Shown here piece after piece: positions 1-64,000 of a DNA stretch of 64,000 bases. The notes beneath the pieces are model-generated. The model saw only the letters and a program-made list of their open reading frames with translations. It did not search any database and had not been told where the DNA came from. The DNA is from Treponemataceae bacterium (GTDB lineage Bacteria > Spirochaetota > Spirochaetia > Treponematales > Rectinemataceae). Both the position numbers and the translations under genes were made by a program. Numbering within the stretch: position 1 is the stretch's first letter; each line of letters opens with the position of its first letter. The stretch is taken from contig CAXXHO010000003.1 of assembly GCA_963667725.2 (NCBI GenBank), positions 384,001 to 448,000 on the forward strand, in the 5' to 3' direction.

Positions 1-255
1 GTGGATTACTGCAAAAAAAATAAGATATTAGTGGTCGCAGTCCATGTGGAAGGAAAGTCTCGGCGCGGTAAACCGGGTAGTGATAATGAACTGATCATCG
101 ATGCTATCGTTCCCAGGGCTGACTACATTATCGTGACTACCGATGGTAATTTCGACGGTCGTTTCAATGAAATCGCCAAGAAAAGCGGTGCTCCGCTATC
201 CATTATAAAAAAATCTACCGAGCTGACCACCATTCTGCAAACGATGTTTATGTAG
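1..255 (+). CDS. C-terminal part of a conserved hypothetical protein (DUF6305-like), truncated by the window edge
   Basis: Motifs VHVEGKSRRG and DGNFDGRF recalled from DUF6305-like proteins found beside such permeases; stop at 255. Confidence 0.5.
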   Translation: MDYCKKNKILVVAVHVEGKSRRGKPGSDNELIIDAIVPRADYIIVTTDGNFDGRFNEIAKKSGAPLSIIKKSTELTTILQTMFM

Positions 256-328
256 GGAGGTGAACTCCCGCATTCTGATCACCTCGTTCCCGATCATCGA
301 TCGGATTTAGGGGAAAGGAGTATCTAGC

Positions 329-1612
329 GTGTTCCTCCATGTTGCTCTTTTGCTTCTGGCGATGGTGGTAGCTTTCGCCTTTGCCAAGCTGTTGAAACTA
401 TCCATTGAACTCTGCATTCTGGTCACAGCCCTCGTTGGTGCGTTGTTGGGCGGAGCAGGGATTCCCTTCAGACACATCGCGGAAGGCGCGACCGCCTATC
501 TCGACCTCTGCCTCATCTTCATAACTGCGACGGTTTTCATGAATATCGTCAAGGAAAGTGGGGGAATCGACTACCTAGTGAAGAAGGTCCTAAAGCGCTT
601 TTTCCGGCAGCGAGTCATACTTTTGATCATTCTCATGTTCCTCATGCTAATTCCGGGCGCACTCACCGGAGCGGGCTCTGTGTCGGTTCTCGTTGTCGGT
701 GGCACGGTCGCTCTCGTATTGAAGAGTCTTGGAATCAAGGAGGAACGGGTAGCTGCGATGGTCTTTCTTCTCGCGGGCCTGAGCGCCGTGGCTCCTCCCG
801 TCAACATCTGGGCGATGATCACCACGGCGGGAACGGCCATCCCCTATGTCGGCTTTGAATTACCTCTCGGGATACCCGTCCTCGTGCTCGGACTTTTTGT
901 GACCTTCTGGTTTGGCCTTCGCGGCAAGCCCGAAGATCTCGACGTTATTCTTCTGCGCATCCCCGAGCCCCCCGCCAAGATGAACGGCTGGCGTGTCGGA
1001 CTTCCTTTTCTCGTCGTGCTCCTCTTTATAGTCGTCCCGCGTATCTGGCCTTTCGCTCTCCCGACATTCGGACTTCCGATGGTCTTTACCATTGCGGCCC
1101 TTCTAACATGGGCGCTCAGTCCTCGTAAGATCAATGTGATTAAGGTCTCCACTGATACCTTCGAGCAGTTGCTGCCCCTCATCGGGACGGTCATCGTCGT
1201 AGGCATTCTCCTTCAAATCATGACTCTGAATGGTGTGCGCGGCCTCATTTCCCTGTCGATCATTTCCTTCTCGCCTCTCGTTATTTTTCTTCTTCTTCCC
1301 CTTGCATTGCCGTTTTCCGAGGGAATACTCGCGGTGGGAGGCGCTGCGGTGATCGGGATCCCTCTCACATGGACGCTCAACTCGATAGGTCTCCATCCCA
1401 CGGTGGCCATCGCAGGGATGAGTCTTCTCTGGATGCTCGGAGGAGCGTTGCCGCCAACTGCCCTCATCGGGAGGCTTTCCGTGCAGACCGCTGGATATAC
1501 CGGCTCCTACTGGAAATTCTTGCGCAGCTGCTGGCTGCCCTGGGGCCTGATATCCGTGACTGGAACACTTATGGTCGTTTTCAGCAAGCAATTGAGTTTC
1601 CTGGTCCGTTAG
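329..1612 (+). CDS. DctM-like/IT-superfamily permease (TRAP large-subunit-like)
   Basis: 427 aa, about 11-12 hydrophobic segments, ALTGAGSVSV and APPVN motifs, AAGGAG RBS before GTG. Confidence 0.75.
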   Translation: MFLHVALLLLAMVVAFAFAKLLKLSIELCILVTALVGALLGGAGIPFRHIAEGATAYLDLCLIFITATVFMNIVKESGGIDYLVKKVLKRFFRQRVILLIILMFLMLIPGALTGAGSVSVLVVGGTVALVLKSLGIKEERVAAMVFLLAGLSAVAPPVNIWAMITTAGTAIPYVGFELPLGIPVLVLGLFVTFWFGLRGKPEDLDVILLRIPEPPAKMNGWRVGLPFLVVLLFIVVPRIWPFALPTFGLPMVFTIAALLTWALSPRKINVIKVSTDTFEQLLPLIGTVIVVGILLQIMTLNGVRGLISLSIISFSPLVIFLLLPLALPFSEGILAVGGAAVIGIPLTWTLNSIGLHPTVAIAGMSLLWMLGGALPPTALIGRLSVQTAGYTGSYWKFLRSCWLPWGLISVTGTLMVVFSKQLSFLVR

Positions 1613-1646
1613 TGGCACAGGATACGAAGCAATCGAGAGGTGAGCT

Positions 1647-1802
1647 GTGGCATTTGTAATTACAACCGTCTATTACGCATTATGCGTTTACGCGATCGCC
1701 TTTCTGGCTATCAATTTCGTCAAAACCAAAGATTGGCAGAAGGCGACGCTCCAATTGATCGTAATTCTGCCCTTTCTTCTGCGCGTCCTACGTCTGAAAT
1801 AG
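1647..1802 (+). CDS. Small 51-aa two-helix membrane protein (absent from the ORF track)
   Basis: GAGGTG RBS, then GTG1647; translates as MAFVITTVYYALCVYAIAFLAINFVKTKDWQKATLQLIVILPFLLRVLRLK; TAG at 1800-1802 abuts the next RBS; fills the intra-operon gap. Confidence 0.75.
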   Translation: MAFVITTVYYALCVYAIAFLAINFVKTKDWQKATLQLIVILPFLLRVLRLK

Positions 1803-1817
1803 GGAGGTGCGATTAAA

Positions 1818-2975
1818 ATGACGCGCCTAAAAATAGGTAAAATTGTTCTACTCTGTCTCTTTGTGCTCTGTTTCGTCGTCGCCGGCGTCGAGATGCGGAC
1901 ACTGAGGAATTACAGAGAAACTCTCGTCAAAGGCCCCGGCGTAACCGGCTCGGGCCGTTTGAGCGACTACCTTCCTGAGCTCAAGGGAACCTGGGCTGAT
2001 ACTAATGTCTACTATTTCGATAGCGGCAAGCCCGGCGCTACGGCCCTCCTCCTCGGCGGGACCCACCCCAACGAACCTTCCGGCATCATCGCTGCGTTCC
2101 TTATGGTGGAGAACGCCAAAGTGGAGACGGGGCGGCTCATCGTCATCCCTCACTATAATAGAAGTGGCTCCACGGCCACTCAACCTCTGGGCGCCTATCC
2201 TCAATTCATCTCCATCAAGACCGGCTGGGGCAAACAGACCTTCCGTATGGGGGATCGACTTATCAATCCCCTCGACCAGTGGCCTGATCCCGAGGTCTAT
2301 ATCCACTACCCGAGCAAGCAGATGCTCTCCAATGTCGACATGCGCAACGTAAACCGCACCTGGCCAGGACGGGCCGATGGTGCGCTCGGGGAGCAAATCG
2401 GCTTCGCCGCGATGGAACTCATTCGTAATGAGAAAGTTGACTGGGTCGTTGATTTCCATGGCGCTGAACTCCTCTATCCTGTTACGAACTGCATCGTTGT
2501 GCCCTCGCAATCGACGGTGATCGCGCAACTTGCGGCAATAAATCTTACGGCAACTGATTTCGAAGTTCATGTAGAGCCTTCGCCAACGAATTTCCGCGGC
2601 GTATCGCACCGCGAAATCGGGGACCATTCTCCGGCGCTTCCTTTCCTCCTCGAATCCCCCGATCCCTTCCTTGACCAGCCTACAGGCCCCAAAACCGAAG
2701 CCCTTGAGCTCGATGGCAAGGACGAATTTCTTCTGGCAGCTTCAAAACGCGGTCTTCTTTTCACTGACTACGACGAGAATGGAAAATCTATGGAACAGAG
2801 GGCGGGCCGCCATATCACCATCGTGAAACAACTTGCTGAGGAATGGAATAATATGTTCCCCGACAAGCCTATTGATTTCTCTTCGCCGGGGTACACCGAG
2901 TTCGAAGCAGAAGGTTTGGGAGCTTATTTTACAGACCCGTCCTCCGTGGAGGAAAATAGGCTCTCTCTGGAATGA
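1818..2975 (+). CDS. Succinylglutamate desuccinylase/aspartoacylase family (M14-type Zn deacylase) with N-terminal membrane anchor/signal
   Basis: GGTHPNE (HxxE), NVNRTWPG and DFHG Zn/substrate motifs; hydrophobic N-terminus; GGAGGT RBS. Confidence 0.8.
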   Translation: MTRLKIGKIVLLCLFVLCFVVAGVEMRTLRNYRETLVKGPGVTGSGRLSDYLPELKGTWADTNVYYFDSGKPGATALLLGGTHPNEPSGIIAAFLMVENAKVETGRLIVIPHYNRSGSTATQPLGAYPQFISIKTGWGKQTFRMGDRLINPLDQWPDPEVYIHYPSKQMLSNVDMRNVNRTWPGRADGALGEQIGFAAMELIRNEKVDWVVDFHGAELLYPVTNCIVVPSQSTVIAQLAAINLTATDFEVHVEPSPTNFRGVSHREIGDHSPALPFLLESPDPFLDQPTGPKTEALELDGKDEFLLAASKRGLLFTDYDENGKSMEQRAGRHITIVKQLAEEWNNMFPDKPIDFSSPGYTEFEAEGLGAYFTDPSSVEENRLSLE

Positions 2976-3047
2976 GCGCATCAAGGCCGGCCAGGTACAC
3001 GTGATCGCGTCCCCGCCAGGCTATGCAATATCAGGAGGTAAGGAGAA

Positions 3048-4676
3048 ATGATGACAACGTTCAGAATGAAAGGCATTGGCAGAAGGGCCTGGGTGTGTGG
3101 GGTTCTCTTCCTTGCAATGGCATTCGCTGGCTATGGCAATGCCTTCGCCTGTACTTCGGTCACGGTTGGCTCTCTTGCCTCCGTCGATGGTTCCGTTATG
3201 ACTTCCCACACCGCAGATGGCGGGTTCTGCGATTTCCGTATTACCCGAAAGCCTGCCGCTGACCACAAGCCCGGCGAGATGCGACAGGTTTACCTGAACT
3301 CAACCCTGCGCGCTCCCGAGGACGTTCGCTTCGAGCCTCTCATCCTCAAGGGCGAGATCCCCGAAGTCGCACACACTTACGCTTATGTCAGTGGTGTTTA
3401 CGGCCTCCAGAACGAGCACCAGCTCTCGATAGGCGAGACGACCATAAGCGGTCGCCGCGAACTCCAGGACCCCGAGAGTATGTTCGACATCGTCGAGCTG
3501 TCCCACCTCGCAATGGAGAGGTGCACTACTGCCCGTGAAGCGGTACGGCTCATGGGTGAACTCGCCGAAATGTATGGCTATTGTGACTATGGCGAATGCC
3601 TTACTGTGGCCGACAGCAGAGAAGTCTGGCAGTTCGAGATATTCGGCGCCACTCCAACCGTAAAGTCCGCCACCTGGGCTGCCCAGCGCGTTCCGGACGA
3701 CCAAATTTGCGTAAGCGCCAATCGCGCCCGTATCGGCGAGATCGACCTTAAGAACAAAGACTATTTTATGGCTTCGAAAAATGTGTTCAGCCTAGCCGAG
3801 GAAAAGGGCTGGTACAATCCCAAGTCCGGAGCCCCCTTCCTGTATTATGCTGCATACTGCCCGACTACCGGCTACTATAACGCACGCCGTGAGTGGCGCG
3901 TGTTCAGTCTCCTCGCTCCTTCGCTCAATCTCGATGCATGGGCCGATCGCTACCCCTTCTCCGTAAAGCCAGACAAAAAGGTCTCGGTCGAGTCCATAAC
4001 CTCCGTACTCCGGGATCACTACGAGGGAACGCCCTTCGACCTCACCAAAGGCACAGCCGCCGGTCCTTTCGGCACTCCTAACCGCTATGCTACTCAGCGT
4101 AGTTTCTCTGGAACTTGGGAACGGGCTCTTTCCATCTTCCGCTGTGAGTATAGTTTTGTGTCGCAGTCCCGTTCATGGCTTCCCGACGCTGTCGGAGGCG
4201 TGCTCTGGTTCGGCTGGGATGCGCCGCACAGCACCGTCTACATGCCCCTCTACTGCGGTGCTACTGCGCTTCCCGCAAGTTTCAGCATCGGCAATCGGGG
4301 CGAGTTCAACCGCAAATCGGCCAACTGGGCCTTCGCGTTCGTCTCCAACTGGGCCGATCTCCGCTATAATGCGATGATTGTCGACATCCAGGCTAAGTAC
4401 AAGGCGATCGAATCCGCCGAGTACGTGATGCAGCCTGCGATAGAGAAGACCGCCGCCGAGCTCTATGCGAAGGATAAAGACCTTGGAGCCCAGTACCTTA
4501 CCAAGTATATGATCGACAACGCCAATTCCATTGTTGACCAGTGGTGGACCTTCGGCGACTTCCTCGTCGGCAAGTACCACGACGGCTACGACAACAATCC
4601 GAAGATTGGTATGACCATAGGATATCCCGAAGGATGGCTCAAAACCGTCGGGTACGGTCCGATCCAGAAGCCTTGA
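3048..4676 (+). CDS. C69 family dipeptidase (Ntn hydrolase), exported
   Basis: Signal peptide ending AFA, followed by CTSVTVGSLASVDGS (N-terminal Cys nucleophile); NEHQLSIGETT motif. Confidence 0.85.
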   Translation: MMTTFRMKGIGRRAWVCGVLFLAMAFAGYGNAFACTSVTVGSLASVDGSVMTSHTADGGFCDFRITRKPAADHKPGEMRQVYLNSTLRAPEDVRFEPLILKGEIPEVAHTYAYVSGVYGLQNEHQLSIGETTISGRRELQDPESMFDIVELSHLAMERCTTAREAVRLMGELAEMYGYCDYGECLTVADSREVWQFEIFGATPTVKSATWAAQRVPDDQICVSANRARIGEIDLKNKDYFMASKNVFSLAEEKGWYNPKSGAPFLYYAAYCPTTGYYNARREWRVFSLLAPSLNLDAWADRYPFSVKPDKKVSVESITSVLRDHYEGTPFDLTKGTAAGPFGTPNRYATQRSFSGTWERALSIFRCEYSFVSQSRSWLPDAVGGVLWFGWDAPHSTVYMPLYCGATALPASFSIGNRGEFNRKSANWAFAFVSNWADLRYNAMIVDIQAKYKAIESAEYVMQPAIEKTAAELYAKDKDLGAQYLTKYMIDNANSIVDQWWTFGDFLVGKYHDGYDNNPKIGMTIGYPEGWLKTVGYGPIQKP

Positions 4677-4696
4677 TTAACGTTTAAAGTACGCTC

Positions 4697-4729
4697 GTGA
4701 GGTTGCCTGGGTAAAACAGGCAGCCTCAC
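4697..4729 (+). terminator. Intergenic stem-loop between the two C69 genes (partial terminator or mRNA stabiliser)
   Basis: GTGAGGTTGCCTG-7 nt-CAGGCAGCCTCAC, 13-bp stem with one G:U pair, no U tract. Confidence 0.5.
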
Positions 4730-4770
4730 AATGAAGCCTATCGCTTATAAGAGCGAAAAGGGAGATTTTT

Positions 4771-6417
4771 GTGAGAACCAAGAAGATTTTCTTCATCGTG
4801 CTCACGGCGCTTATCGCTGTCTCTATGCTCGGCGCTCAGACAGAACCGCCGGAAGCCGGCGAATGCACATCTATTCTTGTAGGAAAACTAGCCTCGGTCG
4901 ATGGTTCTGTCATGACCACCCATACATGCGATGGATGGGATGATTCGCGAGTGACTGTCGTTCCTCACGGAACGCATAAAGCTGGCGAAATGGTTCAGAT
5001 CTGGAAAACATGGAAGGACCAGGGCTACGGAGCCCCGGCGGAGGTTCGAGGCGAGATTCCCCAGGTGAGTGAGACCAATTCCTACATCCAGTCAGCTTAC
5101 CCCTTCATGAACGAGTACCAGGTAAGCATAGGTGAAAGTACCTTCAGTGGCCGTCGCGAACTGGTTAACGCCGATGAAGGTTTGTTCTATCTTGAGCCTC
5201 TAATGGCCATCGCTCTCCAACGCGGTAAGACCGCGCGCGAAGTTGTACAGATCATGGGAAACCTTGCCGAGAAATACGGCTACGCCGATGGAGGCGAGTG
5301 CCTCACCGTGGCCGATCCCAATGAAGGCTGGGTCTTCGAAATTGTGGGTCCTGGCCCTCTTTGGACGGCCGATTCCGGGACTCCGGGCGCCGTATGGGTA
5401 GCCCAACGCATTGCCGACGATCGCATATTCGTATCGGCGAATCGCTCTCGTATCGGTGAGATCGATCTTTCCAAGCCTGACTGGTTCATGGCCAGTTCTA
5501 ACATTTTCGAAACCGCCAAGACCTACTCGTTCTGGGATGGTAAGAAAGTCTTCAGGTTCAACGATGTCTATGCGCCCAAGGATACCTTCTATAATAGTAG
5601 GCGCGAGTGGCGAGTTTTCAGTATCCTGGCTCCTTCCAGAAATTTCGACGCCTGGGTGAAACGCTATCCGTTTTCTGTGAAGCCTGATAAAAAAGTCTCC
5701 GTTCGCGATATCATCGCGATTACTCGCGATCATTACGAAGGTACGGAATTCGACCTCACCAAAGGACTCGACGCGGGACCTTTCGGATCGCCTGGCCGCT
5801 GGGCTTCGAAAAACCCCACTGGCACCACTGGATGGGAACGCTCTATCTCAATTTACCGCTGCGCCTATACTTTCGTTTCACAGAGCAGGTCCTGGCTTCC
5901 TGATGCTATCGGCGGTTGCGCCTGGTTTGGCGAGGGAGCTCCCCATTCCACCGTCTATATGCCTATCTATGCTGGCATTACCGAGGTTCCGAAATCCCTC
6001 AGCACCCATGAGCGTTTCGAATATAGCCGTTCATCGGCCAGGTGGGCATTTGACTTCGTGGAGAATTGGTCTCAGCTCTCATATTCGTACATGATCAAAG
6101 ATATTCAGGCGAAGCAAGCCAAGTATGAGAACGAGTTCTTCGATATGCAGTCCGCCATTGAAGGCGCGGCTCTCGCAATGTACAACAACAAGAGTCCTGA
6201 ACTAGCGAAGAACTTCCTTACCAGCTATTCCAGCGATGCGATTAGCCGCGCCGTAAATGGTTGGTGGGTTTTTGCGGATGAGTTGGTCGCAAAATATAAC
6301 CAGGGCGGGATTTTCTTGAAGTCCAAAGGTTATCCCGAGGAATGGTTGAAAGCCGTCAAGTTTGGCGAATCCAGCAACATAAAGCTGTACAAGGACATAG
6401 TGTATCCCGACGACTGA
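4771..6417 (+). CDS. C69 family dipeptidase paralog, exported
   Basis: Signal peptide, then ECTSILVGKLASVDGS; NEYQVSIGEST motif; colinear with 3048..4676. Confidence 0.85.
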   Translation: MRTKKIFFIVLTALIAVSMLGAQTEPPEAGECTSILVGKLASVDGSVMTTHTCDGWDDSRVTVVPHGTHKAGEMVQIWKTWKDQGYGAPAEVRGEIPQVSETNSYIQSAYPFMNEYQVSIGESTFSGRRELVNADEGLFYLEPLMAIALQRGKTAREVVQIMGNLAEKYGYADGGECLTVADPNEGWVFEIVGPGPLWTADSGTPGAVWVAQRIADDRIFVSANRSRIGEIDLSKPDWFMASSNIFETAKTYSFWDGKKVFRFNDVYAPKDTFYNSRREWRVFSILAPSRNFDAWVKRYPFSVKPDKKVSVRDIIAITRDHYEGTEFDLTKGLDAGPFGSPGRWASKNPTGTTGWERSISIYRCAYTFVSQSRSWLPDAIGGCAWFGEGAPHSTVYMPIYAGITEVPKSLSTHERFEYSRSSARWAFDFVENWSQLSYSYMIKDIQAKQAKYENEFFDMQSAIEGAALAMYNNKSPELAKNFLTSYSSDAISRAVNGWWVFADELVAKYNQGGIFLKSKGYPEEWLKAVKFGESSNIKLYKDIVYPDD

Positions 6418-6426
6418 TGCGGATCG

Positions 6427-6467
6427 AAACGGGGCTGTCCTATTTGTTGGGCAACCCCGTTTTTTTT
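6427..6467 (+). terminator. Rho-independent terminator
   Basis: AAACGGGGCTGTCC...GGGCAACCCCGTTTTTTTT hairpin plus T tract just after the stop codon. Confidence 0.8.
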
Positions 6468-6737
6468 ATGTTTTCTAGCTTTATACTCTACAGGCTTAAC
6501 CTCTATTAGTTTATTTACCCGCAGCTTGCTGCGTCGGGTATAATATAAGAGTGAGTGAGTATATACATAATAGTTATAATGTGTCTGTATGAGTTAACCA
6601 TATTTTGACAGTAGGTGAATTTCGTTCACTAGATATCATATGCGCATGTAACCTTTTAATAATCTATAAGATAGAGACTCTACAATCCTGCTCTATAATT
6701 AAAGAAATTTCCCAATAATTTGTGGAATTTAGCATTT

Positions 6738-7457
6738 CTATTTAATAATGTAAAACTTAAATTTGTCACCAACCACATACTGTAAAGAACGATGTGCTGG
6801 TATTCCATCATTATCACAGGAAAGACTGTAAACATATAACAAAGGGTAACAATCAGGGAGCGAAAGGTATTTAGCCATTTCGTAGCTTGAGTAGACTAAT
6901 TCAATGACTTTTGTGCAACAGGTGAAAGAAATATTATACTTTTCTACTAGCAAGCTGATTAAAGAGACATCATTCAAATTTTCATTGAGTAAGAAAGCGT
7001 AACTCTCTGGAAAGCGTGATATTTCTATTGCGACAGGAATATTGTCGGCATAGCGGATGCGCTCAATTACTATCACTTTTGACTTTTCAGGCAATTTAAG
7101 TTCCGCAATATCCGCTTCATTAGCATCTTCGATTAGCGATTTTATAACTTTGGCACCTGGTATCTGTCCATTTTCCATGCATATCTGTGTGAAGCTAGAA
7201 CCGCGAGAAATGTCTCTTTGAAACTTCTCTCGTGCTATAAAGGTACCTATTCCGCGTTTTCTTGTGAGCAGATGTTCTTTGGCCAACTCATCAAGTGCAT
7301 TACGAACTGTTATCCGGCTTACCTCGTATATTTTACATAGTTCTTTTTCTGTAGGTATTTTTTCGCCTTTCTTATACCTTCCATTTTCAATATCGAAGCG
7401 AAGCTGATTAGCGACTTGTGCGTATAGGGGAATACTATTGTCAGCACTTCGTTCCAT
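6738..7457 (-). CDS. GntR family (HutC/UTRA subfamily) transcriptional regulator
   Basis: IPLYAQV...IPTEKEL...VSRITVRNAL...RGIGTF wHTH plus C-terminal UTRA-like domain; divergent from the catabolic operon. Confidence 0.9.
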   Translation of the reverse strand: MERSADNSIPLYAQVANQLRFDIENGRYKKGEKIPTEKELCKIYEVSRITVRNALDELAKEHLLTRKRGIGTFIAREKFQRDISRGSSFTQICMENGQIPGAKVIKSLIEDANEADIAELKLPEKSKVIVIERIRYADNIPVAIEISRFPESYAFLLNENLNDVSLISLLVEKYNISFTCCTKVIELVYSSYEMAKYLSLPDCYPLLYVYSLSCDNDGIPAHRSLQYVVGDKFKFYIIK

Positions 7458-7782
7458 TTTCCCACCCGTCCTTTATTCTGTAATACAATCTTGTAATAAC
7501 ATAGCATGTGTTGAAAATCAACGGTAGCTATTACAAAAATTTATAAAACTTGTGGCAAATTATCAATTCTATACCCATATCAGAATAGGCGATAGAACCT
7601 TTTTATACAATCCTTTAGTTTATCGTTTACTATTTAATTTCTATTATAATATATAATAAACGCTTATAAATGCTTTCTTCATCACAAAAAAAGCACCTTT
7701 AGTTGGAGCTTTCTTGAAAATTGAGCAGGCTTATACTTTTCTTGTTAACCGTCTAGCTGTGAAATATTTTTACTATTTTATC

Positions 7783-7811
7783 TTGACAGGTAAAATAAAC
7801 AGTGGTGTAAT
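7783..7811 (+). promoter_or_regulatory. Sigma70-type promoter of the island catabolic operon
   Basis: TTGACA (7783-7788), 17 nt, TGTAAT (7806-7811). Confidence 0.6.
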
Positions 7812-7994
7812 AAATAACAATATATGACAAAGATGTATTCATATTGTATTAAGGCTAGTTCGTAAAGTTATAACATTGTTTATGTTTCTTTACTAAAGGT
7901 TAGTATAGAGCTGCTACGATATTGATGGAGTAATGGATTCAATGCTGAAGCTAAAAACCGGTGGGAATAAGGCTCAGCTTTTAGGGAGTATAAT

Positions 7995-8807
7995 ATGTGG
8001 ACTGAAAGTGTATTTGGAGTAAACAAGCCTATAATCGCTTTGCTTCATCTTCGTGCAATGCCTGGGGACCCTAAGTTTGATAAAAATGGAGGCATGTCTG
8101 CGGTTGTCTCGGCTGCGAAGCGCGAACTCGATGCCCTTCAAGATAGCGGTGTAGATGGTATCCTATTCGCCAATGAATTCAGTTTACCCTATCAGCATAA
8201 AGTAGCTCATGTAACAACGGCTGCAATGGCAAGGATTATAGGTGAATTACTTAAGGATATTAAAGTGCCTTATGGCGTAAACGTTATTTTAAATCCGATG
8301 GCCGCAATAGACTTGGCTGCAGCAACAGGAGCGAGCTTTATTCGAAGCACCTTCACTGGAGCCTACATAGGGGAAAGCGGAATAACCAACACTGATGTTG
8401 CTTCCTATGTTCGAAGAAAGATGGAATTAGGTTTGGATGATCTTAAGTTGCTTTATAAAGTAAACCCTGAGTCAGATGTATATATAACCGAGCGAAATAT
8501 TACGAAAATTACAAAGTCCATAATATTCCATTGCGATCCTGATGGTCTTTGCGTCTCTGGTGATAGTGCGGGTCTGGAAACCAATTCGAAAAGCATAACA
8601 ATAGTAAAATCGGCAGCTGGAAATATTCCTGTTTTTTGTAGCACTGGATGCACTTCTCACAATATCGTTGATAAGTTGGAATGTTCTGATGGTGCATTCG
8701 TAGGTACTTCATTGAAGGAGAATGGCAAGTTTGACAATTTCGTTGATGCTCAGCGCGTTTCGGAATTCATGGGAATCGTAAAGAAATATAGAAAAGAACA
8801 TAGCTAA
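7995..8807 (+). CDS. BtpA/SgcQ family TIM-barrel protein
   Basis: IIALLHLRAMPGDP, GILFANEFSLPY, PYGVNV, DGAFVGT motifs. Confidence 0.88.
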   Translation: MWTESVFGVNKPIIALLHLRAMPGDPKFDKNGGMSAVVSAAKRELDALQDSGVDGILFANEFSLPYQHKVAHVTTAAMARIIGELLKDIKVPYGVNVILNPMAAIDLAAATGASFIRSTFTGAYIGESGITNTDVASYVRRKMELGLDDLKLLYKVNPESDVYITERNITKITKSIIFHCDPDGLCVSGDSAGLETNSKSITIVKSAAGNIPVFCSTGCTSHNIVDKLECSDGAFVGTSLKENGKFDNFVDAQRVSEFMGIVKKYRKEHS

Positions 8808-8837
8808 AATTTTTCCACTAAAAGGACTTGAACACAT

Positions 8838-10361
8838 ATGAGCGATGAAAAGCTATTCTATATGGGCATCGATATTGGCACTTTCGAAACGAAAGGTGTA
8901 ATTATCGATCAAAGTTGTTCGATCATCGTGACTCATGTGGAAAAACATGGGCTAGAAAACCATAGACCCGGCTATTATGAACATGATGCGGAGAAGGTCT
9001 GGTGGCATGACTTTTGTGCGACGAGCCGTGCGCTCTTGAAAAAAGCTGCTGTATCAAATAGTCAGATTGCCTGTATTGGAGCGAGCACCTTAGGCTGCGA
9101 CTGCCTACCTGTGGATGAAGACTGCCAACCGTTGCGTAAAGCAATTCTGTATGGGATTGATTCGAGGGCTCAGAAGGAAATCGCCTATCTCGCCGATTAC
9201 TATGGCGAAAAAGACGTAAAGCGTATTTTTGGACGTCCAATCTGCACCGGAGATGTGGCGCCGAAGATTCTGTGGCTAAAGAACAACGAGCCAGATGTCT
9301 ACAAAAATGCAAAAAAATTTCTTACGGGAGTCTCCTATATCGTCGCAAAACTCACAGGCGAGTATAAGTTGGATGGCTTTCTTGGTAGAGCCTCCTTCCG
9401 TCCATTTTACCGCGAGGATGGAAGCATTGATAAGAAAGCATGTAGTATTTTTTGCAGTCCTGATCAAATCGCAAGGACGGCTAAATCTACCGATATTGCT
9501 GGATATGTAACGGATCGGGCAGCAGACCAAACTGGATTAGCCGTAGGTACATCGGTCATCGTTGGTACTGGCGATTCTGCCGCCGAAGCGATCAGTACGG
9601 GGATACTAAACGCTGGCGATCTGATGCTCCAATTTGGCTCATCTCTATTTATCTATTGTTGCACCGATCATCTAGTCGAGGATGATAGAATACGGGGCAA
9701 TAATTATACAATTCCCGGGATGTTTAGCGTCGCTGCTGGTACCAATACATGCGGAACCTTAACGAGATGGTACCGCGACACAATTTTCCCCGATTTTTTG
9801 GCGAATGAATTGGCTGGAGGCGAGAATGCCTTTGGTACAATGCTCTCTGGTTTAGAAAAAATCCCCGCCGGATCTGACGGACTCGTCACATTGCCTTATT
9901 TCGCAGGTGAAAGGACTCCCATCAATGATCCGAACGCTAAAGGCATGATATTTGGATTAAATCTCAAGCATACGCGCTCTCATCTATATAAATCCGCTTT
10001 AGAATCAGTTGGATATTCTGTAAGTCAGCATATCGAGATTTTGCATGAGCTCGGGATAAAAATTGGCAAGGTAATGGCTGTCGGGGGCGGCACAAAAAGC
10101 CGTGTTTGGATGCAAATCATTGCCGATGTCATCGGTATGGATATCGGAATCGCTAAAGTGACTCTAGGCGCCGCATATGGGGACGCTCTTATGGCAGCTT
10201 TGGGAACCGGAAGGTTTAATAATTTTTCAGAATTGGAGAAAGTAATTAAGCTCGAAACTGTTATTACTCCCAACTTACGAAACCATGAAAAATACAAGGA
10301 ATTTAGGAGAATTTTCGATGTGCTTTATTTAAACAACAAAGAATTGATGCATCGCATTTAA
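8838..10361 (+). CDS. FGGY family carbohydrate kinase (xylulokinase-like)
   Basis: GIDIGTFETK, ILYGIDSRA, PKILWLK, LPYFAGERTP, VGGGTKS. Confidence 0.9.
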   Translation: MSDEKLFYMGIDIGTFETKGVIIDQSCSIIVTHVEKHGLENHRPGYYEHDAEKVWWHDFCATSRALLKKAAVSNSQIACIGASTLGCDCLPVDEDCQPLRKAILYGIDSRAQKEIAYLADYYGEKDVKRIFGRPICTGDVAPKILWLKNNEPDVYKNAKKFLTGVSYIVAKLTGEYKLDGFLGRASFRPFYREDGSIDKKACSIFCSPDQIARTAKSTDIAGYVTDRAADQTGLAVGTSVIVGTGDSAAEAISTGILNAGDLMLQFGSSLFIYCCTDHLVEDDRIRGNNYTIPGMFSVAAGTNTCGTLTRWYRDTIFPDFLANELAGGENAFGTMLSGLEKIPAGSDGLVTLPYFAGERTPINDPNAKGMIFGLNLKHTRSHLYKSALESVGYSVSQHIEILHELGIKIGKVMAVGGGTKSRVWMQIIADVIGMDIGIAKVTLGAAYGDALMAALGTGRFNNFSELEKVIKLETVITPNLRNHEKYKEFRRIFDVLYLNNKELMHRI

Positions 10362-10396
10362 GCAGGGACATTTCAGCTTTAAAGCGGAGGTGATGT

Positions 10397-11242
10397 ATGC
10401 TGAATTTATCTAGGAATCAACTTTCCGGAATGAATTGTCATTATATTCGGCATTCCTTCAAGTTTTTCTTGGATTCCATGCAGAAGATCGGTCTACAAAA
10501 TATTGAGTTATGGGGCGCATCTCCACATTATTTCGCAGAATACTTCGACAATAGCATGGTTTTGAATATGAAGCGTCAAATATCTGATAGAAAGCTGAAG
10601 CTCGTCTGCCTGACTCCCGAACAAGTTACTTATCCCATCAATATTGCAGCACGTGAAGAATATTTACGTAAACTGAGCGTACAAAATCACCTAAAAACGC
10701 TTGAACATGCCGCGATATTGGAAAGCCCGTTGATGCTGCTGACGCCTGGGTATGGAAACCTTGACGAGGATAGGAACGAAGCTTGGAAGCGTTCCGCCGA
10801 CTCCATTTCGAAGATCGCCAAAAGAGCGGAAGAGTTGGGCATAGTAGTCGCTCTTGAGCACCTTTCCCCCATCAGCTCAAACTTGATAAATACTGCTTCT
10901 CAATTGAAGGAAATGCTGGATGAAATCAATTCTAAAAGTTTAAAAGCAACGATGGATGTGGTTCAAGTTGGAATTGTAAACGAGACCGTGGATAAATATT
11001 TCATGTTGCTTGGTAATGACATTGTTCATATTCATTTCATTGATGGAACTCCGGGGGGGCACCTAGCATTAGGTGAAGGAGAATTACCGCTAGAAGATGA
11101 TCTTATCAGTATTTCGAAGAATGGGTACAAAGGTTTTCTTTCAATGGAAATTGCTGATAGAAGGTATTTCGCACATCCTGAAGAAGCAGACCTTTTATCC
11201 AAAATAAAATTCAAGTACTGGATTGACAATTTAACTGATTAA
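10397..11242 (+). CDS. Xylose-isomerase-like TIM barrel, FrlC (fructoselysine 3-epimerase)-like, paralog 1
   Basis: IELWGASPH, TPEQVTYPINI, LEHLSPISSN, MDVVQ, HIHFIDG, HLALGEG, MEI match the FrlC motif order. Confidence 0.75.
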   Translation: MLNLSRNQLSGMNCHYIRHSFKFFLDSMQKIGLQNIELWGASPHYFAEYFDNSMVLNMKRQISDRKLKLVCLTPEQVTYPINIAAREEYLRKLSVQNHLKTLEHAAILESPLMLLTPGYGNLDEDRNEAWKRSADSISKIAKRAEELGIVVALEHLSPISSNLINTASQLKEMLDEINSKSLKATMDVVQVGIVNETVDKYFMLLGNDIVHIHFIDGTPGGHLALGEGELPLEDDLISISKNGYKGFLSMEIADRRYFAHPEEADLLSKIKFKYWIDNLTD

Positions 11243-11325
11243 TAAAACTGCCATGATTTAGCAGGATTTTTAGTGAATGTTTTATAAAGCATTATAGCCG
11301 AATGAGGCGATAGAGGTGGAATATT

Positions 11326-13392
11326 ATGGGTTATATGATTGGAGTTGATGTTGGGGGTACATTCACTGATTTTTCAGTGTTCGACACGAAAACAAAGAGA
11401 CTATTTCATTATAAGCAGAGTACTACGTCGGAAGACCCTTCTAAAGCGATCGTGAGTGGTATCGAACACATCCTAGAGCAGGAAAGAATTAACCCAGACG
11501 AAGTGATATATCTTGCTCACGGTACTACCGTGGCGACTAACGCGCTCATCGAAAAAAAAGGCGCCAAAATTGGTCTCATAACAACAAAAGGTTTCAAGGA
11601 TTTAATGGAAATAGGTTGGCAAAAACGTCCGTCTTTGTATGACCTTCTCAAGAAGAAACCTGAAAGCTTAATACAAGCTGGTCTAAAATGCGAAGTGAAT
11701 GAGAGGATCATGTTTGACGGAACAGTAAGGACTCCTCTTGATGAAAACGATGTTCGTAAAGTCGTGAAATATCTTAAGTCACAGAATGTTCAGGCTATTG
11801 CTATATGTACTTTATTCTCTTTTATCAATCCGTTACATGAAAAGAGAATAAAGGATATCGTTGAAGAAGAATTCCCTGAGGTTTATGTATCTGCATCACA
11901 TGAACTAGTTCCCGAATTTCGCGAATATTCACGCATGAGCACTACGGTCCTGAATGCATATCTCGGGCCGGTCATGAAAAAGTACGTGCACAATTTCGAG
12001 AAATCGATTTTCGCTTCCGGAATTAGAGTTGCTCCTTACGTTACACAGTCAAACGGGTCAGTAATCTCAATTTCTGAAACCATAGGTTGTCCGATAAGGA
12101 CCGCGGTGTCTGGTCCAAGCGCCGGTGTAATTGGTGCGATCACTGTTGGTCAGCATTGTGGGATTAATAAGATTATCTCTTTTGACATGGGAGGAACAAG
12201 CACTGATGTAAGCTTGATAGAGAATGGCGTGGCACAGCTTTCAAACGAACGTCTCGTTGAAGGATATCCGGCTCGTATTCCTATGATCGATATAGTGACG
12301 GTCGGTGCTGGTGGTGGATCAATCGCCCGAATTGACGAAGGCGGCGCACTAAAAGTTGGACCGGACAGCGCTGGTGCAACACCTGGACCTGCCTGTTATA
12401 TGCGCGGAGGAGAAAAGCCGACTGTGACTGACGCCAATATTATCTTGGGGAAACTAAATCAACACAAGATATTGGGTGGCAGGATGAACGTTGACCTAAA
12501 TCTTGCTAAAGATGCGATGAAAAGAAATATCTGCGATAAATCGATGCTTGATCTGAAAAAGGCAGCCGCGGGCATAATATCGGTAGTTAACTCAAATATG
12601 ATGCGAGCTATACGTCTTGTCTCTGTAGAGCGTGGATACGATGCGCGTGAGTTCAATTTAATGGCATTCGGCGGTGCTGGCCCGCTACATGCATGTGAAG
12701 TGGCTCAAAATATGGGTATAAGCACAGTACTGATACCTCCTTCGCCCGGAACTTTATGTTCGCTTGGTTTACTTATGGCTGACACAAAATTCGATATAAG
12801 CCGCTCGAATATAATGATCGCGCAGGAAGAGAGTCTTCCTAGAGTCCAGAAAATATTCAAAGAGCTAATATTAGAAGGGAAAAAAGACCTCGACAAGGAA
12901 AAGGTCGCTGAAAAAGATCGTACGTATAAGTGTGCTATTGAATGTCGATATGAACGACAAAATTATGAGATCTCTATAGAAGTAGACCCTTCAATGACAA
13001 TGGAAATAATGGATCGAATGATGGCTAAATTTCATGAGGAGCATAACCGTTCTTATGGTTACTATAATAGAAAAATGCGAATACAGATGGTTAATTACCA
13101 TGTTACAGCCATCGGATCGATAATCAAGCCTAATTTTGATGGATGCTCTGTAGGTAAAGTCGTAACTCTTCCTAAACCCTTAGAGGAACGCGATGTACTG
13201 TTTGAAGGTAATGATGATTTTATTCTGACAAAAGTATATCAGAGGACAGACATCAAACCGGGATGCACCATCAGTGGACCAGCTATCATTGAACAGATGG
13301 ATTCGACATCGATCATCCCACCTGGCTGGGATGCATATACCGATGGGTTTAACAATATTATTGCATCCTACAGCGGGAGTGTAAAAGCATGA
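11326..13392 (+). CDS. Hydantoinase A / 5-oxoprolinase ATP-binding subunit
   Basis: GVDVGGTFTD, HGTTVATNALIE, SGPSAG, DMGGTSTD, GAGGGSIA, FGGAGPLH. Confidence 0.92.
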   Translation: MGYMIGVDVGGTFTDFSVFDTKTKRLFHYKQSTTSEDPSKAIVSGIEHILEQERINPDEVIYLAHGTTVATNALIEKKGAKIGLITTKGFKDLMEIGWQKRPSLYDLLKKKPESLIQAGLKCEVNERIMFDGTVRTPLDENDVRKVVKYLKSQNVQAIAICTLFSFINPLHEKRIKDIVEEEFPEVYVSASHELVPEFREYSRMSTTVLNAYLGPVMKKYVHNFEKSIFASGIRVAPYVTQSNGSVISISETIGCPIRTAVSGPSAGVIGAITVGQHCGINKIISFDMGGTSTDVSLIENGVAQLSNERLVEGYPARIPMIDIVTVGAGGGSIARIDEGGALKVGPDSAGATPGPACYMRGGEKPTVTDANIILGKLNQHKILGGRMNVDLNLAKDAMKRNICDKSMLDLKKAAAGIISVVNSNMMRAIRLVSVERGYDAREFNLMAFGGAGPLHACEVAQNMGISTVLIPPSPGTLCSLGLLMADTKFDISRSNIMIAQEESLPRVQKIFKELILEGKKDLDKEKVAEKDRTYKCAIECRYERQNYEISIEVDPSMTMEIMDRMMAKFHEEHNRSYGYYNRKMRIQMVNYHVTAIGSIIKPNFDGCSVGKVVTLPKPLEERDVLFEGNDDFILTKVYQRTDIKPGCTISGPAIIEQMDSTSIIPPGWDAYTDGFNNIIASYSGSVKA

Positions 13393-15134
13393 AAAGGAGC
13401 ATTGATCCGGTCACGGTCGAAATCGTAGGCAATCTTATCTTATCAATCGCAGAAGAGATGGGTGTAGCGATTATTAAGAGCGCATATTCTACGAATATCA
13501 AAGAACGAAGAGATATATCAACAGCAGTATTCGATCCCGAGGGTAATATGGTAGCACAGGCGGAACATGTCCCTATGCATTTGGGTTCGCTACTCGGAAT
13601 TATCAAGGAAATCTACAAGAAACATCCGCTTGAGGAAATCAAGCCAGGTGACATGTTCATGGGTAACGATCCCTACAATGGGGGAGGGACACACCTGCCC
13701 GACATTACAGTGGCCGTTCCTGTTTTTGTGAGCGAGATGCTTGTTGGATGGGCCGCGAATTGTGCGCATCACAGCGATGTCGGTGGGAAAGTTCCTGGTT
13801 CTGTTGCAGGTGACGCTAATAGTATTTTTCAGGAAGGAATAAAGATTCCTCTTGTAAGGGTATGCCAGAACAATAAAGTGAATGAAGACATCATCGGTTT
13901 TGTAATGACTAACAGTCGCATTCCCGGCGAACGTTACGGTGATCTTCAGGCGCAAATCGCGGCTAACCATGTTGGCATGCGACGCATGACAGAAGCCTAT
14001 GAGCGTTATGGTGATCTCATGATCGACTGTATGCACGAACTCCAAGACTACGCTGAACGCAGGCTCCGTGCTGGTATCGCGAAAATCCCGACAGGCACTT
14101 ATGAGTTTACAGATTATATGGATGATGGTGGATCAGCTTGCCCTAATCCGCTACAGATAAGCGTAAAGATCAATATTCATGGCGATATGATGGATCTCGA
14201 TTTTGCTGGAACCCATGAGCAGGTGGAAGGGCCAATTAACATGACTTTCAACGGTCTGCTCGCAACGGTATTCTATTCCCTTAAAACATTAATTGATCCC
14301 GGTATCCCATCAAATGCAGGAATTTATAGAGCATTCCATGTCATCGCGGAACCAGGTCTAATCGTCAATGCGGTGAACCCCGCGCCCGTTGGCGAGAGGA
14401 TCGATACAGCGATGCGCGTTGCCGACGTTATTTTTGGTGCGCTAGCTTCGGCCATTCCTGAGCGAGCCATTGCGGGATGTAACAGTTCTTGCACTTCCGC
14501 GCTATTTAGCGGCAACGATCCGATAGACAAGGAACATTATTATGTTTACTTGGAAACAATAGCTGGCGGCTCCGGGGCGACAAAGCATTCAGATGGATTG
14601 AGTGGTGTTCAAGTCCATATGACAAATACTTCGAATCTACCCATAGAAGCGCTAGAAATGGAATTTCCTTTAATACTTGTAAAGAAATATTCTCTGAGAC
14701 CTGACAGCGGTGGAGCTGGAAAATATCGCGGTGGGTTAGGAATTGAACGCGAATTCGAGGCTATGTTCGACAATATCACCTATACAGGTCTTGGCGACAG
14801 ACAAATATTTGCGCCTTGGGGCCTGGAAGGTGGCCTCGATGGATATGGTGGTGCTTATTATCTTACGCGCAAGGACGGGGAGCCTCAGCGCCTGCCGTCT
14901 AAAAGCACCAACATCCTGCTGAATAAAGGCGATACAGTAAACGTTCTGACTCCCGGAGCAGGTGGGTACGGAAAAGCGCGCGAACGCGATGAATTAGCAG
15001 TCTTGTGCGATGTCATTGAAGGGAAAGTGTCGGTAGAAAAAGCGGGAGAATTCTACGGTGTCGCCATAATAGATGTGGGTGGAAGCTACTCTATCAACAA
15101 AGAAGAAACAGAGAGAATGAGAAAAGCGATGTAG
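13389..15134 (+). CDS. Hydantoinase B / oxoprolinase subunit
   Basis: SAYSTNIKERRD, NDPYNGGGTHLPD, HHSDVGG, SGGAGKYRGG, TPGAGGYG; ATGA overlap with subunit A. Confidence 0.92.
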   Translation: MKRSIDPVTVEIVGNLILSIAEEMGVAIIKSAYSTNIKERRDISTAVFDPEGNMVAQAEHVPMHLGSLLGIIKEIYKKHPLEEIKPGDMFMGNDPYNGGGTHLPDITVAVPVFVSEMLVGWAANCAHHSDVGGKVPGSVAGDANSIFQEGIKIPLVRVCQNNKVNEDIIGFVMTNSRIPGERYGDLQAQIAANHVGMRRMTEAYERYGDLMIDCMHELQDYAERRLRAGIAKIPTGTYEFTDYMDDGGSACPNPLQISVKINIHGDMMDLDFAGTHEQVEGPINMTFNGLLATVFYSLKTLIDPGIPSNAGIYRAFHVIAEPGLIVNAVNPAPVGERIDTAMRVADVIFGALASAIPERAIAGCNSSCTSALFSGNDPIDKEHYYVYLETIAGGSGATKHSDGLSGVQVHMTNTSNLPIEALEMEFPLILVKKYSLRPDSGGAGKYRGGLGIEREFEAMFDNITYTGLGDRQIFAPWGLEGGLDGYGGAYYLTRKDGEPQRLPSKSTNILLNKGDTVNVLTPGAGGYGKARERDELAVLCDVIEGKVSVEKAGEFYGVAIIDVGGSYSINKEETERMRKAM

Positions 15135-15191
15135 TAATTGGTAATTTAGGCCCTCATATTTTAAAACTTATAAATCAGGAGGTGACGAGCT

Positions 15192-15737
15192 ATGCAGAGC
15201 GGTAAAATTCATACGATTCATTCTGCTTTGGGGAAAGCCAATTCTTTTATACACAGTATCGCAGCTTGCTTAACAGGACTGTTTCTTGCGATTTTATTTA
15301 TCCAAGTATTTATGCGATATGTTTTCAAGAGCCCAATATATGGCCTCGATGAGCTTGTCATCGCACTGATGGTCTGGTCCATGTCGCTGGGGTTCGCCGT
15401 AGTATATTGGGAAAACGAACATGCAACTATAGAATTATTATTAAAATATTTTCCAAAATCTGGCAAAAAAGCTGTCTACTATCTCACGAATATTATTGTC
15501 TTAATGTGCTCAGTTTCTCTTGTGCCTGGAGGTATCAAATTATTTATTCTCCAATCGAGAACAATTTCGCTTGGAGGTTTATTTTTCTCGCGAGCATATT
15601 ACTATGCGTTACCAATCATCGTTCTGGGATTTTTGCTCTCCATTATGAGCGCTTTTCGAACCTTAGAGTATGCAATCACTGGTGATGATTCGATAATGAC
15701 CTCGAAACCTGCTGAAGGAGGAGTAAATGTTGATTGA
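15192..15737 (+). CDS. TRAP transporter small permease (DctQ)
   Basis: Four TM segments, QVFMRYVF...DEL...H motif. Confidence 0.85.
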   Translation: MQSGKIHTIHSALGKANSFIHSIAACLTGLFLAILFIQVFMRYVFKSPIYGLDELVIALMVWSMSLGFAVVYWENEHATIELLLKYFPKSGKKAVYYLTNIIVLMCSVSLVPGGIKLFILQSRTISLGGLFFSRAYYYALPIIVLGFLLSIMSAFRTLEYAITGDDSIMTSKPAEGGVNVD

Positions 15738-17019
15738 TCCTATTGTTCTGGTCTGCTTCGGCTTGTTCATCGTGTTGCTCATGATCGAGGTTCCAATTCC
15801 TTTTGGTATGCTCTTCTCTAGTATTCTTTATGCGTTGGTTAAAGGTCAGAGTTTTATGATGTTCGCACAAAAGATAGCCAGCTCGTTTGCTGACTTCTCC
15901 ATGCTTGCAGTTCCAGCGTTCCTATTTGTCGGAATTTTCATGAACGAGATAGGGCTTACGGAGATTATCTTCCGTTTTTGTGAAAAATGGTTAGGGCACA
16001 TTACGGGTGGTTTGGCTCATGCAAACATCCTTGGTAGCATGATCTTTGCGGGAATGTCGGGATCTGCTCTTGCTGATGCTGGTGGTATGGGCGTCATCGA
16101 AGTTAACGCCATGCGCGAAGCTGGCTATGATGAAAATTTTTCCGTGGCTTGTTCCGCTGCCTCCTCGACGATAGGACCAATCATTCCGCCGAGCATAAAC
16201 TTTGTAATATGGGCTTTTCTCTCGCAAACTTCAACACTGGCAATGTTCCTGGGTGGTCTTGTACCGGGAATACTAATGGGCTTAGCGATGATGGTATGGG
16301 TCGCTATCGCAATACCTAAATACCATATAAAAGTGCCAACTCTTAAAAAAGCGACTTGGAAAGAAAGATGGGTAGCCACTATAAAGGCTCTTCCTGCTAT
16401 TGGAGGACCAGCGATTCTTATTGGTGGTATGATGTCGGGAGCTTTTACACCCACTGAATGTGGAGTTGTTGGTGCCGCTTATTGCTTTATCTTAGCGATT
16501 GTCTATAAAAAAATGAATTTTAAGATGCTCAGCAGGGTATTGAGAAGCACATTGTCTTCTTCAGCTATGGTGATGGCGCTCTGTGCAACCGGCTTGGTTT
16601 TCAACTGGATGATAGTGACAAGCGGACTCCTCAGTACTTTGGCTCAGGGACTGCTTGCTTTGGGTAATCCTTATCTCGTCTTGTTTCTTATAAACGTGCT
16701 CTTCGTCTTTCTAGGGTGCTTTATCGGATCGATGCAAATTTTAATAATGATGGCTCCTCTTTTAATATCCCTCTCTGACGGATTCGGCTTCAGTCTTGTG
16801 CACATTGGCGTCATGGCTGTTTTTAATTTAGTCATTGGACTCATTACACCACCAATGGCACCTGCCCTTTTCGTCACATGTAAGGCAACCAACGTTTCTT
16901 TTAACAAGTCGTTGAAATACACAGTGCAATTCTTGGTTCCCCTTGTGTTAATGCTGCTCGTCATCACGTATGTCCCTGAAGTTGTGCTTTGGCTTCCAAG
17001 GATTATGGGAGCTTTATGA
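15727..17019 (+). CDS. TRAP transporter large permease (DctM)
   Basis: FAGMSGSALADA, GPIIPPS, TPTE, GLITPP motifs. Confidence 0.9.
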   Translation: MLIDPIVLVCFGLFIVLLMIEVPIPFGMLFSSILYALVKGQSFMMFAQKIASSFADFSMLAVPAFLFVGIFMNEIGLTEIIFRFCEKWLGHITGGLAHANILGSMIFAGMSGSALADAGGMGVIEVNAMREAGYDENFSVACSAASSTIGPIIPPSINFVIWAFLSQTSTLAMFLGGLVPGILMGLAMMVWVAIAIPKYHIKVPTLKKATWKERWVATIKALPAIGGPAILIGGMMSGAFTPTECGVVGAAYCFILAIVYKKMNFKMLSRVLRSTLSSSAMVMALCATGLVFNWMIVTSGLLSTLAQGLLALGNPYLVLFLINVLFVFLGCFIGSMQILIMMAPLLISLSDGFGFSLVHIGVMAVFNLVIGLITPPMAPALFVTCKATNVSFNKSLKYTVQFLVPLVLMLLVITYVPEVVLWLPRIMGAL

Positions 17020-17050
17020 TCAATGTTTTGAGAGAATAGGAGGCAATGGT

Positions 17051-18040
17051 ATGAAAAGGTCACTATCGGTCGTTCTTGCTATGTTCTTGTGCTTCGCCAC
17101 AGTATCCATAGGAGCACAAAATAAAGGTGTCATGGTTTTTAAAATAGGTGCCGCGTCTACGCCTAAAGAAGCCATGGCAATAGCTGGACAAAAGTTCTGC
17201 GACCTCGTCAACGAGCGTCTCGCCGGGAAAGTAAAGTTCGAGTATTATCCAGGGGAGCAACTCGGAAACGAGACGACCATGTTCGAGAACATGCAGGTGG
17301 ATCTTCAGCAGGGATTGACGAACGCTTTCGATTCTTACGGCAATTTTTCAAGAGATCTGAATATCATGAGCATGGCATTCGCGTTTGAAAGCCATGAGCA
17401 TCTATTCAGGTATCTTAAATCCGATCTTGGAAAGAAAGCCCTGGAAAAGCTCGAGAAACAGGGTATCCACGTTTTGAATTATAATTTCAGGAAGAATGCG
17501 CGCTGCGTTTTTGGGAAAAAACCGATCACCAAGCCAGAAGATCTCAAGGGTGTTAAATTCAGAATCGCGAATATTCCCATATGGGAAAAAAATTTCAGGA
17601 CGCTCGGTGCTGTTCCCACAGTTGTCGCCTGGTCTGAATATCCGTACGCACTCATCCAAGGCGTTGTTGATGCTGGTGAATGCACGCGTGAGAACATCTA
17701 CCCCATGGGATTCTACAAGTCATGTCCTTACATTACGCTGGTCGACTACGCGTATCCGCTAGAATGTATTAGCCTTTCGACTGCCGCATGGAATCGGCTG
17801 AATTCCGAGCAGCAGAAAGTAGTCCAGCAGTGCGCGGACGAAGCATCGGATTATTATAACAGCGTGATAAACACTAAATGGGAAGAGGATAAATCGAAGA
17901 TCATAAAAGAAGGCGGCCATTTCGTCGATTTCGACAAAAACCTATTCATAAAGAAGATGGCTCCATTGGCGGCTGAATTGGAAAAGAGCAAATTCTGGGA
18001 CACGCCTGGATTGTATGATTCTGTACAGGCACTTCGTTGA
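17051..18040 (+). CDS. TRAP substrate-binding protein (DctP family), copy 1
   Basis: AGGAGG RBS, ATG17051 with signal peptide; YPGEQLG, DLKGVKFR, ALIQGVVDA. Confidence 0.88.
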   Translation: MKRSLSVVLAMFLCFATVSIGAQNKGVMVFKIGAASTPKEAMAIAGQKFCDLVNERLAGKVKFEYYPGEQLGNETTMFENMQVDLQQGLTNAFDSYGNFSRDLNIMSMAFAFESHEHLFRYLKSDLGKKALEKLEKQGIHVLNYNFRKNARCVFGKKPITKPEDLKGVKFRIANIPIWEKNFRTLGAVPTVVAWSEYPYALIQGVVDAGECTRENIYPMGFYKSCPYITLVDYAYPLECISLSTAAWNRLNSEQQKVVQQCADEASDYYNSVINTKWEEDKSKIIKEGGHFVDFDKNLFIKKMAPLAAELEKSKFWDTPGLYDSVQALR

Positions 18041-18049
18041 TATAAACGT

Positions 18050-18076
18050 TCTGGCCGCTTATGAAAAGCGGCCAGA
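18050..18076 (+). other. Stem-loop after dctP copy 1
   Basis: TCTGGCCGCTT-ATGAA-AAGCGGCCAGA, perfect 11-bp stem. Confidence 0.6.
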
Positions 18077-18112
18077 GATTAGTGTTTTATAATAAATTTA
18101 GGGAGATGGAAA

Positions 18113-19102
18113 ATGAAAAAACCACTGTTACCAGTTTATATCATTTTTTTATGTTTTACTGTTTTAACCATGACTGCTCAAACAAAAAATATCATGGTCT
18201 TAAAAATCGGTTCCGCTTCGACCACCAAGGAACCTCTGGCCATATCGACGCAAAAGTTTTGCGACCTTGCCAACGAACGTCTCGCGGGACAAATAAAGTT
18301 TGAATATTATCCTGGCGAACAGCTCGGCAATGAAACGACCATGTTTGAAAATCTTCAGGTAGATCTTCAGCAAGGTATCGCGAACGCGCTCGATTCCTAC
18401 GGAAACTTTTCAAAGGATCTGAACATCATGGGAATGGCCTTTGCTTTCGAGAACCAGGATCATCTTTTCAAGTATCTCAAATCGGATCTTGGCAAGAAGG
18501 CGCTGGATAAGCTCGAAAAGCAAGGATTCCATATCCTGACTTACAACTGCAAGAGAAATCCACGTTGCATTTTCTCGAAAAAGCCCATATCAAAACCAGA
18601 AGACCTCAAGGGCGTGAAATTCAGAGTTCCGAATATTCCGATATGGGAGAAAAATTTTAGAACCCTCGGGGCGATTCCGGTTTTTGTCGCATGGTCGGAA
18701 GCTCCCTATGCGCTTATCCAAGGTGTCGTGGATGCCGGCGAATCCACACGCGAGCTTTTATACCCTATGGGATTTTATAAATCATGTCCCTATATTACCC
18801 TAGTTGATTACGCATATCCCCTCGACTGCATAACTCTATCGACGTCGGCATGGAATCGCCTAGCTCCTGAACAGCAGAAAATCATACAACAATGTGCCGA
18901 CGAGGCATCAGAAGTCTACAACTCTATTGTGAAGACGAAATGGGAAGAAGACAAGACGAAAATCGTGAAGGAAGGCGGGCGTTTCGTCGATTTTGACAAG
19001 AATCTCTTCATCAAGAAAATGGCGCCATTGGCCGCCGAATTGGAAAAAGTAAAGTTTTGGGATACTCAGGGATTGTATGAAATGGTGCAAGCGTTGCGCT
19101 GA
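18113..19102 (+). CDS. TRAP substrate-binding protein (DctP family), copy 2
   Basis: Close paralog of 17051..18040; DLKGVKFRVPN; signal peptide. Confidence 0.88.
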   Translation: MKKPLLPVYIIFLCFTVLTMTAQTKNIMVLKIGSASTTKEPLAISTQKFCDLANERLAGQIKFEYYPGEQLGNETTMFENLQVDLQQGIANALDSYGNFSKDLNIMGMAFAFENQDHLFKYLKSDLGKKALDKLEKQGFHILTYNCKRNPRCIFSKKPISKPEDLKGVKFRVPNIPIWEKNFRTLGAIPVFVAWSEAPYALIQGVVDAGESTRELLYPMGFYKSCPYITLVDYAYPLDCITLSTSAWNRLAPEQQKIIQQCADEASEVYNSIVKTKWEEDKTKIVKEGGRFVDFDKNLFIKKMAPLAAELEKVKFWDTQGLYEMVQALR

Positions 19103-19143
19103 TCTCTTCATGTAATGTGTTGGTGAAAAGCATGGAATTCTGG

Positions 19144-19170
19144 TGGGAACGGCAGATTATGCCGTTCCCA
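19144..19170 (+). other. Stem-loop after dctP copy 2
   Basis: TGGGAACGGCA-GATTA-TGCCGTTCCCA, perfect 11-bp stem. Confidence 0.6.
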
Positions 19171-19201
19171 TTGCCCGTGATAAATGCCCATGGAGTAAAA
19201 G

Positions 19202-20035
19202 TTGAAAAATTTAACTGAATCGCAATTCGCCGGCTCTAATTTTCATTACATAAAACACACATTCGATTATTTTCTGAAATCCATGGATACGCTGGATGTC
19301 CATATCGTTGAGTTTTATATGGCATGTCCCCATTTTAGCGTGTTCGATGCGACCATAGAAGATGTGAAACGGATAAAGAAAGCTTTCGATAGTCGCGATA
19401 TTAAGCTTTGTTGTACGACTCTGGAGCAATGCACATATCCGATAAACATCGCCACTGAGGATGATGCTATACGCGAGAGAAGTATCGCCGAGCTAGAGAA
19501 AACCATCGAATTTACTGCAATATTAGGTTGTCCTTATACCCAGGTTTTGGGCGGAAGAGGTAGCTACGATCTTCCGGAAGAAGATGCGTGGAAGCGTTCT
19601 GTTGAATCGTTCATGAGATTAGCGGAAAAAGGGCGACAGTGTGGTGTTACAATGGTAATAGAAGAAGCCTCATGGTTCACCACTAATACTGTATACACGA
19701 CTCCATTAACTAGAAATATTTTGGATGAAGTGAATAGCCCCTTCTTCAAGGCAATGCTCGATAACTGTGCGACAGAAACAGCAAGAGAAGATTTTATAGA
19801 ATGTCTGAAAATATTGAAAGACGATATGCGCCATATTCATTTTGCAGACGGAAACCCAAGCGGGCATTTCATCCCAGGCGAAGGAAATCTTCCTTTGAGC
19901 AAATATTTGGGGGCATTGGATGAATGCGGCTATACAGGTGCGCTAACCTTCGAACTATATAATCGCAAATATGAACTTGATCCTCATCTTTATATGACGA
20001 AGTGTTTTGATTATATCAGAGATATATTTAGATAA
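19202..20035 (+). CDS. FrlC-like TIM-barrel isomerase/epimerase, paralog 2
   Basis: VEFYMACPH, EQCTYPINI, IEE, MLDN, HIHFADG, HFIPGEG, FEL. Confidence 0.75.
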   Translation: MKNLTESQFAGSNFHYIKHTFDYFLKSMDTLDVHIVEFYMACPHFSVFDATIEDVKRIKKAFDSRDIKLCCTTLEQCTYPINIATEDDAIRERSIAELEKTIEFTAILGCPYTQVLGGRGSYDLPEEDAWKRSVESFMRLAEKGRQCGVTMVIEEASWFTTNTVYTTPLTRNILDEVNSPFFKAMLDNCATETAREDFIECLKILKDDMRHIHFADGNPSGHFIPGEGNLPLSKYLGALDECGYTGALTFELYNRKYELDPHLYMTKCFDYIRDIFR

Positions 20036-20058
20036 TATCTTCGAGGAAGGTAATTGCA

Positions 20059-20892
20059 ATGCAAAAAATCAATATCAACCAGATTTCTGCTATGAATATT
20101 TCCTATCAATTTTTTTCGTTTGAGTACTTTCTTGATTCCATGGTGACAATTGGGTGTAAAAATATTGATATATGGACAGGTTATCCACATTTTCTCGTGG
20201 ATGACGATTATGAGACAAAAGCACGTAAAATACGAGATCAGTGCGATTCGGTGGGGATCAATGTAAGAAACATCACTCCGAAGGTAATCGGATGGCCGCT
20301 GAATATCGCGGACAAGAGCGAAAAGATTCGAGGGAATGCTATAAGATATATTAAACGATGTATCGACGCAGCAGAAATACTCGGCGCACCTTCTCTCCAG
20401 CTCGTTCCAGGAACCGGCCTCTACGATGAGCCAGTGGAAGATGCCTGGAAACTATCCAGGGAATCGCTAAGCATCTTATCGGAGTACGCACTGAATAGAA
20501 AAAAACAATTAGCGCTAGAAGCAATACAAATACTTGAATCAAATTTAGTGGGAAATAAATCTCAGCTAAAAAAAATGGTAGAGGAAGTTAATTCTCCCGC
20601 GCTTGGAGCCGTTGTGGATACCACACATATGGAAAAAAATGGAGAAACCCTCGACGAATATTTCGATATTCTTGGCGAAAAAATAAAGCGTGTTCACCTA
20701 AACGAAAGCAATCAACTTCCATGGGGTGAAGGCAATAACCCACTTAATGTTTATATTAGCCAGCTCAATCGGCATCAATATAATGGACCCATCACGATAG
20801 AAATCTGTTCTAAGGTCCATTATCTTAACCCTCACAATGCAATGAAAAAAACCTTTGATTACGTTATTGATGCATTAGCGAGGCAGATTTAG
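20059..20892 (+). CDS. FrlC-like TIM-barrel isomerase/epimerase, paralog 3
   Basis: IDIWTGYPH, TPKVIGWPLNI, LEAIQILESN, VDTTH, VHLNE, WGEG, IEI. Confidence 0.72.
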   Translation: MQKININQISAMNISYQFFSFEYFLDSMVTIGCKNIDIWTGYPHFLVDDDYETKARKIRDQCDSVGINVRNITPKVIGWPLNIADKSEKIRGNAIRYIKRCIDAAEILGAPSLQLVPGTGLYDEPVEDAWKLSRESLSILSEYALNRKKQLALEAIQILESNLVGNKSQLKKMVEEVNSPALGAVVDTTHMEKNGETLDEYFDILGEKIKRVHLNESNQLPWGEGNNPLNVYISQLNRHQYNGPITIEICSKVHYLNPHNAMKKTFDYVIDALARQI

Positions 20893-20948
20893 CTAGCCAA
20901 TTGTATGGATATCAAGACTCCTCTTCAAGTTCAGATTAATTATTTGAT

Positions 20949-22871
20949 CTGACGTTGTACAGCGTGTGGTATAATACAGTAAGCAATAAAGCAGCTTAAT
21001 ATATTATACTGACAACAAATAACTAAAAACGGACTGTACAAAAAGCATGATGCAAATGCGGTATAAGATATTTATAAATATTCGAAATAAAACTTTACAG
21101 ATAAAACACTATGTTGTATAATTAGCGGTATAATGAACGTACGGAAATGTACCCTAAAGAATGCTCAAGGCGGTACCTATACGTACCTTCAACTTGTGCA
21201 CAACTACCGCGTCAAGGAAACAGGAAAGACCAAAACCAATGTCCTTATGAAGCTCGGACGGGAAGATCAGATCGAGCCTTCCTACATCCAGGCGATCATC
21301 AAGGCACTGTCTGCGGTCTTAGGCGAATATCCTTCTGAAGTCCCCGCCGGATTTGACTTCCATTCAAGTCGGGAGCTTGGGGGCACCTGGCTTCTAGATG
21401 CCCTATGGAATCGTCTTGGCATGGCAAAGGCTATCAAAGGGCTTCTTAACGAACGCCAGTTCGCCACACCCGTCGAACGGCTCTGCTTTGCCATGGTTGC
21501 AGGCAGGATCCTGGCTCCGGGTTCGAAGCTTTCTCTTGAACACTGGGTTTCAAAGAAAGCATATATCAGGGATCTTGTGAACGTCGATGTTCACAATCTT
21601 TACCGGGCGATGGATCTTCTTGTGGAGTCGAGCGAAGAACTCCAGAAGCACATATTTACCGAAGTATCAAAGAATGCCCACCTTGATGTGGATCTTATCT
21701 TTCTTGATACGACGAACACCTATTTCGAGACCGACGAAGATGCTTCCGGTTCAGGGCTTTTAAAACGTGGCCACAGTAAAGATGGACACCCCGAGCTACC
21801 GTTGGTTTCGATTGCCTTTGCGGTGACGCGTAGCGGCATTCCTATTCGCTGCTGGGTATTCCCGGGCAACACGAGCGACCAGACGATCGTCGAGCAGGTG
21901 AAAGGTGATCTAGGACAGTGGAATCTTGGTCATGTCGTCATGGTCCAAGATGCAGGATTCAATAGTGCCGACAACAGAAGAATCCTTTTACGGGAATGCG
22001 GTGACTATATCATCGGCGAAAAGCTCCGCGTTGGTACCGATGGCGCCGCGGTAGAAGCCCTACACCGGAAAGGGCGATTCAGGATCCTGGAAAGTGGCCT
22101 CGCGATTAAAGATGTCGTCCTCGATGCAGGGAAAGCCACGGAGCGCCGATTCATCATCGTCAAGAATCCGGAAGCCGAAACGCGCGACCATGTCATACGC
22201 GAACAAATCGTCGATGCTACGAAGCGCAAGCTTGATGAACTGTCGCAGTATACGGGGAAAGCACACACGAAAGCGGCGTGTGCGCTACGCTCTCATTCCG
22301 CCTATGGCAGATACATTAGGCAGGATACGAAGGGTGTCTTGCACCTCGACACCGCCAAGATAGCCTCAGAGGAACTCCTTGATGGCAAGTTTCTAGTGTC
22401 GACGTCCAGCATGAAGCTGGATGCTGCCGATATTGTTGCCGGCTATAAGCAGCTCTGGGCCATAGAGCGGGTATTCAAGGATATGAAAAACACCTTGGAT
22501 ATTCGTCCCATATACCACCGACTTGATGATCGTATTCGAAGCCATATTCTTATTTGCTGGCTTGCCATGGTGCTGGTACGGTATGCAGAGAATATGGCGG
22601 ACCGGTCGTGGTACCAGATTGAAAAAGTTCTGTCCGATGTTACTGCAGGGCTTATTGAGAGCGACAATGTAAGCCTCTGGTATTGCTCTGATATTTCCGA
22701 CGAGGCGAAGGACATTTTCAAGCGCTTAACTATTGAATTACCAAAGAAAGTTCTTGCTACAGTAGCAAGAGATCCTGTTGCGGTATAAAAGATTTTCGAC
22801 TGCAATCGTATAACTCTATTATTTATAGAGTATTAGCAAGATTTTCTATACCGCGCACTGTACAACGCCAG
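20949..22871 (+). mobile_element. Complete IS1634-family insertion sequence (1923 bp)
   Basis: 25-bp imperfect terminal IRs (20949-20973 CTGACGTTGTACAGCGTGTGGTATA; 22847-22871, 4 mismatches) flanked by the direct repeat TTGAT (20944-20948 and 22872-22876). Confidence 0.9.
21133..22788 (+). CDS. IS1634 family DDE transposase
   Basis: FLDTTNTYFE, RGHSKD, FPGNTSD, VQDAG, YKQLWAIERVFKDMK, RPIYHRLDDRIRSH; intact 551 aa; TTTACA-17-TATAAT promoter at 21094-21122. Confidence 0.9.
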   Translation: MNVRKCTLKNAQGGTYTYLQLVHNYRVKETGKTKTNVLMKLGREDQIEPSYIQAIIKALSAVLGEYPSEVPAGFDFHSSRELGGTWLLDALWNRLGMAKAIKGLLNERQFATPVERLCFAMVAGRILAPGSKLSLEHWVSKKAYIRDLVNVDVHNLYRAMDLLVESSEELQKHIFTEVSKNAHLDVDLIFLDTTNTYFETDEDASGSGLLKRGHSKDGHPELPLVSIAFAVTRSGIPIRCWVFPGNTSDQTIVEQVKGDLGQWNLGHVVMVQDAGFNSADNRRILLRECGDYIIGEKLRVGTDGAAVEALHRKGRFRILESGLAIKDVVLDAGKATERRFIIVKNPEAETRDHVIREQIVDATKRKLDELSQYTGKAHTKAACALRSHSAYGRYIRQDTKGVLHLDTAKIASEELLDGKFLVSTSSMKLDAADIVAGYKQLWAIERVFKDMKNTLDIRPIYHRLDDRIRSHILICWLAMVLVRYAENMADRSWYQIEKVLSDVTAGLIESDNVSLWYCSDISDEAKDIFKRLTIELPKKVLATVARDPVAV

Positions 22872-22876
22872 TTGAT

Positions 22877-23010
22877 GAGCCTGTAAATATTCTTGTGTAA
22901 ACGGCTCGATTCATAGCGGCACACGGTCGCCATAGAGAATCGCAAATTGATCCATAGCCGAACCCCAGTCATGTATCGGCATCATCCACCTTTTCGAGAT
23001 ACTCTGCAAG
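22877..23010 (-). pseudogene. IS256-family transposase C-terminal remnant with right end
   Basis: Minus strand reads ...SKRWMMPIHDWGSAMDQFAILYGDRVPL*, typical of the IS256 C-terminus, followed by an IR-like end GAGCCTGTAAATATTCTTGTGTAA. Confidence 0.7.
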
Positions 23011-23261
23011 TGGACCTTATCCGATTTAGTGGAGACTAAGCTAAGCCTCTCCGAAAATAAGAGGAGGAGAGGATATGGGAAAGGCCAAAAGGACCTATAC
23101 CGAAGAGTTCAAGCGAAATGCCCTTGAAATGCTGAAAAAGCCAGGGAAAACAGGAGCAGACGTCGCCGGAGATCTTGGGATCGGCTCAGGCGAGATCAAT
23201 CGCTGGCGCTGTGCCGCAGAGCAAGAGCAACGAGGAGAAGGCATAGCCTTCCCAGGGAAAG

Positions 23262-23857
23262 TATTCTGCGCCCTCAAATCAAGACCAAAAACTTGAAATA
23301 AATAAGGTGGTAATTCACGCTGCCAATTCCCTTATCTGTAATGATTGGTATTGCTGGTCAGGCGTTTCGTAATCCAGATTTTGATGAAACCTATGCTGAT
23401 TGTAAAATGTAAAGTATGAAACAAGACCTCGTTTCAAAGACCGTAGATTTTCATAGCCTTGAAGGTAGATATCTTCATACTTCACTGTTCTCCACAGTCG
23501 TTCGATATGGACATTGTCTCTCAAACGACCTCGTCCATCCATACTGATTCGAATGCCATGATCCTGAAGAATCTGCGTAAACGTATTCGATGTAAACTGA
23601 CTTCCTTGATCGGTATTGAATATAGAAGGGGCTCCATAGCGTGCTATAGCCTCTTTTAGAGCTTCTTCACAGAATCATGAATCCATGCTGTTAGAAACAC
23701 GCCAGGAAAGCACCTTGCGGCTATACAGATCCATTATTGCCACGAGATATACGTAGCCGATCCCCGGCAACTTGATATACGTCAAATCAGAAATCCATAC
23801 CTGGTTTGGATAGCGTATGACCTTATGTTTCAGCAGATATGGGTATATCGGGTTTTC
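23262..23857 (-). pseudogene. Second IS3-family orfB fragment, inverted
   Basis: Minus strand IYPYLL...[10 protein letters not shown]...FNTDQGSQF...MDGRGR...DNVHIERLWRTVKYE, with an internal TGA. Confidence 0.8.
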
Positions 23858-24277
23858 AAACGTTATGCAGGATTCCAGGCTCTTCTTTCCACCCGGTTCA
23901 AGGATCTTCTTGAAGCCTTGCAGGTCTATCGAGACAAGGACATTGTTGAGAAATGCTTTGATGATCTGAAAAATTCTCTGGACATGAAACGCTTACGAAT
24001 GCATTCGATTGAAACTGTTGATGGCAGATTATTTGTCCAGTTTATTGTGCTCATCTTTATGAGTGCTTTACGAAAAGAAATGCGGGCTACGAAACTTATC
24101 GAGAAATATACGGTGCGGGAACTTCTCTTGGAAATGGATCTTTTGACCAAGATTCGCTACGCGGGTAAATACGGCCAGATGCTCACTTAGATAACCAAGC
24201 CTCAGCGTGATATCCTAAAGGCTCTAAATATTGAGCCTCCTCAGGCTGCTTAGCTACAAAAGTTGCGGGAATTCAGG
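23858..24277 (+). pseudogene. IS1634-family transposase C-terminal fragment with right end
   Basis: [16 protein letters not shown]...RLRMHS...GRLFVQF, internal TAG at 24188-24190, ends ...GCGGGAATTCAGG. Confidence 0.7.
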
Positions 24278-24866
24278 TAACAACGAATTCTAATCATCAC
24301 GAGCCAGTAGCGGAAAATGTCCTGGATCAGCAGTTTTTCGCATCCGCGCCTGGAAAGGTATGGGTATCCGACATCACCTACTGCGCAACGAAAGAAGGAT
24401 GGATGTACCTATGCGTCATTATCGACCTATGGAATCGTCAGGTCGTGGGATGGTCAGTCAGGAATGATATGACGGCACAGATCGTTATCGATGCTTTCAA
24501 GATGGCCAACTTCGGTATGAGTGCTCTGAAGAATTACTTTTCCACTCAGTCCGCGGCATACAGTATTGTTGATCAGCATTCAGATCAGTAATCGCTCATT
24601 CCGGCAAAACGGTAGTTCAGAACATGAGCAGAAAAGGCAATTTCTAGGACAATGCCTGTGCCGAATCATTCTTTAAAACCTTAAAGCGTGAATTGGACTG
24701 CCTTGACGGTCGCAGCGCTCGAGCCGCTATACGAACAGAGCTTTTCGAATATATCGAGGTCTATTATAATTGGCTTCACAGGCACTCGTCGAATGCCATG
24801 ATGGTTCCGGCAGAGATGTTTAACAGAGTGGCTAAATTGACCCCCCATCAAATCGGGTGAGGTCCA

Positions 24867-25463
24867 AGTTGCAGCTTCATCCATTTCCAAGATGCCCCGC
24901 TGCTTCTTTACGCCAGAAAAGGACATGAGGCCAGTAAATGGGCTATTCGTAGTGATTTCGTTCTCTTTTGCCCATTTTAAGGGCACTGTCCCTGCCAGCA
25001 TTATTTTATTGATGGTTGTCGCTGCAAGAGCTTTCTTCGCTAATCCCAGGTAGTGAAGACGTTTATCTTCTATATATGGTGATTTGTCATAGTCCCAGAA
25101 ATTTTCAAGCCGTATGATGAAATCTGTATTAGTCACGTTCTTTTTTTCTATGTTTACATCGATAAGCTTTCGTTCCTTCAAAATCGTCACAATCGTCGCC
25201 GCATCCTCCTCATAGAGAGATGCTTTCCTAATGCCAGCGATCAGATCTTTCACTTCAAGCATCGTATCGATAGGTTGTGGAGATTTTGTGTCTTTTATTG
25301 GAATACCGTTTTTCAGCCAGTCGGTGATCACGAGCATAGCGTCTCGCTCGTTTTTCTTCTTAGTGTTGATTCCGCTACCGAAAGTTCCTCTACTATTTCG
25401 GAATCTTACATAATAAACGCCATTTCGAAGATAAAAGTTGTAAGAAGCCCCGAATGTGCTCAT
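24867..25463 (-). pseudogene. Tyrosine recombinase/integrase, N-terminal part only (truncated by the IS3 right end)
   Basis: YYVRFRN arm-binding-like N-terminus, TINKIMLAG...NSPF...RGIL; no catalytic R-H-R-Y domain; starts about 110 bp downstream of the tRNA 3' end. Confidence 0.65.
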
Positions 25464-25575
25464 TGCACCCCCTCATAGCTAGTTTGCTACGGAGTTCGCT
25501 ACAGCATGGGTTCGGGATAAGAGTAACCATCGTCTGGCTACTCTTACATTTACTGCTCTCGTAAAGAATTACTTA

Positions 25576-25648
25576 AGCCGAAGCCGGGAATCGAACCCGG
25601 TACCTGCGCATTACGAGTGCGCCGCTCTGCCTGGTGAGCTACCTCGGC
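25576..25648 (-). tRNA. tRNA-Thr (anticodon CGT), CCA not encoded
   Basis: Reverse complement GCCGAGGTAGCTCACCAGGCAGAGCGGCGCACTCGTAATGCGCAGGTACCGGGTTCGATTCCCGGCTTCGGCT folds as a cloverleaf with a GTTCGA T-loop. Confidence 0.95.
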
Positions 25649-25732
25649 GATACGTGCACGAATATATCAGGTTAAGAGGTTTTGAATCAAGCGGTTTTCG
25701 GCTGATGAGGATGCGTTGCTAGGGAAAGATGG

Positions 25733-26266
25733 CTATGCCTTACTGTCTTCGGCGGCGGCGGTCTGGCTATGGGGCTCAATCGGTTCCGAAAACTTGGGCG
25801 GATTGCGATAGACGGTTTTTATAAGATAATAGTAGTCGTCATCCTGGCCATAATAGCCGGGTATATGGCCGATCATCTTGTAGCCGGCTTCCAGAAAGGC
25901 TTCGGGCTTCAGATTTTCCAGCTTCTTCCCTGAGGTCTCGAGACGGATCACCGCATAGGAGCTTTTTTTCAGCAGGTCTTCGTCCAGCATCTCAAGCAGG
26001 TGTTTCCCGCCTTCCGTCGACTTATAGTCTCTGTCTACAACAATATAGCGGATGTCAAAAGTGGATTCCCTGCCGTTTATCCTGCCGATGATGGCAAAAG
26101 CGACGAGGGTTTTCCCATCGCGCAGTTCGAGCACGGTATATGGATCTCCGGGAGAGCTTTTCCATGAGAGAAGCGTTTCGTGGAGAAGATCGATTTCCAC
26201 GCCTTTAAAGGCGCCGGTGTAGGAGGCAACCTGCTCAAATTCCTGCATGTTTACATAATCAGGCAT
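25733..26266 (-). CDS. GNAT-family N-acetyltransferase
   Basis: FDIRYIVVDRDYK..GG..LL, LETSG, GYKMIGHIPGYY. Confidence 0.7.
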   Translation of the reverse strand: MPDYVNMQEFEQVASYTGAFKGVEIDLLHETLLSWKSSPGDPYTVLELRDGKTLVAFAIIGRINGRESTFDIRYIVVDRDYKSTEGGKHLLEMLDEDLLKKSSYAVIRLETSGKKLENLKPEAFLEAGYKMIGHIPGYYGQDDDYYYLIKTVYRNPPKFSEPIEPHSQTAAAEDSKA

Positions 26267-26433
26267 TTTTTTCCCTTAGTTCCAGTATAGAAGTATTTCC
26301 TGCTTTAAAGCAAATTTCTTTTCGAATAGAAGATATGAAAATCACTATCTTTCACTTTATTCTATTCAATAGAAAGCATAACGGCCGGAATTAATCAAGG
26401 GATACAGGGGGGTACGGGGCGGAGGTCAAGGAT

Positions 26434-26478
26434 TTGAGACAGGGCCATCCAGCTTTTTGGCTGATGGTCCCGTCTCAT
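26434..26478 (-). terminator. Hairpin downstream of the PEGA gene (probable terminator)
   Basis: TGAGACAGGGCCATCCAGC...GCTGATGGTCCCGTCTCA, long imperfect stem. Confidence 0.6.
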
Positions 26479-26490
26479 TTCAGAAGGTTG

Positions 26491-27507
26491 TCAGCGGATA
26501 GATATTCCCAAGAAAGGTTCAATAGTGGCGAATTTTCCGGGCAGTACATCGAAATCCGTTTCGAAGCGAAGGTCGCCGAGCATCAGCGTAAATCTATGAG
26601 TCCCGGGAATCACTTTGCCGAAGGGACTGTCCAGGCGTCTTCCATCCAGGTAGATCGTCATGTCCTGGAAACCGATGGGCCTTCCCGCGAGAGTCGCGAA
26701 CAGTTCGGGTATCGCAATCTGATAATCCACGAAGTTCGGGGAGAGGGATAGTTGCATGGTAAGCGGTCCGTTCAGGGAAATTCTGTCTATGTAATCGGTA
26801 TAGCCCGGGGCGACGATGCGTATCGTATAGTTCCCCGGCATCCATTCGCCACGGTAAGGCAGGCTTCCGATGTACGTGGAATCTCTGTAGAGGCTTGCTC
26901 CGGTAACATTCGTTGCACTGATGTATACGGGCAGGGATATTGGGTTGAGGTTGGCGCGGATCTGATAGGAGCCGTTAAGCTTGATGGTTCGCGTATAGTC
27001 TTCATAGCCGTCGAGTCGGACGGTGACGGAATAGGTGCCGGGGTGCAGGTAAGAAACGAATGGGGTGTTCCCCGAATAGGAGCCATTCAGATAAACTTGC
27101 GCTCCCCCCACATTCGATTCTATGGAAAGCTGGTATCTGGGAGCGGGAGGTACGGGCTGCGGAAATGGCGGCTTCTGCGGCTGCGGAGCGGGCGGCTGGG
27201 GTGGGGGCGCGGGAGGCTGTGATGGCCTGCCGCCCAGATTGGCATATACGGTGATGGGTGTGTTTCCTACATGGATCGTTGTCGAGAAATCGGAGAATCC
27301 GTCTTTAGCGACTTTGATCTTATAGGTTCCCGGCACCACCAAGGTGGAAAAATTTGGGGACGCATAACCTGCCAATTTATCGTTGAGATAGACGGTGGCT
27401 CCCGTCTGGTTGCTCTGCACATTGAGGGAGGTCTTCGCCTGCGCGAAGATCAGGCCCGGCAGCGCGACAAGGAGCACGAAAGCCGCTAGGAAGGTTCGTT
27501 TTCTCAT
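26491..27507 (-). CDS. Exported PEGA-domain protein with Pro/Gln-rich linker
   Basis: Signal peptide MRKRTFLAAFVLLVAL; repeated SN..GA.VYL.G...G.TP...PG.Y.I.V...GY units; PPAPPPQPPAP linker. Confidence 0.8.
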   Translation of the reverse strand: MRKRTFLAAFVLLVALPGLIFAQAKTSLNVQSNQTGATVYLNDKLAGYASPNFSTLVVPGTYKIKVAKDGFSDFSTTIHVGNTPITVYANLGGRPSQPPAPPPQPPAPQPQKPPFPQPVPPAPRYQLSIESNVGGAQVYLNGSYSGNTPFVSYLHPGTYSVTVRLDGYEDYTRTIKLNGSYQIRANLNPISLPVYISATNVTGASLYRDSTYIGSLPYRGEWMPGNYTIRIVAPGYTDYIDRISLNGPLTMQLSLSPNFVDYQIAIPELFATLAGRPIGFQDMTIYLDGRRLDSPFGKVIPGTHRFTLMLGDLRFETDFDVLPGKFATIEPFLGISIR

Positions 27508-27817
27508 GATTGTTTCCTCTCTTGTATCTAGACAAAAATAACACGCTTCACCTTTCACGACAATGCAGGCGGATATTTTGCGTGAATTGGCGAGCGCTTC
27601 AATATTAAAATAGTCGATTGCGGCCTGAATTCAAAGTTTTCGCTCGAATCGAAGGCGATTTTATCGGATAAAGGTAATTCTATAATTATTTAGCTTTTAA
27701 GACGAACTGTCTATCTTTTGCATCCAGGCCGCAAAATGCGGTCTCTTTTTTTAAAAATTATGCATTTTTTGACTGTCGCGCGTTTCATATAGTGAACCTT
27801 CCGTATCGATTATTGTC

Positions 27818-27846
27818 TTGACGGTTAGTGGAAACCAAGGGATGAT
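27818..27846 (+). promoter_or_regulatory. Possible sigma70 promoter of the lysine operon
   Basis: TTGACG, 17 nt, GATGAT, about 60 nt upstream of kdd. Confidence 0.4.
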
Positions 27847-27905
27847 GGACTTCGACAAAACAGGATAATTGCTTTGCCAATTTATCTTTATCGTGGGGGT
27901 TTGCC

Positions 27906-28946
27906 ATGTCCATGGGGGATAGATACGGTACGCATAGAGTGATCGAGCCTGCGGGAGCCATGCCTCAGACGGCTTTGCGCCTGGATAACGATATGTCCAA
28001 ATTGTTCGACAACGAGATGCTGATCGACGTGATGGCGCTCAATGTCGATTCCGCCAGCTTCACCCAGATTGAGCAGGAGGCTGGCGGCGATGAGGAAAAA
28101 ATCAAATCGATCATTCTCAGTATCGTGGGAACGAGGGGCAAGCAGCAGAACCCCGTCACCGGTTCAGGTGGCATGCTGATCGGCACGGTGGCGAAAATCG
28201 GACCCACGCTGAAGGACAGGGATCTGAAAGTTGGAGACAAGATCGCCAGCCTAGTCTCTCTTTCCCTTACGCCTTTGAGGATACGTCGCATCATCGCGGT
28301 ACATAAGGAAATCGACCGCGTGGAAGTCGAGGCAGAGGCTATTCTCTTTGAATCGGGAATCTACGCGAAACTGCCGGCTGATATGGATGAGGGTCTGGCC
28401 TTGGCCGCTTTGGACGTCGCGGGCGCTCCGGCCCAGACCGCCAAGCTCGTCAGGCCGGGGGATTCGGTTCTGGTTCTCGGCGCCGGAGGAAAATCCGGCA
28501 TGCTTTGCTGTTACGAGGCCATGAAACGCGTGGGGCCGACGGGCAGGGTCGTCGCGAATATTCATTCAGAGCGTTCGAAAAAGATACTCGAAGAGCTTCA
28601 CCTGGCCCACGAAGTCGTTCTGGCTGACGCGTCACGGCCTGTGGAGTTTCTCAAAAAGGTGCTTCCGGCGAACGGCGGCAAGGAATTCGATATCTCCATC
28701 AATTGCGTGAATATTCAGGGCGCCGAGATGGCATCCATTCTTCCCGTGCGCGATGGGGGCATCGTCTACTTTTTCTCGATGGCGACGAGCTTCACGAGGG
28801 CGGCCCTCGGCGCCGAGGGTATAGGCAAAGACGTGACTATGATCATCGGAAATGGCTACACGAAGGACCATGCCGAGATCACGCTTTGGGAACTTCGCGA
28901 AAATGAGGCGCTCAGGAAATATTTCGAGGCTCAGTACGTGAAGTGA
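27906..28946 (+). CDS. kdd: L-erythro-3,5-diaminohexanoate dehydrogenase
   Basis: YGTHRVIEP, LNVDSASF, NPVTGSGGML, SLVSLSLTPL, LDVAGAPAQ, GAGGKSG, AALGAEG; lysine operon context. Confidence 0.9.
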   Translation: MSMGDRYGTHRVIEPAGAMPQTALRLDNDMSKLFDNEMLIDVMALNVDSASFTQIEQEAGGDEEKIKSIILSIVGTRGKQQNPVTGSGGMLIGTVAKIGPTLKDRDLKVGDKIASLVSLSLTPLRIRRIIAVHKEIDRVEVEAEAILFESGIYAKLPADMDEGLALAALDVAGAPAQTAKLVRPGDSVLVLGAGGKSGMLCCYEAMKRVGPTGRVVANIHSERSKKILEELHLAHEVVLADASRPVEFLKKVLPANGGKEFDISINCVNIQGAEMASILPVRDGGIVYFFSMATSFTRAALGAEGIGKDVTMIIGNGYTKDHAEITLWELRENEALRKYFEAQYVK

Positions 28947-28957
28947 GGAGGCATCCA

Positions 28958-30244
28958 TTGTCCGCGAAAGAATTTCCCCATCTGGTTCTTGATCGTTCCA
29001 TGGCTCTCTTCGAAGAAGCCCAGAAGCTGTCTCCCGGCGGAGTGATGGGAATAAGGCGGCCTTATAATTTTATTCAAGGCGAATATCCAATTTTCATAGA
29101 TCGCGGCTACAAGGGGCATATCGTCGATGTCGACGGCAACGATTACATCGATATGCTCTGCGCTTACGGGCCCATAATCCTGGGTTACGACGAGGCGGAG
29201 ATAAATGACGCCGTGAAAAAGCAAATAGATGAAAAGGGTTTCTGCTTCTCTCTGGTGCAGAAAATCCAGAACGATCTCGAAAGGCGGCTGACCGAGCTTA
29301 TCCCCTGCGCCGAGCAGGTCATTCTCGTGAAGACCGGTTCGGACGCCACGAGCCTGGCGACGCGGATCGCCCGCGGGTATAACGACAAACGCTATATTCT
29401 ACGCTGCGGCTACCATGGCTGGCACGATTGGTGCGTGGAAGTGCACGGCGGCGTGCCCGACGAGATTTCCTCGCTGACCGACGAGTTCGAATACGGATCC
29501 CTCGAAAACCTCGAGGAAAAGCTGAAGGCGCATCGCGGGGATGTCGCCTGCATCATCCTGACGCCGGTCGGGCATCCGCTGGCCAAGCCCGTGATGGCGC
29601 CTCCTCCGGGTTATCTGGAAGGCGTCAGGAAACTGGCCGACGAATATGAGGCCGTTCTCATCTTCGATGAAGTGCGCACGGGATTCAGGGTGTCGATGGG
29701 AGGCGCGCAGGAGCGCTATGGCGTGACGCCCGACCTGGGTACGTTCGGGAAGGCGCTCGCGAACGGTTATCCCATCAGCGCGGTCGCGGGAAAGAGAGAA
29801 TTCATGGGGGTGGCTGAAAAGAAGGTCTTTGTCTCTTCGACTTTCTTCCCCAACAGCCTGGAGATGGTCGCCGCCATGAAGTGTCTCGATATTCTGGAGC
29901 GGGAAATGGTTCCCGAATCCATATGGCGGCGTGGCACGGTTTTTCTGGAACGTCTCAGGGCGATCGCGGCGGCATCGGGCGTGCCCCTCACTGTTTCCGG
30001 GATTCCGTCGATGCCCTTCATGACCTTCGACAAGGCGGAGTGCGACGGGGAAAAGACCTACAAGGCGAGAAGGGAATATTTCTATACGCAGACCATCAGG
30101 CGAGGGCTCTTCATCCAACCTTTCCATCATTGGTATATCGCGCATCGTCATACCGACGCCGACCTCGATCGCGCCCTGGGCGTCATTACGGAGTCCCTGG
30201 AATTGACGGCGAAGCGATTCCCGGCCAACCAGGGCGGCAGATAA
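28958..30244 (+). CDS. kat: Class III PLP aminotransferase (HemL-like), probably 3-aminobutyryl-CoA aminotransferase
   Basis: DVDGNDYID, KTGSDAT, GYHGW, FDEVRTGFR, FGKALANG; GAGGAGG RBS before TTG28958; lies between kdd and kce. Confidence 0.72.
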   Translation: MSAKEFPHLVLDRSMALFEEAQKLSPGGVMGIRRPYNFIQGEYPIFIDRGYKGHIVDVDGNDYIDMLCAYGPIILGYDEAEINDAVKKQIDEKGFCFSLVQKIQNDLERRLTELIPCAEQVILVKTGSDATSLATRIARGYNDKRYILRCGYHGWHDWCVEVHGGVPDEISSLTDEFEYGSLENLEEKLKAHRGDVACIILTPVGHPLAKPVMAPPPGYLEGVRKLADEYEAVLIFDEVRTGFRVSMGGAQERYGVTPDLGTFGKALANGYPISAVAGKREFMGVAEKKVFVSSTFFPNSLEMVAAMKCLDILEREMVPESIWRRGTVFLERLRAIAAASGVPLTVSGIPSMPFMTFDKAECDGEKTYKARREYFYTQTIRRGLFIQPFHHWYIAHRHTDADLDRALGVITESLELTAKRFPANQGGR

Positions 30245-31066
30245 ATGGCAAAGAAAATCGTCATAACCTGCGCCTGTACCGGCGCCGAGACCACGAGGGA
30301 ACAGAATCCCTCCCTTCCACTGACTCCCGAAGAAATAGCCGATGCGGCATACGAAGCCTGGCTCGCGGGCGCGGCAATTCTCCATCTTCATGTGCGCGAC
30401 GAAACCGGAAAGCCGACGCAGGATCCCGCCGTATTCAGGCGCGCGATCGAGCTCATCAGGCGTAAATGCGATATTGTCGTGGAGATAACGACGGGCGGCG
30501 CCGTGGGCGACGGCGCCGAGGAGCGGCTGCGCCCCGTCATGGAAATAGAGCCGGAAATGGCCAGTCTCGACTGCGGAACCGTCAATTTCGGCAACGATTT
30601 CATCGTGAATACGCTCCCGACCATGCGACGCTTCGCGGCGGAATTCAAGGCGAGGAAGGTTAGGCCTACCTTGGAATGTTTCGATCTTGGCCATATCTGG
30701 GCATCGCGGATCCTCATCGAGGAAGGGCTTTTGGAAGCGCCATATCACTATGGTTTCGTCATGAACGTTCCCGGTTCGGTTCCGTATAACGTCGACAATC
30801 TCGAGGTATTCAGGAGGGCTTTGCCGGAAGACGCGTTTTTTACGGTGATGGGCATCGGGAAATCATCCTTGTCTGCCCAATATGGCGCGATAGCATGCGG
30901 AGGGTGGATACGTGTCGGTTTCGAGGACAATGTCTATTACGCGAAGGGAATCCCCGCCAAATCTAACGCGGAACTCGTAGAACGAGCGGCAAGAATCGCC
31001 CGGGAAGCCCAGCTCGATATCGCGACCAGCGATGAAGTGAGATCGTTCCTTCGATTGAGGGGGTAG
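30245..31066 (+). CDS. kce: 3-keto-5-aminohexanoate cleavage enzyme
   Basis: TGAE, LPLTPEEIA, HLHVRD, TTGG, ASLDCGTVNFG, RVGFEDN. Confidence 0.9.
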   Translation: MAKKIVITCACTGAETTREQNPSLPLTPEEIADAAYEAWLAGAAILHLHVRDETGKPTQDPAVFRRAIELIRRKCDIVVEITTGGAVGDGAEERLRPVMEIEPEMASLDCGTVNFGNDFIVNTLPTMRRFAAEFKARKVRPTLECFDLGHIWASRILIEEGLLEAPYHYGFVMNVPGSVPYNVDNLEVFRRALPEDAFFTVMGIGKSSLSAQYGAIACGGWIRVGFEDNVYYAKGIPAKSNAELVERAARIAREAQLDIATSDEVRSFLRLRG

Positions 31067-31070
31067 AACA

Positions 31071-32354
31071 ATGCATGATTTCTTGTCCTACGATTATCGC
31101 CGCATTCCTCTCTATGAAAATGTTAACCCCGAGGATTGGAACGATTGGCATTGGCAGATACGGAACAATATAAAAGATGTTGCAGCGCTATCGCGCGTAA
31201 TACCGCTTTCGGCGCAGGACAAAGAAGACATAGAGGAAGTGCTCAAGGTTTTCCGCATGGCGATCACTCCTTATTACGCGTCTCTCATCGATCCGGTCAA
31301 TCGTCTCTGCCCCGTCAGGCTGCAGGCTGTGCCGAGGCGCCAGGAAGCATTCACCGATAAATCGGACCAGTATGATCCTCTCCATGAGGATATCGATTCT
31401 CCGGTTCCTGGGCTCACCCACCGCTATCCCGACAGAGTGCTTCTCCTCGTTACCCATATCTGCTCGATGAACTGCAGGCACTGTACGCGAAGGCGGCTTG
31501 TCGGCGTCGAGGACCTAAGCCTGGACGACGCGAACCTCGACGCGGCCGTGGAGTATATAAGGAAAACGCCAATTATCCGCGACGTCCTGATTTCCGGAGG
31601 CGATCCATTCGTCCTGTCGACCGAAAGGCTCGAAAACATTATCTCAAGGATACGTGCCGTACCTCACGTGGAGATCATAAGGATCGGGACGAGAACGCCT
31701 GTCGTCTTGCCCATGAGAATTACGGATGACCTTGTAGCGATGCTGCGGAAATACGAACCGATCTATGTGAACACGCATTTCAACCATCCCAAGGAAATTA
31801 CGGCCGAAGCGCGGGAAGCTTGCAGGAAGTTGGCCGATGCCGGAATTCCATTGGGAAATCAGAGTGTCCTGCTCCGCGATGTCAACGATTGCCCTGTTCT
31901 CATGAAAAAGCTCGTGCAGAAACTCCTCTGCGTCAGGGTGAAGCCTTATTACATCTATCAGTGCGACATGTCGCGCGGCATCTCCCACTTCAGGACGACA
32001 GTGTCCAAGGGCATCGAGATCATCGAAAACCTTCGCGGCCATACTTCGGGGATCGCGGTGCCGACCTTCGTCATCGACGCGCCGGGTGGCGGGGGTAAAA
32101 TACCGGTCATGCCCGATTATCTCATAACGCAGAACGAGAAACGCGTGATTCTGAGGAATTATGAAGGCGTGATCACCACGTATGATGAACCTCATTTCTA
32201 TGAGGAAGACTGCGGAAAGTGCAGGATTTGTTTCGAGGAGCCTTGGCTGAAGCCGACATGCGGCGTCGCTCGTTTGCTGGACGGCCAGGAAAAAGTGCTT
32301 GAACCGACGAACTTGGCTCGAGCTTCCCGGTGCCATCATTCCGAAGCGCTTTAA
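31071..32354 (+). CDS. kamA: Lysine 2,3-aminomutase (radical SAM, PLP)
   Basis: HRYPDRVL, CSMNCRHCTRRR, SGGDP, HFNHP, GNQSVLL, DAPGGGGK. Confidence 0.93.
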   Translation: MHDFLSYDYRRIPLYENVNPEDWNDWHWQIRNNIKDVAALSRVIPLSAQDKEDIEEVLKVFRMAITPYYASLIDPVNRLCPVRLQAVPRRQEAFTDKSDQYDPLHEDIDSPVPGLTHRYPDRVLLLVTHICSMNCRHCTRRRLVGVEDLSLDDANLDAAVEYIRKTPIIRDVLISGGDPFVLSTERLENIISRIRAVPHVEIIRIGTRTPVVLPMRITDDLVAMLRKYEPIYVNTHFNHPKEITAEAREACRKLADAGIPLGNQSVLLRDVNDCPVLMKKLVQKLLCVRVKPYYIYQCDMSRGISHFRTTVSKGIEIIENLRGHTSGIAVPTFVIDAPGGGGKIPVMPDYLITQNEKRVILRNYEGVITTYDEPHFYEEDCGKCRICFEEPWLKPTCGVARLLDGQEKVLEPTNLARASRCHHSEAL

Positions 32355-32379
32355 GCTTGGGCGATGAGGCGATGGAATA

Positions 32380-33291
32380 ATGCTGCCTGACGCGATGAAT
32401 TTCCTGAATGGCATCAATCTCGTCACGGGACCAGGAAGGGCTTGCGGAAAGACGGCATTCGCTCAAGCCGCGGCCCTTTCGCTACGAAATGCCGGCAAAG
32501 GCTTCGCCATGCTCTCGATCGGCGTCGAGGGAAGCGTTGCCGGGCGGGAGGCGGCGCGGAGCGACTCAATCGTGTCGCTGGCAAGCGGCGAGGTTTTTAT
32601 CACGGCTTCAGGATTTTTAGGGGCAGCGACCTGTCTGCCCGAAATTCTGGATGTGCTGCCGGGTGAATCGGCCTTCGGCCAACTTGCCATAGCTAGGGCT
32701 TCCCGCTTCGGAAAGGCAATTCTCGCGGGTCCGGAAAGGAATGAATATTTGCGCTGGGCCGTTGAGCGAATAGTCGGGGAAGGTTGGGCGACCACGGTCA
32801 TCGTGGATGGCGCGCTCAATAGGATCACTCAGGCGGCTTCGCTTCGCTCCGCCAGACTGTTCTATGCCCTGCGGGTGGATGCGTCCAATAAGCGCTCGAT
32901 GGCAGGGAAGCTGCGATATCTGCATCGGCTGATATCCCTTCCTTTATTAGGCGATATTGAGATGGATATCCGGACGGGCAAGCCCGTCTCTAGGATAAAA
33001 GGTCCCTTGACGGCATCGCTGCTCGGCGGAATGGCATCCGATGTAAAGGTGATTGTCGTGGAAGACTTTTCCAAGATATTCCTCGATGAGAGGGATTTGA
33101 CGGACCTGATGAAGAAACGCGTTTTGGCTGTAGCCTCCTCGGTGGAGTTCGGGGGATTTTCCGTGGCTCTCCGCTCCGTAAAGAGAGGGGAATTCGAGAC
33201 GATCCTGGGGGATGAGCTTAAAAACCTCGTAATCTCTTGGGATGCCTATACAGAAACGGGCATCAAGGAAATGGGCGATGCGAGAATCTGA
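32380..33291 (+). CDS. KamB-like accessory protein of lysine 5,6-aminomutase
   Basis: P-loop-like GPGRACGKT, IVDGALNR; position kamA-X-mutS-like-kamDE. Confidence 0.6.
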   Translation: MLPDAMNFLNGINLVTGPGRACGKTAFAQAAALSLRNAGKGFAMLSIGVEGSVAGREAARSDSIVSLASGEVFITASGFLGAATCLPEILDVLPGESAFGQLAIARASRFGKAILAGPERNEYLRWAVERIVGEGWATTVIVDGALNRITQAASLRSARLFYALRVDASNKRSMAGKLRYLHRLISLPLLGDIEMDIRTGKPVSRIKGPLTASLLGGMASDVKVIVVEDFSKIFLDERDLTDLMKKRVLAVASSVEFGGFSVALRSVKRGEFETILGDELKNLVISWDAYTETGIKEMGDARI

Positions 33292-35071
33292 TTCAGTGGC
33301 GGAAAATAAAGTCTGTTCCCCGGGCGCATGGCTTTTCTCGAGGCTGGAAGAGCTATGGGCGGAACTTCAGCCGCTGACACCGTTCGGAAGGGATGTGATC
33401 GCCAAAAGAATCGTGCATTCCGATCAGGAGATGATCCTTTCTTCCTACGATGACATCAATGCCTATGAATCCTTCATCCGAGTCCATGGTTCCGATAAAG
33501 CGAGGATCGACAGGCTTGCGTGGCATCTGGGGCGAATTCCCCGTCTTCCCTCATTCGCCGATTCCGATATCGCCGGTGCCATGGATACGGAGGTTGGCGA
33601 TGTGGGAATGGGCGGCGATTTTAATGTCGTGGAATTGTTCCTCTTCAAGAAATTCCTCTCCAATTATAAAGCCTGCCATGATCTCCTGGATGACGCGCTG
33701 AGAGAGCGTTTTGGCTTTTCGTTTGAATCGGAACCTTTGTCCGCTTTACTAGAAAAAGGCGGCAGCGACTCGGAAACTTTCCAGATTTCCGAGCGTTATG
33801 ACGGAGAGCTGAGGCGGATAAGAAGCGACATCGGCAGAATTGGGGAAGAACTCGAAAAGGCTAAACGCGTTCTCGCAGAGTCGGCGAGGGATACCTGGGG
33901 ACTCGACTTCACGGGAAGGGATTTCCTGACTGTACCCATCGAAAAAGCCGTCGCTATAGCGTCCGAATCCAATTGCGGGACTCGCGGACGGATAGCCGTA
34001 GAACCTTATGACGATTTTTCCTGCCTTGTCAGGATTCTCCCCGATTCGGCGTATCTTGCGCTTGAATTGAGGAGAGAAGCGTTGCGCGACGAAGAGAGTT
34101 GCGCTGAAAATTCGATTGCCTCGAAAATATCAAAGATCGTTCAACGTTCTAGAACGGATTTCGAGCGCTACATGCGCGCCGCCGAAAGGCTCGATCTCGC
34201 GAGATGCCGGTATTTGCTCAAGAAAAAATACGATCTATGCAGGCCGGAATTCCTCGGGAGGGGAATCAGCATTAAAAGCGGCAGATTCCTGCCCCTCCTT
34301 CAGGACTGCAACGACATGAGAACGACGTATGTGCCGATCGAAATCGATCTCCGGCATCCCGTCACCGTACTTTTCGGTTCCAATATGGGGGGTAAAACGG
34401 TAGTGCTCCAGAGCCTGCTGTTTTTTCAGATAATGGCGCAGAGCTGCCTTAATGTTCCGGCCAAGGCTTTTTCGAGCCAAGTATTCGATGCCATCGAGTA
34501 TGTAGGCGAAGGGGCGGGGGGAGAAAGCCGCGGACTTTCGAGTTTTGGCCACGAAATTCATTTCCTCTCCAAGATCCTCAGAATGTCCATGACGAAGTCC
34601 TGCCTGGTGGCATTCGACGAATTTGCCCATACGACGGGTTCGGAGGAAGCGGAAGCTCTGCTTGCGGCCGTTATCCATCACTTTTCGGGAATGGATCGAT
34701 GCGCGATTCTTTTCGCTACGCATTTTCGAGGAATCGCGAGGCATAATAATGTTCATTGGCTCAAGATGGCTGGATTGGATATCGAAGCCGCCAGGATCTG
34801 GTTCTCGGCCGGTAAATCAGGCATAGCCGATGCGTCAGGTAAGGCAGAGTTCCTTGAAACCTCCCAGTCTCTCGAGGAGAGGATCAGGAGGATCAATAAA
34901 ATGATGCGTTATGAGATATTGGAAGACAAGGGCGGAGGCGGCGACATCGAAGACCGATCCGACGCGCTCGAGATAGCCTCGCTTCTCGGTCTGGATAAAA
35001 ACATTGTCGACGAGGCAGTCTCGAATCTGAGCGGCAGGCGCCTGATGTACAGAGAAAAATATCCGGAGTAG
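33278..35071 (+). CDS. KamC-like MutS-domain-V ATPase (aminomutase reactivase subunit)
   Basis: FGSNMGGKT, GLSSFGHE, FDEFAHTT, FATHF; no mismatch-binding or Smr domain; directly upstream of kamD. Confidence 0.7.
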   Translation: MRESDSVAENKVCSPGAWLFSRLEELWAELQPLTPFGRDVIAKRIVHSDQEMILSSYDDINAYESFIRVHGSDKARIDRLAWHLGRIPRLPSFADSDIAGAMDTEVGDVGMGGDFNVVELFLFKKFLSNYKACHDLLDDALRERFGFSFESEPLSALLEKGGSDSETFQISERYDGELRRIRSDIGRIGEELEKAKRVLAESARDTWGLDFTGRDFLTVPIEKAVAIASESNCGTRGRIAVEPYDDFSCLVRILPDSAYLALELRREALRDEESCAENSIASKISKIVQRSRTDFERYMRAAERLDLARCRYLLKKKYDLCRPEFLGRGISIKSGRFLPLLQDCNDMRTTYVPIEIDLRHPVTVLFGSNMGGKTVVLQSLLFFQIMAQSCLNVPAKAFSSQVFDAIEYVGEGAGGESRGLSSFGHEIHFLSKILRMSMTKSCLVAFDEFAHTTGSEEAEALLAAVIHHFSGMDRCAILFATHFRGIARHNNVHWLKMAGLDIEAARIWFSAGKSGIADASGKAEFLETSQSLEERIRRINKMMRYEILEDKGGGGDIEDRSDALEIASLLGLDKNIVDEAVSNLSGRRLMYREKYPE

Positions 35072-35077
35072 GACACA

Positions 35078-36634
35078 ATGAGAGAAAAGCTGGGTTTATC
35101 GAAGGATTTGATCGTCGAAGCCAGGGAGCTGGCGAACGCCATCTGCTCTCCCGTGCTTTCGTTTGTCGACAGGCATGCGAGCGTGACGGTAGAGCGCGCG
35201 ACATTGCGGCTGTTGGGGGCTGATGGCGCCAACGGCGACGGAGTGCCCGTGCCTAACCTGATCGTGGATTCGCTGAGGGACAGACTCTCGTCCGGAACGG
35301 CGTTATGGTACGCGAATGGGCTTGTTGCCGGGGGAATGACGGTCCACGAGCTCAACGCGAAGATTTCCAAAGGCTTCGATATATCCTCGTTGCCGATGGC
35401 CGATCCCGCCGCGGTCAGGGCAAAGGCGGACGCTCTAGCCGAGGACGGCCTTTCAAGAATCGCGGAAAACAGGAAGTTTCGGAAGGGAAAGCTCGCGGAA
35501 TTCGAGGGCAGGAACAACGAACCTTTGCTGTATCTGATAGTGGCGACAGGCAATATTTTCGAGGATGTGAAGCAGGCGCGCTCGGCGGCCAAAAGCGGCG
35601 CCGACGTGATCGCCGTGATAAGAACCACGGCACAAAGCCTTCTCGATTATGTGCCCTACGGAGCCACGACGGAAGGTTTTGGCGGAACCTATGCCACGCA
35701 GGAGAACTTCAGGATAATGAGAGCGGCTCTCGATGAAGTGGCGGAACAGGAAAAGCGCTACATTTACCTGACGAACTACGCCTCCGGGCTCTGCATGCCC
35801 GAGATTGCCGCCATGGGCGCCATCGAGCGGCTCGACATGATGTTGAACGATTCCATGTACGGGATTTTATTCCGCGACATAAATATGTACCGTACATTCG
35901 TGGACCAGAAATTCAGCCGCATGATCAACGCCTACGCGGGCGTCATCATCAATACAGGAGAGGATAATTACCTGACGACCAGCGACGCCTTCGACAAGGC
36001 CTATACGGTTTTAGCCTCGCAGTTCCTCAATGAACGATTCGCCTACGCCGCGGGGCTAGAACCCTGGCAAATGGGCTTGGGCCATGCTTTCGAGATGGAC
36101 CCGACGATTCCCGATGGATTCCTCTATGAGTTTGCCCAAGCCCAGATGGCGAGGGAGATTTTTCCGGAACATCCGCTGAAATATATGCCGCCCACGAAAT
36201 ACATGTCGGGAGATATCTTCAACGGCCTGGCGATGGACACTATGTTCAACTTCGCCTCGAAAGCGACGGGGCAGGGCATTCACCTGCTCGGCATGCTCAC
36301 CGAAGCGATCCACACTCCTTTCATGATGGATAGGTTCATAGGCGTACGAAACGCGAAATATGTCATGAATGCCATGGCTTCCTTCGGGGACGATATCGAA
36401 TTCAGGCCGGATGGCATCATGGTGAAGCGGGCGCGAGACGTGCTGGACAGGACTCTTTGTTTCCTGAGGAAAATCAAGGAGAGAGGACTGATGGACGCGA
36501 TAGCCGAAGGGCTTTTTGCCGATATAAAGCGGCCTCCCGATGGCGGGAAAGGGTTCGACGGGCTTGTTGAAAAAGACCCAAGGTACTGGAATCCCGTGGA
36601 AGACCGGCTTTCATCGGCCTTATCGCTCCATTGA
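35078..36634 (+). CDS. kamD: Lysine 5,6-aminomutase alpha subunit
   Basis: YLIVATGNI, QSLLDYVPYGATTEGFGGTYATQEN, NYASGLCMPE, KYMPPTK. Confidence 0.93.
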   Translation: MREKLGLSKDLIVEARELANAICSPVLSFVDRHASVTVERATLRLLGADGANGDGVPVPNLIVDSLRDRLSSGTALWYANGLVAGGMTVHELNAKISKGFDISSLPMADPAAVRAKADALAEDGLSRIAENRKFRKGKLAEFEGRNNEPLLYLIVATGNIFEDVKQARSAAKSGADVIAVIRTTAQSLLDYVPYGATTEGFGGTYATQENFRIMRAALDEVAEQEKRYIYLTNYASGLCMPEIAAMGAIERLDMMLNDSMYGILFRDINMYRTFVDQKFSRMINAYAGVIINTGEDNYLTTSDAFDKAYTVLASQFLNERFAYAAGLEPWQMGLGHAFEMDPTIPDGFLYEFAQAQMAREIFPEHPLKYMPPTKYMSGDIFNGLAMDTMFNFASKATGQGIHLLGMLTEAIHTPFMMDRFIGVRNAKYVMNAMASFGDDIEFRPDGIMVKRARDVLDRTLCFLRKIKERGLMDAIAEGLFADIKRPPDGGKGFDGLVEKDPRYWNPVEDRLSSALSLH

Positions 36635-36646
36635 GGGGGAAACATA

Positions 36647-37387
36647 ATGGTAAATATCGTAAGACCTTACGGCGACACCCTCGATGACGGTAAAGTCCAG
36701 CTTTCATTCACGCTACCCATTCCCGCCGGTTCGCGTGCCATGGAAGCCGCGAAGGCCATGGTGCTGGACTGGGGCTTCGATGAATGCGAGATCGCGCATT
36801 CCGCTCCTATGGACGAATCCTTCACCTTCTTCATAGCCTACGCGAAAACGGGGCGCGGCATCGATTACGATTCGATCAAAGCCGACAGCAGCGGCGACGA
36901 AGCCGCGATGACGATGGATGAAATCAACGCTTTCATAAGCGAAAAATTCGGCAGGAAGGTCGTCATCGTGGGCGCCTGCACGGGATTCGACGCCCATACG
37001 GTAGGCATCGACGCGATAATGAACATGAAGGGCTACAATCATCATTACGGACTCGAACGTTACGCGATGATTGAAGCGCACAACCTCGGTGCGCAAGTTC
37101 CGAATGAGAAACTTATCGAATTCGCGGAAAAAGTGAATGCCGACGCGATTCTCGTGTCTCAAATCGTCACGCAGAAGGATGTCCATCTCGAGAATCTCAC
37201 CCAGCTCATAGAACTGCTCGAAGCCTCGGGGGAGCGGGGACGTTTCATATGCGTAGTGGGAGGCCCCCGCATTTCCAATAAGCTCGCGGCCAAGCTCGGG
37301 TATGATGCCGGATTTGGAAGAGGCACATACGCGGACGATGTGGCGACATTTGTCGTAAAAAAAATTGAAAAGAAAAATAAAAGTTGA
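36647..37387 (+). CDS. kamE: Lysine 5,6-aminomutase beta subunit (B12-binding)
   Basis: PYGDTLDDGKVQLSFTLP, DAHTVG (DxHxxG), MNMKGY PLP lysine. Confidence 0.93.
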   Translation: MVNIVRPYGDTLDDGKVQLSFTLPIPAGSRAMEAAKAMVLDWGFDECEIAHSAPMDESFTFFIAYAKTGRGIDYDSIKADSSGDEAAMTMDEINAFISEKFGRKVVIVGACTGFDAHTVGIDAIMNMKGYNHHYGLERYAMIEAHNLGAQVPNEKLIEFAEKVNADAILVSQIVTQKDVHLENLTQLIELLEASGERGRFICVVGGPRISNKLAAKLGYDAGFGRGTYADDVATFVVKKIEKKNKS

Positions 37388-37521
37388 CGATGTTCTGTTG
37401 ATTTTCGGGTTTCTGGGGAGCACTATTCGAGGGTAAGAGCCGGGCGCGGCGGCATTTCGGCGGCGGTTGACGCTTCCGCAGGCTGGTCGCGTACGACAAG
37501 CATTCTCCAAGGAGGCTTTAC

Positions 37522-39156
37522 ATGGAGCATTTCGGGATACTGGCGCTATTGCCGCCGGTGCTCACTGTCGTCCTGGCGATTTGGTCCAAAGATGTCGTCA
37601 TCAGCCTTTTCCTGGGCATCATATCGGGAACGCTCATCGTGGCGGGGGGCAATCCGTATTTTGCCTTGATAGGACTCACGGATCTGCTTGCCGACATGCT
37701 CGCCGACGGGTGGAATATCCGGATCATACTTTTCTGCGGCCTGCTCGGATCCCTCGTGGGCATGTGGAACAAGACCGGCGCGGCTTTCGCCTTCGGCAGC
37801 TGGGCCGGAAAGAAGCTTAAAACCAGGGTAGGCGTCCTGCTTTTTACCTGGATTTTCGGGATCCTTATTTTCATCGATGACTATTTCAACAGCCTGACGA
37901 TAGGCGCCTGCATGAAACCCGTCTGCGATGAGAAGAAGATTTCGCGGGCGAAGTTGGCGTATATTCTCGATTCGACGGCCGCGCCCGTATGCATTCTCGC
38001 TCCCATTTCTTCCTGGGTTATCACGGTAATGAGCTACACGAAAAGCGCCGAGGGCTTCGACAGGCTAGGAATAAGCGAGTTTGAATACTTCATAAGGACA
38101 ATCCCCTTCAACCTTTACGCGGTCTTCGCGATTCTCATGGTTTTTTTCATAGCATTCAAAGGCCGGGATTTTGGACCTATGGCCAGATCCGAGGCTCGCG
38201 CGGGAAAAGGCATCGCCCTGTTCGATGAAAAGCGTTTCGGGATCGTGGCGGGGAAAATGGATGCCAAGGCGCAGTCTTCCAATGCCGTATGGTTCGATTT
38301 CCTGATCCCGCTGATCGTGCTGGTCATCTCCGCTGTTTTCTTTTTCCCGATGACGACATGGATGGGAGCGGTCGACGGAGAGGCCGTCAAGACCCTCGGC
38401 GCGGCGATGTCCTCCATGTCGCTCGGCGAAGCATTCAACAATACCGACGCCTCAAAAGCCTTGTTCTACTCCATCATGTTCACCATCGTGATCTCCTATG
38501 TCTATTTCCTGGCGCGTCGGCTCCTTACCATCAGTTCAAGTTCCGAAGCGATCATCGAAGGACTTAAATCCATGATTCCGGCTATCCTCATCCTGTCCTT
38601 GGCTTGGTCGATCGGATTCATCATCAAGAAAGCGCCGGAAGACGGCGGCGTAGGGCTTGCCAATTATCTCTCCAAGATCGTCGTCAATGGCGGATTTCCC
38701 CTCTGGCTTCTGCCTGTCGTCGTATTCCTGATTTCCTGCGTCATATCCTTCTCCACAGGCACAAGCTGGGGAACCATGGCGATAATGATACCGATCGCGA
38801 TGCCCATAGCCATCGCGCTCGGCGAAAAAATCGGACTCTCCGGCGAAGCGCTGATCAACAGCACGCTCGTGCCGATCGCAGCCGTGATGGGAGGAGCCGT
38901 GTTCGGCGATCACTGCTCGCCGATCTCCGATACGACCATCCTGTCGTCGACAGGCGCTAACTGTCCGCATCTCGAACATGTGGCGACCCAAATGCCGTAC
39001 GCGATTTTCGTGGCCATCTGCGCGGTTTTCGGTACGCTCGCGGCGGGGATAGCGGGGAGCGCCCTTGTCGGCCTGGCGGTTACCGGAGTCTTCTTCGCCC
39101 TAGGCCTCGGGCTTATGCCAAAAATATGGGGCGTCGAAAAATTCGATCTGGAGTGA
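37522..39156 (+). CDS. NhaC-family Na+/H+ antiporter-like amino acid transporter (probable lysine uptake)
   Basis: FIDDYFN, LAYILDSTAAP, STGTSWGT, GDHCSPISDTT. Confidence 0.8.
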   Translation: MEHFGILALLPPVLTVVLAIWSKDVVISLFLGIISGTLIVAGGNPYFALIGLTDLLADMLADGWNIRIILFCGLLGSLVGMWNKTGAAFAFGSWAGKKLKTRVGVLLFTWIFGILIFIDDYFNSLTIGACMKPVCDEKKISRAKLAYILDSTAAPVCILAPISSWVITVMSYTKSAEGFDRLGISEFEYFIRTIPFNLYAVFAILMVFFIAFKGRDFGPMARSEARAGKGIALFDEKRFGIVAGKMDAKAQSSNAVWFDFLIPLIVLVISAVFFFPMTTWMGAVDGEAVKTLGAAMSSMSLGEAFNNTDASKALFYSIMFTIVISYVYFLARRLLTISSSSEAIIEGLKSMIPAILILSLAWSIGFIIKKAPEDGGVGLANYLSKIVVNGGFPLWLLPVVVFLISCVISFSTGTSWGTMAIMIPIAMPIAIALGEKIGLSGEALINSTLVPIAAVMGGAVFGDHCSPISDTTILSSTGANCPHLEHVATQMPYAIFVAICAVFGTLAAGIAGSALVGLAVTGVFFALGLGLMPKIWGVEKFDLE

Positions 39157-39176
39157 GCAATAATAGGGAGGTAGTG

Positions 39177-39848
39177 ATGATCGAAAAGCCCGTCATCAAC
39201 GCCGATGAAGCGGCCGCTTTGATAAAGGATGGAATGGTCGTGCACATCGGTGGATTCCTCGGCTGCGGATCGCCTGACAAAGTGATCGCCGCCCTGGCTC
39301 GATCGGAGGCGAGGAATCTGACGCTCGTCTGCAACGATACGGCCATCCATGACGAGAAAACGGGCAAGATGACGGGCATGGCCTCCCTCATACCATTAAA
39401 AAAATTCTCCCGGGTGATCGTGTCGCACATCGGCACGAATCCGGATACTCAGCGTATGATGAATTCAGGGGAACTGGAAGTGATCCTCGTGCCGCAGGGG
39501 ACGTTGGCCGAAAGAGTAAGGGCGGCTGGCTATGGCCTCGGCGGGATTCTCACGCCGACTGGCGTCGGAACCGAGGTAGAATCAGGGAAGCGAAAGATCA
39601 TCGTCGGCGGCAAAGTGTTTCTGCTCGAACTGCCCCTCGGGGGCGATATAGCCCTCATCAAGGCGAAAAAGGCGGACAAGGCAGGCAATCTCGTCTATTC
39701 GAAGACGGCGCGGAACTTCAACCCGCTCATGGCCATGGCCTGCGGAATCGTCGTAGCCGAAGTCGAGGAGATCGTGGAAATCGGCGAAATAGATCCCGAG
39801 AATGTCCAGACTCCATCCATCATGGTTCACTATCTCGTCAAGGCTTGA
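39177..39848 (+). CDS. atoD: Acetoacetate/3-oxoacid CoA-transferase subunit A
   Basis: IGGFLG, SHIG, PQGTLAERVRA, TPTGVGT, ARNFNP. Confidence 0.85.
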   Translation: MIEKPVINADEAAALIKDGMVVHIGGFLGCGSPDKVIAALARSEARNLTLVCNDTAIHDEKTGKMTGMASLIPLKKFSRVIVSHIGTNPDTQRMMNSGELEVILVPQGTLAERVRAAGYGLGGILTPTGVGTEVESGKRKIIVGGKVFLLELPLGGDIALIKAKKADKAGNLVYSKTARNFNPLMAMACGIVVAEVEEIVEIGEIDPENVQTPSIMVHYLVKA

Positions 39849-39864
39849 GGAGGGGCAGGGTACG

Positions 39865-40548
39865 ATGGAGTACATCGAGAACAAAGAAGCGATCGCCAAG
39901 CGAATAGCCAGATTTTTCACGAGCGGCGACGTGGTGAATCTCGGAATAGGATTGCCTACCCTTGTGGCTAACTACCTGCCCGACGATGTCACGCTCATTC
40001 TGCAGTCGGAAAATGGGATGCTCGGACTTGGACCGGCTCCGGCTCCCGGGCAGGCCGACAAGGATCTCACGAACGCCAGCTCGATGCCGGTGACCATGCT
40101 GCCAGGAGGCTGTTTTTTCGACTCGGCCATGAGTTTCGGCATCATTAGGGGCGGTCACGTGGATTTTACGGTGCTGGGCGTCCTGGAAGTGGATCAGGAA
40201 GGCAATCTGGCGAACTATAAGATTCCCGGGAAAATCGTTCCGGGCATGGGCGGCGCCATGGATCTCGTCGTGGGCTCGAAAAAAGTAATCGCCGCGACGA
40301 CGCATTTTGAAAAGTCGGGCGCCGCCAAGCTTAAAAGGCTTTGCAGTCTTCCTTTGACGGCGACCCATGAAGTGGACTATGTCGTCACCGATCTCGGATT
40401 CTTCGAAGTGAGGGAAGGAAAATTCCTGCTATGGGAATGTTTTCCGCCCTACACTCCGGAATTCGTGATTTCGAGCACCGATGCCGATATCGTCCTTGCG
40501 GATGATATCATTCGGTCCAAAGCTCCACGAGATGAATCAGAGTCTTGA
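39865..40548 (+). CDS. atoA: Acetoacetate/3-oxoacid CoA-transferase subunit B
   Basis: VNLGIGLP, QSENG catalytic Glu, RGGHVD, GMGGAMDLV. Confidence 0.85.
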   Translation: MEYIENKEAIAKRIARFFTSGDVVNLGIGLPTLVANYLPDDVTLILQSENGMLGLGPAPAPGQADKDLTNASSMPVTMLPGGCFFDSAMSFGIIRGGHVDFTVLGVLEVDQEGNLANYKIPGKIVPGMGGAMDLVVGSKKVIAATTHFEKSGAAKLKRLCSLPLTATHEVDYVVTDLGFFEVREGKFLLWECFPPYTPEFVISSTDADIVLADDIIRSKAPRDESES

Positions 40549-41764
40549 CGGCTAGCGACATTTCGCCCGCTGATGCCCATTCATGCCGCGAATGGTAATT
40601 GTAGCCCCCCGTGAAAATGTTGGGCGTGGGTATGCCCATCTCGGTGAGGCGGGAGCCGTCGGTGCCGCCTCTGATCGGGACTATTTTAGGTTCGGCGCCG
40701 GCCCGCTTGATCGCTTCTTTCAGCTTTTCCAGCACGGAAGGGTTCTGGTCGAGCTTTTCCTTCATGTTGAGATACTGTTTCTTTACGGTGAGTTCTACCT
40801 TTCCGAGCGGAAACTGGGCTTCCACGGCTGAAGCGAAAGCTTTCATGGCCTCGATTCGCTTTTCCATGCCTTCGGAGGTGAAATCGCGCAGATAGATGTC
40901 GACGGCCGTTTTCTCCATCGATCCTGAGATTTCTATGGGGCAGTAATAGCCGAACCAGTTGTCGGTAGCCTCGGGACTTTCGGAACGAGGAAGCATGGCG
41001 ACGAACTGGCAGGCCATAACTACGGCGTTCGCGAATTTGCCGCGCGCGGCGCCGATATGGATTACCTTGCCGATGAATTCGGCGCGGACACTATAGGCGG
41101 TGAAGCACTCGGCTTCTATTTCGGCCGAGGCTCCGCCGTCGAGCGTATAGCAGGCTATGGATTTGACTTTCTTCAAAGGGAAGAGGTTCATTCCCTTCCC
41201 CGTTTCCTCATCGGGCGTGAAGAAAATCTCCAGCGGGCTATGTTTTACCTCGGGATGGGCGGCGAGCCATTCGATGGTCGTCATGATTTCGGCGATGCCC
41301 GCCTTGTCGTCCGCGCCCAGAAGGGTCCTGCCGTCGGTGGTGATGATCGTATCGCCCACGTGGTCGAGCAGACATGGGTCGTCGACCGTGGTGAGCGTAT
41401 CCTCGGGGGAAAGCACGATCGCTTTTCCGTCATAATTTCGAATCAGATTGGGCGACACATTGGAGCCTGGTACGTCGCTGGCCGTGTCCATATGAGCCAT
41501 GAGGCCAATAACGGGCTTGCTTTCCATTCCCGCGGAAGCGGGGACCCTCGCTATCAGGTAGCAGTGGTCATCGAGCGAGACATCGGTCAATCCTAATTCC
41601 TTCAATTCCCGTTCCAGTAGTTTTGCCAGGCTCCATTGGGTTTTCGTGGATGGAATATCCTCGATGTGCCGATCGCTCTGGGTATCGATTTTCGCGTAGC
41701 GTATGAGTCGATCGATCATGGCGGCGGCGTAAGGTTGGTCTAGAAAATGTTTGTAGTCTTTCAT
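40508..41764 (-). CDS. pepT: Peptidase T (M20B tripeptide aminopeptidase)
   Basis: AHMDTA, TLLGADDKAG, FTPDEE, IRGGTDG, PTPNIFTGG..H. Confidence 0.9.
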   Translation of the reverse strand: MKDYKHFLDQPYAAAMIDRLIRYAKIDTQSDRHIEDIPSTKTQWSLAKLLERELKELGLTDVSLDDHCYLIARVPASAGMESKPVIGLMAHMDTASDVPGSNVSPNLIRNYDGKAIVLSPEDTLTTVDDPCLLDHVGDTIITTDGRTLLGADDKAGIAEIMTTIEWLAAHPEVKHSPLEIFFTPDEETGKGMNLFPLKKVKSIACYTLDGGASAEIEAECFTAYSVRAEFIGKVIHIGAARGKFANAVVMACQFVAMLPRSESPEATDNWFGYYCPIEISGSMEKTAVDIYLRDFTSEGMEKRIEAMKAFASAVEAQFPLGKVELTVKKQYLNMKEKLDQNPSVLEKLKEAIKRAGAEPKIVPIRGGTDGSRLTEMGIPTPNIFTGGYNYHSRHEWASAGEMSLAVKTLIHLVELWTE

Positions 41765-41913
41765 GGTGAGGAATTATGCCCGGAAAACGCGGCCAAAGCA
41801 ACTGCCGGAAGTCCTTCCGGTACCTTTTGGCGCGGGGGAGAAACGGCGCGAGGCCGGCATGAAAAGCGGCGCATCACTTGCTCTTTTTAACCGGCTTTCT
41901 TATCATTGATCCA

Positions 41914-42870
41914 ATGAACGAAGTAAGCTCCATACCTCTCTATCCGGAATTCGCCCCGATCGCGCTTCCGATGATCGATCAAATGCATCCATCCCTCAAT
42001 CTGCTTAAGGACGGGATATCTGAATTCACTTTCTCGAACCTTTATCTATTCAGACATACCTACGACTACAGAGTGGCGAGGCTTCCCGGGGAAGGTGTCG
42101 TCATAAAAGGGACAAAGGAAGGAAAGACCTTTTTCTACCTCCCCTGCTGCATGTCGGATAAACAGATTTTCGATGAGCTGATGCTTAGCCATGATTACAT
42201 GAAGAATCTTTCCGATTCGCAGGCCGCCTTGCATCGCATAGAGCTTGAGGCAAGAGGCTATATAGTCCAGGAAGACAGGGATAATTTTGACTATCTCTAT
42301 TTCAGGAAAGACCTTGCCGAGCTTTCAGGACGCGAGTATCACAAGAAGAGAAACCTCGTGAACGGTTTCATAAGCTCCTATGAATGCGAACAGAAGCCCC
42401 TGAAAAAGGATAACGTATGCGACGCCATCGCCGTGCTCGATGAATGGAGGGCGGCCAAAGGCGTCGACGGGGATTATCGGGCGGCCCGCGAAGGCCTCGA
42501 GCTTTTTGAGGAATTGGGCATGAGGGGAGCTGTTTATTACATTCAGAATGAACCGGTCGGCTGGTGTCTCGGCGAGCCACTCTCCAAGGGAACGATGTTC
42601 GCCGTGCATTTCGAAAAGGCGAGCGAACGTTTCAAGGGCATCTATCAATTCATCAACCAGGCCTTCGCGCAGTCTTTGCCGGCATATTTCAAGCTGATCA
42701 ATCGCGAGCAGGATCTGGGCAACGAGGGACTGAGACAGGCCAAGATGACCTACAGACCCTGCGGTTTCGTGAGCAAATATCGGATCATCCATCCAGATAA
42801 AGTGGAGTTCAAGCCTCTGGACGTGGCTGAACCGGCTGAGTGCGGGCCGGGAACGATACATGCCGGCTGA
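41914..42870 (+). CDS. DUF2156 / aminoacyl-PG-synthase C-terminal-like (Fem/GNAT-fold) protein
   Basis: ISEFTFSNLY, DRDNFDYLY, LSGREYHKKRN, VHFEKA, INREQDLG..GLRQAKMTYRP. Confidence 0.75.
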   Translation: MNEVSSIPLYPEFAPIALPMIDQMHPSLNLLKDGISEFTFSNLYLFRHTYDYRVARLPGEGVVIKGTKEGKTFFYLPCCMSDKQIFDELMLSHDYMKNLSDSQAALHRIELEARGYIVQEDRDNFDYLYFRKDLAELSGREYHKKRNLVNGFISSYECEQKPLKKDNVCDAIAVLDEWRAAKGVDGDYRAAREGLELFEELGMRGAVYYIQNEPVGWCLGEPLSKGTMFAVHFEKASERFKGIYQFINQAFAQSLPAYFKLINREQDLGNEGLRQAKMTYRPCGFVSKYRIIHPDKVEFKPLDVAEPAECGPGTIHAG

Positions 42871-43924
42871 TCTACTTTCCCTCGTCGGAACCGGTCATGA
42901 AGCCGCTTTAGAAAAACGGGAAGCCCTCACGCGAGAACTTCTCGCCTCGGCGCCTTTTGGGCTTGAGAAGAAAACCTGCTGCCTTACGCTTTTGGCGGGA
43001 GCCGGGACTCGTTGGGTGAAAAGCCTCTCCCTGGCCAAGGCCGGGCTGGGCGGGAAGTTGTGCGACACCGATGCCGACCAGACGGTCCGATTCCCTCTGG
43101 ATGCTCCCCGCGGTCTTTTTCCCGTACGCAACTTCATATCGGCCGAACCTTCGAGAATACCCATGGCGGCCTACGCCCTCGATGCGGTGAAAGGACTGGG
43201 CCGCCACGTCATCGTCATAAGGGGCTGGGAAGCGGAAATACGCTCAGGTATCATAGACGCGCTCGGCATCGACGGCGAATCGGTGAAATTCTGCACGCAG
43301 AAGGAAGGACCTTCGGGGAAAGTGCTGGGCCATGGCGACGCGGCCAGGCAGTCCAGGGAACTGTGGCGGGATTCCTCTTATGTCATCGCCAATTTCGGAG
43401 GCGACGCGAATTCGCCGCTGACGGTGGCCGCGAGCCTTCTCGCGATGGCCCGGCTGGATGAGCTCGGCGAGAACGTAGGCCTCCTGCTTCCCGTGGCGAA
43501 GATAAAAAATCCAGCCTATCGGGTAATACTCGATGAGAGAGGTCTCCCGCGGGCTTTTGAACACAATAAACTTGGCGGGATGACAGCCGGGAGGCTGCCT
43601 CCGTCCGAAGGTTATACGAACGTGGGAATACGCGTCTACAGGACGGAAGCTTTATCGGCCGCGGTGGATGAGATCGAAAGCTCCTATTGGCGGAAAGAAT
43701 ACGGCTATTTGATTCCGGGCAACGATCCCGAAGCCCATGAATTCGCCCTGGACAATGTCGACGCTCTATTGGCTCGACGGGGCGAGGCGAGAATCCTGGC
43801 CATCGCGAAGGCCGAGGAATTGACGCCCGCTAAAAGTTTCGATGAGATCGCGAATTTTGAAGATGCCGCGAAAGGCGTCAGAGCCGAATGGACGAAATTC
43901 CTATCAGCCGCCGATTCCCAATAA
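42860..43924 (+). CDS. Putative nucleotidyltransferase (GT-A fold, divergent)
   Basis: LLAGAGTRW, PRGLFPV, GHGDA, NFGGD, TNVGIRVY resemble sugar-nucleotide pyrophosphorylase motifs. Confidence 0.5.
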   Translation: MPADLLSLVGTGHEAALEKREALTRELLASAPFGLEKKTCCLTLLAGAGTRWVKSLSLAKAGLGGKLCDTDADQTVRFPLDAPRGLFPVRNFISAEPSRIPMAAYALDAVKGLGRHVIVIRGWEAEIRSGIIDALGIDGESVKFCTQKEGPSGKVLGHGDAARQSRELWRDSSYVIANFGGDANSPLTVAASLLAMARLDELGENVGLLLPVAKIKNPAYRVILDERGLPRAFEHNKLGGMTAGRLPPSEGYTNVGIRVYRTEALSAAVDEIESSYWRKEYGYLIPGNDPEAHEFALDNVDALLARRGEARILAIAKAEELTPAKSFDEIANFEDAAKGVRAEWTKFLSAADSQ

Positions 43925-44440
43925 TCTTCTGACAGCGGGGCCTGCGAGCGCGTTGAACAGCCCCGAACCGAGTATTGCCCAAAGCGCGTTTATTTTCGTG
44001 AAAGCGGCGATGGCGAATGCCCCGAGCCCGAGAGCGAGAAGAACCGGATCGGCGGAAGAAGGCTTCAGCGCCCATAGCGTCATGATCATCATGGCTGTGC
44101 TGCCGGTCCTCAGCGATTCGTTGATGGCAAGCTTGTCCAGCTTCACCCGCCGCGCGAGAAGTGTGGTGGTCACGATGGCCATGACCGGAAAAGCCACGAC
44201 GGCGAGCGTTCCCGCCAACGCGGAGAAGAATCCGCCGTGTTCCCAGCCTATCATCGTGGCCGCGTTGAGAGCGATCGGGCCAGGCGTCGACTGGGCGATG
44301 GCGATGAGGGAGCGGAAATCGGTTTCGCTCAACCAATTAGGGACTACTTCGTTTTTAATGATGCCGACGGTCGACCAACCGCCGCCGAAAGAGATGATGC
44401 CGACCTTGAAGAAAGTCCAGATTATTTCGAGCGTTTGCAT
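43904..44440 (-). CDS. Short-chain chromate transporter (CHR) subunit
   Basis: FFKVGIISFGGG, AQSTPGP. Confidence 0.85.
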   Translation of the reverse strand: MQTLEIIWTFFKVGIISFGGGWSTVGIIKNEVVPNWLSETDFRSLIAIAQSTPGPIALNAATMIGWEHGGFFSALAGTLAVVAFPVMAIVTTTLLARRVKLDKLAINESLRTGSTAMMIMTLWALKPSSADPVLLALGLGAFAIAAFTKINALWAILGSGLFNALAGPAVRRLLGIGG

Positions 44441-45015
44441 GGTCCCTCGATGCAGTAAAGCATGGCTATGGCAGCCAGCAGAATGGGAAGGCTGTATGCT
44501 GGCAGGAAGACGAGCACAAAGGCGAGCGCGATGGTCTCGACGATCCTGAGTACCGTCCAGGCCCTTTTGGTGGCTGTTTTATAGATCATCGCGGCGACGA
44601 GGCCGGGAACGACAGCGCCGGCTCCTTCGAGAAAGCGCTGGACGGCGGGAAGCGAACCTATCTTGGCCAGCGCGCCGCTCACGAGAATCAGGGCGAGGAA
44701 GGGCGGAAGCACCACGCCGAAAAAAGCGGCGACGGCGCCTTTCCATCCGCAGAGCCGGAGGGAGACGAGAAGGGCGGAGCTTAGCGCGAGCGGTCCGGGA
44801 AAGGCTTGGGCGCGCGCGAATATGTCGTAGAAATCCTTTTCGGCCATCCATCCTTTTTTCTCAAGGCTGGTCGCCATGACGGGCACGATTACATATCCGC
44901 CGCCCAGGGTGACTGAGTTTATTTTCGCCAGAAGCCAGAATAAACCGGCTGGCGTCGGATCCTTTGGCTTTTCGAGAAGAGGTTCATCGTTCGTGACAGG
45001 TGTTTTCGTCTTCAT
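44422..45015 (-). CDS. Short-chain chromate transporter (CHR) subunit
   Basis: TLGGGY, AQAFPGP, VVLPPF; TATACT -10 box at 45032-45037. Confidence 0.85.
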   Translation of the reverse strand: MKTKTPVTNDEPLLEKPKDPTPAGLFWLLAKINSVTLGGGYVIVPVMATSLEKKGWMAEKDFYDIFARAQAFPGPLALSSALLVSLRLCGWKGAVAAFFGVVLPPFLALILVSGALAKIGSLPAVQRFLEGAGAVVPGLVAAMIYKTATKRAWTVLRIVETIALAFVLVFLPAYSLPILLAAIAMLYCIEGPCKRSK

Positions 45016-45042
45016 TGGAAATCCTTGGCGCAGTATAGCGGT

Positions 45043-48000
45043 TCATGCATGTTCCTGTCCAATGCCCAAGGAGGCCTGATGGGCGAGATGGAGCAGATCT
45101 TCGTCGGAAATGGCCGAGTCCATCCAGGTGAGGCTGGAACTTCTTAGCCAGTAGAGACCGATCCTTGTTTTTTTGCCGGGAATTATGTTTTCCGCAGCTC
45201 TCCTGTAAATATCCAGCTGGACCGCGTGGCGGGAAGGAGCCTCTTCGGAATCCGATTTAAAATCGATGACGGTGACCTCGTCCCCTGTTTCGATCAGGAG
45301 ATCCATCCGGCCTTCGACGATAAAGTCGCCCAATTTGAGCAGGAAGGGTTTTTCGCTCGTCATCTCGGCGCCGGCGGGCAGGGATTTCCAGAAATCGCTG
45401 GACAGGAAATCGACCGCCATGGATGTCGCAAGTTCGGTGGCCCTGGCGATATCAGAGGGCGAGAGGTCGCGAACGAGGTCTTTGGATGGCGCAAAGCCCG
45501 AAACCGTACCGGTTTTTATAGCCTGTTCCACGGCATCGTGACAGAGCGTGCCGAATATTTTAGGCGGAAGGGGCGATTGATCGCCGGGGGCGGCGAGGGC
45601 TGTGGCGGGAGCGTGAGCGTAGGCGGGCGCGGGTATGCCCGCGGGTTGGGACGTCCTTATTTCGCGCTGGGGGCGCTCGAGCTCGGTGGCTTTGAGATGG
45701 CGGCGGGAGAAACTCTTGCCAAGAATTTTCGCCTCACAATAGGCTTGGGCGAAGTCGCTCAACGACGGCTTCACTCGTCCCTTGTACCAATGGCGCACAT
45801 CGTCGACTGTCCTCGGCGCGAGAAGGATCTTTTTCAGCCGCGCGGATGCCTGCGCTTCAATAGCCGTCCCGGACCTGTCTTGATCCCGGCTATCCCGCAT
45901 CGCGCAGTAGTTTTCCAGATAGTAGAGGAAAGAATTGCCTGCCGTATCGCCGCGTTTCTGCCGCTTCCCGAAGAAGAAAAGGTGATCCTCGGCTCTCGTA
46001 CAGGCGACGTAGAGAAGACGTTTTATTTCGGCGACGCTCATGTCGTTCTCCAGATTTTTGGCGAGCCTGAAGAAGATATTGTTCGCCTTCGCGCCGGGTT
46101 TATCGTAGGGCTTTATATCCAGGGCGAGCCCCTCGGGCAGCATTTCCCAAATCGCCTGGCCGCGTTTTGTCGATCCGGAGTTTTCCGCCCATGGCAGGAT
46201 GACGACGGGGAACTGCAGCCCCTTCGATTTGTGGATGGTTAGTATTTTCACGCCGGAAGCATTGCTTCTCGGGACGTTCTCGATATCGAACTTGTCCGTC
46301 TCGCCTTCGATATAGGGGCGAAGCTTCGCGAGAAAATCGGCGATGCCTCCATGCTCGCGGTCTATGCCGGCCGCCATGTGAAAGAGGTAATCGAAATGCT
46401 CCAGGAAGGGATGGGATTCGGGACGGGAAAGAATGGCCAGTCTGAGGCCGCCGCGGTTCCATACGTACTCCACGATATCCGAGACGGGATTCGAGACGAT
46501 CGATGTCCTGAACTCCGCGAAGAAGGCTTTGGCTCTGTCGAGCATCGCGGAATCGTGGTCGGAAGAGGCTTCCAGCTCGAAAGCCGCGCCCGCCGATGTC
46601 ATGAGTTCCAGGAAGGCTTGATCCGACACTCCGCAGAGCGGCGATCGAAGCACGGCCGCGTAGGCCGCATTGTCTCCCGGGTCCAGGGCATAGCTGAGAA
46701 TGCTGTAGATATCGTTCGCGGGAGATTCCCTGAACAGACTGCGGGGACTCTCGGAATCGAAGGGAATGTCGAGGAGGCGCAGATATTTTTCGAGCCTATG
46801 CTGATTGGTCGTGGTTCTGAGAAGGACGGCGAAATCGCCGTAGTCGGCCATCCTGGCCTCATCCTCCGATGCGGAATCTTTCGCCGGTCTGAGTTCCATA
46901 GTGCCGCGCGATCGCTTTATGAATTGAGCGATTTCGAAGGCTAGACTGTCGTCGGCGCCCAAGGGTTCCGAGCCAGATCTTCCCTCGATCGGATCGTCGG
47001 AAGGGTCCTGCGTTTCCTCGCTAGTCTCCTTATCTTCCTCGGCAGCGGGCAAAAGAAAATACTCGATTCTCGCGCCGGAAGAATCGGCTTGGGCCTGGGG
47101 CTTGGTCTGGGGACGGCCGGGCTCCATGTTCGCATAACGCGCGTGGAAATCATTCGGGCTTCGCTGCGTCTCATCGCTCTTCGACATATCGTCCTTCGAG
47201 CCTTCGGACATCACGAAAGCGAAGAAATCGTTGAAAAAACCGATGAGGGGAGGGGAACTCCGGTAATTGGCAGATAAGACGATATCGCCGGACAAGTCTT
47301 CCGACAATTCCCTGGAAAGACGCTTGAAGACGGCGACGTCAGCGCCCCTGAAGCGATATATGGACTGTTTCTCGTCACCGACGAAGAAGAGCTTGCCCGG
47401 TTCGAGTTCCTCTGGGCTGGGAATTCCATCTGAAGCGTTTTCTCGTTTTTCGGCGAGCAGATAGAGGAGGTTTTTCTGAAGCTCGTTGTTGTCCTGGAAC
47501 TCATCGATCATGATGCTTTCGATGGCGCCCTTCCAGTATGCCCTTATGTCCTTGCGGCGCTTCAATGCATGGACGGCGCAGGCGCCGAGATCCTTGAAAT
47601 CCATGAGGTCAGCCAGACGTTTCGCCTCGGCGACTTCCGAGGCGAATTCGTCCAGCCTGTCGAAAAGCGAGCAGTGGGAGGGGAATGCCGTCTGGTATTC
47701 GGCGAAATCCAGAAGGTTGCGCGCTTCTTCCCTGGCTTCCTTCGCGATGGCCTTGATGGATTGCTCGGCTTCGCTTCTGCCGTATGATCGCATCGCGAGT
47801 TCGGTGAAGGCGTCGAAATGCCGTGAAAAGAACGATAGGGCAGGTGCTGTGGACGGGCTGCGGCCTATGGCTTCGATAAAGGCCAACGAACAGGCAACGG
47901 CCGAGGCGCAGTCAGCCCTGGGGGCTGGGGCGCCGGTTGAGAGGGCGACGATATCTTTGGCCATGGCGGCGAGGCGTTTGAATGCAGCGTCCGCCTTTTC

Positions 48001-48597
48001 GGCGGCCATTGTCCTGAGTGAATCCTTCATGAGCGAAAACTGCTTTTCGGCGAGAGCGAGCGGGGTTATGTAGCGTGAGCCGAGGTCGCCGAAAAGGCGG
48101 GCGGCCACTTCATCGAAGGGAAATGACTTCAGGATTTCCCTTATGCCCGGTTTATCCCTGTTTCGCAGCACATAACGATAGGCGATGCTCCTGGCGAGAT
48201 CGGCCGACTTTTCCGCGTCGATCTTGAACTCGGGACTGTATCCGAAATCCCGGGCGGCCTGGCGGACAATTTCCGCGCAGAAGGCGTCGAGCGTGGTGAT
48301 GTGGTTGTTCTGGAATTCGTCCAGCTGCTCGCGCGCCCCGGGCGATGTCTGGGCGGCCAATTCGCCGTAGATGCGTTCATACATTTCGGCGGCCGCTTTT
48401 CGCGTGAAGGTGAGGGCGAGGATAGAGCGGACGGGAAGTTTTTTCTCGACGACGAGGTGAATGTAGCGCGACGCCAGCACAGTCGTCTTGCCGGCTCCCG
48501 CCCCGGCAGTCACGACGCAATTGCGTTCGGCCATCGCCGCCGTCCTCTGCCGCTCATCGAGCTTTTCGAGATACAATGGATACTGGGCCGGGTTCAT
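45043..48597 (-). CDS. addA: AddA-like UvrD helicase with C-terminal PD-(D/E)XK nuclease
   Basis: AGAGAGKT, LTFTRKAA, IDEFQD, VGDEKQSIYRFRGA, TIHKSKGLQF, GRMDL..VIDFKS; start ATG48597 overlaps the addB stop. Confidence 0.8.
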   Translation of the reverse strand: MNPAQYPLYLEKLDERQRTAAMAERNCVVTAGAGAGKTTVLASRYIHLVVEKKLPVRSILALTFTRKAAAEMYERIYGELAAQTSPGAREQLDEFQNNHITTLDAFCAEIVRQAARDFGYSPEFKIDAEKSADLARSIAYRYVLRNRDKPGIREILKSFPFDEVAARLFGDLGSRYITPLALAEKQFSLMKDSLRTMAAEKADAAFKRLAAMAKDIVALSTGAPAPRADCASAVACSLAFIEAIGRSPSTAPALSFFSRHFDAFTELAMRSYGRSEAEQSIKAIAKEAREEARNLLDFAEYQTAFPSHCSLFDRLDEFASEVAEAKRLADLMDFKDLGACAVHALKRRKDIRAYWKGAIESIMIDEFQDNNELQKNLLYLLAEKRENASDGIPSPEELEPGKLFFVGDEKQSIYRFRGADVAVFKRLSRELSEDLSGDIVLSANYRSSPPLIGFFNDFFAFVMSEGSKDDMSKSDETQRSPNDFHARYANMEPGRPQTKPQAQADSSGARIEYFLLPAAEEDKETSEETQDPSDDPIEGRSGSEPLGADDSLAFEIAQFIKRSRGTMELRPAKDSASEDEARMADYGDFAVLLRTTTNQHRLEKYLRLLDIPFDSESPRSLFRESPANDIYSILSYALDPGDNAAYAAVLRSPLCGVSDQAFLELMTSAGAAFELEASSDHDSAMLDRAKAFFAEFRTSIVSNPVSDIVEYVWNRGGLRLAILSRPESHPFLEHFDYLFHMAAGIDREHGGIADFLAKLRPYIEGETDKFDIENVPRSNASGVKILTIHKSKGLQFPVVILPWAENSGSTKRGQAIWEMLPEGLALDIKPYDKPGAKANNIFFRLAKNLENDMSVAEIKRLLYVACTRAEDHLFFFGKRQKRGDTAGNSFLYYLENYCAMRDSRDQDRSGTAIEAQASARLKKILLAPRTVDDVRHWYKGRVKPSLSDFAQAYCEAKILGKSFSRRHLKATELERPQREIRTSQPAGIPAPAYAHAPATALAAPGDQSPLPPKIFGTLCHDAVEQAIKTGTVSGFAPSKDLVRDLSPSDIARATELATSMAVDFLSSDFWKSLPAGAEMTSEKPFLLKLGDFIVEGRMDLLIETGDEVTVIDFKSDSEEAPSRHAVQLDIYRRAAENIIPGKKTRIGLYWLRSSSLTWMDSAISDEDLLHLAHQASLGIGQEHA

Positions 48598-51356
48598 AGA
48601 CGCTCCGATGAGAAATGAGCCCTGCAGATAGGGCGCATTGGGCACGCGGCGCAGCTCGCGGGCGATGGCGTTATGGACAGGAAGGATCCATCCTTGATGA
48701 TTCCCGACGCTTTTCGCAGCGCCACAGCGAGAGCCTCGCGTTCCGGATCGAATTCTTCGCGGCTGGGTCGGCAGCCCCCAGGCCCGAAAACGACGACAGC
48801 CTTGCTTTCCTCGATGGACCAGTAAAGGGCCAGTTCCACGGATTCCCCTTCGCCTTCCAGTATCGCCGCATAACTCGCTATCTGGAAATCGCCGAGTTCG
48901 CCGTTTTGATTGACGAGAAACTCCTTTTTTTTGGGTGTGCTGTTTTTTTTGTAGTCGATGATGGCGCATTCCTCACCGCGCGGGGTCGCCGGATCGCCGC
49001 TTCCCTGTTTTCTGGAAATCCTGTCCGCTCGCCCTTCGAGCGATAAACCCAGTTCCTCGAACTTTCTGGCCAGAGGTATTTCGAAATCGCCTATCGACCA
49101 TCCATCGGCCTTGAAGCCGGTCTCGAAATCCAGGATCCTCGCTATCCTGTCGCGGATTTTCGGCAGGGCAGCCTCCATGGCGGGTTCTACGGCAGGTCCG
49201 TTTTGCCTCATTACCTGCCTAAGCGCTTGCCTGAAGGCCGAGTCAATCCATCCTTCATATTCGTCTTTCCTTGCGGCCGAGAAACCGCCATCCTTGAGCG
49301 CGATATCCTGGAGAAGGCTTCTGATAAGGGCGTGGGTCAGCGAGCCTTCGGTTATGTTGGCGACGGCCGAAGGTCCTTTATCGATATCGGGTACGCAGGT
49401 CAGGAACCATTTGAAGGGGCACTGCATCAGGTTCTTGAGCTTCCCAGGCGAAATCTTGAAAAGCGGAGCTGCGTTGCACGAGGGAAGCTTGAGAAGTTGG
49501 GCGGAATCGAGTTTCCGCCCGCCCTTAGCCGGAGATAGAACGCGTTGGTCGCCGGTCCTCATTGCCGAGAAGCAATCCATGGCAGCGTTCTTTCTATCAG
49601 CTGGAAGTTGTGCGGGCAAGTCGCCGGCCGCTGAATCGCGCCACGCGCGCGATTCAGCGGCGTCGGCGAGCTCTGGAATCTGATCCGCCCCGATTTTTGC
49701 CTGCCTCGCGCCTTTACGCAGAAAGTAGGGGTGGGGAACCGAATATCCCGCTAAGCCTTTTTCGGCGTGGCAGTATACGGCGTTCACCGCGTTGAAGGAG
49801 GACAGCAGCGCTTCGCTGACATCGGGTTCATTCAGCTGCCCGCGCATTTCTTTGGGAACGCGTGAAAAATGTCCAAGTGCGGGTTCCAGGGAATCCTGGG
49901 ATACGTCCATGACGAAATGGACCGGAGTGGCGATGAGCATTCCAATGTGGTAGGGGAATACCGAAATAGCGTTGACCGATTCGTCGTTCGTGTAGCGCGT
50001 AACGTCGAGGGCGAGGAGAAGCGTGTCCAAGGGGCTGGCCGCGAGAGTGGGGTTTCCTATATGGGAATGCCATTGATCCAGGGCATCCAGCTCTTCCAGA
50101 ACGCGTTGTAGGGTGCGGTCAGCCTCCGAATTCGATAGCGGCTTTTCCAGGAAGTTATCCTTGAAATCATGGATGGCGCGGCGAAGCGTGTTGAACGAAC
50201 GAGCGCTCGTCATCGAATGTGCGATCTTGTTCAGGGAAGAATACAGCGAGATCACCTGGCTGCCCGGATCCGGACAGAGTGATAAAGTCTTTTTCCAAAG
50301 ATCTGACATGTACTGTCCGTCGATGGAAAATTCCGGAATGTTGTACCGCGACGCGAAACGGATGAGATCCGAGGCTATGGACTCGTTTTTCCAGATGAAA
50401 GCGCCCCGATCGAAAAGTTTCCGCAAGGTCCTGAGGGAAAAACCTTCGGACGCGGCGCGCGACAATGAGAGAAGAAGCTTGCCGAAAGGATAAGCCGAGA
50501 GCGGCTGCCCTTCGCGGAAATCCATCGGCAGCGCATACTGCTTGGCCAGCGATCGTATGTGCGCCCGTATTTCCGGAGTGGATGCGGGAATGCTCATGGC
50601 GATATCGGCCGGCTGCAGACCGCCATCCAGAAGCGATGCGCAATTCGCCAGCACTGATTGCAGTTCCTCACGAAACGTCTCGAATTTGAACAAGGCCATT
50701 TCGGAAGCGGACTCCGAAAAGATTTCGACGGACAAGAACTTTTTTAGAATTTCTGCCCTTTTATCGTACCTGGGCATGAGCGAAGGTTCGAACAGAATAT
50801 AGCGATTTTTTTCTTCCTTAGCGGGTGAGAGGTGGCTCGATTCGTAGACGCCGTTGTCTTCCAGAAAGCGAGAATATCTTTCCGAAAGCGCCGCATAGTC
50901 GGCTACTTCGTCTTCGTCGATTAAGCAGCCGGGAGGAAGACGGCGCAGCTCGAATGATAGGTCGCGCAACGTTGGCGCCTGTTTCGCGAAAATTGAGGCT
51001 GCCGTCAGCGCCGAGCTCATCCCTGGCTTTACGAGGCCTCGAAGGAAGGGCGTTTTCGACTGCTCTTCCAGGATCAGAAGCCCCCAAAGCAGGCGCAACC
51101 GCGAATCCGCTTTTTTCTTTGCCAGCGGTATGTTCTTTTGCGTTATGCGGTCTATGAAGGTATCCCAGCCGAGGTACCTGTCCTTTTCGATCGCGTCTAT
51201 CCCCGGCTGCCTTAGCGACGCTTCCGCCCAGGAGTCGGCGGAAACCTGCGTGGGAAATACGAAATAGGTGTTTCTATCCTTCACATGATCGGAGATTTTC
51301 TTCGCGATCGCGCTTTCCCGGACCGTCCCCGGCGATACCTTCGAATATTCAGTCAT
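48594..51356 (-). CDS. addB: AddB-like PD-(D/E)XK nuclease with 4Fe-4S cysteines
   Basis: QCPFKWF, GRADRI, IIDYK, QIASY, CAACPMRPIC. Confidence 0.72.
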   Translation of the reverse strand: MTEYSKVSPGTVRESAIAKKISDHVKDRNTYFVFPTQVSADSWAEASLRQPGIDAIEKDRYLGWDTFIDRITQKNIPLAKKKADSRLRLLWGLLILEEQSKTPFLRGLVKPGMSSALTAASIFAKQAPTLRDLSFELRRLPPGCLIDEDEVADYAALSERYSRFLEDNGVYESSHLSPAKEEKNRYILFEPSLMPRYDKRAEILKKFLSVEIFSESASEMALFKFETFREELQSVLANCASLLDGGLQPADIAMSIPASTPEIRAHIRSLAKQYALPMDFREGQPLSAYPFGKLLLSLSRAASEGFSLRTLRKLFDRGAFIWKNESIASDLIRFASRYNIPEFSIDGQYMSDLWKKTLSLCPDPGSQVISLYSSLNKIAHSMTSARSFNTLRRAIHDFKDNFLEKPLSNSEADRTLQRVLEELDALDQWHSHIGNPTLAASPLDTLLLALDVTRYTNDESVNAISVFPYHIGMLIATPVHFVMDVSQDSLEPALGHFSRVPKEMRGQLNEPDVSEALLSSFNAVNAVYCHAEKGLAGYSVPHPYFLRKGARQAKIGADQIPELADAAESRAWRDSAAGDLPAQLPADRKNAAMDCFSAMRTGDQRVLSPAKGGRKLDSAQLLKLPSCNAAPLFKISPGKLKNLMQCPFKWFLTCVPDIDKGPSAVANITEGSLTHALIRSLLQDIALKDGGFSAARKDEYEGWIDSAFRQALRQVMRQNGPAVEPAMEAALPKIRDRIARILDFETGFKADGWSIGDFEIPLARKFEELGLSLEGRADRISRKQGSGDPATPRGEECAIIDYKKNSTPKKKEFLVNQNGELGDFQIASYAAILEGEGESVELALYWSIEESKAVVVFGPGGCRPSREEFDPEREALAVALRKASGIIKDGSFLSITPSPASCAACPMRPICRAHFSSERL

Positions 51357-54300
51357 TCTCAATTATCGTTATCAGATCCGCGACCCTGAAGCAGCTCCTT
51401 TCCTCAGCCTGGTGCGCGATGTCGCACACCTCGAAGGCCTGAATATCCGCGGCTTCGGCTAGTATCGCCATAATCTCCGATGCGCTTGGTTTTGCCCTGG
51501 GGTCAATGCGGGCAAGGGCGTTTTCGAGAAGAGCGAAGCATGGCCAGAGTTCAAGCAGGGCATCGAACTTTTCCTTGTTGTAATAATCCTTTCCCTCCCA
51601 AGCATTTATGCCCAAGGCCTCCCTGGCTTCATGATCGCGGCTGGCCCAACGCATGAGTTCTGAAGCTCTCGCTCGCGGTGACGTAAGGAATGGCGAATGC
51701 TTTTCCACTGGCAGCTTGGATGATCGGGACGAAGTGTCCCTAGACCTCGTAGCGAAAGCGAACATCAGCGAACACAGCGCCTTCCCGTCGATCCGGTCGA
51801 GAGCGATCTTAGGGGCGTTCGCAGTCTCGTCGCCCTTTTCCGTCAAGGCTTTTTTCGCTGAGGATTCGGTATCGGCCAGCATCGCCGCCTGGATTAGCTT
51901 TTTCTTGACGAGGAATTTTTCGAGGATATAGCGCAATTCCTCGGTTTCGTTCGCGCCCGCGTTCACGCAAGACAGGCCCGCTATGAAAATATAATGAAGG
52001 AAAGCGCCCAGCGCGCGTTCCGATTCGAGAAGGGCCCTGAAATAGGATAAAGCGGAGAGGCGTCGGCTATCCTTTATCGTGTTCACGAAAGCCGTATGGA
52101 GCATCGTATTGAGGATGGCGATGCCCGTTTCGATCACGGCTCTGCCGCGCGAAACCGCCGTGATGCCCGGTCCGGGGCCCCCGTCTTCGGCTATAGCCTG
52201 GGCGATGCGGGAGAAATAGGCTCCCGCATCGATGCCGGCCCCGTCCGCGGCTTCTGCGATATTCCCGCCCAGGATAAGGGCCATTTTACAGTCGTCAATG
52301 GATGCTATGGCCTTTGCCAGGGTATGGTAGAGTTCGGGTTGCGCCGCTTCCTCGAGCGCATCGTCGAGATCGGCGATACCTTTTCCCTTAAGGGAGATCC
52401 AGAGTCGTTCGTAGCGGCCATCCATGTCGTGGACACGGTTGAACTCGCTGAATATTAGCGTTTGGTAGCCTTCAAGATCGACATGCCATCCTTGAGTCTC
52501 CAGATCGGAACAGCGGTATATATGCCACAAGCTTGATCGTATCTCGAACGCGGCGACGAAGTTGTCTGGTCCTGTATCCAGCGCGAGAGCGCGTACGATG
52601 GATTTGGTTCTCAGGTGTTTTTTCCCGTCCTGCTGTTTTTCAGCATATCCGCAGCTCGTCGATATTTTTCCGGAACTGCGTTTCCAGCAGTTGTTGTAGA
52701 AAATGAGCGCCCTGTCCTCTTCTCCGCGGCCGTTTGAGTAGGCGAAGACATTATCGTCGATGCTGCCATCATCGGTCATAAAGTCGAAGAGGCAGAAATT
52801 GTCCACTTCAGCGAATAGCTTCCTCATCCTGAAAAGCGGGAATATATCCTTTTCATGACGTGCCATAAGCGCATTGTCGGGTTTTTCATCCCGATAGGAA
52901 CGCTTGTATTCCATTCCGTATTTTTCTGTGAATCCCTCGATCTGACCATGGCCGATCATGGGCATTCCCGGCATGGTGGCGAGCATCGTGCAAACGCCGA
53001 AATATTTGTCGCCGGCGCCGAATTGGGCGATGGCCGTTTCCTCGTCGGGATTGCTCATGAAATTGACGAAGCGTTTCAGGATCTGTTTGTCGAATTCCTG
53101 GGTGTTCTTGATCGTTAGGCGATACAGGGTATTCTTCTCGTCTTTGAGCATGTTCATGAATGCTGAGTTGTAGACTCTGTGCATGCCGAGCGTCCGGGTG
53201 AAATAGCCTTCCATCATCCAGAACGCTTCGGCGAGGAGAAGCGTGTCGGGGGATTTTTCCGCGCATTCATCGACAACCTCCCGCCAGAATTCCTGCGGCA
53301 TCGCGCTGTCGAAAATCTCCTCCGGCATCGAATGTTCCGCGCGTGAGGGGATGGCTCCGCCTGAGCCTGGAGCGGGATACCATAATCGCCTGATGTGCTG
53401 TTTCGCGAGAACCATGGCCGCGTCGAAGCGTATGATGCTGAAATGCCGCGCCACCTGAAGTATCTTTTCCTTCACGGCGACGCGCGCTTCGGGATTGAGA
53501 AAATCGATCTGCGCGGTGTCGTTCCACGCCATTCCGGTTCCGTCGTTGCCGTGGTAGATGTAGCGCGCCTTGCCGCTCCGCCTGTCAAGGCGCTTGAAGA
53601 CGACGGCGGCATCCGATTTCGTGTAGTAATGATCTTCGAGCCAGAGGCCGATGGCTGGGTCTTCGGACAAATCCGGCCCGTGGAAGGTGTAGCTGGGAAA
53701 GGGACAATAATCCGAGCCGATGAAGAGATCGGGTCTTTCCCTTATCCATGCCGAGTCCATGCCCGTATGATTGGGAACCATGTCGGCGGCGAGTCTGATG
53801 CCTCTCCATAGACAACGTCCCCTGAATGAGTCCAGGGCTTCCCATCCCCCCAGTTCCGGGGCTATCTCGTAATCGAAAAGCGAATAGGCCGAAGCCGCGG
53901 CTTCGGGGTTTCCGCAATAGCGCTTGATTTTTTCGCTGGCGGGACTTCTCTGCCAGATGCCGATGAGCCAGAGCCCGCTTATGCCCCTCGAGGCGATGGC
54001 GTCCAGTTCCTGGTCGGGTATTTCATCCAGCCGCCTGATCGGTCTTCCGAAGGTTTCCGAAAGCTGATGAAGCCAGACGAGGGCGTTCTTGGCCAGAAGG
54101 ACAAGCGAGGGCATCCAATCCTTGTCTTGGGTGAATTTTTCATACTCGTGCCTGGACGATTTATAGCTGTAGGCTTCAACAGGTCCTGGACCGGGCGGGA
54201 AACGGGGCGTTTCCTCTTCTTTAATGAGATCGAGGCTCCTGAGTATCTTCATGCCGATCTCGTCGAAACTGGCTCCCCAATTGTCCTTTATCCACCCAAG

Positions 54301-55005
54301 CTGGGCTTCGAGCGATTCCGGCGCCGCTTTCGCCGGCATGCGAAGCAGCCCCATCAAATCGACCTTATGGCCGACGGGTCCGAAGCTGGGAAGCTCCTTG
54401 CTGGCGCGTTCGATCGCCTCGAAGACTTCCCTGTATTTTGTCTTGCCGGCAACGCTTTCGCTCATCGTTCCTGTTGCGCGGGTGCCGTCATCGAAGAGGA
54501 ATCGAAAGGGAAGGAAGGCCGGATTTTCATTGGCGATCTTGAGAAGGATGAGTTCTTCCAGGGCGAGTTCCTTGTTGGGCACGGCGTTTTCTTTCGTCCC
54601 TGAGACAGAGCTACCCTCTAGCCAGTCCTCGACGCTCGCGGTTCCCCTGTAGACTTCGAGAGGCGGAAATTGCGCGCTGAATTCGCGAAGCAGGAATCCG
54701 CATTCAACGGCGCCGATTTCCTCATTCACCGCGCCGAGAAAGCGCTCGATGACATCGGGAGCTACCGTTTTCCTGTATATTCCGATCACTATATGGAGGA
54801 TTTCGTCGATAAGCCCCATGGCGTTGAGTCGGCCCGCGCTGAGCTTCGTGCTGTCCTGCCCCGCGATCACCTTAAGTTCACGCAGCTTTTCCGCGAGGCT
54901 CCTCGCCGCTGGAAAATCAGGGAGAATCAGGTTTCCCGTGGTTCGGAAAAGGGCGGAGTTGATCCCCAAAGTCGAACGGATCGAAGCATGAATATGGAAT
55001 TCCAT
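51349..55005 (-). CDS. Large GH13 alpha-amylase-family glycoside hydrolase (alternative start 55092)
   Basis: DMVPNH, IRFDAAM (nucleophile), LAEAFW (acid/base), SNPDEE; GGAG RBS before ATG55005. Confidence 0.8.
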   Translation of the reverse strand: MEFHIHASIRSTLGINSALFRTTGNLILPDFPAARSLAEKLRELKVIAGQDSTKLSAGRLNAMGLIDEILHIVIGIYRKTVAPDVIERFLGAVNEEIGAVECGFLLREFSAQFPPLEVYRGTASVEDWLEGSSVSGTKENAVPNKELALEELILLKIANENPAFLPFRFLFDDGTRATGTMSESVAGKTKYREVFEAIERASKELPSFGPVGHKVDLMGLLRMPAKAAPESLEAQLGWIKDNWGASFDEIGMKILRSLDLIKEEETPRFPPGPGPVEAYSYKSSRHEYEKFTQDKDWMPSLVLLAKNALVWLHQLSETFGRPIRRLDEIPDQELDAIASRGISGLWLIGIWQRSPASEKIKRYCGNPEAAASAYSLFDYEIAPELGGWEALDSFRGRCLWRGIRLAADMVPNHTGMDSAWIRERPDLFIGSDYCPFPSYTFHGPDLSEDPAIGLWLEDHYYTKSDAAVVFKRLDRRSGKARYIYHGNDGTGMAWNDTAQIDFLNPEARVAVKEKILQVARHFSIIRFDAAMVLAKQHIRRLWYPAPGSGGAIPSRAEHSMPEEIFDSAMPQEFWREVVDECAEKSPDTLLLAEAFWMMEGYFTRTLGMHRVYNSAFMNMLKDEKNTLYRLTIKNTQEFDKQILKRFVNFMSNPDEETAIAQFGAGDKYFGVCTMLATMPGMPMIGHGQIEGFTEKYGMEYKRSYRDEKPDNALMARHEKDIFPLFRMRKLFAEVDNFCLFDFMTDDGSIDDNVFAYSNGRGEEDRALIFYNNCWKRSSGKISTSCGYAEKQQDGKKHLRTKSIVRALALDTGPDNFVAAFEIRSSLWHIYRCSDLETQGWHVDLEGYQTLIFSEFNRVHDMDGRYERLWISLKGKGIADLDDALEEAAQPELYHTLAKAIASIDDCKMALILGGNIAEAADGAGIDAGAYFSRIAQAIAEDGGPGPGITAVSRGRAVIETGIAILNTMLHTAFVNTIKDSRRLSALSYFRALLESERALGAFLHYIFIAGLSCVNAGANETEELRYILEKFLVKKKLIQAAMLADTESSAKKALTEKGDETANAPKIALDRIDGKALCSLMFAFATRSRDTSSRSSKLPVEKHSPFLTSPRARASELMRWASRDHEAREALGINAWEGKDYYNKEKFDALLELWPCFALLENALARIDPRAKPSASEIMAILAEAADIQAFEVCDIAHQAEERSCFRVADLITIIEND

Positions 55006-55194
55006 GATTCTGTCTCCGGCCGAACAGTCTTGCGAAATGCCTTCAAAAGCCGTCAACCTGCACGCAAGCGCATTTTTCTCATGGGTAATCATAGGTCAAA
55101 TATAGCTCTGCCCCCGTCTCTGTACAAGCAGAAATAATTGCTACCCAAGGTTTGAAGGATCTGTTATACTTACATAACAACAGCGGAGGTAAAA

Positions 55195-55818
55195 GTGTCA
55201 GTTTCGGTAGAGCATGACAAACGCAAGGAAGAAATCCTCGATAAAGCCCTCGATGTTTTCGTCACGGAAGGCTATAAAGATACGACATTCCAGAAAATCG
55301 CCGAACGTTGCGGTATAACCAGGACGATTCTGTACCTTTATTTCAATAATAAAAAGGAAATATTCTCATCCTGCATTAAGCGCTTCATGGGCCGGCTGGA
55401 AAATGAGATCAGGAATATCGCCGGCGAATCCAAGAAGGCCAGTTCCGAAAAGATAATCGCGATCGGGGAGATGGTCGTTCAGCTCTGCGCGACGGAATCG
55501 AAGCTTCTCTCGATCGTGCTGGATTATCTTTTAAAGCTTAAATTGGCCGGAGGCGATCCCGATGAAAGAGTGAGGCGCCGCACCGTGCGGATGCGTCATA
55601 TACTGGCGATGATCATCATCGAGGGAAAGAAAAAGGGCGAATTCGCTTCCGCGGTGTCCGGAAGAGCGGCGAGCGAGCTTTTTTACGCGCTGATCGAGGC
55701 GGCCGTCTTTAGGATTACCGTGCTTGGCCAAAAAGACGCGTCCATACTTTCCGATTCGCTCAGGCTCCTGACGTCCAGCATGAAAATCCCGGGCGATGGC
55801 TCGGGAACTTCCGCTTAA
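55195..55818 (+). CDS. TetR/AcrR family regulator
   Basis: RKEEILDKALDVF...TTFQKIAERCGITRTILYLYFNNK. Confidence 0.88.
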   Translation: MSVSVEHDKRKEEILDKALDVFVTEGYKDTTFQKIAERCGITRTILYLYFNNKKEIFSSCIKRFMGRLENEIRNIAGESKKASSEKIIAIGEMVVQLCATESKLLSIVLDYLLKLKLAGGDPDERVRRRTVRMRHILAMIIIEGKKKGEFASAVSGRAASELFYALIEAAVFRITVLGQKDASILSDSLRLLTSSMKIPGDGSGTSA

Positions 55819-55857
55819 GGGCGGAATGGAGTCCTTGGCCGGATCGGCCGCTCAGGC

Positions 55858-56583
55858 TCATTGCGTTTCGCGGCTGGCTTTTTCGAGCAATCCCATTTTG
55901 ATGATGCCGAGCGTGGATGTCTTTGCGACAACCTTGGCCGTGAATAGGCTGTTTATGTTCTTCTCGTAATTGAGAATTCTGGAGATGTAATCCAGGGTCC
56001 TTACAGGCGCCCCGCTATTCGACACTCTCGTTCTTCCCGCATTGTACATCGCCAGTGCCGAGACTTCATTGCCGGACAGATCCAGAACATGCCTAAAATA
56101 TTTGATGCCCTCTTTTGCGTTGTGTGAAGGATCGTAGATTTCGGTTTCGGTAAGGTCGGGGAAGGTTGAGGAGTTGAGCTGGAACAATCCTCTGTCGACG
56201 CTCGTGGCGTTCTTGTGAAGCGCTTTGGGATTGAAGCGGCTTTCCTCGTAGGCAATCGCGAAAGCCAGGCTGGCTGGGACTTCGTGCTTAACCGCATTGT
56301 CGAGAATCGCGACGGCGATTGTCTTGGAATTGGTGAGCGAGGAGAAAAAATCCACGACGCTGTTCTTGGTGCCCGTATTCATGTAATACGCCGCGATCGT
56401 GTCATTGTCGTTCTTTTCTTCGATACTAGCGGGCAGGGTTTTTGAATGTGCGACGAGAGAAAGAATCTCGCTGTCAAGCTCCAAATTCACTTCCGGAGAG
56501 GGTGCGCAGGCGATACTGATTAGCCCCGCGACGATGGCTAAGAACACCGCTCCCTTGGCTCGCAATGGTCTGTAGGAAAGCAT
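55858..56583 (-). CDS. SLT-domain lytic transglycosylase, probable lipoprotein
   Basis: EESRFNP, DRGLFQLN, ALAMYNAG; LISIAC lipobox; AAGGAG RBS. Confidence 0.82.
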   Translation of the reverse strand: MLSYRPLRAKGAVFLAIVAGLISIACAPSPEVNLELDSEILSLVAHSKTLPASIEEKNDNDTIAAYYMNTGTKNSVVDFFSSLTNSKTIAVAILDNAVKHEVPASLAFAIAYEESRFNPKALHKNATSVDRGLFQLNSSTFPDLTETEIYDPSHNAKEGIKYFRHVLDLSGNEVSALAMYNAGRTRVSNSGAPVRTLDYISRILNYEKNINSLFTAKVVAKTSTLGIIKMGLLEKASRETQ

Positions 56584-56821
56584 TTTCAACGATAACTCCT
56601 TGCATGGAAAGGCCGTAAAACCTTTCTTCCGCCTCGTCCGTCTATTGTAAGGATTGAGGCACAATGGTCAAGTGGTCGCCAAAGTCATGGTTTTAAGCCG
56701 CCGCGGGACGCGAATTTTCATCGAATTCCCCTAAAGTTTTTTCTTTGCGCGCTTGCTTCCAGAATAGTATCGCGATTTTCCATACTTAACAAAAACGGTA
56801 TTTGCCTCCATAATCGGCACT

Positions 56822-57325
56822 ATGAAAAACGCAGCGATTCGCGTCATCGTTACTGGCGGCACCTTCGACAAGCACTACGACGAGATCAAGGGCGAGCTCA
56901 CTTTCCGGGAGAGCAGCCTTCCGGAAATCCTCACGAGGGCGCGGGTGAAGGTTCCCGTCACCGTCGAGATGAACCAGCTCATAGACAGCCTCCAGATGCA
57001 GGACGTCAACAGGATGTCCGTGCTTCTTTCCTGCCGGAATTCCGAGGAAAGCCGGATCATCATCACCCATGGAACCGATACCATGACGACGACGGCATCT
57101 CTCCTCGGCGGGGAGAAGCTCCACAAGACCATTATCCTCACCGGGGCTATGATTCCCTACAAGGTTTTAGATTCGGACGCGCTTTTCAATTTCGGTACTG
57201 CTTTTTCCGCGGTCCAGCTCCTGCCCGAGGGGGTTTATATCGCCATGAACGGCAGGGTTTTCTCCTGGGACAATGTCAGGAAAAACAAGGTTTTGGGCGT
57301 GTTTGAGGAGATGGACGGCTTATGA
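56822..57325 (+). CDS. Short (single-domain) asparaginase-family protein
   Basis: TGGTFDK, IDSL, ITHGTDTM, LTGAMIP. Confidence 0.85.
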   Translation: MKNAAIRVIVTGGTFDKHYDEIKGELTFRESSLPEILTRARVKVPVTVEMNQLIDSLQMQDVNRMSVLLSCRNSEESRIIITHGTDTMTTTASLLGGEKLHKTIILTGAMIPYKVLDSDALFNFGTAFSAVQLLPEGVYIAMNGRVFSWDNVRKNKVLGVFEEMDGL

Positions 57326-57366
57326 TGCCGCTGGGGCGGTGTGATAGGGCGCTGAGGCGGGCCGCC

Positions 57367-57425
57367 GCGGCACATCGACGGCGTGGGGCGGCACATGGGT
57401 GGCGTGGGGCGGCACATGGGTGGCG
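57367..57425 (+). repeat. 21-bp tandem repeat, about 2.8 copies
   Basis: GCGGCACATCGACGGCGTGGG / GCGGCACATGGGTGGCGTGGG / GCGGCACATGGGTGGCG. Confidence 0.85.
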
Positions 57426-57434
57426 GGCAGCCTG

Positions 57435-58133
57435 ATGGCCAGGCGAAAGGACGCCGATAAGCGGCAGCTCATCCTTGGCGAAGCCAAGCGCATGTTCGCG
57501 GGCGGAGGCTACGACGCGACTTCCATGGCGGCGCTCGCCGAACATATAGGCATTTCCGTCGGGAGCCTCTATACGTACTTCGAATCCAAGGAAAGCCTGC
57601 TCAATTCCATCATAGAAGAAGGCTGGAGCGAGTTTTTTCTTTACCTCCAGAGGGGATTATCCGAGGGCGGATTATCCGGAAGTGGCTCATCCGGAAGCGG
57701 TGCCCTGTTCCGTTTGGCTTTCCTGGTGCGGAAGGCATTGCCCGAGTTGTTCAAGGACCTCGACTTGATAGCCATCCTGCTCGCGCAGGCCGATCAGTCT
57801 TCCCGCCTCGGCGATAAACTGGAACAGCTTGCCTTCCTCGTCGACTCGATCATCAAGGATTTCAGGAAGGCCGAGGGGGAAAACGCGGGACCCGGAATTC
57901 CCAATCTCAAGACAGGCCTGGCGGTCATGCTCCTCGGGAGCCTCGAGACGATGCGTCTGATTCACAGGGCCGGGATCGATATCGGGATGGAGGAGGTCAC
58001 CGCCTTTCTTGTCCTGACGATCGAAGGCGCCTTGGGCTGTTCACTGCCCGCTATTTGCGAGCCTGGAGACTCGCTTTCCATAACTGCCGCCCGGAGCGGT
58101 TCGCCTGCCTGCGCTGACGCGGCGGGAGGCTGA
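57435..58133 (+). CDS. TetR/AcrR family regulator
   Basis: KRQLIL...GYDATSMAALAEHIGISVGSLYTYFESKE. Confidence 0.85.
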   Translation: MARRKDADKRQLILGEAKRMFAGGGYDATSMAALAEHIGISVGSLYTYFESKESLLNSIIEEGWSEFFLYLQRGLSEGGLSGSGSSGSGALFRLAFLVRKALPELFKDLDLIAILLAQADQSSRLGDKLEQLAFLVDSIIKDFRKAEGENAGPGIPNLKTGLAVMLLGSLETMRLIHRAGIDIGMEEVTAFLVLTIEGALGCSLPAICEPGDSLSITAARSGSPACADAAGG

Positions 58134-59103
58134 AGGGGCTCTTGCGGGCCAGCCAGAGCTTCACGATCGGACCGACGATGAATACGAGACGGCTCAGGAA
58201 GCGGGTTTCCCATCGCACTTCCTCATAATAGTCCTCGAGGGTTTTTCGCCTGAAATGCAGCAGCGAATCGGCATAATCGGAGTCCTCGTACCAGCCGCAA
58301 TGGAAATTGGCGGCCGCGAAGGCGTTTTCGGGCAGAAAGGTCGAATCGCCAAGGCCGAAGTATCTGAACACCCGATCGAGGAAGGCCCGGAAGAAGGTAC
58401 GGCAGAGAGAGCCGCCGCCGATGTCGAGGGTTTGACCGCCGATGGAGGGGAGGGAGGCGGCGGCGGCGAAGGCGCGGCCCGCGTCTTCGGTATGGATGAT
58501 TTCGAGCCGCGTCTCGGGAGGCATCGAGAAGAGAAGGGGATCGAAGGGCAGCCATTTCGCCCAGACGACGTAGGAGAGGCGCAGCACGGCGAAGTCGAGG
58601 CCGGACGCCTGCAGGAGTCTCTCGCACTCAGCTTTCGTTTCGCTGTAGAGGTCAGAGGGATGGATTTCATCCGATGTCTTTATCCAGAAATCCTTGAGGC
58701 GGTCGCCGTAAATGGCTATGCTCGAGGCGAAGACCAGGCGGGGATGGTTCTGGGCCGACCGGCATGCCTCGATGATGTTGGCCGTGCCGCCGATATTGAC
58801 GGCTTTTGTCTTTTCGGGATCCTTTTCCGCCGCAGGCGGAATGAGGGCAGCGAGATGTATCACCGCGTCGGGGCCGTCCGGGAAGGCGGAAAAAGCTCTG
58901 CCCACGTCAGCCTGCGACCTAATGTCGCCAAAGACGAATTTACAGGAAGCCCACTGCGTATTGAGCAGTCTTTTAAGCCCGACTCCCGCCTTTTTAAGCG
59001 CCGAGGGGCTCTCGAAAATCGCGATGGAATGGCCCGCGGCAAGGCAAGCCATCACGACGCTGCACCCCACATTCCCGAATCCGCCCGTCACCAGGATGTT
59101 CAT
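58051..59103 (-). CDS. NAD-dependent epimerase/dehydratase (extended SDR)
   Basis: ILVTGGFGNVG, HLAA, VNIGGT, SSIAIYG, YSETK. Confidence 0.85.
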   Translation of the reverse strand: MNILVTGGFGNVGCSVVMACLAAGHSIAIFESPSALKKAGVGLKRLLNTQWASCKFVFGDIRSQADVGRAFSAFPDGPDAVIHLAALIPPAAEKDPEKTKAVNIGGTANIIEACRSAQNHPRLVFASSIAIYGDRLKDFWIKTSDEIHPSDLYSETKAECERLLQASGLDFAVLRLSYVVWAKWLPFDPLLFSMPPETRLEIIHTEDAGRAFAAAASLPSIGGQTLDIGGGSLCRTFFRAFLDRVFRYFGLGDSTFLPENAFAAANFHCGWYEDSDYADSLLHFRRKTLEDYYEEVRWETRFLSRLVFIVGPIVKLWLARKSPFSLPPRQRRQANRSGRQLWKASLQARK

Positions 59104-59248
59104 TCATCGCCTCCGGATAGAAAGCTCCTGATATGAAGTATACTATAAATGAACGATCATTCAATATACAAGGTTACAGAGTTTCCCGTTATTGGGCGAA
59201 CAGGTCTCTTATTGACGATAATCGTTGTCCTGTCGTACACTTCGCGCC

Positions 59249-61045
59249 ATGATTACGATTCATGAACTGCGAAGTAAATACATAGAATTCTTCAAATCGA
59301 AAGGCCATGTCGAGATCAGCGGCAAGTCCCTTGTCCCCGAAAACGATCCTTCGGTTCTTTTCACGACGGCCGGCATGCATCCTCTGGTCCCTTATCTCCT
59401 CGGCGAACCTCATCCGGCGGGCAAGAGGCTGACGGATTACCAGAAATGCATCCGGACCGGCGACATCGAAGAAGTGGGCGACGAAAGTCATCTCACCTTT
59501 TTCGAAATGCTGGGCAACTGGTCCCTCGGCGATTATTTCAAGAAGGAGTCCATCGCCTTTTCCTGGGAATTTCTCGTCTCCCCGAAATGGCTCGCTCTCG
59601 ATCCCGCGAAGATTTCCGTGACGGTGTTCGCCGGCGACGAGAATTCGCCCAGGGACGAAGTCTCCGCCGATGCTTGGAAATCCCTGGGCATGCCGGCCGA
59701 CCGGATAGCCTACCTTCCCGCCGGCGACAACTGGTGGGCAGCCGGTTCCGTCGGCCCCTGCGGTCCCGACACCGAGATTTTCATCTGGACCGGCGAGGGA
59801 CTGCCTCCCGCCGGCTCCAACAAGGGTACCGATCCCAAGCGCTGGATGGAAATCTGGAACAATGTCTTCATGGAATTCAATCGCGTGGACGAAAAGACCC
59901 TCGTGAAACTGCCCGCCCAGAACGTGGACACGGGCATGGGACTCGAGCGGACCGTGGCCATGCTTCAGGGCAAAAAATCGGTCTATGAGACCGAGGCCTT
60001 CACGCCCATCCTCGAAACCCTGGGACGTCTCGCGGGAAAGGCTTACGGAGCTCTCGGAAACGATCCCGAGCTCGACCGCAGCTTCAGGATAGTTGCCGAT
60101 CATGTGCGCACGGCCACCTTCATCCTGGGTGACCCGAAAGCCGTCCTTCCCTCCAACGTGGGAGCGGGCTATGTTCTGAGGCGCATCATAAGGCGGGCGG
60201 TGCGGCATGGCCGCAAGCTCGGCATCGAAGGCGCCTTCCTGTCGATTCCCGCCGAAGGCGTGGTCGAGAACTACGCGGTTCCCTATCCGGAGCTAGTGGA
60301 GAACAAGGCGCGCATCCTCGACGAGCTTCGCGGCGAGGAGGAAAAATTCCTCGAAACCCTGATCAAAGGCGAGCACGAATTCCAGAAGATGCTGCCCAAT
60401 CTTCTCAGGAATCCCCAGAAAATAATGTCGGGGCGCCTGGCCTTCAAGCTCTACGACACCTATGGCTTCCCCATCGAGCTGACCGAGGAAGTGGCGGGCG
60501 AAAATGGCCTTACGGTCGACAGGGCGGAATTCGATGAGGCCTACAGGAAGCACCAGGAACTATCCAGGGCCGGCAGCGAACAGACTTTCAAGGGCGGCCT
60601 GGCCGATCATTCCGAAATTTCCACGAAGTACCACTCCGTCACCCATCTCATGCAGAAGGCGTTGAGGATCATTCTGGGCGACCACGTGGCGCAGAAAGGC
60701 AGCAATATCACCACGGAGCGTGTTCGCTTCGATTTCTCCCACCCCTCGCCGATGACCAAGGAAGAGATCGCCAAGGTTGAGGAGATCGTCAACGAGCAGA
60801 TTCGCCGCGACTTGCCCGTGACGATGGAGATGATGAGCCTGGACGAGGCGAAGGCCGCGGGCGCCATCGCGCTGTTCGGCGAAAAGTATGAGTCGGTGGT
60901 GAAGGTCTATACGATGGGCGATTTTTCGAAGGAAGTGTGCGGCGGTCCCCATGTGGCCCATACCGGTCTTCTCGGAAAATTCAGGATCCAGAAAGAGCAG
61001 TCTTCCAGCGCCGGCGTGCGCAGGATTTATGGTATTCTCGAATAG
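59249..61045 (+). CDS. alaS: Alanine--tRNA ligase, short form lacking C-Ala
   Basis: DPSVLFTTAGM, QKCIRT, TFFEMLGN, DTGMGLER, LYDTYGFP, HSVTH and EVCGGPH editing site; ends GVRRIYGILE. Confidence 0.93.
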   Translation: MITIHELRSKYIEFFKSKGHVEISGKSLVPENDPSVLFTTAGMHPLVPYLLGEPHPAGKRLTDYQKCIRTGDIEEVGDESHLTFFEMLGNWSLGDYFKKESIAFSWEFLVSPKWLALDPAKISVTVFAGDENSPRDEVSADAWKSLGMPADRIAYLPAGDNWWAAGSVGPCGPDTEIFIWTGEGLPPAGSNKGTDPKRWMEIWNNVFMEFNRVDEKTLVKLPAQNVDTGMGLERTVAMLQGKKSVYETEAFTPILETLGRLAGKAYGALGNDPELDRSFRIVADHVRTATFILGDPKAVLPSNVGAGYVLRRIIRRAVRHGRKLGIEGAFLSIPAEGVVENYAVPYPELVENKARILDELRGEEEKFLETLIKGEHEFQKMLPNLLRNPQKIMSGRLAFKLYDTYGFPIELTEEVAGENGLTVDRAEFDEAYRKHQELSRAGSEQTFKGGLADHSEISTKYHSVTHLMQKALRIILGDHVAQKGSNITTERVRFDFSHPSPMTKEEIAKVEEIVNEQIRRDLPVTMEMMSLDEAKAAGAIALFGEKYESVVKVYTMGDFSKEVCGGPHVAHTGLLGKFRIQKEQSSSAGVRRIYGILE

Positions 61046-61099
61046 CTTAAGGCGCGCGGATAGGTGGGAGGCTTCTTCGCTTCGCCGCTGACCGCGCGT

Positions 61100-61441
61100 T
61101 CAGTTGATTCTGCGAAGGCCCTGGTATGCCGTGTTATCGTCCTCAAAGACGATGCGGAGTATCCATGGGCCTTCGGTTTTTTCTCCCTCCCACCATACCT
61201 GCCGGATAAAATCCTCGAATCCGTCCTCCACCGTCTGATAGTCGGCTTTTCGCCACTGGAAGAAGACGTATTCGCCGGCGGGAATACCGCGGGCTTGGCC
61301 TTGCGGCATGGCGAGAGGTCGTCGCAGGGTAGGACCGGCGTTCCGGTCATCTACGATTATATCATCGGGTTCGAAGGTCCAGATGCCTTCTTCCGAAAGC
61401 GCTGAGCCGAGGTGGAGGCACAGAAGGCGTGGGTCGCTCAT
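61100..61441 (-). CDS. Hypothetical protein
   Basis: 113-aa ORF with protein-like composition (IPAGEYVFFQWR) filling the alaS-dxs gap. Confidence 0.55.
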   Translation of the reverse strand: MSDPRLLCLHLGSALSEEGIWTFEPDDIIVDDRNAGPTLRRPLAMPQGQARGIPAGEYVFFQWRKADYQTVEDGFEDFIRQVWWEGEKTEGPWILRIVFEDDNTAYQGLRRIN

Positions 61442-61560
61442 GGCTGGATTCTGAAGGATTTTTCTTCGCTTTTCAAGCCTTGCCGGAATAACCGCCGACG
61501 GAATCCGGTCTTTCCCGGATATCTGGAAATAGTGCCTGTTTGATGGTATCCTGCCGGAAC

Positions 61561-63477
61561 ATGAGTCTTCTGGAAACCATACGATCGCCCGAGGATGTCA
61601 AGAAGCTCAAGGAATCCGAGCTTCGCTGCCTCGCGGAAGAGATACGACATAAAATAGTGGACACTGTCAAAGCGAATGGGGGACATCTGTCCTCCAACCT
61701 GGGCGTGATCGAGCTGAGCATAGCGCTTCACAGGGTGTTCGATTCGCCGCGCGACGCCATTGTCTGGGATGTGGGGCATCAGAGCTATACGCACAAGCTT
61801 CTCACCGGCCGCGCGCAGCTTTTTGGCAGAATTCGCAAAAAGGGCGGACTGTCGGGCTTTCCCAAGCGTTCGGAGAGCATCCACGACATTTTCGACACCG
61901 GGCACTCCTCGACATCGATTTCATCGGCCTTGGGGCTTCTCGAAGCGAGGAAACGTTCGGGGAAGGACGGTCGCGTCATCGCCGTCATCGGCGATGGGGC
62001 CCTCACGGCGGGCATGGCATATGAAGGCCTGAGCAATGTCACTCAACTCAATCTCCCTCTCATCGTCATCCTGAACGATAACAAGATGTCGATCTCTCCC
62101 AATGTGGGGGCGATTTCCCGCTATCTTTCCCGGCTCTCCGCCAGTGTGCATTATCAGAGTTTCCGAAGGAAGATAGATACCTTGGTGGAAGCCATTCCGC
62201 ATTTTGGCGGTTTTTTCCTCGACATGATCGTGCGCGGAAAGCGCGCCGTGAAGGCTATCTTCTTCAAGGAAAATCTCTTCTCCGACCTGGGATTCGAATA
62301 TGTGGGTCCCATCGACGGCCACAATATTCCTGTCCTGATCAGCGTGCTGAATCAGGTCAGAAAACTGGAACGTCCGGTGGTCGTCCATGTCGTCACGACG
62401 AAGGGCAAGGGATTCGAAAAGGCCGAGGAGGATCCAGAGAGCTTCCATGGTGTTTCGCCTTTTCGTTCGGGTCCCGCACAAACCCAACCCACCTTCACCG
62501 AAATATTCGGGAAGGCGATGGATGAGATGGCTTCGGAGCGAGGCGATCTTGTCGCCATAACGGCGGCCATGGCCAAAGGCACCTGCCTTGACCTGATGGC
62601 GAAAAAATTCCCCGCCCGCGTGTACGATGTCGGGATCGCCGAGCAGCACGCGGTCACCTTCGCCGCGGGCCTGGCCACGGGGGGACTATCTCCCGTGGTA
62701 GCGATCTATTCCACCTTCATGCAGAGGGCCGTGGACCAGGTGCTCCACGATGTCGCGTTGCCGAATCTCCATGTGGTGTTCGCCCTGGACAGGGCCGGCG
62801 CCGTTGGCGAGGATGGGGAGACGCACCAGGGATTCTACGACATAGCGCTTTTTAAGGCTTTGCCGAACATGACGATGCTGGCGCCATCGAGCGCCGCGGA
62901 AATGAAGGCTTTCCTGGGTTATGCCTTGGCGCAGCGAGGTCCCGTCGTCATTCGCTATCCCAAGGCGCGGATAGCCCGCGACGATAATCCCGGCGCTCCC
63001 GCGGCGCTGTCTGCCTTGATAACCGGCCGCGGGGAATTCCTCCGCAGGACTCCCGGAGCCTCCTTGCTGGTCTGCGCTTTGGGGCCTATAGCGAGGAGCG
63101 CGGCCAGCGCGATCGACCGGCTTGCCGCGAAAGGTATCTATGTCGATCTTTATTCCCTCCGCTTCGTCTGCCCGATAGACGAAGCTTATCTCGCGGAGGT
63201 CTGCGGGCATTACGCCGAGATCGTCACGGTGGAGGAAGGTTCCAAGTCGGGAGGCGTGGGGGAAACGGTCGCGTCGATTTTATCCCGAAAATCCGTGGGC
63301 GCGGGGATCACCACGCTCGGCTTCAACGTCTTACCCTCCGCGCAGGCGTCACGCGACGAACTCCTGCGAGAGGCCGGTCTCGACGAGGACGGGCTGTATT
63401 CCACGATCGGGAGAATGGCTGCCGACACAAAGGGCACGAGGCTGTATGAAACGATATCTTTCGCTGCCCGGGGCTAG
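61561..63477 (+). CDS. dxs: 1-deoxy-D-xylulose-5-phosphate synthase
   Basis: GGHLSSNLG, WDVGHQ, TGHSSTS, GDGA, NDN, YVGPIDGH, IAEQH, DRAG. Confidence 0.95.
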   Translation: MSLLETIRSPEDVKKLKESELRCLAEEIRHKIVDTVKANGGHLSSNLGVIELSIALHRVFDSPRDAIVWDVGHQSYTHKLLTGRAQLFGRIRKKGGLSGFPKRSESIHDIFDTGHSSTSISSALGLLEARKRSGKDGRVIAVIGDGALTAGMAYEGLSNVTQLNLPLIVILNDNKMSISPNVGAISRYLSRLSASVHYQSFRRKIDTLVEAIPHFGGFFLDMIVRGKRAVKAIFFKENLFSDLGFEYVGPIDGHNIPVLISVLNQVRKLERPVVVHVVTTKGKGFEKAEEDPESFHGVSPFRSGPAQTQPTFTEIFGKAMDEMASERGDLVAITAAMAKGTCLDLMAKKFPARVYDVGIAEQHAVTFAAGLATGGLSPVVAIYSTFMQRAVDQVLHDVALPNLHVVFALDRAGAVGEDGETHQGFYDIALFKALPNMTMLAPSSAAEMKAFLGYALAQRGPVVIRYPKARIARDDNPGAPAALSALITGRGEFLRRTPGASLLVCALGPIARSAASAIDRLAAKGIYVDLYSLRFVCPIDEAYLAEVCGHYAEIVTVEEGSKSGGVGETVASILSRKSVGAGITTLGFNVLPSAQASRDELLREAGLDEDGLYSTIGRMAADTKGTRLYETISFAARG

Positions 63478-64000
63478 AACCCTCGAACTCGGAGTACGCC
63501 CGGTCATCATGGGCATCGTCAACGTGACGCCCGATTCTTTTTTCATCGAGAGCAGGCGCCTCGATCCTCTGGAGGCGGCCGATAGAGCCTTGTCGCTTAT
63601 CAGCAAAGGGGCGGATATCCTCGATTTCGGCGCCGAGTCGACGAGGCCCGGCTCGAATCCTGTCGATCCTGAAGAGGAGAAGCGAAGGCTCATCCCCGCC
63701 ATAAAACAGTTCAGAAAACGCTCCGACGCCATTATTTCGGTGGACACCAGGCGCGCCGATGTCGCTGCGGCGGCCCTGGGCGAGGGGGCTGATATCGTGA
63801 ACGACATCGGCGCGCTCGGCGACCTTGGCATGGCTTCCGTAGTGGCGCGTTATGGCGCGGCCATCGTGCTCATGCATATGCGTGGCGATCCGGCGACGAT
63901 GCAGGAGAGCCCGCGCTATGATGACTGCGCCGCCGAAGTGCGGGATTTTCTCGACGCGGCGGTCCAAAGAGCGCTCGAGGCCGGCATTTTACCGGCCGGC
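63446..64000 (+). CDS. folP: Dihydropteroate synthase (runs off the window end; absent from the ORF track)
   Basis: ATG63446 gives MKRYLSLPGARTLELGVRPVIMGIVNVTPDSF...DFGAESTRPG...ISVDT...VNDI...LMHMRG. Confidence 0.9.
   Translation, partial: MKRYLSLPGARTLELGVRPVIMGIVNVTPDSFFIESRRLDPLEAADRALSLISKGADILDFGAESTRPGSNPVDPEEEKRRLIPAIKQFRKRSDAIISVDTRRADVAAAALGEGADIVNDIGALGDLGMASVVARYGAAIVLMHMRGDPATMQESPRYDDCAAEVRDFLDAAVQRALEAGILPAG

Follow-up and report, generated by a model that had tools for sequence, protein, structure and literature searches.

Comparative genomics of a candidate operon for uptake and catabolism of a glycated lactam in a Treponemataceae bacterium

Introduction

Which compound is handled by an operon that joins a BtpA/SgcQ-family protein, an FGGY kinase, FrlC-like barrels, a hydantoinase/oxoprolinase pair and a TRAP transporter? 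An earlier note on this DNA had proposed a conjugate of a sugar with a cyclic amino-acid amide. We followed up this proposal in a window of 64,000 nucleotides from a Treponemataceae bacterium, the window being the whole stretch of DNA that was analysed. No published description of such an operon or pathway was found in the literature. The best explanation, to which we assign a probability of about 0.5 from comparisons of sequence and gene order, is that the operon and its regulator serve this anaerobe in the uptake and catabolism of an N-(1-deoxyketosyl)-5-oxoproline.

Results

The genes named in the earlier note were all found in place. They form an 11-gene plus-strand operon, divergent from a GntR/UTRA regulator, in the order BtpA, FGGY kinase, FrlC-like barrel, HyuA, HyuB, DctQ, DctM, DctP1, DctP2 and two further FrlC-like barrels, with -11 to 99 nt between genes and a single strand throughout. 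The GC content of the operon region (6001 to 28000) is 0.37-0.49, compared with 0.53-0.60 outside. Thus, both the gene set and the low GC agree with the description of a single operon in AT-rich island DNA. Flanking the operon, and outside the pathway, lies an IS1634-family transposase gene (21133..22788, plus strand; NF033559 348 bits, above the 100-bit cut-off), of which the genome holds ten copies with 96-100% identity. The first 18.8 kb of the window match two metagenome contigs at 99.7% identity. HyuB was found in neither of two same-genus genomes, and the closest BtpA proteins in those genomes are just 31-33% identical; by these sequence comparisons, the island is foreign to the genus of its host.

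The regulator (6738..7457, minus strand) combines a GntR domain (Pfam, 77 bits) with a UTRA effector domain (91 bits); its top NCBIfam match, NF008491, reaches 146 bits, under the 269-bit cut-off of that model. The AT-rich divergent intergenic region (7458..7994) presumably carries the promoters and operator. It contains short palindromes, and promoter-like sites within it were not commoner than in shuffled sequence.

We examined the conservation of the cluster in other genomes. A core of eight genes and the regulator recurs in Clostridium transplantifaecale (G042) with 51-74% identity: there GntR (61%) is likewise divergent from BtpA (67%), which is followed by FGGY (63%), the epimerase-like barrel (55%), DctQ (51%), DctM (62%), DctP (62%), HyuA (70%) and HyuB (74%). 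The core is also present in pieces in a Peptococcaceae metagenome-assembled genome (G041), with BtpA, FGGY and the barrel (73-75%) on one contig and HyuB, DctQ and DctM (67-78%) on another. This recurrence shows that the genes do not stand side by side by chance. The earlier reading depended on the genes occurring together elsewhere, and in G042 they do.

The hydantoinase pair consists of HyuA (11326..13392, plus strand; Hydantoinase_A, Hydant_A_N and Hydant_A_C domains), the predicted alpha subunit of an ATP-dependent lactamase, and HyuB (13389..15134, plus strand; Hydantoinase_B 616 bits), whose first 4 nt overlap the end of the HyuA gene and which is the sole copy in the genome. Against the caprolactamase equivalogs they score 611 and 312 bits, respectively, both under the 1000-bit cut-off. 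In the PDB, HyuA matches N-methylhydantoinase with 502 bits, 6yra with 428 bits and carboxylases with at most 282 bits; in sequence it is therefore nearer to the hydrolases than to the carboxylases. HyuA and HyuB are 45% and 47% identical, respectively, to the hydantoinase pair of pTi_Tun198.

We then asked what accompanies the closest relatives of HyuB, using a sample of 14 loci with HyuB proteins 55-77% identical to that of the window. An FrlB-like SIS gene is present in 10 of these loci, an FrlD-like PfkB kinase gene in nine, an SBP_bac_5 gene in eight and a TRAP system in four; these counts overstate independence, since four of the loci (L004-L007) are closely related and almost identical to one another. 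In NCBIfam, the PfkB genes match FrlD best (168-172 bits) and the SIS genes FrlB (95-102 bits). The SBP_bac_5 protein matches 6hlx with 480 bits, the next PDB match reaching 183 bits. This structure is AgaA, the agropinic-acid receptor of Agrobacterium. The SBP_bac_5 protein also shares 46% identity with the binding protein adjoining the hydantoinase pair on pTi_Tun198. Together with the identity of the hydantoinases themselves, these AgaA-like proteins in sister operons indicate that the agropinic-acid analogy drawn in the earlier note reflects real homology. In one hybrid locus (L036), a GntR gene faces DctQMP (49-69%), followed by an FrlD-like gene, a barrel (41%), HyuAB (76-77%) and an FrlB-like gene. 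This locus ties window-type TRAP and HyuAB genes to canonical Amadori enzymes.

The operon itself encodes no SIS protein, PfkB kinase or FAD amadoriase, as had been observed before. It begins instead with a BtpA/SgcQ-family TIM barrel (7995..8807, plus strand; PF03437 233 bits; TIGR00259 240 bits, above the 153-bit cut-off) and an FGGY-family sugar kinase with FGGY_N and FGGY_C domains (8838..10361, plus strand). The kinase, a predicted ketosamine kinase that is always paired with BtpA, has XylB as its top NCBIfam match (297 bits, under the 380-bit cut-off) and 3ifr and E. coli XylB (2itm) as its top PDB matches. In 10 of 14 other loci, BtpA and FGGY genes are immediate neighbours; in three of the 14 (L069/L079, L076 and L077) the stretch that holds them also encodes FrlB-like SIS proteins, PfkB kinases, GntR/UTRA regulators and Dcu-type carriers. 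The recurrent pair, found elsewhere beside FrlB/FrlD genes, is compatible with the earlier suggestion that cleavage would need a new enzyme. In those three stretches, however, BtpA-FGGY is additional to FrlB/FrlD and not a substitute, so that a deglycase function of BtpA is one reading among others.

Three FrlC-like AP_endonuc_2 barrels are encoded on the plus strand: one in the core (10397..11242), a predicted ketosamine 3-epimerase, and two add-ons at the end of the operon (19202..20035 and 20059..20892). The fructoselysine 3-epimerase (FrlC) model NF007360 is the best match of all three, with 132 bits (next family 46), 109 bits and 104 bits, respectively, all below its 305-bit cut-off; no other NCBIfam family exceeds 68 bits on any of them. 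Barrel 2 is 37% identical to barrel 1, and barrel 3 is 32-33% identical to the other two. Orthologs of barrel 1 are present in G042 (55%) and G041 (74%).

The TRAP genes, all on the plus strand, encode the small membrane subunit DctQ (15192..15737; PF04290 74 bits), the large membrane subunit DctM (15727..17019; PF06808 312 bits; TIGR00786 327 bits, above the 268-bit cut-off) and two binding proteins. They are present as previously listed, with one correction: the open reading frame of the core binding protein DctP1 (17051..18040; PF03480 197 bits; NF037995 162 bits, above the 50-bit cut-off) opens at 16970, and its start is most likely the ATG at 17051, where the signal-peptide-like sequence MKRSLSVVLAMF... 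begins. DctP1 is 62-65% identical to the DctP proteins of G042 and of a further genome, G352. The add-on DctP2 (18113..19102; PF03480 200 bits) is a diverged tandem duplicate, 77% identical to DctP1 and less like the G042 and G352 orthologs than DctP1 is; no counterpart was found behind the G042 cluster. Between the two genes lies a 12-bp GC-rich hairpin (18049..18077, plus strand). Since terminator-like sites overall were not above the level of shuffled sequences, its role as an attenuator or mRNA stabiliser is put forward only as a possibility.

Discussion

Comparative genomics favours the substrate class suggested in the earlier note, and we consider it likely that the substrate is an Amadori-type sugar-amino-acid conjugate. 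From what was read directly, that is, gene content, order, families, cluster conservation and the neighbourhoods of relatives, we infer each biochemical step as follows. The TRAP system would import a carboxylate-bearing conjugate, DctP1 and DctP2 acting as receptors for two related ligands. HyuA/HyuB would use ATP to open the pyroglutamate ring, yielding N-ketosyl-glutamate; we rate the opening of the lactam by this pair as somewhat better than an even bet. The FrlC-like barrels would epimerise the ketose part and the FGGY kinase would phosphorylate its terminal hydroxyl. BtpA would then act on the phosphorylated ketosamine to release glutamate and a sugar phosphate, most likely by reverse Amadori isomerisation followed by hydrolysis. 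GntR/UTRA repression would be lifted once an intermediate binds.

Could the host complete such a pathway with other genes? The genome has its own frlB-SBP-permease-permease-frlD-GntR operon, similar to frlBONMD-R, about 250 kb from the window operon (G000:C3:641160-647040). HyuAB might thus open the lactam of the same class of substrate, with fructosyl-glutamate phosphorylated and deglycated in trans by the host FrlD and FrlB; BtpA, FGGY and the three barrels would merely salvage an unusual sugar or ketosamine isomer. The loci in which BtpA-FGGY coexists with FrlB/FrlD-like genes are in keeping with this division of labour. However, the host FrlB and FrlD are just 37-38% identical to the HyuAB-linked ones, the island is a foreign element in the genus, and G042 and G041 carry the same self-contained set of genes as a group. 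We therefore consider this explanation unlikely.

The modules are also separable. In nine of the 10 loci of one set, BtpA-FGGY occurs without HyuAB (L072 has BtpA without either), BtpA-FGGY-barrel modules being mostly found without HyuAB; conversely, one locus (L040) has HyuAB-DctQMP and an ornithine-cyclodeaminase-like gene without BtpA. It may therefore be that two separate functions are combined in the operon: TRAP and HyuAB for a free cyclic amide (5-oxoproline, hydantoin or another lactam), and BtpA, FGGY and the barrels for a free rare sugar, e.g. a pentulose or psicose. The xylulokinase match of the kinase and a weak match of the barrels to psicose 3-epimerase point the same way. Yet the FrlC scores of the barrels are about double those for any free-sugar epimerase, each module alone is linked elsewhere to FrlB/FrlD-type genes, and the whole set stands under one GntR/UTRA regulator in two genomes. 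Two unrelated functions thus appear improbable.

The role of BtpA bears on a further alternative. Its AF2 model (pLDDT 94) resembles in fold the phosphate-binding barrels, a group to which the Amadori-rearranging enzymes PRAI, HisA and PriA belong; no solved member of the BtpA family was found by sequence search. The structures that rank highest in the fold search are HPS-PHI (9lj9, Z 19.2) and KDPGal aldolase (2v82, Z 18.0), and in L026 a small PHI-like SIS gene comes after BtpA. BtpA might thus resemble 3-hexulose-6-phosphate synthase or KDPG aldolase in function and, as an aldolase or lyase, cleave a C-C bond of the phosphorylated sugar chain, the amino acid being freed by a metal-dependent AP_endonuc_2 barrel or a spontaneous step. 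But Z scores within 1-2 units amount to a tie, and PRAI (17.0) and HisA (16.7) fall in the same range, with TenI and GGGPS also among the near-tied matches; the fold search on this model does not discriminate, and an aldolase or lyase role fits it equally well. Moreover, an N-substituted fragment would remain after C-C cleavage, with no evident operon enzyme to handle it. A pathway built on such a cleavage is rather doubtful, and the assignment of BtpA as the enzyme cleaving the conjugate is itself tentative.

A modified nucleoside or other N-ribosyl substrate, the earlier note's alternative, is very improbable: nothing in the window supports it, the operon lacks a nucleosidase, phosphorylase, deaminase and nucleoside transporter, and every contextual link found leads to Amadori or opine genes.

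Among known systems, the aga region of Agrobacterium octopine/mannityl-opine Ti plasmids, with its AgaA-type importer, oxidoreductase and hydantoinase-like pair, resembles the operon in that a hydantoinase A+B pair adjoins genes for the import of a sugar-derived N-substituted 5-oxoproline. In 1999, Lyi, Jafri and Winans reportedly found that the Ti-plasmid pair acts as a lactamase. The predicted substrate of the window operon is the lactam of a sugar-glutamate or sugar-glutamine Amadori compound, and is kin to deoxyfructosyl-oxoproline and to the opine agropinic acid. The AgaA-type binding protein is shared with the aga region by the clostridial sister operons, so the link to an agropinic-acid-type ligand comes via homologs; the window's own importer is a TRAP system, not an AgaA-type ABC importer. 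Also unlike the aga region, the window lacks an SDR or FAD oxidoreductase that would act on a reduced (mannityl) side chain; its kinase, BtpA and epimerases imply a keto-sugar (Amadori) side chain, not a sugar alcohol. Caprolactamase CapAB, N-methylhydantoinase and 5-oxoprolinase share the two-subunit architecture and Pfam domains of HyuAB, but the context in the window indicates an N-glycated lactam rather than caprolactam, a creatinine-derived hydantoin or free oxoproline. The E. coli sgcXBCQAER cluster, in which SgcQ belongs to the BtpA family, is of unknown function and includes a sugar-phosphate epimerase and phosphorylating uptake. It has a BtpA/SgcQ protein in common with the window operon but phosphorylates by a PTS, not by an FGGY kinase, and lacks a hydantoinase pair, a TRAP system and FrlC-like barrels.

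The fructosamine pathways (E. coli frlABCDR, B. subtilis frlBONMD-frlR and Salmonella fra) have in common with the window operon the GntR/UTRA regulation, one or more FrlC-like epimerases, and a kinase step followed by cleavage to sugar phosphate and amino acid. Unlike them, the window operon adds an ATP-dependent lactamase and a TRAP importer. It also carries an FGGY kinase and BtpA in place of a PfkB kinase and SIS deglycase, and these two proteins probably replace the FrlD kinase and FrlB deglycase of the known pathways.

Gene content of the operon

All of the genes named in the earlier note were found at the locus by ORF listing and family scans. A minus-strand regulator gene (6738-7457) with GntR and UTRA domains, assigned at family level (NF008491, 146 bits against a 269-bit cut-off), faces eleven plus-strand genes with intergenic gaps of -11 to 99 nt; palindromes are present in the region that separates it from btpA (7458-7994). 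BtpA itself (7995-8807) belongs to its family by both models applied (PF03437, 233 bits, cut-off 30; TIGR00259, 240 bits, cut-off 153.4; residues 10-266). It is followed by an FGGY kinase (8838-10361; FGGY_N and FGGY_C), which did not reach the XylB equivalog TIGR01312, still its best match (296.7 against 380.25 bits), and by the first of three AP_endonuc_2 barrels (barrel 1, 10397-11242; barrel 2, 19202-20035; barrel 3, 20059-20892). The best match of each barrel is FrlC (NF007360; 132, 109 and 104 bits, the next family scoring at most 68), at scores below the 305-bit equivalog cut-off, and the three share a mutual identity of only 32-37%.

Hydantoinase A (HyuA, 11326-13392) and hydantoinase B (HyuB, 13389-15134) carry the domains Hydantoinase_A (with its N and C parts) and Hydantoinase_B, which scored 331, 189, 44 and 616 bits, all above cut-off; the caprolactamase CapA/CapB equivalogs NF050156 and NF050157 were not reached (611 and 312 against 1000 bits). 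The TRAP system is complete, with DctQ (15192-15737; PF04290, 74 bits), DctM (15727-17019; TIGR00786, 327 bits, cut-off 268) and two binding proteins, DctP1 (ORF 16970-18040) and DctP2 (ORF 18113-19102), all scoring above cut-off. The two DctP proteins are 77% identical and score 162 and 161 bits with NF037995 (cut-off 50). Judging by the onset of signal-peptide-like sequence, the true start of DctP1 is most likely at 17051. A GC-rich hairpin of 12 bp (18049-18077) lies between the two DctP genes. Scans for promoters (32 against 38.1 in shuffles) and terminators (11 against 11.9) gave no excess.

A GntR/UTRA regulator of the FrlR/FraR type is common, at family level, to this operon and the fructosamine (frl/fra) pathways. 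Those pathways use a PfkB kinase and a SIS deglycase, whereas the present operon has neither: as the earlier note had read from the sequence, the domain scan shows no PfkB ketosamine 6-kinase (FrlD/FraD) in 6738-20892 and no SIS ketosamine-6-phosphate deglycase (FrlB/FraB) in the operon, and copies of both are found elsewhere in the host genome. No oxidoreductase domain occurs in the operon either.

Recurrence of the cluster

The earlier note had made its proposal depend on co-occurrence of these genes elsewhere, and the set does recur. In the cultured Clostridium transplantifaecale (locus L025), a GntR gene (61% identity) is divergent from genes for BtpA (67%), FGGY kinase (63%), barrel (55%), DctQ (51%), DctM (62%), DctP (62%), HyuA (70%) and HyuB (74%). 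In a Peptococcaceae MAG the set is present in pieces, with BtpA-FGGY-barrel on one short contig (73-75%) and HyuB-DctQ-DctM on another (67-78%), in the same order as in the window. Neither a second DctP nor an additional barrel lies 3' of the C. transplantifaecale cluster, and the DctP orthologues are nearer to DctP1 than to DctP2; the core thus consists of the regulator and eight further genes. DctP2 and barrels 2 and 3, all 3' of the hairpin, seem to be additions to this core and would broaden the set of isomers that can be imported.

The hydantoinase pair and the agropinic-acid link

The Ti-plasmid pair AgaF/AgaG reportedly opens the lactam of agropinic acid, which is said to be N-(mannityl)-5-oxoproline. 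What the earlier note had offered as an analogy with this system proved to be genuine homology: HyuA of the window is 45.4% identical to its pTi_Tun198 counterpart across 99% of its length, and HyuB shares 47% identity with the partner subunit across 474 residues.

Gene neighbourhoods were compared at 14 loci where HyuB shares 55-77% identity with that of the window (L002-L009, L025, L036, L037, L039, L040, L083). Because L004-L007 are near-identical kin, these are not 14 independent observations. A SIS gene is present in 10 of the 14 and a PfkB kinase in 9; where scanned (L007 and L002), their best NCBIfam matches are FrlB (95-102 bits) and FrlD (168-172 bits), respectively. A GntR/UTRA-like gene occurs in 10 loci and a TRAP system in 4; 8 have an SBP_bac_5 binding protein together with an ABC system of Opp/Dpp type, whose genes were scanned for in L007 and L002 only. 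The simplest reading of the gene content of these sister operons is that they would take up deoxyfructosyl-oxoproline, open its ring with HyuAB and convert the product, via FrlD and FrlB, to glucose 6-phosphate and glutamate. Locus L036, in genome G352, bridges the sister operons and the operon of the window: a GntR gene is divergent from DctQ-DctM-DctP (49%, 69% and 65% identity with those of the window), an FrlD-like gene, a barrel (41% to barrel 1), HyuA-HyuB (77% and 76%) and an FrlB-like gene. In a quick HyuB tree of 19 rows, of qualitative use only, the window and the Frl-type loci form a clade (SH-aLRT 84) with open forks within. At L040:966-12919, on contig C10 of genome G094, HyuAB (55-63%) and DctQMP lie beside an ornithine-cyclodeaminase-like gene, an FGGY kinase and a class-V aminotransferase; the locus has no Frl-type genes and, by its content, may be a system for another lactam substrate.

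The SBP_bac_5 protein of the sister operons matches PDB entry 6hlx, 'AgaA', at 480 bits, the runner-up scoring 183. It is also 46% identical to the pTi_Tun198 binding protein, which adjoins the hydantoinase pair, an SDR and an FAD oxidoreductase. Marty et al. (2019) name AgaA in their title as the receptor for agropinic acid; the accessible part of the santhopine paper PMC8262997 names soc genes alone. The aga system of Agrobacterium and the window have a homologous hydantoinase pair in common and differ in importer and redox enzymes. The aga system imports through an AgaA-type SBP_bac_5 ABC transporter, found here in the sister operons only, whereas the window has a TRAP system; and it has an oxidoreductase for the mannityl side chain, whereas the window's operon lacks any oxidoreductase domain.

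The scan of genome contigs with HyuB returned 10 loci, and the nearest database proteins are 76-82% identical. The HyuB and BtpA database matches share eight 'longest contig' values (9654, 14773, 26085, 18917, 2015153, 345239, 19711 and 37253), a hint of co-location.

The BtpA-FGGY module

In a sample of 401 genomes from the family of C. transplantifaecale, BtpA matches at E<=1e-70 were present in 19, and BtpA neighbourhoods were compared at 14 loci besides the window (L020, L024-L026, L068-L077). Directly beside BtpA in 10 of these 14 lies an FGGY kinase that shares 44-73% identity with that of the window, and an AP_endonuc_2 barrel is found within 5 kb in 7. HyuAB accompanies BtpA at one of them only, L025; in the Peptococcaceae MAG it is on the second contig. 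At three of the 14 loci the BtpA module occurs in one stretch with FrlB-like SIS, PfkB and GntR/UTRA genes and carboxylate carriers. These are L069/L079 in genome G722, with FrlB-like SIS and PfkB genes; L077 in G636, which adds a DcuC carrier and amidohydrolases; and a fra-like locus on contig C1 of G596 (L076:485-12449). In the last, a GntR gene is divergent from a SIS deglycase-like gene, a DcuA/B carrier such as the Salmonella fra locus likewise has, two AP_endonuc_2 barrels, BtpA, FGGY, Amidohydro_2, UPF0047, two PfkB kinases and an HAD phosphatase. Both halves of the operon, through the HyuAB links and the BtpA-FGGY links, therefore lead independently to Amadori-type loci. Since BtpA-FGGY joins FrlB/FrlD at these three loci and does not replace them, a different ketosamine is suggested; the gene neighbourhoods suggest that BtpA-FGGY serves a distinct ketosamine (an isomer or a pentose-derived one) and is not a mere substitute for FrlB/FrlD. 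C. transplantifaecale also carries a second type of BtpA operon (L026:8896-18618, contig C5), in which DeoR and BtpA (49%) are accompanied by a small SIS protein similar to PHI, a protein resembling NagB/6-phosphogluconolactonase, a distantly related FGGY kinase and an ABC importer of the ribose type.

Fold and candidate chemistry of BtpA

The sequence search of the PDB with BtpA found no solved family member, the sole match being a designed protein (E 0.0016); the Atlas search returned BtpA clusters only, and screening the 38 aligned BtpA sequences against Pfam at E<=10 revealed no second family of note. The AF2 model built on this 38-row alignment (pLDDT 94.1, pTM 0.92) is a (beta/alpha)8 barrel. 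Residues H18, N60, E61, R117, R140, R167 and K241 are invariant in the alignment, and Gly-rich loops follow strands 6-8 (S188-G189, T217-G218, G237-T238), which we take to be typical of phosphate-binding barrels. Structural neighbours found with Foldseek and VIA-align include HPS-PHI 9lj9 (Z 19.2, rmsd 2.7, 202 aligned), KDPGal aldolase 2v82 (18.0), TenI, CutC, GGGPS, ThiE, HisF, PRAI 1v5x (17.0) and HisA 4gj1 (16.7). The scores are effectively tied, with no clear nearest family, and HPS-PHI, KDPGal aldolase, TenI and GGGPS score at least as high as PRAI/HisA. The predicted fold thus speaks for a phosphorylated sugar substrate and for nothing more specific.

PRAI, HisA and PriA act on N-(5-phosphoribosyl)amines by Amadori rearrangement, which makes the reverse reaction, that of a deglycase, chemically plausible for BtpA. 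We give roughly one chance in five to the reading that BtpA/SgcQ is a new deglycase, a TrpF/HisA-like barrel that would reverse the Amadori rearrangement on a ketosamine phosphorylated by its FGGY partner, yielding the free amino acid together with an aldose phosphate. Its substrate may be 5-phospho-ribulosamine or -xylulosamine, derived from pentose-amino-acid conjugates and interconverted by the FrlC-like 3-epimerases. A C-C cleavage enzyme resembling HPS or KDPG aldolase would be equally compatible with the model.

The island and the host genome

The AT-rich island described in the earlier note is borne out by composition, GC being 0.37-0.49 across 6001-28000 and 0.53-0.60 in both flanks. 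With HyuB as query at E<=1e-30, neither of the two same-genus genomes, both 92% complete, gave a match; of 24 genomes from the same family 2 did, only one of them closely (G019, 74%). The BtpA identity of the same-genus genomes to the window's copy is just 31-33%. Horizontal gain of the island is a well-supported inference. Positions 1-18804, which comprise flank and island, are 99.7% identical in two metagenome contigs, and the metagenome scan with BtpA gave two loci in all, both 100% identical copies of the window's gene. DNA runs X5 and X6, which contain at least half of the sampled window words, are labelled groundwater metagenomes; runs X1-X4, in which all sampled words are present, bear a coded organism label and no habitat label. 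No RNA run was among the sequencing runs that contain the window's words.

Downstream of the operon lies an IS1634-family transposase gene (21133-22788). The genome has 10 copies (96-100% protein identity), 8 on contig C5 and 2 on C3, and the element is actively expanded in this host. The remaining low-GC part of the island holds three ORFs (23825-24190, 24681-25463 and 25733-26266), none with a Pfam match, a tRNA-Thr(CGT) gene (25576-25648, minus strand) and a gene for a PEGA-domain protein (26491-27558, minus strand). Directly left of the island edge are two tandem C69-family dipeptidase genes (3048-6417; 52% mutual identity). Just past the other edge, genes of lysine-fermentation type (28943-32354) encode a class-III aminotransferase (28943-30244), a beta-keto acid cleavage enzyme, BKACE (30245-31066), and a lysine 2,3-aminomutase-like radical SAM protein (31071-32354). 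The host is probably an amino-acid-fermenting anaerobe.

Elsewhere in the host genome, an operon on contig C3 (641160-647040; L078:7160-13040) encodes a FrlB-like SIS protein (L078:7160-8134), SBP_bac_1, two permeases, a FrlD-like PfkB kinase and a GntR/UTRA regulator. By gene content and order it is a canonical frl operon of the B. subtilis type.

Proposed pathway

The substrate that we favour is N-(1-deoxyketosyl)-5-oxoproline, the lactam form of a sugar-glutamate or sugar-glutamine Amadori compound. It would be imported by the TRAP system; both DctP proteins retain the F-R and K-F-R motifs, presumably the carboxylate-binding arginines of the family. HyuAB would then open the lactam ring in an ATP-dependent reaction, the FrlC-like barrels would carry out 3-epimerisation, the FGGY kinase would phosphorylate the terminal hydroxyl, and BtpA would release glutamate and an aldose phosphate. 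The lack of a redox enzyme in the operon excludes amadoriase-type and mannityl-opine-type chemistry and leaves isomerase-type deglycation as the only evident route within the operon by which the amino acid could be freed.

Given the canonical frlB-SBP-permease-permease-frlD-GntR operon in the same genome, cleavage of the conjugate in trans by the host enzymes is a less probable alternative. A modified nucleoside as substrate is rejected for the window, which has no nucleoside-handling gene. A carboxylase role for HyuAB is rejected, since among solved relatives of HyuA the hydrolases (N-methylhydantoinase, 502 bits; 6yra, 428 bits) score about twice as high as the carboxylases (at most 282 bits); the same proximity supports the ring-opening step of the favoured pathway.

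An Amadori/opine-type reading of the operon is supported by several independent lines of comparison. The gene comparisons refine the interpretation of the earlier note, pointing to an eight-gene core with a three-gene add-on, a true homology with the agropinic-acid system, sister operons that carry FrlD/FrlB and a recurrent BtpA-FGGY module. The operon is best filed as a variant of Amadori/opine catabolism in which this HyuAB clade and BtpA-FGGY are the two uncharacterised components.

Significance

Amadori compounds and their lactams arise wherever sugars meet amino acids, in decaying plants, heated food and crown-gall tumours. To our knowledge, only a few bacterial routes for these compounds have been described: FrlD/FrlB, FraD/FraB, Gfr, oxidative amadoriases and opine systems. 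A full-text literature search, from which subscription journals were mostly absent, brought up no paper in which hydantoinase, oxoprolinase or caprolactamase is linked to fructosamine, deglycase or Amadori catabolism, nor, in results that were noisy for 'BtpA', one giving BtpA/SgcQ an enzymatic function.

Taken together with its relatives, the locus points to ATP-dependent lactamases that are dedicated to glycated pyroglutamate and form a widespread clade in clostridia, which would link the opine catabolism of Agrobacterium with ordinary anaerobes, and also to TRAP transport of sugar-amino-acid conjugates. The conserved BtpA-FGGY-epimerase module, in place of the canonical kinase and deglycase, provides an assayable hypothesis for the orphan BtpA/SgcQ family. 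Deglycase activity of BtpA, if true, would be the first enzymatic function for that family, including E. coli SgcQ, and would constitute a second, non-FrlB/FrlD route for Maillard/Amadori products, extended to their pyroglutamate forms by an ATP-dependent lactamase.
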